DNA of 64,000 nt from contig CP075495.1 in NCBI GenBank assembly GCA_021613535.1, positions 4,650,001-4,714,000 on the forward strand, read 5' to 3'. A program made the translations under genes and the position numbers. This DNA is from Adineta vaga (Eukaryota; Animalia; Rotifera). Positions within the stretch are counted from its first letter, which is position 1. Each line of letters opens with the position of its first letter. This document shows, one piece after another, positions 1-64,000 of the stretch. The notes under the pieces were generated by a model, which was given only the letters and a program-made list of their open reading frames with translations, had not been told where the DNA came from and did not search any database.

Positions 1-632
1 TAACTGAAGATTTTCGAAATGTTTTTTTAAATTACAAACACCTAAACCGCAATCAATAATTAAATCACGTGCTGTACCACGTATAAACCAAATATTTGAA
101 CGATTGGCTTCGAAAAAATGATTTTCATTTGTTAAATATAGATTACAATCAATTCGTCGTGTATTAAACCATCGAGGATTGTCAATTATAGCCATTTAAT
201 TCTTTTTTTAATAATTGAATAAGAAAAATAATATCTTTGACTATTTGTTGATTACTTATTACAAATCCGTGTCGGAAGGATTTGATTCGTTTAATTTATA
301 TTAAGTGCAGTAGATGGCGTCATACATAATACGACAATATTTGGTATTACTCAAATTGTATTATCTGTAAAATTCATATTTTCTCATTTTATTGATAATA
401 AAGACATGTAAAAAAAGAAGAAGAACTACAGTTCACACGAAGAAAGAATACGAAACGCAGACAAGATTCTGTTTCATTAGCAAATTAAAACAAGTACTGA
501 ACTATGTATGTTGAACATAAAATGAAAATGATATTAATCATATTTAGTTGTACGTTGTACAGAGCAAAAAAACACCAAAATCTGACATATATACATTGAA
601 TCAAGCAAACACAAAAAAAGAAGAAAGAATGA

Positions 633-2550
633 TTAGTATTTTTTTCGATTGTCTAATTCTTGACCATTGATATCTTGTAGCTTACTTTCAGTCATCGTTA
701 AACGTGTTTCAAGAATAGCTACTGTTTTTGTTAAAATATCTAATTGTTGAACAATATGTTCAAGAGTATTAGTTAATTGAGGTGAATATGCTTGATGAAC
801 ATTGCTTTCAATGTCATATGTTGAACGATTGTTTTTACTGATTCCATTCGTTGTTGGTGCAGAATTCACTAGGCATGCTGAAGCACTATTGGACTAGAAG
901 ATTCAAATGATGAATATTCAAAAGAACTAATTAAAATCGTTTCATTTACTCGAGATACACCATTTTCATATGCTGGACCAATATTTGTTATTTCAAGACG
1001 ATCACCATCATCGAACATTGGATTTGTTGATTTTCCATTAAGTATATCAATCTAAATAGATAGATGATTCCAATGGATTTTGAATACACTAATAATTAGA
1101 ATTGTCTAACTTTTCTTGCTTGTCGTTCATCATTTGTTTCTGGATATGATTTTTCTTTTAATGATGATATTTGAGATTTCTTTTGTTGATTAGTTGCTGA
1201 TGAAACTCGTGCTGATGGATTATAATCATTTGTTGATACATCATTACCACTTGTATATTTATTATTTGTTGCATTTATTGATTCAGCAAATGGAATAGCC
1301 GCATCGAAATTTGTTTTCCAAACAAGTACCTTGAAAAGAAAACTCAAGTACAAGAACATCGTTCGTTTGATTTCAAAGGCAATTTACTTGTTGATCTTGA
1401 CCACCCGATGCAAAATAATCTCCTTGTTTAGAAAATGCAACGCTTGTTGCTGGTCCCTTGAAAAAATAAAAAAATAATTTATCGATGATCATTATAATAA
1501 GTATGTCTTACTTGGTGTCCATGTAAAGTATAAATCAGACGTCCTTCTAATAAATCAAATAATTTCAAAGTAGCATCACTAGATGCTGTTAGAAGAAAAT
1601 TTCCATTTGGATGAAATGCAACACTATTCACTGATGCTACATGATCTAAAAATGGCAAGACATGTCGGAATAAAGAAAATACATGTGTTATATTTGTCTT
1701 ACTTGCATAGTGTTGAATCAATTTTCGTGTTCGAATATCCCAAATTTTGACACTTGCATCTGTACATCCACCACCAATACAGGTACCACTTGGATGAAAT
1801 GCAACATCATTAAGAAAACCATGTGGTTCATAGAATGTATGCATACATTCATTCGTATTTCGATCCCATATTTTAACTGTTTTATCGTCACTGCAACTAA
1901 CAATTAATCGTCCATCGGGTGAAAATTTCGCACAACGAACCCAATTCGAATGTTGATTAAGTGAAAATTGAAATTTTTGTCGATGAACTGTCCAAATTTT
2001 AATCGTTTTATCTTCAGATGAACTTAATATACTTTGACCATCGCTGGAGAAATCAACACATCGAACAGCAGCTGTATGTGCTTTGAAAACAGTTGATTCA
2101 CCTTTAACACTTGGAATCCAAAGACGAACTTTTTTATCTTTGGAACCAGAAGCAATCAAATGACCTGATGGTGAAAAACATACAGAATGAACAGCATCCT
2201 AGAGGAAAGAAACAATCGATTATTATAGAAAATCTTAAAACTATTTGTTATACATTATGACCGACGAAACGATAAGCTCGAACTTGTGGTTTAAATGGCC
2301 ATAAGAAGAGACATGCATCCAAACTGCCAGATACTAGAAATAGAAAAAGGATAATGATGATAATGATAATCTATTTGAAAGAAAATTGTAAAATATATAA
2401 ATACCAAGTTGTTTTGTATTTGGTGAGAAACTAAGAGATGTAACAGTACTACGATGACTTTTAAAATGTTTTTCTAATTTTGGATCTTCCTAGAAATAGT
2501 TGAAATTTAAAGTATATGAAGAAAGTTGTATTATTCGAAAAATTTACCAT
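633..2550 (-). CDS. POC1: POC1 centriolar WD40 protein (multi-exon)
   Basis: ATG at 2550 followed directly by an intron, then [23 protein letters not shown]; WD40 repeats ([28 protein letters not shown]); C-terminal POC1 coiled coil [29 protein letters not shown]; short GT-AG introns join the ORF pieces. Confidence 0.93.
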
Positions 2551-2659
2551 TAATTAGTTAGTATGAAAAGAAATCAATAAACATACTCAATGTTAATTCT
2601 TTGTTCAAATATTATATTACACGTCCATTATATTGGCATCCGACATCAATTCGACAAAT

Positions 2660-2672
2660 ATTCCTAGACAAC
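2660..2672 (-). promoter_or_regulatory. Putative RFX X-box upstream of POC1 (GTTGTCTAGGAAT)
   Basis: 13-nt imperfect palindrome resembling GTTNCN-N-RGNAAC, about 110 nt upstream of the ATG of a centriolar gene. Confidence 0.4.
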
Positions 2673-2867
2673 CGCTGAGGTTTGATCATAAAAGAACTGA
2701 TTGAAATTTATTTTTTTCAAATGATTTTGAAATGACTCCAAACATAATTTTTTGGATTTTTATTGTTACAAAAAAGTATCGATTATATTTTAAAATAAAT
2801 GATTTTGAAAGATGGCGCTAGTCTATTATTGAACTATATAGGTTTATTCATCCAACAAACATATATA

Positions 2868-5135
2868 TTACATGTTGAAAGAACCTTGTAATTTAATATC
2901 GTTTTTATTAGCAGATGTTGAAATCCAAACAGTATATGTACCAGATGCTATGGTCCATTTTTGATTAATAACATTCCAATATGAAATATCTTTTTGTGTT
3001 AATGTCAATGTAATTTGTTTAGATTCACCAGAAGTTAAGTAGACACGTTCGAAACCACGTAATACTTTTGGTGGTTGTGCAGCTTCGTCAGGAAAGGCAA
3101 CATAAAGTTGTGGTACTTCAGATCCTTGACGTTTGCCAGTATTGGTTATTGTAAATGTAATTTCATAGACTGGTTCATATAATTTTGTATTACCCATATT
3201 TGAATATGATCGTATTTGATATTGACGATTATCTGATCGGCTAGATTGTTTACCATGAACTATATTGGAGATATCAAGTGCAGAGAATGAAAATGTAGTA
3301 TATGATAATCCATAACCAAAAGGATATCGTGGAACAATATTATATTTATCAAAATGACGATAATCTAAGAAGACACCTTCAGTATAATTAGAATTGTACA
3401 ATTCAGTAATGTTTGTACCAAAATCTGAATCATTTTTTGCTAAAGTAAAAACGAGTTTACCACCAGGATTATAATCTCCAAATAGAACATCAACAATAGC
3501 AGGTCCATATTCTGATCCTGGCAAACCAGACCAGATAACACCGACAACATTGGGATGATCAATCCATGCTTCAATATTTAATTGTGAAACACTATTTACA
3601 ATAACAATAGTGTTTGTACAACGTGAAGCAACTGTTTGAACCAATTTATCACCATCATTAAAAGCATGAAGATTATATCTATCTCGTCCTTCAGTCGACC
3701 AAGCATTAACAAAAACAAGACATTTTGCATTTCCAAATCCACGAACATTAAATGAATTATTAATAGCATTATAATCATTTTGATTAGTAACATATTGAAT
3801 TTGAATATGAGAATCTCGAGCTTTAACTAAGAGTGAAGTAAGAGGATCAATACTATATGTTGGTCGAACATAACCAGAACCACCACCTTGATATAATGCA
3901 CCATTGAATCCTTCATCAGATCCCCATGGACCAAGACCATCATTAAATTGACCTGCAGCTGATCCAAAAACAGAATAATATTTATCTTGACTAACATTAA
4001 ATGGTAACACATTATTTGTATTCTTTAATAAAATAATACCAGCAGTACCCACTTCTCGATTAATTTTATAGTTATCTTCAGTAGCATCACGATCTAAATC
4101 TAATGTTGGATAATCTTGATCTTGTCCAAGTAAAAAATAAGGTGCAAGTACTCGAACAATCATATCATCAATTCTTGCTTCAGTAATTGAACCACTTCTT
4201 ACTGCTTGTATAAGAGAATAACCAAGAAATCCATCACCACCTGGCATTTCAATATCTAAACCTCCTAAAGCTGATGGAACACCAGTTTTTGTTGCTCCCC
4301 AATCAGACATAACATTCCCTTGAAATTCAAGTTCATTTTTCAAAAGTCCATTTAATGTTTTATCATTTTGACATGCTTGTGTACCGTTGACTTGATTATA
4401 TGAACACATAATAGAACCAGCACCAGCAGCAACACTAGCAGCAAATGGCCAAAGATAAATTTCATGAATTGTTTTATCATCAAGATTAGCTGAGTAACCT
4501 TGAGAATTAATATCATCTACTTTGGGAAAATCAGCGACAAGACCATAAAAACGATTTGTTTCTTGTTCATTACAAATATAATGTTTAGCAGTAGCTACAA
4601 CACCTTGATCTTGAAGACCTTGAACATAATAGAATGAATTTTCACCAGAAAGATAAGGATCAGAACCAAATCCTTCCCAATTACGACCATGAAGCGCATT
4701 ACGATCAATATTCATCATTGGACCCAGAGCAAAATGAACACCTTTACCTCGAAATTCTTTACCAATTGCTACAGCACGTCGATAAAAAAGATCTCGATCC
4801 CAAGTTGCAGCTATTTGTATACCAGGCGCAAACGCCGTCGAAAACTGTACACCATCACCGACACCCGATGGTGAATCTTGAAAACACATTCCATGAAAAT
4901 TTAATCGTGGTACAGGAAAAACAGTTCCAGCACATGGACCTGGTACACCTGCAGTCATATTACATTTCTCTTCTAATGTCATTTGTGCAACAAATGCTTT
5001 AGCTAAAGCAATGGCTTCATTCCATGTTCTGCTTTCAAATTTCTGATTCTTTTGAATATTAGATTGAATCACTGCAGAATAAGTGACTACAAGACACACA
5101 CTAATGATAATCACAGAAAACCAATTACCGACCAT
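2868..5135 (-). CDS. Secreted GH3 beta-glucosidase, fungal Cel3A/BGL1 type, intronless
   Basis: Signal peptide from MVGNWFSVIIISVCLVV (ATG 5135; the ORF track starts at an upstream GTG). Motifs MTLEEK, GRNWEGFGSDPYL, AKHYICNEQE, MCSYNQVNG, nucleophile MSDW, likely acid/base Glu in WSTEG, YPFGYGLSYTTF, FnIII tail EVPQLY/LRGFERV. Confidence 0.95.
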   Translation of the reverse strand: MVGNWFSVIIISVCLVVTYSAVIQSNIQKNQKFESRTWNEAIALAKAFVAQMTLEEKCNMTAGVPGPCAGTVFPVPRLNFHGMCFQDSPSGVGDGVQFSTAFAPGIQIAATWDRDLFYRRAVAIGKEFRGKGVHFALGPMMNIDRNALHGRNWEGFGSDPYLSGENSFYYVQGLQDQGVVATAKHYICNEQETNRFYGLVADFPKVDDINSQGYSANLDDKTIHEIYLWPFAASVAAGAGSIMCSYNQVNGTQACQNDKTLNGLLKNELEFQGNVMSDWGATKTGVPSALGGLDIEMPGGDGFLGYSLIQAVRSGSITEARIDDMIVRVLAPYFLLGQDQDYPTLDLDRDATEDNYKINREVGTAGIILLKNTNNVLPFNVSQDKYYSVFGSAAGQFNDGLGPWGSDEGFNGALYQGGGSGYVRPTYSIDPLTSLLVKARDSHIQIQYVTNQNDYNAINNSFNVRGFGNAKCLVFVNAWSTEGRDRYNLHAFNDGDKLVQTVASRCTNTIVIVNSVSQLNIEAWIDHPNVVGVIWSGLPGSEYGPAIVDVLFGDYNPGGKLVFTLAKNDSDFGTNITELYNSNYTEGVFLDYRHFDKYNIVPRYPFGYGLSYTTFSFSALDISNIVHGKQSSRSDNRQYQIRSYSNMGNTKLYEPVYEITFTITNTGKRQGSEVPQLYVAFPDEAAQPPKVLRGFERVYLTSGESKQITLTLTQKDISYWNVINQKWTIASGTYTVWISTSANKNDIKLQGSFNM

Positions 5136-5659
5136 TGTTAAACGAATATCCACTACCCTTGGGTTTTTCGAATATATTTAGTTATATATAATATGAGAAA
5201 AGAAAATGAATGCAAGATATTTTATCTTTTATCAACATTATTCAAGCACAGTTACACATACCACCCTAGGTTTATTCTTTAGTTGTTTCTTTACAAGTAA
5301 TATCATTTGATATCAATGATATCCATACTGATAAAAGGGTGTGTCAATAAATATTGTTAGTTTTTCATATAAACACATAAAGATAAGTTTAAAAAATATT
5401 CGCCTTTACCGAATACATGATTTTTTTAGGTTCAGAAAAGGTTTTAATTTAATACTTAGACAACGAGAATGACAACATATACGATTTTACTTAACCAACG
5501 ATTTGAAATACAGATTTGACAAAAGTTTCGTTTTTATTCAAGAATATAATGAATTTGATAATAAAAAAATGCACAGAATCATCGATTCAATGATTAAAGT
5601 GTACTCATAATAAAGAATTTATACTAAGAAATCAGAAACGAATTAATACAAGTAATTGA

Positions 5660-6388
5660 CTAAACTTCGTCAGATAATGATGATGTCATATAATCATCGA
5701 TATGGTCAAGAAGTGCGTTTACTTCATTAAATTCTTTCTTCAACGGTGTATTTTCCATTTCGCTATAACGTTGATATAATATATGACTCCACGTTAATCG
5801 ATGTTTAACGTCTGCACTATTTAAAGGAACTTTGTCTAGTAGACGTTTACTTTCAACGAGAAAATTATCTGCTATATCACGTACCATACGTGATAATAGA
5901 TCTGCATCGAAATTAAATATCTGTATATAGTCTCTAAAGGAAAGTGCCCATTCCATTTGCATTTCAATATTATGACAGAAGACATATATGGATGTGTATG
6001 GGTTTTTGGAAATCGGATCTGTAAATGTTTTGAGAAATCTTTTGAGAACTTTCGGTACAGCTTCCTCTCCCAGGGAGCCCGAAACAATAAAGAAGATTCG
6101 TCGGTGTTGATTTCGTTCGAAACAATCAATACAACGTTCAACATCTTTGAATGCTGCTAAGAGAAACCAAATACCTTCAAAATGAATCGGTAAAGGACCT
6201 TCTGCACGAAGAATATTATCAAAATCTTTATCAATTAATGCTAACGGAGTTTCATTTTTTGGATCAGCTGTTGTCGAAAATGCTTTCTTCAGATGCTGAT
6301 ATCGATTGGGATTTCCAATTCCTTTATCTAACCATATAAGCATATGAGTTGGATCTTCATCATTGGGAATTGTAGCATCATGGGGCAT
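5660..6388 (-). CDS. Stand-alone receiver-like (pseudo-REC) domain plus helical tail, paralog 1
   Basis: ATG at 6388 (MPHDATIP), 6 nt after a TTTCAG acceptor; motifs LIWLD, RIFFIVSGSLG, SIYVFC, LLSRMVRDIA shared with the two neighbouring genes. Confidence 0.8.
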   Translation of the reverse strand: MPHDATIPNDEDPTHMLIWLDKGIGNPNRYQHLKKAFSTTADPKNETPLALIDKDFDNILRAEGPLPIHFEGIWFLLAAFKDVERCIDCFERNQHRRIFFIVSGSLGEEAVPKVLKRFLKTFTDPISKNPYTSIYVFCHNIEMQMEWALSFRDYIQIFNFDADLLSRMVRDIADNFLVESKRLLDKVPLNSADVKHRLTWSHILYQRYSEMENTPLKKEFNEVNALLDHIDDYMTSSLSDEV

Positions 6389-6460
6389 TTTTATCTGAAA
6401 TAAGTCTTGTATATTATATTTATAAATAGTAAGCAAAAGAAAAATTATTAATTCTTTTTA

Positions 6461-7180
6461 TTATTCAGAAGAAACCGCATGATTATTTCCATAATCACTC
6501 GACTGTTTGATTTGTTTTTCAGTAAATTCAATGCGATCGATTACATAGCTTATTCGATCATACATTTTTGTCCCAGTGTAATTATTAGCTCGTTCGAGAA
6601 GTAATTTTGCCCAATTAAAATAATAAATTGCTGAATATGCTAATGTGTTATCTAAACCTAATTCAGTATTTCCTTGCGTGATGAAATATTCAGCAACATC
6701 TCGCATTAATCGAACTAGCAAATCACTAGGAAAATCAATCATAATACAACTAATTCCTTTCTCTAAACAATCGAAAGACCATTCTACATGTGCCTGGCCA
6801 TGACAACAAAATACGTAAATTGTTTCCAAAGATGAATATTTGTTAATAATATCTGAGACAATTTCTTTTCCCATGGTACCTGACGTAATAAAGAAGATTT
6901 TCTTCTTTTCTTTTATCATTGTGTCGATATAGTTCAGACATTCGTTTGATTCATGAAATGCTTTCAAATTATCTGGTATACTTTGAAATGAGTCTTGAAC
7001 ATCAGTATAGACTTGTGTTAACCTTTCAATCATATCACGTTCTGGAGATACTGGGAATTTACTGTATGGATCTATCTGCCCACCAACACTGCATTTTAAT
7101 CGCATGTTTGATCCCATCAATCCAATATATTTGTCAAGCCAAACGATTACATAATTTGGTTTTGGTATTGGAGTAGCCAT
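6461..7180 (-). CDS. Stand-alone receiver-like (pseudo-REC) domain plus helical tail, paralog 2
   Basis: 239-aa ORF; motifs IVWLDKYIG, KIFFITSGTMG, TIYVFC, LLVRLMRDVA. Confidence 0.82.
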   Translation of the reverse strand: MATPIPKPNYVIVWLDKYIGLMGSNMRLKCSVGGQIDPYSKFPVSPERDMIERLTQVYTDVQDSFQSIPDNLKAFHESNECLNYIDTMIKEKKKIFFITSGTMGKEIVSDIINKYSSLETIYVFCCHGQAHVEWSFDCLEKGISCIMIDFPSDLLVRLMRDVAEYFITQGNTELGLDNTLAYSAIYYFNWAKLLLERANNYTGTKMYDRISYVIDRIEFTEKQIKQSSDYGNNHAVSSE

Positions 7181-7563
7181 TATTTATAAAATTTCGCTAA
7201 TCTAAAATCGACATATGCGCGTAGAAATTTTATTTTATCGAGCACTTCCATTTTTTTTCCTGAAGGAAAATCAAGTAGAAGACGTCGATAAATAAAATCG
7301 ATGAGAATCATTAGTAAGACTTTGAGTACTTGTTTAATACGTTACATTATCTCAAATAACGGCGACTTTTTTTTCGACAAGCGTAGTTGACAGTTGTGAT
7401 ATGCATAGAAGCATTGGGGAAAAAACCAACAGGAAGAAAAGAAAGAAAAAAAGCAAATGTTTTTCTCTCTCTCTTTTTCAAATATTGAGTCGCTTGAATA
7501 CTTATGCAACGATTTATTTCGAAATAATTGTACTAAATTACAGATAACAATAAAGTATTATAA

Positions 7564-8277
7564 TCATTGTTCACCAGATTCTTGTTGCGATATTTGTTCA
7601 TCATGTTCATGATCTTTTGTCGTTTCTGGATATTGTTGTTGATTAAACATGTTTTTCGCTATTTGTATAAGTCCAATATTACCTTCATAATTATCCAAAA
7701 TTCTTAATTGCGAATAAACTGGATCATTCAACGTATCGACTGCATTTGCTGTGATATTCAATATTCGAGCATTTTCAAAGCATTTCAGTGCATCGTTTGG
7801 ACACTTTAAATTTAAATAATCTTTTCCTTGTGTAATAATATCCTTGGATATATTACGTGTGAGCCGTACAAGTAAATCAATTTCATTATCGAACATTGAT
7901 AAGCATGATAGATAGTCAGCGGCGAATTCAGCATGTTTCTCGATAAGAGCACAAAAAATATAAAATGAATGAACTTGAGGATATTCAACCTTAATTTGTG
8001 GAATAATTTGTTGACCAAGTAAACCCGATGATATGAAAATTATCTTTTTCTTGTTTTCCCTCTCAATAAGTTCGATCGCTCCATCACATGTATCAGCAAA
8101 TAAAAATGGGGCAGCATTTTCATTTAAAGCACAAATAAGTGAATCAATTTGATCAGGTGGCATGACAGTTGTTGACTCCAATGCAGTACGAAACATTCGT
8201 TTGAATTGATGACATTCTCCTTCTTGACCAATATATTGATCTAGCCAAATGAAACGAATACCATTTGCTAGAGCCAT
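7564..8277 (-). CDS. Stand-alone receiver-like (pseudo-REC) domain plus TPR-like helix, paralog 3
   Basis: 237-aa ORF; motifs FIWLDQYIG, KIIFISSGLLG, SFYIFC, LLVRLTRNIS, then ALKCFENARIL; TATATAA about 65 nt upstream. Confidence 0.82.
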   Translation of the reverse strand: MALANGIRFIWLDQYIGQEGECHQFKRMFRTALESTTVMPPDQIDSLICALNENAAPFLFADTCDGAIELIERENKKKIIFISSGLLGQQIIPQIKVEYPQVHSFYIFCALIEKHAEFAADYLSCLSMFDNEIDLLVRLTRNISKDIITQGKDYLNLKCPNDALKCFENARILNITANAVDTLNDPVYSQLRILDNYEGNIGLIQIAKNMFNQQQYPETTKDHEHDEQISQQESGEQ

Positions 8278-9001
8278 GTGAAATACGAATAAGAATAGAT
8301 TTTACTACAATTATCTTCGTCGATGTTTGCCTCTAGTAGTTATATATGCAGAAAGAAATAACTCTTATTTCACATAACGCAAGAACGAGAGACATCGTTT
8401 TCGGCGAAAAATATTGCGATTCTATGTCTTGCATTTTCCTTTGCTTATTTAATTGAAAAAAAATTTAATGTAAAGATAAAAATATTTGAATATAGGTAAA
8501 TATATTATACTTTATGTCAAGTATGGTTTTTTGGTAAACAAATCGTTGAGTGACTTGCTTACTTCATTATCTTAAATTTAAAAACAAAAAAATGTATTGG
8601 TTGAATACTTTTTCCAATACAAAAATAACTTTCAGTATGGCTCAGTCATTGTGATATAACAGAACAGAACAGAACATAAAGTTTTAGTTGTTTGAAATAT
8701 CTGTATTGAAATTCTTTTTTGTCAGTCAATATCAGCTTGAACTGTTTGTTGATTGGTAAAAATAAAACAGTAATTTGGATTATAATTCAAGTTTCTTGCA
8801 TTTGAAGTAATGTGTAACCACGTATCATTTCTTAAGAGATTACTTTTTGCATCTCAGTATTAATTTAAAAAATATACGAAAAAGTTTGTTTTTTCCTGGA
8901 AGGATGCAATGTCATCATCAATAAGTAAATATTTCGAATTTTTGATATTTTATTTCAAATTCAATAGTATTTATGATATTAAAAGGTTACTTTCATTGTT
9001 T

Positions 9002-10679
9002 TTATACTCGAACACAACCAGTTTTGTCTGTTAAAGCAGTAGGGCATGATACTTGCTTGAATCGTGCTGAGGGATTATTCGCATTCATGAACCAATCGAA
9101 TCGCCAATAACAACCACGTCGAAGAACAATTGGTAAATTACTACAATTTGCTCGATTAGTTAAACCTCCAAATTGATTACCCCATAAATAAGATCCTCCG
9201 AACTGTTGTGAACATCCGTTACTCGAATAACCCCATCCACTACCAGGTATTTGTAGAATAAACGTATTATCAGTCGTACTAGCTGAATTGATTACTTGTA
9301 CAATGAATTCTTTACCGACCACTGGACCGGATGTGAACAATAATGAATAACATGCACAACACCAGTTCCATTCTGATTGTCCCTAAAATAATACAAATAT
9401 TTATATATTACATATAATTCAATCATAACTTACACTAATAGAACCACCAGCATAACCGTACGAAAGATCACTGCTAACATTCCATGGTTGTTGATCAGTA
9501 CACATGTACGAACTACCACCATTGCAGTATGATTGAGTATTACTATCGATTGTTGTATTACCGTCTTGTGTACATGTTCTTGCTGGATTTGTGACCGAAG
9601 CCTTATATGGCCAACCACAACTTAGTTTACAACAATCCCAATAGGTACTTGTAGATGTATTTTGACGACTGTCATTGAAATAGGTTGTTGTTATCGGCGA
9701 TTCAGTAGTTGTCAGAACAGTCGTCACTGTTGATGACAATAAACATTGTGAATATGAACTATTTTTATAAACACAAGATAAACCGCTACAGCAATTCGTC
9801 GTACCATTCCATCCATTACCTCCACATTGATTGTATATATTATTACAAGTTGCTAAATGTATGAAAAAAATGAATTAGATGAGAAATAGATCAGCTGTTT
9901 TTCTGAGCATATTCTTTAAAAATCTATCAAATTCTTCATGAATTCATCGCATATAACTGTTACATATACGAATATTATAATTTTTCAAAATCACAACATT
10001 TATTTTCAAGTATTTAATGGAAAGTAGATGCAAAAATTAAAAATCATGTAAAACCACTCTTATAAAAATAGAAGATAACAACAGAGTTGAACACCTTTTT
10101 CATGTCTTATATGAACTAAGATATGTTGGAATACATATTTTTGAAGAAGAAATTAAAATCTAGAACATTTTTAAGTTCACCTAAGGGATACTAATAATGA
10201 ACTTAGTATCACCTTCTTCAAATGAATCATTTCGAGTCTGGTATGAAACATAAAGTTTAACTCTTACTATTCCTATACAATTTTCATATGAATTCACTTA
10301 TATCTATATATTAAATCGAAGACTTCAAATTCGTTCGAATCATTGTAAAAGAGAAGTAATTTTTACCTATCGTAGTTGCTGATGTTTGAATGAAGATAAG
10401 TTTTGCATTAGGATCGATTCGAATATTTGATCGTGAAACATAGTTTGAAAATAATAAGCAAGTATAATTGTATTCATAACAGGCTATTGCTTCATGAGAC
10501 GAAGAATGATTTGAGAAAAATGCACGACATATACATTCTGAACATGTAACATTATATAATATAGCATTTGAAGAATCAGCAGAAACATATGTCGCTGACT
10601 CAAAATAAGTTAAATGTGTTGAATAATGTATATTAAAAACGATTTGAAATATAAATAATATGAAAATTCGTCGATTCAT
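9002..10679 (-). CDS. Secreted chimera: Cys-rich PAN/apple-like domain, CBM1, Thr linker and GH45 endoglucanase-like domain (probably inactive)
   Basis: Exon 1 10679-10367 (signal peptide [20 protein letters not shown]...[12 protein letters not shown]). Phase-1 intron 10366-9853. Exon 2 encodes CBM1 ([36 protein letters not shown]), a linker and [11 protein letters not shown]. Exon 3 encodes [27 protein letters not shown]. Confidence 0.85.
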
Positions 10680-11861
10680 TTTCACGACTAGAATAAGTAT
10701 ATTTTTCGATCTATTTCTCAAAATGGAAAATATCATATGCCATATATTCGACTTTTTTTCTTTGAATATATAAGACAGAAAAGAAGATACCTCAATGGAT
10801 CTCGAGATATCCTTGAGAAAATAAATTTAATAGCATTTACTTAAACGCTGAATACGATACACTTTTGGTGAAGCATTTCTAATTGTGGAAAAGAAAAGAA
10901 AAGAAAATTCTAGTTGATTGAGTGAACGATAGAAATTCAACAAAACGATATAGGTCTTTTTACGTTCAAAATTAAACAATTTCAAAACCTGTAAGAAAAA
11001 CGATGTTTAAGATACAGTTTTGTATTCAAATCAATTATATTTTGAAGATCTCTATTTAGTAAAGTCTATTCGTAATAAAAACAGACAATATTTATCAGTA
11101 GAGAGCTAATAGATATTTACAGATGATTGTTCTGATTTTCGAATGAAAATATTGTATTTTTTCGGCTTGCTTTTCTTGTTCTTGCTATAGTACGATCAGT
11201 ATCAATTCATTCAGTTTATATACAGGTTAATAAAGACCGTTTTCAGAAAAGAAATGAACAGTATTTATTCGTGTACTATGCCCCATTCTTATTCTGCATG
11301 ATTTTTGCACGATTACTGACGATATTGAAACGGATTGTCTCGTTCGATCTAATGTGAGTAAATTGAATCGAAAATGGTACTAGTATTGATAGGATATTCA
11401 TTGAGATTTGTATTATTGACGTAATGATCGATACAGAAATCTACAAAGAAATACATTGCATTATCTACGTAATCACTAATTTAATTTTTATATCTCCACA
11501 TTGAAACACCAAAACGGCAAGAAAAATTTATAGGCATAAGAGTCATTTATACGTACACTCTCAAAATAAAACGTTTCCGAGAAACTTCAGGTACTTCTAC
11601 CATTCATGATAATAAATGTCACATCAACCATGGTTCATAAAATATTTTTTGAACTAAAAGAACGGCAAAAAGTAAATGCTCATATGGAATTAATGACGGA
11701 AATATATTGAGAAACAACTATTCAGTTTTGTAGGTGCAAAACGAGTTTCTTTACTTTCAAATGAACGGTAATAATTTATTAAGTTTTGGTATGAAGAGGA
11801 AAAGAGAAATATAAAAATAGATTTCAAAATATCATTCTATTTCAAATGTTTTCTTTATCAA

Positions 11862-13985
11862 TTAAATCAATGGAGTTTTGCCGCGAAATGTCGGCGTTTG
11901 CGGTTGTGTATTTTCAGCAAAGGAATTATTTAAACTTGTTGCTACACGATAACCACGACGAGATGAACGATCTTGTGCACTTGGACTTCTTGCTGTTGTC
12001 ATTCGTGATAAAGGACGTTTGTCTGATGTATATGATCGATCTTTAATACAAAGAAACGTATTGCATAGAAAATGAGATGAACTATCTAATTAACAAATAC
12101 CTGTTAATGCATTTGGATTATCTCGAATAACAATTGTTGGTGTTGCTCGATCATTAGCATTTCTTGTTACTGGTCGATCAACAACAGTAATTTCAACAGG
12201 AGTATAATGATTATTATTTGCTGGCGTTGTTAAACGTTTATTTGGTGTCATCGTTCGAAGTGGGGATGTTGCTCGTTCACATGTATCATTATTATCGACG
12301 TTAGTCGAATATTGTGAAGTTAATTTAGATTGTTTCAAAAACGTTTCTAATTGTTGTTTTTGTCGATCTTTTTCTTGACGTTGTAAAACTTTATATGGCC
12401 AATAAACGCTAAATGAAAGAAAACAGAAATTCTTTTGCGATACAAAGGAAAATTTTGAAAAAGCAAACTATTACTTATTCAAATTTGTTGTTGACGATTG
12501 ATCAGAATTTATAGCATCAGACGGAAGATCACTTTCAACGCATTGCATATCGTGCATGGTTCGACTAATTAATTCCATCGCTAAACGTTTTTCTAGATAA
12601 ATACAGACAAATCAAAATTTCTTGCTATTTTCAAAAATCAATTCAAACCTGTTGGATTCGCATTAACAAGCCACTCTTGAGCCTCGAAAATATTATCCGT
12701 TTGTAAAATATAACAAAGAATTGGGATTAACTAACCAAAAAAAAACAATACAACAACTTATGAAAAGAGAAGGAGAAATAATAATTATACCCATATTCCT
12801 GGATCTTGATTTTCATCATTCGATGATGTTTGTTCTTGATCAGTTTTTCCAGTGGGTGTCTTTGGTTTTGATGTTTGTGGTCGTTGAGAACGTTGACTCG
12901 CGCGTCGTTGTAATAATCGTTTGGAAATATTTTGTTCATCATTTGTATCAAAATTAAAACTTGTTGCAGAACTACAACTTCGTTTTGAAATAGATTTATT
13001 CAATCGTGCTGATCGAGATTGACGTGAATATGGATCTTGTTCGTCAGTTGTTGAAAGTGATGATTTAATTTGTTGAGCTAAGTCCATTAATTCATGACGC
13101 CATGCATCAGCTGAATTATCTGTAAATATTGGAACGATTTATTTAACTTATCGAAAAAATATCACCATTGTTATTTTAAAAAAATTAATCACATGGACGT
13201 GCAGAACGTTATTTATTTTATATTAAAAATAAATTCGAAGTTTTGTTGTCTCTCCTAGGAAATGCACTCAGAAAGTTCGCAAGTTTATTTCGTGTTCAAT
13301 GAATAATTTATATTAGATAAATATGTACTGAAAAGCTTTTGCTCTTTAAAATTAATTTGAATTAATTTCAATAAAATGAATTGAAATTGATCCGAAGTAG
13401 ATTGTAATGTATCCTTAGAAATGCTACATGTCAAGTGAATATTATTTTAACTATATATACTCGTAATAAACTAGAGAAAAATTTACTCAGTAAAAACTAA
13501 TTGAAATGATTCATTTTCAAATGTTTGTCTTTTAAATCTTTGGAAATTAAATTCTATAATCTGAAATCTGCGCGCACTTGATGAGCAAAACTTACAAAGA
13601 CCGAAACCATTGGACTTATCCATATCTAAATCATTGGAATTTTGAAATGGATTGCTTTTCATTAAACGACTGGCATAATTTGGAGTATCTTCTATATAAG
13701 GAATGAATCCAGTTTTAATATCTATCATTAGAAAGATACAGTACAAAATAACAAGACGTATTATAAACTAGAAAGTTTACTATGCATAAATTTCAATCGT
13801 CTTGGACAAGCAGCATGTCGTGCTGGACGTACGAAGAACATATTTGAACTTCGATTTCCAAAACGTTGTCGTGCATTTGTTAAATTTTCATAATGTGTTT
13901 CGTTAGGAAAGGCTGGACCGTAAACTAAATGAACTGAATTGTATCAGCGATTTCTATCATCTTTCCATAATTACTTACAAGTCAT
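11862..13985 (-). CDS. TBATA: TBATA/SPATIAL-like protein (multi-exon)
   Basis: Spliced model gives RFGNRSSNMFFVRPARH, AWRHELMDL and LIPILCYILQTDNIFEAQEWLVNANPTEKRLAMELI, which resemble the conserved TBATA blocks (recalled, not searched). Confidence 0.65.
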
Positions 13986-14669
13986 GTTTTAGCAAGATAT
14001 ATGAAGCTGAATGTAGCTTTTGGTATGTTTCTTTGTTTAAGAAGAAAGGAGACGAAGAAAAAAATGTAATGACAACGACAACTCAAACAGTGTAGCAACA
14101 GAAAAATTTGTTCACATACTTTCTTTGTTTGACAGAATGATTTCTTTTCTTATTTATAATGGAAAGAATAAGATTGATTTCTTCTGCTCTTGTCAACCAA
14201 TCATCAACAACAATAACATCCATCACTAACAACAACACAAGCAAAAATAAAGCGACTGTCAATTGAAAAACATGGACGGTATATATGTATTCATATTCAT
14301 AACATAATTTTCAAATTTGTGCTAGTTGATAAGAAAAATATTTTCTTTTTTTTTTGTTGCTGTCTTAAGATTGTTTTTTTCATATTGACTGCTATTGCTT
14401 CTTGTGTTCTTTTCTAATTCACTCATGTGCACGAGTTCCTTAAGAGCTACTTGAAATTGTTTGTCAAAAGCATACGTTGTAAATTAAAATTTTATATGAA
14501 TATTTATTTTAAATTAAAATCAAGGTGAGAAACAAAAAGAAGAAGAATAAGAATAAGGCTGATATTCGAACAAAGAAAAATCGAAAAAATATATCACTTT
14601 CTGGTGGATGTCCTTTTTTTATTTAATAGTTCTTAAAAAGTAATCTTTTGTTCTTTTGGAAAAATGTCC

Positions 14670-16207
14670 CTATGAATACGTTGCTTGATGATAACGTGCT
14701 GTAGTATCGCAGGGATTTGGAGCAATATTTGGTTGCAAATTTGCATAACCAACTGAACCTGAATCAGCTGCATGATAGATATTTGATGGTGCTGAATTAA
14801 TGCCAGTATATTGATTTTCCATCACTGGATTAGATGTGTAATGTGCATGAATATCCGTTGGTCGTCGTGGTGGAAGATAGGATTCACCAGATGAATAAAT
14901 TGATGATGCTTTCGGAGGAAAAATATTACGAACAGAAGTTGTTTCTTGACTATGATTCTATTGAAGAAAAACAAGATTAGAATTCAATATATGTCAATTT
15001 TTTCAATAGCGTACAGGCAAATGTGCAACTTGAATAGGTACTGGACCATAAAAATGTGGATTCAATGGAGCTGCACGAACAACAGAAGAACCAAGTGCAC
15101 CATAACCAATATGTCCACCAGCAGCTACTCGAATTCCTTCGCGTGCAATGACCTAATTTAGAAAGCGATCATTTAATACTAATTTTATTTATTTATTTAT
15201 ACTGACTGTATCCAAAATAGCAGCTAGAAAAGAAAGAAAATTTTTTATTTCTCTTTACAAGAAAAACTTCGTTACAAACCTGCTTTTAATTTATCTTCAA
15301 AAAATGGAAATGCACTCAGTATATAATCATTTCCTTCTTGTGTATTCGCATCATTGAGAGCTCTTTTATATAAATTAGTAAATAATCATGTTTAAAATTG
15401 AACAATAAAGTCTATTTTATCTAACCTTTTTACGTATTGAAGTGCCTCAAGACGATCATTATGTATAGTGACCGAAGCAAGAATATGTCGTGCTTGTTGA
15501 CAAGTCATTGGTATTAAGCGCTAATAAAATAATTAATTCAAAGGCGAGATTTTTATGATGTTTTCCTTTACCGGTTCTAAGATCATAATTGCTTTAATTC
15601 GATCTTTTGGTCGTGTTATTGATGAAACAATATGACCAGCTTGTTCTCCACTGAAAAATCCACGTGAATGATAAAGACTTTCGAGTTTTTTCTCATGATC
15701 AGTTGTTTCCTAAAGAAAGAAACAGAAGAAATGTTATTAGTAATAGTTCATTTAACAGCTGCATTCGTTCTATTTAGTAACATAATTGTCCTTTCTTGAA
15801 ATAACACTGATTCTATTGAGTTTGTTAGCGATTTTATTCTGTTCATATTTAGAAGAAACGAAAATTTTCTGTCAGTCTGTTACCACTATTGATGTTCGTT
15901 CATCAGAAACTTAAGTTTTGTCGAAATATCTTTGAATGAATATATGTAAATTGTAGAAAGAAGATGAATATCAAGGTTATGTTTTGGTAAAATTTAGTAA
16001 CCTACATGAATCATTGTTCGAAGTAAAACTTCGAATTGTTGATCACTCATGGATGTTTGATAGCTTCGATTTTGTGATGGATGAACATTTTTAGCAATAG
16101 GATCAAGAAAATTCATGATGATAAACGATATCGATGAAGTTGGTGGCTGAAATAGAACAAAAAAAAAGAAAGTTCTTTTGTAAAACTTTTCCAAAAACAA
16201 CCGTCAT
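14670..16207 (-). CDS. DUF4476/PROSER1-N-like helical domain protein with Pro/Ser/Tyr-rich tail (multi-exon)
   Basis: Exons join as MSDQQFEVLLRTMIH-ETTDHEKKLESL...FFSGEQAGHIV...KDRIKAIMILEP-RLIPMTCQQARHIL...DRLEALQYV...ILSAFPFFEDK; includes a 17-nt microexon (15207-15223). Start may instead be 16116. Confidence 0.6.
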
Positions 16208-18148
16208 TTTCTTCGTTGTTACTAAAACATCATCCTCTATTCATTTGAAATAGATTTCAATTTCAATTTTAAAACAATCATTTAAGAAAGAAAATTCTTT
16301 GCATCTAGAATTGATTATCTTCTAATTAAAAACTATTTTTGAAAAGATTTCTCGATAAACTGACATCTATCGACACTTTTTACTATTTGTTAAGAATCGT
16401 GGAACCATTGATCAACATACGTAACATACATACATAGAAATAAATAAAAATAAGCAAGAAAAAAAAAGAAATCAACAAGCATTCTGACGTGGATCATATT
16501 AGTTGGTTTTTATTCGAATATTAAGCAGAAAGATCATTATCAAACTTATATTTAATGATGGTGATTATAATGAAAACATAACAACTTATATTTTTGATGA
16601 TAAATCGACAAAAACAACAGTTCCACGTTCAATAGTGACGATATTTAGAAGAATTTGATTATATCAAATATTACATACACAATTTATTCATTTCATATCC
16701 AAAATTAGTGCCCAAAACCATTGTATATTGTATTAGAACTTAGGATACCGTTTGTTTGGTTATATCTTCGATCAGTTGCATGTTAAGGAATTGTAGTGCA
16801 ATGAAAGAATTTCTTACATTCAGCATACCATCTTCAGGAGTAGTTGAGTAATTTAAATTTTTTGAGAACAAATGAAAATATTAAAGCAGTTTGAAATATT
16901 TGTTCTTTTTGTAGAAAAACATGAGTAGTTTGGATTTTTTGCTGGAGAATTAAATGAATTCTTCAGAGATATGTTATCGAATATCCAATATGATCGCCCA
17001 AAGTATATGAGAATCATTTCTGTTATGTTAAAGAAAAATTTTCAATTGAAATTCTTCTTGTTTTTCACTTCAAAGTGTTAAAAACATTTGAAATAGATTT
17101 CGTTTTTTAAATCCTAACTAACACCCTCATCTATAGGAGTTAATCTATCATCAAATAATGTGTGTTCGATAATGCATTGGTCGGTATAAAAACAATGAAA
17201 ATGCATATTTCAACCTCATCGCTTGTTATATAATCCGTACACTAGATTGAGTATACAGTATTGATGGAGTGTTATGCATTTTTTTTATTGAAGTATTCCC
17301 TTTCTCTTCGGATTCAATCTAGTCGATATCTCTTGAGAAATTCATCGAAGTAGAAAAAGAACAACTCTTAAACTTCTACTTAAATATTTTTTTTGTGTTC
17401 ATTAACGTAAAACAATCGATTTCCTGTCATGACTTTTTTTTTTGTACTGACTCTTCGTTAGTCAAATTGTAAAGGATACATGAACTAATCATCGATAAGT
17501 AAAGAAAAACAACTCTAGAGACAATAGAAGTGTTTAAAAATTGATCAGTACTACATACAGACGAAGATTAACCTGGTTTGTATCGTTTGAAAAGTGAGGA
17601 GGAAGAAGTATGAGTAAATGAATAAGAAAGAGAGAGGAAGGGCAAATGCGTGACAATCTCTCGATTAGTTTTATTGTTGTCTATTCTTTCTTTCCCAATC
17701 GATTACTAGTTGTAAAAAGAAGGCAAGAGAACATGATCATGTTTATTTTATTTTTTAACATGAACATGTTAAGAAGTAAGAAGAAGAATGAATAATGAAA
17801 TTTGAGAACAATCGACACAGCTGTACTGCTTGTGTAGTCTATTTTATTCAGTGATAAAGGCATATTTCGATTATTCTTTTATTTTTATTCGTGTAAGTAT
17901 GTGTGGTAACAGACTGTTGGCAGGTCGTTTAACATACGTATATATATATATATTTCTTGATCTTAAATAACAAAATATCATCGAAACAATCCTCCTTTAT
18001 ATATTTTAGTCTTTTTCTATCATCGAGTTATTTAAAATCGATTATTTTTCTTTTCTTTCTTCTTTCAGAATATAATCTCATGCTCGATATTTCGCGAGAA
18101 CATATCGACAGGTAATGTCGACAAACTATAACAGTGAAAATTTCAAAC

Positions 18149-20655
18149 ATGAATATCCATATTCGTCGTTATTTATTTCGTTTTATTCTTTTTATACCTG
18201 TTATTTGGCTTTTAATTATTCTTATACTTTTGCAATCGAATGAAATTTCTACAAAATCATCTGATAATACTAAATTGAACCGACAGAAAAATTTTAATCA
18301 TCGAATAGGACGTGATGCTGATGAAGCTGATGCATTCGGTGGTAATGCATTAGAACAATTACGTGATCATTTCGTACCAATAGAGAATAAATCTAATCAT
18401 GATGGATCACCGAGTGACGCAGTTCATGTTATACATGAAAAACCACAACAAGTAGCAGCACCACAATTAGAAAATCCGAAACAAGATCTAAATGGACCTG
18501 GAGAAATGGGTAAACCATTTGATGTTAATAAAGATAAATTAACACCAGATGAACGTAAAAAATATGATGATGGTTTTCAAAAAAATGCTTTTAATGGATA
18601 TGTTAGTGATTTAATATCTATACATCGTAGTTTACCTGATGTACGTGATCCTGGTTGTAGAAAAATAAAATATGAACATTTACAAGCACAAGCAAGTGTA
18701 GTCATGTGTTTTCATAATGAAGCATGGTCGGTATTATTAAGATCTGTACATTCAATTCTTGATCGAACTCCTCCAAATTTATTAAAAGAAATTATACTTG
18801 TCGATGATTTTTCTGATATGGGTAAGTTTTTGAATTTCACATGAAAGAAAGAGAACAGAATAGGAATGTTTTCTATTGAATAGAACATTTACAAAAGCCA
18901 CTTGATGATTATCTTAAACCTCTTGGAAAAGTATTTGTTGTGCGACAACCTAAACGTGAAGGTCTTATTCGATCACGTTTAGCTGGTGCTGCTACAGTGA
19001 AAGGTGATGTGATTGTTTTTCTCGATTCACATATCGAAGCAACAGAAGGTTGGCTTGAACCTTTAATTGATCCAATTGCAGCCAATCGTACCACAGTTGT
19101 AACACCTGTTATTGATGTTATTGATGATACAACATTTAAATATAATTATGGTGCTGTAAGTTCTTTAAGTGTTGGTGGATTTGATTGGAATTTACAATTT
19201 AATTGGCATGGCATACCAGAACGTGAACGAAAACGAAGAAAACATGAGCTTGAACCTGTTCGAACGCCAACTATGGCTGGAGGACTTTTTGCGATGAGTA
19301 AACTTTATTTTGAAGAACTTGGTACATGTAAGTTTCAATGAATATTATCGAACAGAAAAGAAATATACATTTAATTTCAGATGATGCTGGAATGGATATT
19401 TGGGGTGGTGAAAATCTCGAAATGTCTTTTCGAATATGGATGTGTGGTGGTAAGAATGTTTTTTTTTGTTTCGTTCAATCGTTTATTTTCATAATTCTTG
19501 AATAGGTACATTGGTGACTGCACCTTGTTCACATGTTGGTCATATATTTCGAAAACGTTCTCCATATAAATGGTTACCAGGCGTTAATGTTGTGAAGAAA
19601 AATGCTGTTCGTGTAGCTGAAGTTTGGCTCGATGAGTATAAAGTATAGAAACATATCAAAATTTCATACGTTCTTAACATCAAGATATTTTTCTTTACTT
19701 TGTTTAGAAATATTATTATGAAAGATTCAATTATGACTTGGTAAGGGAAAAATTCATTTCTACATATGTGATTGAGTTTCTTCTATAGGGAGATTATGGT
19801 GATGTGTCTTCGCGAAAATTACTACGACAAAAATTACAATGTAAATCATTTAAATGGTTTCTTACGGAAATTTATCCAGAACAATTCATTCCTGGTGATG
19901 CTGTAGCTTCAGGCGAGGTTTGTAGAATGAAAGAATATAAATAAGTATTTTTTAAAATGAAAAAATTTTTAGATACGAAGTGTAGGAGCTGCTTTTTGTG
20001 TTGATGGAAGTACGGATCATAAAAATTATCATAAACCAGTTATCGGTTATCCTTGTCATTCGCAAGGTGGTAATCAAGTATGTTATGATCACCAAAAATT
20101 ATAGATAAGTATGAAATAATGATATTGATTTATTTATTTTTTAGTTTTTTATGCTAAGTAAATTGGGAGAAATTCGTCGAGATGATGGCTGTTTAGATTT
20201 CTCTGGTGGTATTAATGATGCAAATAAAGATGACAAAATTATAGTATATCCATGTCATGGAATGAAAGGAAATCAACATTGGGTTTATAATGAGGTTTGT
20301 TTTATACTGAAACTATCAGCATAGAATTCAAAATAGAGAGAAGATAAGAAGAATTATATGTTGATGAGAATATTTTTTTTGTTCATCGAAAGTGCGAATG
20401 ATCTTAACTTGTTATAAATCATTCTATTCCATATCAGTAAACTTCTAAGAGATTCACTGTGATAATTTCTATAGAAAAAAATACATGTATTTCTTCTTGT
20501 AGAATAATCAAGTACATCATCCAGTATCAAATCTATGCATGACATTATCTGAAGATAGTAAACACATTCGAATGAGTCAATGTGATGCAAATAATCTACG
20601 CCACAAATGGTCATGGAAGCGTAAACCACTGAACGAAACAAAGAAAGCTGAATGA
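18149..20655 (+). CDS. GALNT: Polypeptide N-acetylgalactosaminyltransferase (GT27 plus ricin lectin domain)
   Basis: Type II TM anchor; [41 protein letters not shown] (DxH), [32 protein letters not shown]; ricin repeats CHSQGGNQ and CHGMKGNQ. Confidence 0.95.
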
Positions 20656-21079
20656 ATAAAAAAATCAATAGGATCAATCTTATAAATCAATCGTTGCTCT
20701 CACATATCTCAATATTAGTGTGTGCATGCGTGCTTCTTATATTGTTTTTTTTTCATATAATACTATGTGAGTGTGCAATATCTGGTACTAAACTACTTTA
20801 TTGTTGTTGCTGTTTTTTTCTAAATATAATATTCTGTGATTATTTTTCTCCTGTCTTCTGCTTTATTTTAGCTTTTATTCAAATTTGTTTTGTTTTTGAA
20901 CAAGACTTTGTTAATTAATTTCATAAGTTGCTCGTTCTTTCTTTCTTCTTCTCTGTCTTTTTTTCCGTATTTTATTTCCGATATAAATTTGTTGAATTGG
21001 GCGATAAAACAATGAATAATAGAACGAATGTATCATTTTAGTATATTGATTTGTTTCGTTTTGTTTTTAATTGTATTAG

Positions 21080-21510
21080 ATGGAAAATAACAGATTTCTT
21101 ACACAACTTTTCGAAACAAATACAGATGATCAACGTATTGAAAAAATTCTTCTTTTACAACGTCTGATTCGTTCCTATTATGTTCGTCGACAATTTGAAC
21201 ATGTTCGTAAAGAATATTTGAAAACATTAGCAGATATTGAAGGAGAAGTTTCTATTAAACCAATCGAAACTCATTCAACTACAACTGAAGAATCATCAAA
21301 ACAAACAGGTAACGGAAATGATTTGACTATGATAATAATTGATGTAATTTTTGTATTTTTTTTCTTCTAGTTGCTATACTTCCATCAAGAGAAGAATTAT
21401 TACGAAAACGTGAAGAAATTGCTATTGAACTTCTTTGGATGGAACAAGCCATTCAAAGTCGAAAAGATTATCTACGATTAAAAGCTCGCTATACAAGTTC
21501 TATTTGTTAG
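21080..21510 (+). CDS. IQCC: IQ domain-containing protein C-like (2 exons)
   Basis: IQ motif LQRLIRSYYVRRQF..EY...IEG; second exon encodes IAIELLWMEQAIQSRKDYLRLK, matching the IQCC C-terminal block. Confidence 0.75.
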
Positions 21511-21636
21511 AGAAATAAAAGAATGAATTTTTTTTGTGTGTTTTTGTACAAATTTGACTAAGAGTAAAATAGAATGATAATAGGTTTTTGCCTTTTTGTT
21601 TTAAGATGATATTTGATTAGTTTGGGAAAAAAAAGA

Positions 21637-24600
21637 ATGAGTGGTGTTCAATTGAAACGATTACTTGTTGCCTTAAATCGAGTTAAGCAGCATGGTAATA
21701 AAAAGAGACGAATGAATAAGATTTTTCAACGATAAATGATTTATTTATTTAAGGTTATATCCCAATTTGTAAACAATCAACAGCTGCTCAAGCTAAAAAA
21801 GAACCAGAAAAAATCGAAGTTTTTGTTGATGGCAAACCCGTACAAGTAGAACCAAATACAACTGTACTTCAGGTAAATTGATGATTTATTTAGAGTTTTC
21901 CCGAAAAGTTACTATGCGTTTACTTAATCAGGCTTGTGCTGTTGCTGGCGTTGAAATTCCACGTTATTGTTATCATGAACGTTTATCAATAGCTGGTAAT
22001 TGTCGAATGTGTCTTGTGGAAATTGAAAAAACACCAAAGGTATATTCTATCGCTGCTTTATGTGTGTGTATGTATCTATGTTGCTAATTATGTAAATTAT
22101 TGTTATAGCCGGTTGCTAGTTGTGCTATGCCTGTAATGAAAGGCATGCGTATTTTAACGGATTCACCATTAACAAAACGAGCACGTGAAGGCGTAATGGA
22201 ATTTTTACTTGTTAATCATCCATTGGATTGTCCAATTTGTGATCAAGGTGGTGAATGTGATTTACAAGTAAATATATATTATCACATTATATATTTAATT
22301 TATCGAAATATATTTGATTTTTCCAAGGATCAATCGATGGCATTCGGTAGTGATCGTAGTCGTTTTACTGATAATGAATTTTCAGGAAAACGGTATGAAA
22401 AAATAAAATAATCTTCACTTTCAATTCAACAAATTGTTATTTTTAGTTCGGTGGAAGATAAAAATATAGGTCCACTTGTAAAAACTAGCATGAATCGTTG
22501 TATTCATTGTACACGTTGTGTTCGATTTGGTAATGAAGTGGCTGGTGTTAGTGAACTCGGTACAACAGGACGTGGTGGAGATATGATTATTGGTACATAT
22601 GTAGAACGACTTTTCATGTCGGAACTTTCGGGTAATGTTATCGATTTATGTCCAGTTGGTGCACTACTATCGAAACCTTATGCATTCACTGCACGACCGT
22701 GGGAAACAAGGTAGTTCGTAATTTTCGTTTTTGTATTATATAAAGATTCTTTCATATAGAAAAACGGAATCAATTGATGTTATGGATGCATTAGGCAGTA
22801 ATATAGTCATCAGTACACGCGGTGGTGATGTTCTTCGTGTAATTCCACGAATGAATGAAGTAATTTGATGAAAAACATTATGAATTATTTTCTTTTTTCT
22901 ATTGAAATCTATATTATTTTTAGGAAGTTAATGAAGAATGGATTTCGGATAAAACACGATTTGCTTATGATGGTTTGAAATTACAACGTTTAACAGCTCC
23001 AATGTTAAAGAATCGTGAAGGTCATCTTGTTCCATGTGATTGGGAAGATGCATTAAGTGTTGTTGCTGAACGTGTATGTTTGATGATATCTGGTTTTTAC
23101 ATGATAAAAAACAGTTCATTGATGGTTTTAGATTGGTCGATTGGGATCGGGCGCAAAGATGGCTGCACTTGCTGGACGTTTTTGTGATGCCGAAGGACTT
23201 ATTGCTTTAAAAGATTTTATGAATCAACTCGGTTGCGAAACAGTATGTGTTGAAGAACGTTTTCCAAACGTGGGCGCTTCGTAAGTATCTTTCTTCTATT
23301 TTAAAAATCGACACTTTCATATTGATACAAAATCCTTTCTAGAATTGATCTTCGTAGCAATTATTTATTCAATGGAACAATCGCTGGTATTGAACAAGCT
23401 GATTTAGTCGTATTAATTGGAACTAATCCACGTTATGAAGCACCTGTACTAAATGCACGAATACGTAAATCGTGAGTCAATTTGATAATATTTAGATTTA
23501 AATAAAGCAGAGTATTGCTTTTTTTTCAGATATCTTCATAATGATTTACGAGTAGCTGTTATTGGACCAAAAGTTGATCTAACCTATTCATATGATCATT
23601 TGGGAGATAATACAAATATTCTTAATGAATTATCTTCTGGCAAACATGCATTATCCAAAGTTTGTTGATAATGATGTTTTTTTCTCGTATTTATTCATAC
23701 GATATGTTCATTTCGCTATAGGCTTTCAATGAAGCAAAACGTCCATTAATTATTCTAGGAAGTGCAATGTTTGAACGTCCTGATGCTGCATCAATCTATG
23801 CTAGTGCTGCACAATTAGCCGAAAAATTACGTAATAATGCTTCAAAAGATGATAAAGAATGGCGTGTATTTAATGTTCTTCATCGAGTACGTTTAAAGCT
23901 TTTCCAAATGAATAATCTTTCAATAGCATAAAAATTTATAGTATGCTTCCCAAGTAGCAGCACTCGATCTTGGCTATAAACCAGATGTTAAAGTATAAAA
24001 ATGTTTGATTTTTCTCGGAGACAAAAAATATGTTTAACTTTTGTAGAGCATCATTGACTTAAAACCCAATGTTTTGTATTTATTTGGTGCTGATGAAGGT
24101 TTAATTAAACGTGAAGATTTACCAAAAGATTGTTATATCATCTATCAAGGTATGGTTACATGAGACTTATTAGATTCAGTTTATAAATAATTTTTACTCT
24201 GATTTTCAGGTCATCATGGTGATCGTGGTGCACAAATAGCTGATGCTATTCTTCCTGGAGCTGCATATACAGAAAAAAATTGTATCTATGCTAATACAGA
24301 AGGTCGTGCTCAACAAACATATCTAGCGACAACACCACCCGGAAAAGCACGTGAAGATTGGAAAATTATTCGTGCATTAGCTGAAGTTAGTTTCATTTTA
24401 ACTAAAACATTTTCATTATTTTCTTCAATAGGTATGCGGTACATCGTTACGTTACAATAATCTCGATGAAATTCGTGATCGTATTGAAGAAGTTGCACCA
24501 AATCTAACTCGTATAGATTCAATTGAAGAAGCAAATTATTTTAAACAAAATGTTGAATTATTGAAACAACATCAAACATCATTTCATAATCAGCCATTAA

Positions 24601-24722
24601 CACCACCCATCAATAATCTTAAAGATTTTTATATGACCGATTCAATCAGCCGTGCATCATTGACAATGGCGAAATGTGTCAAAGCTGTTGAGCAACAATT
24701 AAAATCACCGCATAAAAATTAG
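21637..24722 (+). CDS. NDUFS1: NADH:ubiquinone oxidoreductase 75 kDa subunit (multi-exon)
   Basis: Mitochondrial presequence; [81 protein letters not shown]; C-terminus [18 protein letters not shown]. Confidence 0.97.
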
Positions 24723-24917
24723 ATATTTGCAAGCATTGACGAACTAGTTTTTTCTTTCCTCCCTTTTCGTCTTTTTTTTTGTATAAATCCTTTAAAGTAG
24801 CATTTTTGCCATTGTCTTTTTTTTTCTTCATCAATAAACATACGAAAACATCCGCATCTATGTTCTTATAAAACATTTCGTTATCTCTTTGTTTTTCTGA
24901 TTTTTAGATCTCTAACT

Positions 24918-27139
24918 ATGACGAGATATTCTCTTCCAGATAAAATGTTCATTTCAACTTTACAATATACACATACGAGAAATCTCTTTCTTATATCTAT
25001 GAGTATTGTATATACATTTGCATTTGCATCATTATATTGGCAACAAGCTGGCTTATATTCTGATAATGGAGTTTTACCATTACGTTTACAAATTCAACAA
25101 CAAGAAAAAGTTAAACCATTTATTGTTAAATTAGCAACACTGTTTCATTGGACACCTTATCGTATTATGGAATGTATATTATTAATTTCAATTCTCTTAA
25201 GTTCATCAATGATTCTTTTCAAATGTCTACGTACAAGTGTAACATTTGCAATTCTTTGGTTAGCCTATTACAGTTGTTTTCAAATTGCTGGTCAATTTTT
25301 ATATTTTCAATGGGATACATTATTATTAGAAGCTGGTTTCTTAACTATTCTTGTTGCTCCAATGAGAATTTTATATTTGAAACGTAAACAAGTAGAAGAT
25401 TTTCTCTATCAAGATCGAATAACTTTATGGTTAATTCGATGGTTAGCTTTTCGTCTTTTATTTGCTAGTGGTATTGTTAAATTAACAGGCGGAGATAAAA
25501 CATGGTGGGCATTAACGGCAACAACATTTCATTATCAGTCACAATGTATTCCAACACCATTAGCATATTATGCTCATCATACACCTATTTGGTTACATAA
25601 ATTATCGACAGCATTAGTTTATATGTTTATGTCAGGTACTGGTATTTTGTTCTTTTCACCATTTCGTCTGCATCGTATAATTGCTTTTATAATACAATCA
25701 AGCTTACAAATCTTAATAGCATTAACAGGCAATTATAATTTCTTTAATTTCTTAACTATCATCGTATGTTTTGGTTTAATTGATGATCGATTTTTGGGTT
25801 ATTCACAATGGGAATCAGTTGATGGTGATGAACATAAACGAAAAAGATCTTTTTCATGGATTATAACTTTATTTCGACGATTAATTCATTTATTTATTCT
25901 TATTACATATATTTATCTAACTATTCGTTGGTTTGGTATTCATTTGGATAAGAAACGACAGATTATTATAACAAATATTACATTTACTCGTGCACAATTT
26001 GATCTTTTCTTAAAAAGATTTTTACCTGTTTGTCTTTTTCTTGCTTGGTGTTCATTAGTTTTTACTATTGGACGATCAGTTTTCATTTCAATTCGACGTC
26101 CAACAAAAATTTATGCAAAAATATTTCATGCATTAGTTACCATCACATATGGCATTCTAGCAATGAGTTTATTCTTTGTTTCAATGGTTCCATTTACTGT
26201 TATTGAACGGCAAACAAGCAAAGCTTTACCATATGAACTACAATCATGGTATAATAAATTTCAAGATTATCATGTTTTTAATGCTTATGGACTATTCAGA
26301 AGCATGTAAGTCTGGAAAACGTCGGTGTACCTGAAAATATGAGATTAAAAATAATATTATTTTAGGACGGGTGTGGATGGTCGACCAGAATTAATCATTG
26401 AAGGTGCTATAAGTACTAAAAAGTAAGACGATTTGTAGTTACATTTTGTTACCAATATATTTTTATATTTTTCAGTCCCAAATGGAAAGAATATGAGTTT
26501 TTCTATAAACCAGGTTCATTATCTACAGCACCTCCATTCGTTGCTCCACATCAACCTCGATTGGACTGGTAGATATAAAATTTTCCTCAAATATTTTCAA
26601 TCACTTCATTATATATACATCTCTGTATATTTAGGCAAATGTGGTTTGCTGCTTTAAGTCATTATCAACATGAACCATGGTTAGCATTTTTTCTCTATCG
26701 TCTTCTAACAAATCAACGAGAAGTTTTACGATTAATTCAAATGAATCCATTTCCTACAACACCTCCTAAACAAATACGTGTTCTTCTGTATCGCTATAAT
26801 TTCACAACACCACCATCAAAAGATTATTGGCAACGTGAATTAATTAATCAGGAATGGTTTCCAACAATAACTCTCGAAAGTCAATGGTTTATGTCTTATA
26901 TTGAACAACTTAATGTTACACAAATTGATAAACCATTATCAAACAGTATTGTCTTAGATATCATACGCTCAATAAGTGATTTAATGAATGGAACTATCTT
27001 TACATGGTTTCCTGTTGTTATTGCTTTAGTATTTCTTGTTTTACGAAAACTTCTCTGTACAAAACCTCATAAACCAATTGTAATGAAAAGAGATAATGAA
27101 TGGTATCAACCTTTATCATCGAAAGATAAAGATAATTAA
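24918..27139 (+). CDS. LMF2: Lipase maturation factor 2
   Basis: [97 protein letters not shown]. Confidence 0.93.
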
Positions 27140-27763
27140 TTCTTAAAGAATTATACTCTAGTCCTATAGAAGTCAAAATGTTTTCTTTTTCTGCTTGCTC
27201 ATTACTATAATCGTCATTGTTGTGACTTGTTATTGTATTATTTACTAAAATCAATAAATAAAAAAAAATGCATGTGTATGTGATTATTAAGAAACATCGA
27301 TTTTATCATTATTATGCACTCATAAAAGTTCTAGTATGAAACTCATTGACTGATTGTAATTAATGATAATTTGAATTGTATAGAAAAATGCAAGAACGGA
27401 AAGACAAATGATTTCCATATAAAAAATCTTCATAAATCGATTTGTATTTATATTTAGTATGTTATTAATAATGTTCAACGCTAACGAAATTCTGTTGAAA
27501 ATCGTGAAAGATAGATGATATGAAAAAGTTGCACTATCATCTATTTTTGTTTTTATAGTATGTTTTTCTTTACTTTATTTTTTATCTATACGTCATTACA
27601 TGAGCGTTCTAATATTCTACTTTTTATCAAACAGGTTATTTTTATGACTGAGATGATAACAGTTAATATTTTGGTATTTTCTTTTTCTAATCTTATCATG
27701 CTTACTTGAAATTTAACGAAAACTCTCTCTTTGTATTTTCATTCATTTGAGTCTTACTTCCTG

Positions 27764-28908
27764 ATGTTTTTTGCACTTATTCTAGTAAGTTCTCTATGTA
27801 TTTCAACAGTAAATGGCTGGGGTGCCACTGGTCATTCTCTTGTCGCTAAGATAGCACAGAATACATTAACTAGTGATGCAAAAAAATTTGTTCAAGATCA
27901 TTTACCATGGTATACCAATGGTGATTTAAGTATGTTATCTTCGTGGCCTGATACAATATTGTATCCAGATACAAATCCAGTAGATTATCTCAATTGGCAA
28001 TGGTCAAAAGAACTGCATTATGTTAATACACCAGATTGGGTTTGTAATTATGATCGTAATCGTGATTGTGATTGGACTGGAGGACAACGTTGTGTTGATG
28101 GAAGTATTCAAAATTATACACAACGATTAGCAGATACATCATTGGATTGGACACAACGACAAGAAGCATTGCGATTTCTAGTACATATTATTGGTGATGT
28201 TCATCAGCCTCTTCATGCAGGTTTTGCCAGTGATCGAGGTGGCAATTCAATTAAAGGTAAAAAACAAACGTCTATCATGATAAACGTTTCAAAACGCTAC
28301 TCGTTTTTATTTTAGGTCAATTTTTTGGTAAAGCAACTAATTTACATTCACTATGGGATACAGTAATGATTGAACGTCGCATTTCGACTGATTTTCAAAG
28401 TGATTCAAATAAATATTACACTTATCTGCTTAATGTTATGCATACGACCTATATAAGAAATATATCTCAATGGACAAAATGTCCATCGAGTGACGAATCG
28501 AAATACTTAGCTTGTTCAACAGCCTGGATTGATGAAGATACTGATTTGAATTGTGAACATGTATATCGTAATGAACAAGATCAACCATTTAGTATTTCAC
28601 AACAATTTCAATTAGGTCAAACGTATTATAATACTCGAATGGTCTTTCTCGAAGCACGACTTCTTCAAGGTGGTGTTCGACTTGGCGCTGTTATTAATAA
28701 AATTGTCGAACTACAAAAACATAATCATCATTCAATAGACGACGATCAATTATGTTCAGGAACAATGATGTTAATGAGCATTATTTTTTTGCAAGTTTTA
28801 TTGGCATTCTTCGCTTTTATATATTATCTTTCTCGACGAAGAAATTCTCGACTACCATTAGCTGCAACACCAGGTAAATTTCATAGTTTGAATGATATTA
28901 AAGCATAA
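27764..28908 (+). CDS. S1/P1 nuclease with signal peptide and C-terminal TM anchor (2 exons)
   Basis: Mature N-terminus WGATGH, WPD, LHYVNTP, FLVHIIGDVHQPLH, DRGGN, NLHSLWD, GGVRLGAVIN; TM helix MMLMSIIFLQVLLAFFAFIYYL followed by RRR; intron about 28257-28315. Confidence 0.92.
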
Positions 28909-29326
28909 GCTACTTTTTCAAAATATTTATTAATAAAATTTGAAATAAACGAATATATAATTATATACACAAGAGTACCAATGAATTGTCTAATCTATCA
29001 TCCTCTATTACAATCTTTTGTGTGTTCAATAATGAAGAAATCGATAGAAATAAGTGCATGTTTACATTGTTCTGCTAATAATCAACTCAATAGTTTTGTG
29101 AAAAGCATTTTCTTTCATATTCTATTGAAACAAAAAGTTTAACGAATAAAACACACGATTCGAGTTGCACACAGAACCAAGCGAGTGAGTAAAAGAAGGT
29201 AAAATAATCAGTGAAAAACAACCTTTAGAACGAAGTAATAAACTGAATAAATGTGCTTATTTTTTTCTTCTTTTTACAAAAGAAACCAACATGAAATAGA
29301 TGTGTTGATACAACAAGACACGAAAA

Positions 29327-29350
29327 ACAACAACAACAACAACAACAACA
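29327..29350 (+). repeat. (AAC)n microsatellite
   Basis: About 8 tandem AAC units in the ARMC9 3' region. Confidence 0.8.
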
Positions 29351-29389
29351 GCAAGAGAATAGATACACTGAATAATCAGACACGACAAT

Positions 29390-32300
29390 CTAAGTTTTTT
29401 TTGTTTTATGATTATTTGCATTACCGTTACTTAATTCTAATATCGATGATGCCGATGAACGTATAGATGCACTTGAATTTGATCTTGGTGGTTCACTGAA
29501 AGAAAATTTCATACGTGGCGTTGTTTTTTGTGTAGATAGTGGTGGAACTGCACGATCCAATTCGTCGTTTGTACCAAAGGCAAAAACAGGTGTCAGTTGT
29601 TTTGATTGATCAACTGATGACATTCGATTCGTTGATTTAGGTCGACTTGTTGATGATAATGTTTTCGAAAATTTTATACTATTATTTGTCGTTGCGACTG
29701 ATGCAACACTTGCAGAGAGAGGTTTTTTAATTGAAACTGATGTTGAAGCAGCAAACATTGTCTGATGCCCATTGGATTGATCAAATCCATTGCTATGATT
29801 ATGAAAGAAATCTCCAACAACTAAACTACTCGCAAGTGAATCAACTGTGTGTGCAACAATTGATTGCCGTAATTGACCTGGTGTTGTTGGTCGATGTAGA
29901 ACAGAATCAACAACGGATTTACTTTTAAAATCATGTATCGATGAAGCATATAAATTATTATTATAGGATTTTTGAACAAATGGTGTTGGTGTTGTATTCG
30001 TTTGTGGTGAATATTTCACAAGCATCAGATCGTCTCCACTTAATTCTTGTTCAATGATTTGTAATTTATCTGCAAGATCTAAATCAGCTTCCATGACATC
30101 TTGATCTTCCTAGAAACAAAAATGAATATTAATAAAAATATGTTTTATTAAGAATATATATTACATCATCATTATCCTGTTCAGTGTCAGATGTTTGTTC
30201 GACAATTTGATCACCACCTTTCAATAGAAGATTTAATAGAAATTCTAATTGACCTTTTGTTTCTGAATTGCTTGTTTCAGTTCGAATAAGAGATCGAAGA
30301 CGATTATCAAGACTCTATATTGAATAATAAACAGATATACATATACAATATGAAATACATGAAAAATATCTTCATACTAATTCATTTGCTTTATCACGGA
30401 TTAACTTTACAGTTAAAACGGAATATAATGAAGAATTTACATATGGTCGAGTCTAAATGTGTGTAGATATTGATAGAAAATAATCAGAATAAAAATGATA
30501 AGAAAATCAAAAAAACCTACTTCATGATTTGAATGAGATAGTAAAGTTGAAAGAACAGTAATCACTTGTTCAGCTATTTCAGTACATTTCTTTCGACCAT
30601 TTGTACGTAAACACAAATTCATTAGTAAAGCAACGCCATATTCTAAAATATTTCATTATAAACGAAATGATTATATAGGTATAGTTATTACCTAATGTAT
30701 AATCAGATAGATCATCAGTTTTATTTAATAATGGTACAAGCCATTTAATCATATTTTGATTGATCATTATTGTTTGAACAGATCGACTAGAAATTTAAAA
30801 GAAAAAAGTCGCTAATCTTCTAGTAAACTTAGATTGAAACTCGTATTTTCCTACCGAAGACTTAGTTTTTGTAATGCAGCAAGAAGATGTTGCCTTGTTG
30901 ATGTATCCGATTTTTCAGCAATAGCTGCTTTCTGCATACCGATAATCAGTGATTCATTCGGTGCCAAATAATTTCGACCTACAAATTTTTCATACATACA
31001 AATATATCTATATTAAAATCTATTTCTTTTCAACCTTTTCGCAATGAAGCAATCGTATTAATTAAACGTGCCCATTCTTCTTTAAGAAAATCTGTTCCTT
31101 CAATCGACGGTGTTGATAATTCTTTGATAATTTTCGTTTGTTGTTCTGTATCAGTACTACAACCTAATAAATCGCAAGCAATATAACTTTCAAGCATTTT
31201 TTCACGTTTGAAATCTGTTTTTGCTTTCGTTAATTTCCAACGTAAAGCTTGAAGAAGTAGTGCTTTTTGTCGTGGCGCAGTAGATACATGAGTAACATCA
31301 CGTTTTATTTTTGAATAATCAAATTTTTCTGTAAATGGATCATCGATTCTATATATATATATAAAAGAGAAGAAAAACAAAGATAAATATTCATGATTAA
31401 CATTTAATTACCCTTGACGAGCTGATTCCATAACATTTGGTAATGATTCACGTAATCTTGCTAAACCAAGTCGTGCACAAACATTATCAATATATTCATT
31501 TGTAATTGTTTTTCCTACAATTGCTTGTTGTAATGTTTCTACTAATTCCATGGTTATAGCTAATTAATTAATATAAAAAATTTTATCGAATCAAAATATT
31601 TCTTGTCATAAAATAGAACTTACTGATTAAATTACAATAATCGGTACTTAAACTTTTGATTTGATTATTTGTTTCTCTATTTCGATGTTTAAGATCTTCA
31701 TTTTCAGTATTTAGTTGTGTTAATACATGTGATGCACGTTCACCATTTTGTAACAATTCCAATAGACGTGGTAATGGTCGATTAGAAAAAATCCAATCAA
31801 AAAAATTCGAAACTTTCTTACGTAATTGTACTGGCCATTCATTCTAAAAGCATTAATAAATCGAAGAGACGTTCTTCTTAACAAAAAAGAGAAGAAAAAA
31901 ACAAACCGAAAATAATTCTTGAAAAGATGCATGTTTATCTGGTGAAGCTACAAATGGTAATGCAAATAATGGTAAAATATCACTTGTTTGTGAAATAGCT
32001 TGTCCTTTAATTGATTCCATATATGTTTTAAGAACTTGCATATTCTCTTTGCTTGCTTTTTCATTCTAAAATATTGATTTATCAATTAAAATATTATTTT
32101 TTTTTTGAAAAAACCAAACAAAAATAGATTTTTAAATACTTTAATTGTAATATTGGGACGTAGATAATAAATTGCAAAATGTGCATAAATTAAAAATTCC
32201 AATGATTTCAATGATGGATCACTTGCGATAATATTACTTGGTACATGTGTCGACCAAAGATGAATGAAATCATTTCGATTTCCATCATCTAAATATTTCA

Positions 32301-32551
32301 ACATATCATTCTAAAATTTAGAATAAAATGTTTTTCTTCTTCTAATAGATTTGATTTTGTAGAATTACTTTAATTGTTTGATATTTTTCTTGATCCTTAT
32401 CTTGAATTTGTTTTCCATTGGAAATATCATGTATCGGTTCTTGACGATATTTTCGTTCTTTTAAAAATATGCCAACAGTTTCATTAAAACCTTTATAATC
32501 GAGATATTCAATAACAAAATCATTTATACGAAAATCAATTGATTGAGACAT
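29390..32551 (-). CDS. ARMC9: LisH domain-containing ARMC9 (multi-exon)
   Basis: LisH ([18 protein letters not shown]), [93 protein letters not shown]. Confidence 0.9.
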
Positions 32552-32623
32552 TTATTGAATCTGTTGTTTTTTTTTATTCTTCTAATAATCATATGAAATC
32601 TATTACACAAATCTGTCTCTTAT

Positions 32624-32636
32624 GTTGCTTGACAAT
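32624..32636. promoter_or_regulatory. Putative RFX X-box upstream of ARMC9 (GTTGCTTGACAAT)
   Basis: Near-consensus 13-nt X-box about 75 nt upstream of the ATG of a ciliary gene. Confidence 0.5.
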
Positions 32637-34112
32637 TACCTCCAAATACAATCGATTCGAACGACATCTATCGATTGATAATAACATAATACAAAATTTG
32701 TGACAAATTTTATGTTAAGATAATTGTTAAGAGTTATTCTTTGCTTGGAAAAAAGAAATAAGTTTAAATAAAGATTTATATTGTCATACAACTGACATAT
32801 TCAACATTGAGACAAAGACCTTTGTTTCGATTTGACATGGCATCGATTGAACATTCTTTGAATCTACTGTGTCCACCATCATCAATGATTGGTTGAAAGT
32901 AATACTCTATCTTATTCTCGTCCAAAAATTAAGCTATCATTCAATCACTCTAGTTAACTGATAAAACTTTTCATGCAAATGATCTTACATGATTAACTAA
33001 TTGTTTACATTACTAATTAAAACACAAAAACATTTCTCATTAAATTACTTTTTAAATACAATTCAATAATCATCTACTTCACAGCACATGTCACATTAAA
33101 CTGAATAATCATTCGTTCTTTTCTTCAACTTGTAAACTTATTATATCGTAGTAGTCATTCAATCGTCAATTTTACTTCGAAATTTTCTTATTCAATCAAA
33201 ATTAAATATAGTCTCTTCTAATCTACAATGTATTTAACAGATGGAATATAAAATGCATTATTTGTCTATATACTCAAGCTCATACACCAATGCCATCGCT
33301 CGTTCGACTAAAGCCAATTGGCGCTATTCGACAAACCAACGTTCAGTAAGATAATATTTATTCAAATGTAACTAAGCCTATGATTGTTTATGATAATCAT
33401 TACAATGATATTAATTAACCAGACATTTGAAAATTTTTATTTGATTAATTCAAATGTAAGATGATGGTAAATATTTATTTTCTTTAATGATTCTATCATT
33501 CATCGATATTGATCAATCACAAATGTTTTATTTAGGATTTTATTAATCGACGTACTCGAATAAAATTTACTATTGTGATGTATAAACAAGTATATCATTA
33601 AGTCGTTAAACTTTATTTTATCTAAAATCCTGTGAATTTTGTTTTTTTCGTTTATCGGATAAGTATCATGTAACAATATAATAAAGTAATTTATATATCA
33701 AGTAGGTTTGACCTTGTCGAACGATGAGGATGATGATCGTTCTTTTTGTCTACAGGTACTTGTTGTAATAATAAAAGAATTACATGTTTGTCATTATTTA
33801 TTTTTGAAAACTAATGATACGAATATTATTCGTTCGTTTTGGTCTAATCAAATAAATTATTTTTGTAAGATATCCTTGAAAATGAATATCAATGGTATAA
33901 TCGTTGGTTAATTTTGATTTGTAACATTATTTTTTTGTTTATTTTTCGTTTTTTACATATATTTTCTCTATTTATCTTATTTATATGAATAGTAGCTTTC
34001 TATATCTATTATCTAGATGTGAAGATAATAGTCTAGTCCATATTCAATAGAAAAATACCCATTTTTTTTTCGTTATGTACAAACGAACTCATATGAAATT
34101 TCTCTTGTAGAT

Positions 34113-35476
34113 ATGTCATCTCCAGGTAATTATGCAAAAGGTTATGTACGTTGGACAGCTGGTGGTAAACGTGTTATGTGGGATGGTGCTCGTTGGCAAC
34201 AATTATGTCAAATAGAGAAATGTTTGAAACGCGATCAAAAATCTCAAGGTGTTTGTCTTATACACTATCGTGAACAACAAGAAAACAAACTAAAGACTAA
34301 AAATAAGAAATTTAAATTTGATAATAAAGTAGACAAAATTAAATCAAATAAAGACAAAAAATCGAATTCACTAAAAAAAGCATCTATATCAACACGTTCA
34401 AAACGAATCAGATCAAGTAGTAAGTAATCATATTCATCGAAAATTTCTTGTTTTTGAAGTTTTTCTTGTCTTCTTCTTTTCTAGATTCTCTAAATGGATC
34501 AACTAAGGTAAATAATATTTATTATAATTAGAAAAAAAACTATTTTTGGAAATATTGTTTGATTTCGAAGTAGATATAAGAATTTTTTCTGTTCATTCTA
34601 GGTATCTGATAATGATCTTCAAAATTCAGATGTCAATAATTCAGATTCTGAAATTAATGATAGAAAATCATCCGTGAGATTGATTACTTCCAAACTTTCT
34701 TATTATATATATGTTTTGCTTTTATAGACATCACATATAAGTCCATCAAAATCTCATAGATCATCTCGAAAATTGGTGCTCGTTTGTTCTTCACTCACTC
34801 GTCAACAATTGGTATTTTAAATCAATCGATGTCATCCATTTACACATTCTCTTTATTCTTTATTTTCTAGTCTCAAGTAGAATTATTCTGTAGTCGTTTT
34901 TCTGCTCGTATATCAAATCAAATTGATGAAACAACAACACATCTAATTGCAAGTGAAGTTGAACAACGTGTATGCTGTTTAACGAAAAAAGTTTTCTTTG
35001 CTGTTGCTTATCATCTCTATGTGACTGGTTATCAATGGATCGAAGACTGTCTTACCAAACAAACATTTCTCAATGAAGAATCCTATGAAATTCTTGGCGA
35101 TGCATCTCTATCTTCACAACATAATGGTATGCATCGTTCACGTTTAATTCGTGAACCAATATTTAAATCATATTCTTATACAATTGCTGTTGAATGTTCA
35201 ATTGGTTGTCAACATGGTATGTTTAATCGACAAGAACTTGAACAACTCGTACAATTATCAGGTGCTAATCTATTGCAAGATGATAATCGAGATGAATTAG
35301 ATCTTAATACAAGTATTGTCGTTCTATGTGACGATGATGATAAAACGGTCGTAAAAAAATATCAAGATTTCAAAAATAAAGTTTATTATGTTATACCAGA
35401 ATTTTTTCTTGATTCAATTGTATTATATGAAGTTCAACCAATTAAAGGTTATGAATTACTTTATCAAATAGAGTAA
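34113..35476 (+). CDS. Capicua-N-like CxxxxC..CxxH zinc-finger module fused to a BRCA1-like tandem BRCT (multi-exon)
   Basis: N-terminus KGYVRWTAGGKRVMWDGARWQQLCQIEKCLKRDQKSQGVCLIHY; basic/Ser linker; BRCT1 LVLVCSSLTRQQL...DETTTHLI...CCLTKKVFFAVA..VTGYQWIEDCL..FLNEESYEILGD; linker HNGMHRSRL; BRCT2 ELEQLVQLSGA...PEFFLDSIVLYEVQPIKGY. Confidence 0.8.
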
Positions 35477-35821
35477 TATATAATGTATATTCAGAAAATG
35501 TTTCCAATGTAGATGTGTGTTGTCAGTTTTCTTTTTCTTTTTTTTTCTGTGTTTATTAAAGTATATCTATGTCTTTTGCCTATTTCTTTAATGTTTCAAG
35601 ATAATCCGAAAGAAATGAAAATGATTGTATATGCATTTGTAGATAAAAATCAAAACGGAAAAAAAATCCACATGTTTTGTCTTTACTAACGGATTAGTTT
35701 TATTTATTTTTCGTCAAAACATTTCCAAATAAATACTTGTTTAATTATATGTAGAAATTGAACTAAATCAAAGCAATGTACTTCAATTGAAATTCTATCT
35801 TCGTTTTTAGATACGAACAAT

Positions 35822-36756
35822 ATGACGTCATCAGTAAATCTTTTAACGACAAATGAATTTAATAAATCATTAGATGAACTTTTAAATTTTGCTGATAGTC
35901 TAAAATTACGCGAGAACGAACTTGAACAACAACATAAATTAGAAATAGAAAAACTCAAAACGGAATATGATATTCAAGTTCAACTAGAGAAAAAACGTGT
36001 TGAACAACTTCAGGAAATCAATCGAACAATAATAGAACAAGTACAGCGTGAAGCACAAAAACAAATTGAAGGAAATCAAAAATATGATGTAATTATACAT
36101 TAAAAAAATACTTCAAAGTATTATATAGTGTAATAAATTCAACGTTTATGAATATTCTTATTTAGATTTTACATGCAAAATATAATTGTTTGGTTGAAGA
36201 ATGCAAACAAATCAAAGAGCAACATAATGAAAAGAGACAACGTATTGAAGAACTTGAGAAAATTGCTCGAATATTAAGTAATGACAAAGTCAAACTTGAT
36301 AATGAAATCAAAGAACTTAAATTTGATAATCAACGTTTACAAGATCAAATAAAAGAAGCATCATCTACAACAACAACAACAGCAGCAGCAGCATCTTCAT
36401 CACGTAACTAAATACGAAAAATAGAAAGAAATACGAATGTCTATTGAAAATCTTTCGTTCTAGCACGTGTATCAAATGAAATTATTGAATTAGTTGAAAA
36501 AGCAGTAACAGAAAATGGTGAATTAAAAAAATTATTAAGTGAACGTGATAATAGTATTCAAACGCTCAATGAACAGTTAGATAAAGTTCAAAGTGAAGAT
36601 CCACAAGTTGTTGAACAACGTCTTTTACAATTAGTTACAAAATTAAAAAATGATTTTCGTACAATGTATGAAAATCAATCAAATTTTTTCCTTCAAAAAA
36701 TTGATCTTCTCAAACAAGAACAACGTGATAATATAGCTAGTCTTTATAAACATTAA
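35822..36756 (+). CDS. Uncharacterised coiled-coil protein (3 exons)
   Basis: E/K/Q/L-rich heptad ORFs joined by short GT-AG introns; TAA at 36754-36756. Confidence 0.7.
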
Positions 36757-37353
36757 TACTTGTTGTTTTTTTGTATATATCTCAATGGATGTATATTTAT
36801 TACTGGAGCTTTCAGTAAAACATTTTCATATAGACAGATGACAAAGGTGAGGAAAAGAAATAGTTATTTTATTGTTCTCTCTTGTCTCTATTTCATACAA
36901 TATGATGTTTATAATAATGATGATCATTGTGAAAATGAAAAATTTTGTATGGAACTCGGATGTGTTATGTGTATCGTAAGAATATCAGGTAACAACATTT
37001 TGCTGATTTTTGTTTCACTTCGTCATAGATTGATTGTTATATACAACTAATATCTCTATCATACAATGAGCTGTTCTTACTTCATTTCGATCTATTTATC
37101 ACAATCATTCGATGTGTAAGAGCATGTTCATTCATTAATGTTTGACATCTACATGTGCTGCCGCTCCTCATGTTCGATTAGTCGATATAGACAGCCAGTG
37201 CTAAATGCTTTTCAACCGTTGTTGAATTGGGTTTTTTTCTTTTTCTGTCGTCGAAAAATATTTTAAAATGAGTCTTTTGGGATTTTTTAAATATAATAAT
37301 CTATAATAAATCATCTAAGAACAGTCTATGTCAATTTTTTGTATTAGATCGAT

Positions 37354-38710
37354 ATGTCATCTGTATCATTAGATCAATTTCGGCAAGATATCAAATTTAG
37401 AGAGATTTGTATCGGAAATATCAATAAACATACTGAACCTCATCGATTACTGTAAGTTTTCATATTGATTATTCAATAATTAAAACTAATTATCATTTTA
37501 AAGAGCTCATTTCGAACAATTCGGTAAAATTGTGCATTACAATTACACGTCACCAACAGGTGGATATGTTTTTATAACATATGAAAAATCCTCTATGGTC
37601 GACAATTGTATATCTGCTAGACCACATTATCTCGATAATCGACATTTGTAAAATGATCATAGATGTATATAGATATAATTTGATTTGACTTTCTATAGAT
37701 ATGTTAAACGTGCTTTACCTATTGACGATGATCATCCTCGAGAACGATATGAAACCTCGCGTGATCTAATGATTGTGATCCATTCTGATGATGAAGTTTA
37801 CAAGCAACCAGAATTTTTACTTGAACTACGCGAATATTTTTCTTCGTATGGACGTCTTTATGCTTGTAAATATTGTCATGAAGAAAATTTTGATTATATT
37901 CTTGTCGAATTTAGTGATAAAGGTGAATGAGAAGAATTATTTTCTAATTCTTATGAAAACCTTTCATATCTTATTTAGATTCTATTGATAAAATTATACT
38001 TGATAAACCACATCGTTATAATGATCTTGAACTTGATGTAATGAAATACATAGAGTCAAATATTGAGCTGATGAACAAGAAATATGCTTTCAAAAAGCAA
38101 GCATCATCAACAATAAAAGATGCTATTGATGATGATAATTGTCATTCAATAAAATCTTCCAAATTAAATTCATCAAAGAAAGAACCAATTAAGGAAGTTG
38201 ATCTTCAAAATGAAGTCTATCGTCTTCAAAATGTCTTGAAAAATATGAATGAAGAGTTTGATATTAAACGAAAAAAATTAGAAGAAGATTGTTGTCAAGA
38301 ATTAAAACAATTGAATGAAAATACAACAAATACTCAACAATTACAACAAGATCTTGCGCAAGGTAAAGATAATTCAATAAAGGATTCCTTTCCTTCGATT
38401 TCAATCATTGAACTATATTAATGATGATCTGTTTGTTTTTTTTCTTCTAGAACATGCTCAATTATTACTCAAATATGAATCACTGAAACAAGAAAACGAT
38501 ATACTTAATGAGCAATACTTAAGTGTTGAATTAGAAAACTTTGAAATAACATCGTATTATGAACAGATTCTCGTTGAAGAAAAAGCTAAAACAGCACAAC
38601 TCGAAGCTGAATATACTAAAAAATTACAAGAATCGGATACAAATCATTCTCTTCCATGTTCATCATCATCATCATCATCAACACAATCAAATAGATTTAA
38701 CGCTAATTAA
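37354..38710 (+). CDS. Two degenerate hnRNP-A-like RRMs plus C-terminal coiled coil (multi-exon)
   Basis: ICIGNI, HFEQFGKI, GGYVFITYE, RPHYLDNRHLYVKRALP; second RRM LREYFSSYG..YILVEF..KPHRYNDLELDV; coiled coil follows. Confidence 0.75.
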
Positions 38711-38865
38711 ATTTTACTTTTGTTATTTTTTCGCATTTTGTTTAACAGGTGCGACAGTTTTGGTTAGAAAAGTCTAAATAAAAAACAAATAATTTATTAA
38801 ATATTCATAGGAAAATGATTTTTTTGTCTTCTCCGTTATTTATTTTTCTAGATATTTCCTCAAGA

Positions 38866-40096
38866 ATGACCGATGATGATGATCGATTAATATTCATTAA
38901 AAATATTCCATATGATATTGAAGAAGATGCTTTATCTAAATGGTGTGTTTCATTTGGTCCAATAACGAAATGTTCGTTAAAACGTGATAAATTTGGACAT
39001 TCACGTGGTTTTGCTTTTGTTTCATTTGCAACAACGGATGGTTATAATAATATATGTAAGGAAAACCAAGATTTTATATGTATTTTTAACGAATTAACTA
39101 CAGTTTGAAACAAAAATACAAATTCTATATCCTTGCTGCTTTTGTTACCGCATTCCAACCTAGGAAATAAATAGATCATATTAATAGAGATAAGTCGATC
39201 AAATTGAAATATTGAGTATGTTTTCTTTTTATATCTTTTGTTGAAGGTCCTTGTTACTACTCATAGTAAGTGCTCACTGTCTTCATGTATAGCTAAATCG
39301 AATATTTCTGAAATGGAAAGAATGTATCCATATAGAACGTTTCTTTGTTCATTCAATATAGATAATTGTCTGATAGTAAAAACTAGAAGAAACTTTTAGT
39401 ATAAGATTGAATACTAAAAGAACATCGAGATGCGATTCATATGTCGCAACTTTTATGAGACTTGAAACGTCAATGATGAATCAAATTCTAGAAAGATTTA
39501 ATAGTCAGTATAATTGTAATGTATAGAATCAATGAAGCTCTTTCGATCTTAACGTCTAGTTTAAACATATTTGCTTTGTATTTTTAGTATCCAAAGGTCC
39601 ACATTATTGTCAAAATCGTTCTCTAACAGTTAGACCAGCAAATGATCAAAAGAATTCTACTGATCAACTGTCATATTCATCTTCAGATCAAATATCTCAA
39701 ACGACATCTTTTATTTCTACTACAGATAATTATAATTCTAGGACAACTGAAAATAATTCAACATTTGATGATGACGCTCATCATCATCTAGCAACATTAC
39801 GTGACGAATTAGAAGCTAATCTTGAATGTCTTGAAATAGCACATGAACATGAAGTCAAAATTTTACAAGAAAAACTTGTAAAAGAAAAAAAACTTTATCA
39901 AGATGCTCTTGAATTATATAAAGAAGTGGAAGAAAATCTGTTGAAAACTCAAGAGGATAATATTCGAATTCGAACATCTTTAGTAAAAAATGTCATGCAA
40001 ACATTCAATATTCGACGAAATTTAGCTCGTCAAACTAAAGAACAATTAAAAAAATGTGCTCAAATTGAAAAACAATGTGATGAGATTAAAAAATAA
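38866..40096 (+). CDS. RRM plus coiled-coil protein (2 exons, ~530-nt intron)
   Basis: RNP2 IFIKNIP and RNP1 RGFAFVSF; exon 2 from about 39589 (SKGPHYCQNRSLTVRPA), Ser-rich linker, coiled coil ending EIKK-stop. Confidence 0.75.
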
Positions 40097-42626
40097 ACAA
40101 TAACTTCAATCAAAAAATTTGTGATATAGAATTTTCTTTTCTTTTCTTTTTTTATATTGACGAAATCTAATCGTCTTGTGTTTATTCGTTCGTTTTCTTT
40201 CGAAACCTTCTGATAAATGAAGAACAGATGCCAGTGATAATTACTGGAATATTCACTAATAAGAATTTATCGATTCTTCTCTCAGATTTGATTGCATATA
40301 TGTCTATAATTGATCTCTATCAGCTACTTGTGGATCTTAACATTTTTGGTAATGTCAACGTTATGTTATCGTTGGCAAAACCTCGATAAACAGCTAATAT
40401 TGACTTATAGTTTCTATTTCTATTTCTAAGAAACACATAATTAATTATTAAAATTCTCAACAAATAGTTACTTATAGAAGTGAGAACGTCGAATAAAAGT
40501 CAACCAAATCTAATGAGAAAATATTTCAAAAAATCTTTTGCTTTTTCTTCATTGACTTTACGTGAGTAATTTTGACATAGATTCTATTCAGTTAGTTCTT
40601 TCAATCTATTAGGAATACTTAGTGAAAGATTAGATCGATAAATAAACATATTGCTATAGAAATATTTTACTAATATTCCCGATGAGTAATACTCGAAGAA
40701 AATAGTTCTCTCAGGAGATCTGGATAAAATAATTATGAATCTTTCTGTGTCTTTTTCCATTCATAATAAGCAAGAACAGCTGCATAGTATTATTAGAAAA
40801 AGATTTACCATTGAACTTTTCATTCAAAAAAGTTTGTTCTTGTTCTATAATTAATCAGTAAATTATTCCGTGTCGGAATGATCGATATATGAACTAGACT
40901 TTTCTTATGAGAAAAACATATCGATTTCACTTTCTTTTTCTAAGATCGGAAGATCATATTTCCTTGCTTTAACATTACATCGAAAAGAATAAGTCATGAA
41001 CATTTAAGTGTATATGAAATATTTAATTAAAATAAGTGCCTTGAAACATAGACGATTCTTTTTTTCTCCCACTTTCTTTATTTTTTCACTTATACATTCT
41101 GGCATTTTGACATGATATGTTTTCTTTCGTGAATAAATACAAATATAGACAATAGTTGATTATAATAGATTTGGTCAAATATGGCACGATAAGTAAGTTG
41201 AAAATACAACGATATTTCACCTAGTCATCGTAGGTTAATTGTTTTGGATGATTAAAAATCGTTGACTGTAAATCTATTCTTGTTCTATTCTTATCTTCTT
41301 ACTATTTTCTATTCAACCAATCATATAAGAAGTATTCTTTTAATTATAGTTTTCAAGGAACACAACAAACTCTCTATTCATATCCAAGTAATTTGTAAAA
41401 TATATTTTCATCCAAAAAGTACTTATGTCTTTTTTTAAATAATTTTCCGAAGAAACTATTTCAGTAGTTTATATTCGGTTGACTAAATCTTTTCATAGAT
41501 AGTTTCTATACATTCACTATAAGATCACTCTATCTGTATTAGTTAGTAGAGAACCTTCTTCACCAAGGAAAATCTTATTTTGTTATTCATTCAAACACCC
41601 ATCATATTGACAAAAGAAAGAAGAGGAAGAAGAAACAAAAAACTGTTAACAAACAACATCCTATGAATCGTTTCATTCGAAGATAATATTCTGAAAATTT
41701 GATAAATAAAAAACAATCAAACTCCTGGATTTTCTCCAGTAAGATCGAGTTAGAAAAATAAATAAATATACAAAATCTTTCGTTTATTTTCCCTCTGATC
41801 ATCTTTGTAAATAAACCCTGAAAATATATGTCAATATCTTTTTGTTTGTCATCTCAATTCCATTAATGCACTTCTAATGTCTTCGTGTTCTTTTTATATA
41901 TATATTATAAGATGTATTTGACGTAAAACATATATGCTTATGTTCTTCTTCTTCTTATTATTATTTCTTCCTTTAGAATTCTTAGAAAAGCATGAAAAAT
42001 GAGTTCATCATATTGCAGATTTTGTATGAAATATTTGACTAGAACTAATCAAGTAAGTTCTTCTTCTTCTTCTTACAATTAATCTTGGGAAACAAAAAGT
42101 CTAATGTATAGAAAAATAACTAAATAAAACACTTATGAAAATAGACATTTTCTCAGTGGAATTTCATAATATGAACGTGATCTGAACTAACAAAGAGATA
42201 TTCACTTTTAATTTTTTAATTATCGAACTATGATCAACAGTCTTTTCTTCTTCTTCTTCTTCTTTCTTTCTTTTTTATGTATGCAAGCATGTTTTCAGTG
42301 AAACTCAAGAGTATTGGAAGATAGAGAAACAAGAAACAAAAGGCGAGGAGAAGAAGAGATAGAAAAAAAGAACGAGAAACATGGAAAGACAAGAAATGAA
42401 GAGAAAAAAAACGGAATGAAAACTAGTTAACGATCATTGAGAATGCCCATACGTCTAATCGATCACCTAATTATTTTTACAATTATATTTTTGATTTCGT
42501 TTTCCTTTTTTCTTAGCAAAAGTTTTTATACTTTTATTGGATTATAAAAATAATTAGTCTTTTGAATAAGAAAAAGGGAAGAGAAAACATAATTTTCTCA
42601 TTTAGTTTTTTTCTTTGACTTTTCTT

Positions 42627-42657
42627 TCTTCTTCTTCTTCTTCTTCTTCTTCTTCTT
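42627..42657 (+). repeat. (TTC)n microsatellite
   Basis: About 10 tandem TTC units; shorter TTC runs also near 41943, 42058 and 42245. Confidence 0.8.
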
Positions 42658-44976
42658 TCCCTAGTTTGATCCTAAAAAAATGAATGTGATGATTCCATAA
42701 GCAAGAATAGAGAGATCAAAGAAAACTGAAGAATGTGTACTTCACAGCGAAGATAAAATATTTGATCCTGTCAAAAAACTACGTCAATATTTGACGATTA
42801 TCGATTATACAGTCGTATACCAAATTTATCCTAAATAATAACAAAATTAGTAACTCTCACAAAGAGAATGACGATTGTTTTTTAAACATTGCATCTTGGT
42901 TATTGAAATGTTCGCATCACCTATTTCTTTAATAGTGTTATTATTATCAATTAACAATTTGTATATGAATTGATTAAAGGTCAGTATATTTTCAAATCTA
43001 AACTTAAAAAAGAAACAGGATACACATATCATATTGACATTGAAGGTCAACTTAAGTCTTATTCTAAAGAAAAGCAACACTTTTCGAGTGTTGAGTTTGT
43101 TCTTTCAAGGACATAGGAACAAAGGGGAGAAAATTCAATTTGACGTTTGTTTTATATTAAGTAAGTATTAATGATAAGATTTAACATTGATAAAATAAAA
43201 CATCAGAAACCATTGCGTGTTTGAATAGTAGTGAAGATTAATGGGCATGATAAAACATTCCTAATCTGATTATTTTGTGTATATTCAATCATTTCTTTTG
43301 TAATAAGATATTGAATGAGAATAGACAAAACAATTGCATATGACAGGAACCAAAGCATAAGATATATTATTTCTTTTCTTATTTGTAATCTAATTTTCAA
43401 ATTTAAATTCATCTCAAATAACAACTTTTTTTTATCTATTTGTATAAATTTAATTTCAAACAGAATCGTTTTCTTCAGACTTAATAACTAATGATTTAAT
43501 CACTAAACAGGAAAGGATAATAACAACTCATTATTGTTAAATGATAAATGAGTATATATGTATTGTGAAATATAGCTTGTTCTTCTCGCTAGACACGCAA
43601 TTGTAATAAAGTACAATAAAAGAAGAAATATGATTAAGCTATTCATATAATTTAGTAATAGACTGCATTCGGCGTTATTATTCAATGAAAAAAGAAAACG
43701 AGTAGTGACTAGAAGGCTTGTCAATTCATAAAGTACTTCTTGTGTTTATCGCATTAATTTTCTCTTTCTATTTTTTTTCTCTTGTTACTTTATTCGATCG
43801 GAAGTCGTTAAATATCGTTAAAAATCCTAGAAAATACAAAAGTGTGCGTGATATTACCAAGGTGCTTGCATTTTTACCATGCGAGTATCAAGAACACATA
43901 TATGTTTTAATCATATTAGGAAATGTTAATACTATAACGATAGGGAATTAAAAGCAATCCATTAATAGTTGATTCCAATGAAAGTAAACGAACTTAGTAG
44001 TTTTATGTTTGAAATGATTATTAAATAATGTTAGATTCCAGGTCTCAGCGACACAAGATATATAGAGTAAAATAAGTCAACTGTTTGTTTTTCTCCTATA
44101 GATAAGTTTCGAAGAATTACTTTTATTCCAGTTCAAAAGGAACATCATTATTGTTTTGACAATGGATTACTCATTCTAAATAGTTACATCCACATAAGAT
44201 GCTTTTTTTATGCATGTGTACAAATATTTTTCACCATTTGCCACAGATGTCTTTGTCTGTTATCATGCTGATGATATAATCAGTTGATAGAAATGTTATT
44301 TACTTAAATAAAGCTTTCGCTTTTACTCATTAGACATATTGCCGTTCGATTCACAAATGATTTCAAAGAAAATACTCTGTTAGAATATCTGTCTTCCTCT
44401 CTCTCTCGCTCTCAATTATAATAATGTCTCTTTTTTTCTTTTTTTTGTTTCCCTTGGACATTGACAGAAGGAAAGTAATCAGTTAATTTGTTATTGTATA
44501 TCTGCCTATTTAATTACATATTGCAAATTAATTGAACAAAAATGTGTTGACATTCGATTATCATTAACAATAGATGAATAAAATGAAATAAAACAATTAT
44601 AAATATAAGTGTGTTATATATACGTGAGATACATAATTCATCCGATTATAATAATAGAAAATCGTCAATTGTCATAAAACATAGAACAGAAACAAAAGAT
44701 TTGTCGATAATTAGTTACAAAAAAAAATCATGTTGTCATTTGCCTGAAGCAAAAGAAAAAGTCAGGTTATTGTTATTTTTTTTTATCGAGTAGTTTCGCG
44801 TATAAAACCATCCTACAAGCTTCGTTTTTCCTTTCAGATGAGAATTAAATCAAATAGATTGGACTATATATCGATATAAACATAAACTTGTATGCATGCT
44901 GCTTGATTGTATTCTAGACCATCGTCTTTCAAGTCTTCCTTTTTCTTAATATCTTAAATATTCAATTTAAATCAAT

Positions 44977-47205
44977 ATGTCGACTGGAGGATCAGTTGTT
45001 AAAGTACATTGTTTACCATTTCGAGAATATTTTTCCGTCGATAATATTAAATCAACTCTGCGTGGTTTTGTTTATGAATATGAAACACCAAAAATTGTTA
45101 CGATTCATTCTATTTCAAGTAAGTTTTTAAAGAAAGTTCGTTGGTTTCATTTATTTCTCTCTTCTCTAGTCGCATTAATGTGTCGATTAATTCAATTACT
45201 TATTTTAATCTATGGAATTGCATATTTAATGATCCATAAGAAAGGTTATCAAGAAACTGATACATCAATTATTTCATCGATTACATTGAAAGTTAAAGTA
45301 AACGAAGAATAACATATTCATCAAAATCAATATCTCTGTATTTTTCTCTTTTACTCACTCACTAGGGTATTGGTTATAATCAAACAAGTGACAATCATAC
45401 ATTAGTTATTGATGGTGCCGGTAAGTAGAGAACAAGAAAAGTTAACTTAATCATTTTGATTTGGTTTGATTACAGATTATATTGTACCACCACAAGAAAA
45501 TAATGCTCTATTTTTAATGACAAATTTTATTCGAACTGATCAAGAACATAAACGATGTGCTGGTAAAAATTGATGAAGATTTCAAAATCAATTTATTGAA
45601 AATCTTTCTTTGATTTTTGTTTTGTAGAATCTGCTTTTGAAAATGATAAGAAAACGGCATGTACAACTGATACTGATTGTCGAAAGAATGAAAATTTTCA
45701 ACAAGTAAATTTTGTTTTGTTTTCATTTTTAGTTTTAATTCGATTGTTTTTATTTAGGCTAATGGCAAATGGACTGGTAAATATAAATGATAGATCTAAG
45801 CATTAAATGAGAATTATTTCGCTTTTATAAATAGGTCGTTGTTTAACGAGGAGAAATTCGAGTATTGTTGGTAGATGTGAATTAGAAGGTTGGTGTCCTG
45901 TGGAAAATGATGTCAATATACCAAATCCAATTCGTGATGCGTTAAATTTTACAATATTTGTCAAGAATTTTATTGAATTTCCACGTTTTAAAGTTATTCG
46001 AAAGAATATTCAATTTGATGCTGAATATTTGAAAAAATGTAAATACGATCCAGATAATCATAAAATATGTCCTATACTTCGTGTTGGAACATTACTTGAT
46101 ATTGTTGAACAAAATCCCGAAGAACAAATGCGAATGTTAAAATTAGGTGGTGTTATACGTGTTAAAATCGATTGGAATTGTAATTTAGATAAACCATTAA
46201 ATTTATGTTTACCTGAATATTCATTCAAACGATTAGATGCAACGTTTAATGAATCGAAATTTTCCTATGGATTTAATTTTCGGTATGAAATTATTTTCAT
46301 TGAATAAAAGACAAAGAAAATTTTTCATCGATATCTCTTTAGATTTGCATCACATTGGAAATATCAAAATCGATCATATCGAACATTAACAAAAGCGTAT
46401 GGTCTTCGTTTTATTATATCTGTAAGTTATGAATCTAGGAGAATAAACAATGCATATGTTGTCTTTTGTCATGTAGGTTAGTGGTCATGCTGGTAAATTT
46501 GATCTGATAACACTAACATTGAATATCGGTTCTTTAATTGGTATTCTTGGTTTAGCAACATTTATCTGTGACATTGTTGCCTTATATGTACATCGACAAT
46601 CGGATGTATATCGTCAACAAAAATTTCAAGATGTCGATTTAAATCTTTTACAATTAGAAACATTAAATAATCTTCCATTGAATATGATGAGTGATGATGC
46701 GAAAGAAAAACATGCGAATCATGTTGAACAAGCCATATTAACCGGACATATTATTGACAAAAACGAATCTTTATCCCATATAGAAAGTCCATATAAAGAA
46801 AAATTTCGACGAAATAGCTTAACCAATCAAGATGTTTATGATGATATATCATCAACATCGAAAAGTACCAATCAACAATCAACACCCATGTTAATCTATG
46901 GTACTTATCATCAACAAAAAGTTGGTTTAACAAATTCAATTACTGATAGTCCATTATCATTATCATCCGTTAAACAACGACGTACTCTGACGAATCGACC
47001 ATCACAATTACGATTTTTTTCAAATGATAAAACTCAATTGTATGATAAAACAAATATTGTTTATGTTGATGATGATACACCAGATATCAATGATAGAAAT
47101 GAAACAAATCAATTAGCTGAAGAGAGAAATCATTTAAATACTAATATATCACCAAATCGTGAATATACAAATCGAATATCACCTAAAATTGAAACTTATT
47201 TATAA
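44977..47205 (+). CDS. P2RX: P2X purinoceptor (ATP-gated cation channel), multi-exon
   Basis: YEYETPKIV, TM1, KGYQE, LKVKG, DYIVPPQENNALFLMTN, CELEGWCPVE, NFTIFVKNFIEFP, CPILRVG, WNCNLD, GFNFRFA, RTLTKAYGLRF, GKFD, TM2 IGSLIGILGLATFICD, YRQQK. ATP-binding Lys/Asn/Arg positions are intact. Confidence 0.93.
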
Positions 47206-47909
47206 ATATATGTGTATATCGATGAAGAGCTTTTTGTTTTGGACAACCAGTTATCATTTTTTTGTTTGTGATTGAAAAAGAATTTCAAAACATAAAACAG
47301 TAATTTGAACCTAATCACACACGATTCATTTTCTGTAATAAATGTTCTTCTACAATTGTTTTCCTAGTCAAAATATAGAATAAACTAAATTCATTTAATA
47401 CAAATCATTTCATCATTATCAATGAGGTCAAATCTATTCGAGAAAGTTCCTCTTTTTTTCTGCATTTGTAAGAAACAATAGTTTGAACAACTCATTTATA
47501 TTTGTATATTCAATTGTCATAGTCACGTAAGTATAAAGACAATATTTCATACTGCGAGATCATCAAGGACGAAAGATTTATTATAGTTTTCCATCATCTC
47601 TTTCTATTTTATCGATCGATCTATCACAATAAAAGCAGATGGAAGATTACCAGTACATTATATTAATGAATAAGAGCACGTAGAACTTCGATACATTAAC
47701 AAATAAAGATACTAATTATTAGAAGGATGCATGATATCAAATGTTATTCTATGGTTTGAATGCATCTGGACAATATAAATAATATGGCTTCTACTATAAC
47801 AGATAATGAGAGTAATCTCAAGACTAAATTCTCGATTTCTTTTTATTTTGTAATATAAAAACAAATGATAAATGAATAAACTAGTATCACACAAAAATAT
47901 GTAGATCAA

Positions 47910-48515
47910 TTAATTTCTTTTGTCGTTAATTTTCGGATAGGATATACCAAGTCGATTACTTAACATATGTACGGTTTTTTCATATTCTCGATTGAGATTA
48001 TTTGCTTGTTGTAATGCATATTTTAAATCTTCAATTTCTTCGAAAAAATTTCCATCAAGTGCACTGACTTCTTTTTTCATACGTTCATATCGTTCTTCAA
48101 ATTTTTCCATACGTTTTTGAGCGGAAAGTGCGCGTTTGTCGGCTTGTTCTTTTTCTTTTTCACATTGAATTAAACGGCGTTCATATTCATTGATACGATT
48201 TGATGGAGGTGAATTTCGTTGTTCATGAATCGTTTCATTTTCATATTTTTTCAATAAATCATTTTGAGCTTTTAAAAGACGATGTAAACGCATATGTTCG
48301 TCGGATAAATCTTTTCCTACGGAAGGATTTGAACGTGGTTGAGCAATAATATCTGTTTGACATGATATCGAACATGAACGAAGATGATCGTGATCTTTTG
48401 TTGCAATTTGTTTCTCTAAATAATGGATATGTCGTTTTAAATCAGCTATTTTCTTTTTTAATCGTTCATTTTCATGATTTAAAAAAGCACACATGTGAAT
48501 CGGTGGCATATCCAT
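47910..48515 (-). CDS. Small coiled-coil protein with CEP290-like C-terminal motif, intronless
   Basis: Coiled coil ending KKEVSALDGNFFEEIEDLKYALQQ...LSNRLGI, resembling the CEP290 C-terminus (FFEEIEDLKY). First in-frame ATG at 48515. Confidence 0.7.
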   Translation of the reverse strand: MDMPPIHMCAFLNHENERLKKKIADLKRHIHYLEKQIATKDHDHLRSCSISCQTDIIAQPRSNPSVGKDLSDEHMRLHRLLKAQNDLLKKYENETIHEQRNSPPSNRINEYERRLIQCEKEKEQADKRALSAQKRMEKFEERYERMKKEVSALDGNFFEEIEDLKYALQQANNLNREYEKTVHMLSNRLGISYPKINDKRN

Positions 48516-48610
48516 TATCAATGATATTCATATCTGAAGAGAAAAAAAGTTAATAACTAAGTTATTTTATTCCCGTTCCAAGAAATACTACAACTAGAAA
48601 TTTTATTTTA

Positions 48611-48629
48611 ACACACACACACACACACA
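48611..48629 (+). repeat. (AC)n microsatellite
   Basis: About 9 AC units in the C2CD3 3' UTR region. Confidence 0.8.
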
Positions 48630-48793
48630 GTTATCTGAACTTGAAAAAATATAAATATAAAAAACAAAAACTTCTATAAAACAAAGGTATGAATGGGATT
48701 AATTATAGAGAAAAAAAAACACGATTTAGTGATTTTGTATTGTTCTTAATTGATATGTCGGAAGTACATGATCGTTGAATTGATGATGATTAT

Positions 48794-51700
48794 TCAATGA
48801 ATGATTGCCTCAGGAGACATTGTATTATGGTGAGCATTGCCATCATTTGTTGAATAAACTAAGATAAAGATTGTAATAATGAAAAAGAATTGATAAATGA
48901 TATTTACTATTGTATCGTTCGGCATTCATTTGTTGACAATCGAAATCGAATACTGATAGATTGTTTAATGGACGAATATGAACAAGATCAATATGATCAG
49001 GATATGTGGGTGGTAATACTACTGTTGATAAAGGTGCGCTATGATGTGTAATATGATGTTCTATGGATGAAATATGCGAATGATGATCATTATCATCTTC
49101 GTCAGACCATATGATTGAATTACTATTTCTATCAAAAAAAAGAAAAAGAAAAAGAAGTTTTGTCAATGCTTGTATGACAGACTGCGTAAGTGATTGATTT
49201 AAAACCTACTCGATATTTTGAGTAGATCTGTCATTATTCAGTAAATGATCCATCGCTTCAAATTCATGGGTGACGTTAAAGTTTGGTCGTGCAGGTAGCG
49301 GTGATGATGATGAAGACGATGGTGGTGGTGGTGTAGTAGATTTTACAAAAAAATCTTTTGATGTTTCTAATAAATGATTAGCTTTGCTCATTAATTCTTG
49401 TGCCAAACGAACTTGATCATTATGTAATGAAAGAGCATCTGCAACCTGATGTCCATGACTAATCGATGGTCTTTCATGAATTAAATATTGAGGAAATGGT
49501 TGGGATAGATCGCTCTGTGTCATTGTATGATGTGTGTTGTTCGAAGTTACTGTTAGTGGTAGACTGATTTGATGTATCGTTGATGAGACTGTATTATTAC
49601 TTCGACTTGATGTTAATGTTGATGGCACTTCTGAATTTGAATAGAATCGAGCTTTTAATCGTTCCGTAATTACATCAAGTTCTCCAAGTTGTCGCCTAAG
49701 AAGAATAAATCATAGGTTTTGTTTCTTCTTTTTGATTAAAATCGAAAGATTCGTTTTATTTACCGAAGATTATTCATTAAGAAAGATTCTTTATGACTAT
49801 TATCGTCAATTACTGACGAATTTAAACTTATTTGACTTCCAGTATTCTAAATAATAATCAAAGAAGATTAAAAAAAATTCTCAAAGGAACGACTCAAACT
49901 TACAGATCTTGCTGAAAGATCAGTCAGAACTAAAGGTGGTACACTTGTTGAACTTGAACGATGTGAATCAAGTTTTGGTTGATATTGTTTAGAATTATAT
50001 CGTAAACGTTTCAATTCAAAAAGATCTTCTTGTGGTATAATACTAATTTTTAATTGTCCTTGAACATTTCCAATTGCATCACTAATATTATACCAACCCG
50101 ATATTTGTTGTAAGCCAGATAATAATGGACTTAAATCAATTGAAACAAAACCAAGAACTTTATCACCGGATTTTTCTATTTAGATGAGAGACAAGTCGAC
50201 TTAGTTATATTGTTTAAATACTTCTCTTTTCTTACCAGGAATTGATTCGATTTCAACATTGATTTTATGCCAAACTTTAAGAATAAAAACTTTCTTTTCA
50301 TTAAATAAATGTTCAACAGATAATTTAACAGATTGTTGATAATTCCATTGAGGTTTCATTGTTGATGTTAATACTTGTGTACGAAATAAATGATTCGAAT
50401 CAGCTGCTAAATAAGTTACATATGGATTTGGTGGAAGATGAAGATTTCTAATTTAAATTATTGAAATAAAACTATTTCAAAAATATGAGATCAATTTACT
50501 TTTCTTCCGAGTATATATTAGGTAAATGTGCACCTTGTTCAATATTAATTTGAGCTGAAAAGAGATTATTAGTAATTGAACGAAGAGCACGATCATTATT
50601 AATCAAATTTAAATAACGATCTTCTAAATAAGATTCAAGTTCAGCATCATTCGATGTATCGATATTATTTGGATTCTAAAAACACAATTATTTATATATA
50701 TAATCAAATAGGTCTTAATGAATCTTACCCTTAAATCATTGAAATCTTTCGATGTATCAATTGAAACATGAACTTGTACACAAGCTCCATGTAAATCTTT
50801 TGCTCCTTGTTTAAATATTGGTAAAATAGTACTTATTCGTTGAGATTTTCTTGTTCGTTGACATAAAATATTTAAATCTACATAAACTGAACCTATTAAT
50901 TTATCTGTTGTTGATGATTGTGTATAATCATAGGTATCATTTTCACTCATCCAGATTTGAATTTCTAATTTTTCTTCACGTAAATACCAAAAAAATGGTG
51001 CACTAGATAGAAATAGATGTTCTTTGGTAAATTGTAAGTCACATATGAGATTATTTTTATTTATAGTCGCTTTTCTTCGTTTGGTTATGATTGGCACTAA
51101 AAGAAATAATGAAAAAATGAATATTCAAACGATCACATCTATCTATAATACTTTTATCATAGAAACGGTATTGAGAAAAAATACTAATTCGATCTTTGTC
51201 TGATTGATTTGCAAGTTCGATTGGAAATTGAATACGATCAATGGATATTTTAACTAAACAACCAAGATCTTTTTCTTCTAAATTTACAAATATTTTTGAG
51301 AAAATTTATCCTCATTTCAACGAAAAACAATACCATCAAGTACGTTTTCTTGATTTACATATTTTTCATCTAGCCAGCCAAGTGTTTTTGCAGAATCAAT
51401 CATTCGACGACGATCATCTTGTTGAGCAAATCGTATAAATAATTCAATACCACCTACTGAGTGTTCGATAGGATCCGCAGATATTTCTGATCGAATAGCA
51501 CTAGATAAAGGATACCATCCTTTAATTCCTATTCAAAAAAGAAATGAACAATTTTGTTTTTTTATCAGATCATTTCAATGGAAATTACCTGTATGTCGAA
51601 TAATCAAATCTTTTAATGCAATTTGACAATGACTTAGAAGAATATCGGTTGATTGTTTTTCATTTGAATTTATTCGATGATAAATCTCAACTTTTAATTC

Positions 51701-54700
51701 TCCATGTTCAAGCATTTCAGCAAGTGATATCGATTGATTACGATGATTATTCCAAATTAATGAGATAGGAAAATCAATTGAATGATTAAATTCAGGTACG
51801 AAACTACGAGAAATAGTTCTTGTTGAACGAGATTCCTTTAAAAATCATATATAAGAACAAGTTAAAATGAAAGAAATTGCTTAGTTACTATATCGGATAG
51901 GAATGAAAATGAAAGTTTCACATAGGTATTCACACCCACTTGTGAAGCATAATTTAAACGAGCATCATGTTGTGCTTGTAGCAAAGTTGCATGCTAATGA
52001 ATAGATATAGAAAAGGAATTTGATAGAACAAAATGAAATCTTTTCGATTATTTACTTTTAAACCACAAGCACGAATAATACCAATGGATACACATACTTG
52101 AGAAGTATTATTATCTGATAAACGATTAGGAATAGCTTGTAATTCATTTTGCTGAAATAAAAAGAGATTTCAAATTGACAGATTATATATATATATATTA
52201 CTATTCATCGAAAATACATATTTTCATTCACATGATAGAAAACAGTAATATTACTTTGAGAATATTTCGTTTATAAGTAACTGTTATTGATAAATCACCA
52301 CCATATGTTGAAGACGATGAATAATGATATTGTTCATGTTGAAGATCTTCTTTTATAATTTGTAATGGTACACGAAATGATTGAATAGATTTATCATCTG
52401 CATCTGCATTTAACATTGTTGTCATACTACATAATTTCGCTGCTGATAATTTACCCTTAATAAAATATAAAAATGAATTTTGTATCTTCTTTTCCAGCGA
52501 GAATATGAATCTTACTGTAGCTAGAAGTTGATCACGAATATTAGGATAATAAAATCTAGACCATACTTCAAAGGTAATACTAGCATCAATCGGTGTTGTC
52601 GATTGACATGCTACACATAGAACATTATAGATTAAGTTATTCTGATTGTAAAAGATTTTCTTTTACCTGCATAGAAATATTTATGTAATGCATCAGCAGG
52701 TGAAAGAACATATTGAAATTTATTAGTATCATGAAATGTGGGATCAGATGTGCATAGAGTTGTAGCAGTACGTATAGTACGAAGTTGAAATGGTTTAATT
52801 AAATTTGTATTAATAATTTGCTGTTCTGATTGTATTGGAAATGAATATTGGATAAAACAATCACTTTCACCCCAAACCATTGATTCAAATGCACGTAAAC
52901 CGTCGATACTTTCAATCATGATTTCAAAATGGTGTTCAATCAGTGATGATAGTGATGTTGATGGATCATGATTCGATATTTTATTATTTGTTGTGGAAGA
53001 ATATCGTTCGCCATCAGAATGAGCAACTTGAACAGCTGAGATCTGATCAGGTGTACCCATAGCCATTAAAACTTGAATTTCGCCTGCTGATTTATTTGTA
53101 AATGGATCAATGATCGATAACCATGAATCAACACTAAGTACAGGATATTGTGCTTTCAAAAGAACTCGACTAATTTGTTTATCTTTAAATGAAACATAAA
53201 ATTGTTCTAACGGTATTTTAATAATACCAATAATTTGATCGGATAGACCGGCCATTTTTTTATCCCATAATTCAATAATGACATAGTTTTGATGCATTTT
53301 TTCAATAGTTGATTTACTTAATAGTAAAGGAACTTTCTAAATATAGACAAGCATATCGAAATGATAAAATCAAATTGATACTCTCAAAAACAAATCGAAC
53401 CTGTTCAAAATTAAATTTTGGTGTTAATGTTCCCCAACAAACAACTGATATAATACGTTCTTCATTCCAAAATGCTCGATAAACAAAATATGGATTTCTT
53501 ACTAAATTATCTACAAGGAAACATATTCACCTTTAAACAAAAAGCAAAACATTTATAATTACTATTTGAATTCGGTGGAACATTTCGAGCTTCTACAATG
53601 GACAGATAGATTTGTACAACTAATCCATCTGTGAAATCCGACGATGATTTATCTGGTATAAAACTTTTCGGAACTTGTATAATATTATTAACTAATGTTT
53701 TAGATTTAGAGACTCGTTGTTGTTGTTGTTGTTTTGGTTTTGTCTGTTCAATAAATTGAACTCTCTCAAGTTCATTTTTGAAATTTCCATCATCCGAATC
53801 AAGTTCAAGCATTAGATGTAATTGGCCTATACAACATTTTTTTGCTACTTTCTGCGGAACTTTTTGATTATCATTCATTTGTGTACGATCAATAACATTT
53901 AAATCTTGTTCAAAATGTAAACAATTTGCTTTGAATATATTTCGAAGTGGTAAAACAGCAAAACCGATTTGTTCTGGATTTGTAGTTCCAGACATTCGAC
54001 TATAGATTTTAAATATTAACAAAGAACGCCACCAATTTTTGAATGTAGTTTTATTAAATGAACATGGATATGTTGATAGATGAGAAAAGATAATATCATT
54101 GTTTGATTCAAAACGTTTGGAAGTTATTTTCATAACTTCTGTTGCTTCATTTGTATGGCCATGAGCGTTTTTAACGACAACTGGAAATTGATATTCGATA
54201 TAATAGTTTCTAAAGAAAGCAAAGTTAGTATTTATATCTAGAAAAAAAGAGTGTTTGTTTTTCTCTTACAAAGCTCGTTTACTTTTGTTTGTTCGACCAA
54301 AAGATGAATGTGATAATGAGTCTCGATCAGTCAATGTAGATAAACGTAAATGGTCAATACGAATTCTTGCTGTACGAACATGATTTAATAATTGTAAACG
54401 TTCAGAACTAAGCCCATCTTCCTCTTGCGTTTCTAAAGAAAACTAATCTGATGAAAAATACTTAAATATGAAAATTATCTATTACCATTTCCACTGTCTT
54501 CGAAATCTGAATATCGCATATCGAATGAAAATCTTGATGCTGTATCACTATCATTACTTCGCATCATACTTCGACTTCTTCCTGCTGATCGTGGTCGATC
54601 AAATGAATCACTGTTGCGAATCATACTTGAAGTACGTGAACGGCCTATTAGTGGTTTACTATGTACACGAGTTTTGTGACTTCTATGAGGTGAACTTGTA

Positions 54701-56272
54701 CTATGTTTTTTCTTGTCATTTTGATGAACATTTACTCCACCATAAAGTAAATCATCCAATAGACTGTCCTCATTTTCTAAACCATCAAGATCAGTTAAAA
54801 TTGAATTATTAAAATTTGCAGATGATTTCAATGATGCTTTTATTCCTAGCATATCGCAGATGTCTTCATTATCTACCAATATATCGATATCATCAATAGG
54901 TATTTCCAATGATTTGTGCCCATAATTGTCGACCTTATTTTTAATATTGAGTGGATCTATTTTGCCAGATGAATTCGTTTTTTTCGAAGTTGTAGTTTTT
55001 AATGTTGATGATTTAATCATGTTATCTCGAAGACGATTTGCTCGGTCAATTAATTCTTCAACGACTTTACCAGTTGGCAGATCTTTATATGCTTGCACAC
55101 CTAGACATATGTTTTAGTTGTAAAAATGACATAATATTTATTTAGAAATTTTTTACCAGGTGGAGGATTTTTTGAATTGAGTACATGTGCTTGCGATGAT
55201 GTCACTGTTTTACCATGCCGTTGTGGCAGAGTCGTATCACTCGAATAAGTTGAAATCGAATTGTCTGTATTTTGAATTTGTCCAATTGTATATGTTTGTA
55301 AACCATTTTCAAATTGATTAATCTGTAAAGAAAACAAATTTATGTTTACAATAGATTATCTCCTATCTAATATAATGATTTTACCTGATGATGAGGATCA
55401 TTGATTCCAATCGAATTACGTCGTGAACGTGGACTACTAACTTCAGATGTAAAACTCATTGCCATTGGATGTTCACTACTAGCATGAGCTATCATGGAAA
55501 AAGACATTTTTAGTATAGGATCAACAAGTATAGTGAACTTACGTCCAGGTAGAAAAAGTCGTAATGAGACAAATAACTCTCCTAATTTATCACCTTTATT
55601 TGAGAATATAGAGATATAACCTTTGATTGAGTTGTCTATCGATAGTGAAGATAAATTTGATACTTTCACTGTACCAATAACACGATTTGTCTCACCATCG
55701 TGTACTTTAAGTAACAACTCAGCAGCATCTAAATATAAATAACACAGATATATATATTCAATCAAATCCTTCAAAATTGTCGTATAAACCAGTCAGATAT
55801 TTGGAGAATTGATTGAGATCACTTCGAATATAATATTTTACTGTTGTACTAGGTTGTTGTCGATGATCAGGTTTAGTACCTGTTATTTGTGGTCTAGCAA
55901 TAACGAAATAAGAAATTTTCTTACTATAAACTTTCAATGATTTCTATTTACTTGAATGTTGCTGACGCGACATCTTCACCCCACCAGGCCATTTTAATAG
56001 AAGCAGATCGATAGAGTGACTGATATTTTGTACTCCAACGTAATTTTGGTATGTGGCAGATGAGAATAGCATGTACAGAACCTTGGACATGTGGTGGCAA
56101 ATTTGTTTTAGCAGATACATCGTCTTTAATATTTTCTTGTGATTGCAATTGAGTCCGTATTTCTTTATCTATATTAAAAGTAGAGAAATAAAAGACAATT
56201 CAAAAAATAGATTAATATCTTATACGTACTTTTTAATGAACTTGAACTTTTAGCAACCGTTGCACTAGACAT
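48794..56272 (-). CDS. C2CD3: C2 domain-containing protein 3 (centriole elongation factor), many exons
   Basis: Start MSSATVAK (56272); TNLPPHVQG, WWGE, YLTDAAELLLKV, YYIEYQFPVV, VVCWGTLTPKFNFEQ, VWGESDCFIQYSFP, QVGVNTYVKLSFSFL, RSFVPEFNHSIDFP, GIKGWYPL, GLQQISGWYNISD..GNVQGQLKI; stop at 48794. Confidence 0.88.
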
Positions 56273-56464
56273 TTCTTCACGCTCGGTAAAATTTGTTTCC
56301 CATCTAAATTTGATATATTCAAAAACCACCTACTTTCACTGTCTAGAAGAAAGATATACGTATATATACGATATCTTTAGTTGATTGTTTAGATCGTGTC
56401 AAATATGATCGTGATTGCGTTGCGGTTAGAAAGACATACATCCATTACATTTGTTGGATGAACG

Positions 56465-56477
56465 GTTACTTAGCATC
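56465..56477. promoter_or_regulatory. Putative RFX X-box upstream of C2CD3 (GTTACTTAGCATC)
   Basis: One mismatch from GTTACTTAGCAAC, about 190 nt upstream of the ATG. Confidence 0.5.
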
Positions 56478-58092
56478 ATTACTCCTCTACATGACCAGTC
56501 GAATTACACATATGAGTGACCTCTATCATTTAATCTAAAATAGTATAAATTCAGCAAGCAAGCGTTTATGAGAACTGCAGTATATTTTAAATAAACTCGA
56601 AACATGACAATACTATTATATTTTTTAATTATATCTCCACACTGTATATCAAATACTAGTATACTGAAAATCACTTTGACACGTTGTCCTCATCGGTTTT
56701 TTTTTATGGTAAGAATCAATTAACTTCAAAGACCATCAGTATCAAATAGTCTTAACATCGAAATAAATGTACAAGAAAGGCTATATTACTTATAAAATTG
56801 TAACACATCATTACTATGCATTACATACTTGTATTTATAATAAATACGAATTTTCTGAATTATCCATAAATTCATCTCAAAAGCTATTTCATTGTAACGA
56901 ATTTGTAATTACCAAAAATAACAATAGAACTGTACTGTCGTTATCTCATAGAAAACTTCTTCGTTCAAACTTGTTGTAAAAAAGACAATCATTCGTTTTC
57001 ATGAATTCTTTTTAGCAAATGGAACTCTCAATTCAAAACGATCGAAAATATCAACATTCTTTCAGATGTTTGCCTGCGCAATAACTTCCATTTGCAATCG
57101 TATTGTTTTTTTTTCTAATAATTCCTTAAAAATAATACTACAAGTAATATATATATACTATCATAACAAACACATAGAAGTGTATTTATTCTAAAATTGA
57201 GTGAACAATATGAAAAGAGATGAGTTGAAAACGGAAATATCAACTGAATTATATATTTAGTACATATGTGATACATAACAATGTGAAGCACTTTATTCTT
57301 TACACCAATGAAATATGTGATAAAAACTATATATGTATTTTCTTTTCAGACGACATGTTGTCAATGTTCACTGTCGTATGAATATGTTATGTATTCATAT
57401 TTTTATAAATAAAGACAACGATTTGTCACACAGATCGTAGATTGAATAAGTATAGTAATGTAAAACAATTATACTGTGAAAAATGAATCTCACACTTTAA
57501 CCTTTGCAAATTATTGTAAAAAAGACATCGTTTATATTTAGAATATTTTATACCACTAAACATATGTTCTATGTTCTGGGAAAATATATTGAATATTCAT
57601 TCATTTATATGTTGGGATATACCGATTTATGGCTTTTGCAGTTAAGGACATCTATAACGAAATTTCATAAGATGATATTTTACCATAAATTCAACTGATA
57701 TTTAATTAAAGGAGAGAATATTTTTATTATCAATTATACGAATATTTTTATTCATACTATTGGTGTCCTTGATAAAACAGACAATGGCCACTTTATATTT
57801 TCTCTTTTTCTTTTCGTTGTTTGTTTCGCAAGACGACAATGAACGAACGAAACAAGCTAGTGGATATTTATGAGTCATCTTCTACTCGTTTTAATCGTAC
57901 ATTGCTATGTCTCACTTTGTATTTCTTTTTTTCAGATATCGTATAAGAGTGTTAGAATTGTTGTTAATCTTTATTTGTAAGTATTACGAAATAAGATTAT
58001 TCATTTTCTTTGTAGTACTGTAATTTGCTAATTCTTTTATTTCCATTTTATTTTTTGTACATGTTTAGTTTGCTTTAAATCTTTTCTCAATA

Positions 58093-61000
58093 ATGTCAAC
58101 GTTTGCTAATCGTCATAACAATTCTGCTGCTGCTGCTCCTATGTCAGAATCTGATAATGATGATGACAATGATCATAGTTCATCTTTTAATCAGCAAAAT
58201 GAGGTTGGAATCGAATAAATATAAATTATAATTTGTCTATGTTTTTTTTGTTAATAGAGTATGATACACAAAGTTAAAGATGTCGTTTCGAAACTTCTTC
58301 ATCCTTCTTTCTTGTTTTCTGCCAGTGGTGATACAACTCGTTCAGTATGTTCATCTTTTATATTTCATAGTATTATCGTTGTATAATCATTTTCTCTAGA
58401 AACGAAAACGAACGATATCAATTGAGGAAAATAGTAATGAAAAACAACCAGAAATCACCACAACAAATTCTACTATTACAACCAATGGTCATTCAACAAG
58501 TTCAAAATCGAAATGTGAGATTTTTTTGCATTCTTTCACTTATAACAAGATGATGATCTTTTATATGAATGACACAAAGCAGAAAGACATACTAGAAGTT
58601 ATTTTAAATATATTTATACTTAAAAATGACGGTTATTTTATCATTACAGATCATCGTCGACCGATAACACGTGAAGAACCACAATTGACCGATGATGAAG
58701 ACAATGACAATAATGATAACAATGGTCGAGATGCATCACCTGCTGAACAAGATGTACCAGAAATTGAACAGCAGAAGAAGAGACGTCGTACAGCTAATTA
58801 TCAACATATTATTTCGACGGCAACTACTAATGGTAATCATGATGATGAACGAGTATCTCCATCTTCAAGTACGTTGAATTGTTTTTGTATGTAAAAAAAA
58901 ACATATTTTACTGTTTTCTATTAGATTCAACGAATAGTGTTGGATCATCATCAAATCGTCAAATAATAGATAATGGAGTACCTACCACTAATACGACACC
59001 TATTCTTCTTCAAACATCTAATGAACAAAATCATAATGAAGGACTTAATCGATCGACATTATCTAAACAACGATTCAATATTCCTTCAATGAATCGAGGA
59101 ATAACACCGACTTATGATCTATCTCATTCACCTCTCTTTTCTGTTGGTGTTTGCGTAAGATATTTTTCGTCATATTATTTGTATTTAAAAGGAAAATTGC
59201 TTTCTTATTTAGAAAACAACTGAAACAATCATGTCACCTAATCGAACTACTACGAATCTCAAATCAAATGTTTGTGAAATTTTCGTTCATTGATAAAATA
59301 ATTGTTATATTTCTTTTAGACAAATGATTTTTCCGCTAATTATTTATTAGCGACAGGTTTAGTCAATCGATCACAAGTAACACAAAATACTTCACAATCA
59401 TCTTGTAATTCTTCTACGTTAACAAATCGATTAGTAAGAAAATAAAAGTCATTTTCATATCGAAAAACAATTCTATCTTTAGTTATTAAATGAACGATCA
59501 ATGCTCGGTGTTAATTATTCATCAATTAATTCACGTCGTTTACCATATATTGAAAGACTTCGAAGACGAACTCTGCAAGATTGTATACGTCTTAATCGAA
59601 CACTTGATAGTGAACCGTAATTATTTTAGTTTTTTAGTACTCGTTTGTCTAACTAATTAAAATTTTGTTTAGATTATCTATATCTACAATAGAAGAACAT
59701 ACATCGTCAGTGGCTGCTTCTCCAATACGAAAGCCAATCAAAGTACCAGAAAAAGACTGCGGTATTCAATGCAATGTATGTTTGTCAAACAAAAATATGA
59801 TACATCTGACAGGTTTTTAATCGACAATTCATTGTTTTTCTTTTCTCTAGATTTCAACTACAGATGGTCCAATAGAACCAAGTAAAAAAATTCAACGTAC
59901 TTTTCCACCACCTGATATTCGAAATGAAGCCTTGTCAGTGCCGATGACTGAAAAGAACCAATCAAGTGATCAAACAGATTCAACCATTCAAACCAACAGT
60001 TCCATCACATTTGGACCATCTAAAACTACAAATGATATTAATAAACCAAAGGTAAAAAAAATCAAAACCTATATCATATTTAAATATTCAATTTTCTGAT
60101 CTAGGTTCTTGGAAATATCACACCATTCTCATGGCCAAAATTTGCTCGAGCACAACTAGCTTATGAAAAGAATTTTCCTGAAAAATGTCGTGTTGATGCT
60201 AGTATGTATTTTTCTGTAACAAATCTTTCTACTTCTTCTTCATTTTGTGTAGTATCTACTCAACCACCAAAATCAACTCTTTCTGCTACTATCGAAAAGA
60301 CTGTTAATATCACGTTTCCGGCAGTGTCACAAGCCAATACTAATAGTTCTACAATATCGAAAGTACCAATATTTGGTGTTTCACCACCACGTGCTACTAA
60401 ACCAATCATTGGGCCAATATGGAAATGTCCATCATGTTCAATGGAACATCCAGCTCAAACAGCTTCATGTTCACTTTGTCATGGAATGAATCCAAATTAT
60501 AAACGATTATGTGGTTTGTTTCTTTTCTAATTCCACTTCATAAGATAGTTTTCTTCATCTTGTTGTAGTAATTGAACCTACAATTTCATCATCATCATCA
60601 TCATCATCATCGGCAGCAGCAGCACCAGTAGCAAATAAAGCATCAAATGCTGTTATTATTGAAGAACCCAGTGTATCGATACCAGTGATTACTACTCAAG
60701 CAACTGTTCGATTTCCAGCAGCACCAATTACAACACAAACAGCAATTACAACAAAAGAAAATGCTCCCTCTTTCCCAACATTTGTATCAACAACTACAAG
60801 TATTCCTTCAACTACAACCAGTACTACTTCATTATTCGGCGTTGCACCATTGGCAACATCAACTACTCCATTAACTAGTACTGGTACGCTTCCACTATTT
60901 GGAACAACACCAGCAGTAACGAAGGAAAATATTACAACAAATGCATCTGCAACAACTAGTACTCCATTTCCTTCAATAACAACAACACCAGCGACTCCTC

Positions 61001-62285
61001 TATTTGGCACAGCTGTATCAGCTTCCAGTATATCCGCAACAACTCCTGCAAGCACTACCTCATTATTTCCATCGTTTGGAACAGGAACAACACCAACAAA
61101 TACGACTGCAGCAACTAGTACTCCACTTACACCATCAGTTGCTACAACACCGGTGACTTCATCATCACCTTCAATAAAAGTGTCGGCACCCATTACATTT
61201 GGTTCATTTGGTGGTACACCAGTAACTACAACAGTTGCTTCGACTTCTATTTCTTCAACAGCTCCATCCGATAAACCATCTTTATTTGCATTTGGTGCTA
61301 CTACCTCGTTTGCACCATCGCCAGCAGCTGCAGCAGTAACAACAACAACAACAGCTTCCTCAGTGGCTCCAAATTTATTTGCTTTTCCATCAAATACAGT
61401 CGCACCAATTACTACAAGTGCTTCTGTAACATTACCAAATTCATCTGCATCAAGTGGATTTTCATTTCCAAGTCCTTTTCCATCTGCATCAACATCTGCT
61501 AGTGCTAATACAACCGCAACAACAAACGCTGCAACAACATCAATTCCATCACTATTCGGTGCAGGTTCATCATCTTCACCATCATCGTCAGGCTTCAGTT
61601 TCCCATCTGCAGCAGCAGCAGTAGCAACAACAACCACAACTTCATCAGCAAGTTCATTCGCATTCGGTGCACCTGGTGCATTAAAAACATTTGCTCCATC
61701 AGTTACATCAACAAGTGGTGCAACTCCTATACCTGCATTTGGTGCTACTGCCTCGTTTGGTACAGCTTCAACAACAGCACCAGTGAATGACAAGCCAACG
61801 ACTTCTGTTCCATCTTTTTCGGGTTTTGGTGCATCATCGAATACGCCATCATTATTTAGTTTTGGAGCTACATCAAATGCAACTACTAATCCTGTACAAA
61901 CATCAATAGCTCCAGCTGCATCAACGAGTGGATTTTCATTTGCTGCACCAGCACCAGCAACAACAGTACCAACTTTTGGTGCTACTCCACAAACAGTTAC
62001 ATTTGGTTCAGTACCTTCATTTAGTTTTGGGGCAGGTGCAGCAGCTCCTACAAGTAATACTCCATTCCAGTTTTCTGCAAATCCAGGACCAGCAACGTCC
62101 AACACATTTTCTACTAGTTTTTCAGCAGTTGCACAACCTTCGGCATCTGAAAATAAGTAAGAAGAATCTTGGAAAAAAATATAAATTACTATTTATCTAT
62201 TCTACTTTTTAGTCCTTTCAGTGTCGCAGATGACTCTACAAATAGACGTCCTGTTATTAAAGCTAAACGTCGAGCTAAACCATAG
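58093..62285 (+). CDS. NUP153-like FG nucleoporin (multi-exon)
   Basis: Disordered N-terminus; one RanBP2-type zinc finger (WKCPSCSMEHPAQTASCSLC); long Ser/Thr/Ala-rich region with LFG/FAFG/FSFG repeats; basic C-terminus RRPVIKAKRRAKP, typical of NUP153/Nup1. Confidence 0.75.
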
Positions 62286-62624
62286 AAATCTCGTTCGTTT
62301 GTAGTCAAACATATTAGAACAATATTATTCATAGTCGCGCTTTTTTCTGTCTTTCTGTGTGTATGTGTGTGTAATGCCTGTGTATGTGTGTTTTTTTGTT
62401 GTTCTTTGTTTCTCTCTCTTGTGCGTGATATGAAAAAAAAGAAATGTAGTAGTTTGTTCGAGAGCAACGAAGAGAACAGAAAAAAAAGCGATAGGATTTA
62501 AAAGAGAAATAATATATGAAAAAAAAGTAACAAGACTCATGTGTGAATGTATTGCGCAAGCAAATTGAAAAATATATATAACTATTACACAATTCTCTTG
62601 TAGATTTCATTTATTCATTTTAAC

Positions 62625-63169
62625 ATGGTCAAAGTTCGAAAAGGTACTAAGCCACCACCGGATGGATGGTAAGTTTTTGTACTATTTTATAAATGAACAT
62701 ATTATCTTTTGATTCTTTTCTTACAGGGATTTAATTGAACCAACATTGGATGAAATTGAAGCAAAAATGCGTGAAGCAGAATTAGCACCGCATGATGGTA
62801 AACGAAAAGTAGAAACATTATGGCCCATATTTAAAATTCATCATCAAAAATCTCGTTATCTCTATGATCTTTATTATAAACGTAAAACAATCAGTAAAGA
62901 ATTATATGATTATTGTATAAAACAATCGATTGGAGACAAAAATTTAATTGGTAAGAACGAAAAATATTTATTGGAGATTTTATTTTTTAAATTTTGTTTT
63001 AGCTCAATGGAAAAAACAAGGTTATGAAAATCTTTGTTGTCTTCGTTGTATTCAACCACGCGATACAAATTTCAATAAAAAATGTATATGCCGTGTACCG
63101 AAGGAAAAACTCGAAGAAGGAAAAGTGGTTGAATGTGTTCATTGTGGATGCCGTGGATGTTCCGGTTAA
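62625..63169 (+). CDS. BUD31: BUD31/G10 splicing factor (3 exons)
   Basis: [71 protein letters not shown]. Confidence 0.97.
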
Positions 63170-64000
63170 ATAGCAATCTTTTCTTCTGTTTTTATGACTG
63201 TTTCTTAGAACGGCATAAATAGTTTGTCATTTCTTTGATTGCTCTTTTTTTTCTTGTTTTCTGTTTACTGTACAAAAAAAAGACGAAGAAATATCAGAAA
63301 AAATATCAATAAAAAGTTTCTTTTTTCAGATCTGAATGTATGTATATATATATATATATTATTAGGTGTTAAATGCACGATTATTGTGTCATTTAATCCA
63401 TAAAGATAGACATGGATGATAAGTAAATGTTTACAATCATCATCGATTATTCTAAACACTGTAAAACAAAACAGTCCATATACGTAAGATAACTCCTAGA
63501 TATATCATACGTTTTATTACTTCAATGAAAATCTCATTATTCTAGAGATGTCTTTGATATCGTATGGAATAATACACTTATATATTATAAGCCGATTTCT
63601 TTTCTGAACGTCAGGCTATTTATATCACTGAAAGAACATGATAGATAAGAACTTATCGAAGAATGGTTTATTATTCTCTTAGTTTAGTCGTATTATTGAT
63701 AAATTGAAAATGAATTCTTTTGAATATCTTTGAAGATAGATATTCTATATGAAACTGGCAGCATTGGCATCGAAAATAGGAGAGCATGAAAATGAACAAG
63801 AGCCGCCAGAATCAACGCACAGTCTTCCATGCATGTAGAGTCATCTGTTATAAGTCTCTATATTAATTTATGATTATAAAATTGAATTTTATCAGTATTT
63901 TCTATATGTAGTAAACGAATTACTATACCGATTTCCGATTACTAATGAAAATAACTAACTTTTAGATTTCTAAGATATGCAAAAGCCTACTAATTCACAT

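Follow-up and report, generated by a model that had tools for sequence, protein, structure and literature searches.

Three adjacent genes of the bdelloid rotifer Adineta vaga, named A, B and C here and lying within the 64,000-nucleotide stretch of DNA under analysis (the window), are real and ancient members of a bdelloid family of kinase-independent pseudo-receivers, and they lack the ADP-ribosyltransferase (ART) found in other members. This animal family is real and apparently undescribed, and the locus harbors a probable two-gene operon.

Results

Three divergent genes with one scaffold

The initial annotation had described three adjacent same-strand open reading frames (ORFs) without coding introns, built on one divergent scaffold. 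This is confirmed by the ORFs (Table 1), by pairwise identities of 25-33% in end-to-end alignment, and by the motifs WLD, IFFIxSGxxG, YxFC and LLxRxxR(D/N), which are all present and aligned in A, B and C. The length of gene C is counted from its ATG, the 258-residue ORF started by TTG being an over-extension; its REC-like (receiver-like) domain has a beta-hairpin and FTDP as inserts. None of the three proteins was recognized by any family library, nor was there an enzyme match in Pfam or NCBIfam. The TPR-like helix that had been noticed as part of the scaffold is present, but the signal is weak (TPR_2 E-value of 0.031 in A; 5 of 53 family members), and the helical tail resembles MIT by structural match.

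That the trio does not reflect chance resemblance is evident from orthologues in other bdelloids, which are 46-64% identical, with dN/dS of ~0.18-0.33 at dS >1 for A, B and C in comparison with A. vaga. Allelic variants in B and C gave a pN/pS of 0.30 (12 synonymous and 14 non-synonymous, p=0.003). Judging from these ratios, A, B and C are under purifying selection.

Table 1. Coordinates of the features at the locus (positions in the window)
Feature	Position	Strand	Remarks
Gene A	7564..8277	(-)	237 aa; REC-like domain ~residues 7-146, short insert; TPR/MIT-like helical tail; expression low
Gene B	6461..7180	(-)	239 aa; REC-like domain, its alpha1-beta2 insert longer; helical tail; first gene of probable operon
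Gene C	5660..6388	(-)	242 aa; REC-like domain residues 15-175; tail of three helices, ~168-240
Continuous transcribed span over B, junction and C	5573..7203	(-)	Covered in run X1 by one contig of 1631 nt, in X2 by several that overlap
Pyrimidine-rich AG acceptor	7202..7208	(-)	21 nt upstream of the ATG of B; probable spliced-leader trans-splice site
B-C junction	6389..6460	(-)	72 nt; AATAAA overlapping the stop of B (6462-6457), U-rich tract, YAG at 6396-6395, 6 nt before the ATG of C
GH3 beta-glucosidase	2868..5153	(-)	Intronless neighbour, not part of the module; Pfam match; present in A. ricciae, absent between C and POC1 in L052/L053
GH45 endoglucanase exons	9002..9739	(-)	Upstream synteny marker, not part of the module; YWDCC motif, ORFs; orthologous position in A. 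ricciae, L052 and L053

The GH3 and GH45 neighbours look horizontally acquired; GH3 occurs in both Adineta species and is absent in two metagenomic rotifers (L052/L053), so that it was gained or lost later. RNA-type contigs cover GH3 and do not cover GH45. In one of these rotifers, a caspase-family gene (Peptidase_C14; L053:1673-2906) lies upstream of the cluster, flanked by two GH45 copies. By eye, the rest of the window (14000-64000) holds ordinary animal genes, namely GALNT-like (18134-19341), lipase-maturation-factor-like (24918-27139), S1/P1-nuclease-like (27731-28908), P2X-like (44977-47205), C2-domain ciliary protein (47910-55774) and FG-nucleoporin-like (60685-62160).

A receiver fold that has lost the phosphorelay residues

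A CheY-type receiver fold, first suspected from the order of strands and helices, was borne out by two independent structure models showing a (beta/alpha)5 CheY-like REC fold and by structural searches in which receivers were the top matches, the atypical regulators 2hqr and RitR being among those tied at the top; gene B would share this fold, given its alignment to A and C. As modelled, the fold is the sole link to REC: hhalign of the family against a five-sequence CheY/CheB alignment yielded a probability of <1%, which is not significant, and PF00072 (Response_reg) matched none of 53 family members. As to descent from a true receiver vs. convergence of fold, the fold itself, the Asp after beta1 and a Gly at helix 3 agree with receivers; no bridging sequence to true receivers was found in prokaryotic/viral contigs or in BFVD. 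A TIR domain was rejected, as neither wide structural search listed a TIR chain among its 50 best matches.

With the residue register across 59 family domains set by the model strands and not by residue-level superposition, the Asp after beta1 is kept in 54, with the second acidic position (of the CheY D12/D13 pair) variable, and the phospho-acceptor position (CheY D57, end of beta3) is Ser in 54, preceded by a residue that is never commonly Asp and followed by Gly in 43. The Thr position (T87, end of beta4) is Cys in 42/59 and the Lys position (K109, after beta5) is Phe in 45/59, in support of the loss of the phosphorylation residues that had been read from the trio (Asp to Ser, Thr to Cys, no Lys). 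In A, B and C, there is no Asp at the phospho-acceptor position or at either neighbour, and a one-step shift of register supplies neither Asp nor Lys. Since the Asp and Lys are absent, and since an exon-wise search of the A. vaga genome, in which 12/14 controls matched, returned no match to PF00072 or PF00512 (HisKA), phosphorelay is excluded. The conserved Asp21, Ser103 and Cys138 lie at the strand ends that form the active-site pocket of receivers and are common to stand-alone and ART-fused copies, which suggests that the pocket still does something.

The REC-ART-TPR family in the genome

Searching the genome (100.8 Mb in six contigs) with a profile of the trio disclosed at least 150 matching loci (305 candidates, 150 scored), ~30 of which are stand-alone module genes, some of them broken, with most others residing in long frames. 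All eight long ORFs sampled comprise a REC-like domain, an ADP-ribosyltransferase and TPR, and the ART motifs R, STS and ExE are intact in the five inspected; the genome holds at least 149 ART matches. The trio profile matches long ORFs with E-values down to 1e-14, and conversely a profile of the ART-type REC domain scores A, B and C at 45-65 bits, in agreement with the earlier statement that a similar domain stands N-terminal to ART/TPR proteins of bdelloids. The residues W-L-D, S-G-x-x-G, Y-x-F-C, W147 and F158 are common to both classes. Stand-alone and ART-type domains differ in helix 5 and separate into distinct branches in the tree, so that their partners may differ.

The best sequence evidence that the two classes would work together comes from Didymodactylos, in which an uninterrupted 744-codon ORF (P0171) encodes a module of the stand-alone type, complete with helix-5 signature and tail, followed by an ART-type REC domain, ART and TPR; P0149/P0204 start the same way. 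In A. vaga, an ART gene on contig C5 at 4.91 Mb (within C5:4903500-4913499) has a stand-alone C-group copy on either side, the two copies being 99% identical. This flanked gene has 492 codons, and its N-terminal region barely scores as REC-like. Double-module proteins are also present (P0060, P0061, P0070, P0104, P0111, P0113, P0129, P0135 and L023), their second REC-like domain and tail being strongly degenerate; the copy of A. vaga (L023) is split over two frames. In P0051, P0062, P0100, P0134, P0138 and P0173-P0175, an extra N-terminal domain of ~90 residues, ubiquitin-like/PB1-like by eye, precedes the module.

All named homologues are bdelloid, and contig searches found no prokaryotic or viral relative. 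The ESM Atlas returned rotifer clusters, together with two structurally similar ones at TM ~0.5 that come from outside rotifers or have no assigned origin, one ciliate-rich with ART and one with a U-box; a wider eukaryotic range of the domain is possible from these two clusters. Bdelloid ART-TPR proteins appear under the annotation 'TPR repeat containing protein-like' (PF03496 + PF13424) in the supplement of PMC10809525. Neither Pfam nor NCBIfam has a model for their N-terminal domain, and no published description of it or of the stand-alone genes was found in a body of literature that lacked most subscription journals.

An old gene cluster with losses

A, B and C fall into separate orthologue groups in the tree, A and B being well supported and C less resolved, and each orthologue clade has its own invariant tail residues; gene B has 18 full-length orthologues at 47-57% identity in a clade of its own (97/88). 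Ancient, conserved clustering of the genes, as originally supposed, was found both in other rotifers and on an ohnologous chromosome. The arrangement GH45-A-B-C-POC1 is intact in two metagenomic rotifers (L052, L053), A-B-C recurs in two more rotifer loci (L064, L066) and B-C-D in another. The three-gene order is thus kept in these four loci and in A. vaga, but not in all bdelloids: the A. ricciae locus reads GH45-A-C-GH3-POC1, with B absent, and in Rotaria sp. Silwood1, additional C copies are joined by a decayed A and by a B that two in-frame stops interrupt, with C and D following. B is dispensable at the locus in these two lineages.

On contig C5, homologues of GALNT and POC1 enclose A-C-D-E, without B, with order and orientation conserved; this is an ohnologous copy of the cluster. 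Genome duplication in bdelloids is known, and the presence of this copy places the origin of the cluster before it. The ancestral cluster comprised at least A-B-C-D, with the trio as one surviving subset, which counts against an obligate trimer. As a unit, therefore, the trio is old in its A-B-C order but is neither unique nor fixed, given ~30 stand-alone copies, lineage-specific losses and four known types of member, A-B-C-D, to which the ohnologous copy adds E. The cluster in the window is the oldest conserved cluster of the family encountered in this analysis. Next to the ohnologous cluster, we noticed a short relic of a REC-ART junction 800 nt upstream (L057:4548-4718, C5 near 12,769,600) and, between the cluster and POC1, a gene resembling the DJ-1/PfpI type by eye (L035:1-633, C5 near 12,775,300), in the position that GH3 has in the window.

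Expression and the B-C junction

Three sequencing runs were taken as RNA by guess, the neighbouring intergenic DNA and GH45 being uncovered in them. RNA-type contigs cover B and C in all three, bearing out expression of these two genes, whereas A is low, with one shallow piece in a single run, and lies outside the B-C contig. The contig of run X1 crosses B, the 72-nt gap and C without a joint (unspliced); the ends at 5573/5575 and 7203 are common to the three runs, although contigs cannot prove a single molecule. At 7203, the contigs end on the A of a TTTTAG acceptor, and one run departs from the genome at the following letter. Because the rotifer leader ends in GAG (PMC3795323), this break is as expected of trans-splicing. 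Similar acceptors lie upstream of B orthologues, and the 23-nt rotifer leader exon has 59 near-exact copies in this genome. Most of these leader copies form divergent pairs with a spacing of ~130 nt, and they concentrate on C5 around 9.9 and 10.9 Mb (L059/L060, at C1:2551160-2551336, is an example of such copies).

The B-C junction has a short same-strand gap, a poly(A) signal, an unpaired acceptor and conservation. Its layout is kept in 9/9 loci holding B then C, with gaps of 32-72 nt, a YAG 6-10 nt before the ATG of C and a poly(A)-to-acceptor distance of ~20-60 nt, and a solitary B copy (L055) has no junction signal. With synonymous sites near saturation, this retention suggests selection, though the loci share ancestry and the DNA is AT-rich. 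An in-frame fusion intron across the junction was rejected in view of the lack of a GT in the gap (A. vaga, L053), the variable phase and an in-frame stop in L053. From these signals, we consider it probable that B and C form an operon resolved by the spliced leader.

Discussion

In the leading explanation, which we consider about as likely as not, A, B and C would be regulatory partners of the ART-TPR proteins; the REC fold, the common signatures, the numbers of REC-like and ART matches, the P0171 fusion, the double-module proteins and the C-group copies flanking an ART gene argue for this relationship. In the long proteins, the REC-like domain would control the ART, acting as an allosteric or interaction switch once a trigger has been bound by the TPR solenoid. 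By means of their REC-like domain and helical tail, the stand-alone modules would either bind these proteins or vie for a shared partner or ligand, and would thereby set the threshold of ART-TPR activity as brake, decoy or helper. B and C would be co-transcribed as an operon resolved by spliced-leader trans-splicing, an arrangement that would tie their dosage and suit a B/C pair, with A and D as optional neighbours. The operon-like junction and the natural fusions point, albeit indirectly, to partnership of B with C or of module with effector. Weighing against ART partners is the finding that no ART gene adjoins the trio in any genome examined, and the fusion, confined to one genus, may be a local accident. 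We infer a defence or stress role for the ART-TPR family from its architecture and copy number. In the text of a rotifer infection study (PMC11258130), there is no mention of ADP-ribosylation or TPR genes; a desiccation study (PMC10809525) lists ADP-ribosylation among over-expressed processes and discusses PARPs.

The conserved pocket lends itself to other explanations. A, B and C may be independent sensors, with Asp21/Ser103/Cys138 as the binding site for an oxidant or nucleotide-type ligand and with the MIT/TPR-like tail signalling to non-ART partners, a possibility that we regard as doubtful but of some weight: the three residues are conserved in 54/59, 54/59 and 42/59 domains, respectively, the tail is MIT-like with invariant residues particular to each orthologue clade, and receivers acting as nucleotide-responsive switches have been proposed (PMC8195603). 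Conserved polar residues (Asp/Ser/Cys) in one pocket of the flavodoxin-like domain could also form a catalytic set, for instance for ADP-ribose removal or nucleotide hydrolysis, making the proteins small enzymes that act as eraser or immunity factor for ARTs. Such a role seems unlikely: toxin and antidote pairing is common for ARTs and counts in its favor, but the top structural matches are receivers and not hydrolases, TIR or macrodomains, Cys138 is absent in 17/59 domains, and Pfam and NCBIfam yielded no enzyme match. That the trio comprises true response regulators from a horizontally acquired two-component system agrees with the REC fold only and, short of an unknown kinase acting on the Ser, is extremely improbable: beta3 has no Asp at its end or beside it, beta5 is not followed by a Lys, and the genome search gave no PF00072 or HisKA match.

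The history of the cluster bears on two further possibilities. An obligate A-B-C hetero-trimer acting as one sensor would accord with the intact order in A. vaga, L052, L053, L064 and L066, but we deem it quite unlikely, as B was lost or broken while C was kept in two lineages, the ohnologous A-C-D-E cluster has no B, and A, with much lower coverage, does not belong to the B-C transcript. The genes could instead be birth-and-death remnants of the ART-TPR expansion with little function, their clustering recording only old tandem duplications; ~30 scattered copies (several of them broken), decay of A and B in Rotaria sp. Silwood1, loss of B in A. ricciae and the scant expression of A can be read in this way. 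Purifying selection (dN/dS ~0.18-0.33 at dS >1; allelic pN/pS of 0.30, p=0.003) largely refutes this for B and C, and with orthologue clades that are stable and older than the genome duplication, and with conserved junction signals, we find it very unlikely overall.

Compared with canonical receivers (PF00072), the family domains harbor Ser, Cys and Phe in place of Asp, Thr and Lys, a beta3-alpha3 loop shorter by four residues and inserts after helix 1; they have no HMM match and only 6-16% identity, and their host is an animal whose genome search gave no kinase match. They resemble atypical or pseudo-receivers in having a REC fold without phosphorylation chemistry and in presumably acting by protein or ligand contact. 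Other pseudo-receivers include the plant PRRs, the KaiA N-domain and the Helicobacter HP1043-type. No sequence relationship to these was found; in place of a DNA-binding or clock domain, the output in the present family is a TPR/MIT-like tail or an ART-TPR enzyme, and there are at least 150 copies in an animal. Kinase-independent receivers have been proposed as switches in prokaryotic conflict systems (PMC8195603), and the family, which would work like a pseudo-receiver, resembles them; it belongs neither to PF00072 nor to a two-component system. With the bdelloid ART-TPR proteins, the trio shares the N-terminal domain and its W-L-D/SGxxG/YxFC/W/F signature, but it lacks the ART and TPR solenoid and is distinct in its helix-5 signature and inserts. 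Innate immunity offers an analogy in paralogues that lack the effector and act as decoy or brake (CARD-only and pyrin-only proteins, cFLIP, truncated plant NLRs), in which the interaction domain of a large family of receptor-effectors is likewise retained in small tandem genes that stand alone, the fold being unrelated. Spliced-leader operons occur in nematodes, tunicates, chaetognaths and rotifers, with a gap of <250 bp as criterion (PMC12460157); the B-C pair is like them in its short gap, shared strand, poly(A) signal followed by an acceptor and presence of leader genes (PMC12460157, PMC3795323), but it differs in joining two divergent paralogues and in its very short poly(A)-to-acceptor distance, with leader addition being presumed.

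To our knowledge, receiver-like domains are rare in animals, PDE8 being one case. Animals are described as being without two-component signalling (PMC8142344). Here, an animal has at least 150 copies of a receiver-fold domain for which Pfam has no model, the amplification being mostly on toxin-type ADP-ribosyltransferases. The stand-alone genes, being small, soluble-looking, conserved and expressed, offer the easiest handle on the binding partner of the domain and on ART safety, and the B-C junction is a clean, testable candidate for a conserved rotifer operon. Tentatively, we postulate a bdelloid intracellular defence in which the pocket of hundreds of REC-ART-TPR sensor-enzymes would read a small-molecule or redox signal while stand-alone pseudo-receivers check or license them, with B and C dosage-locked via a trans-spliced operon. 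The family bears on the pathogen resistance of the long-term asexual bdelloids.
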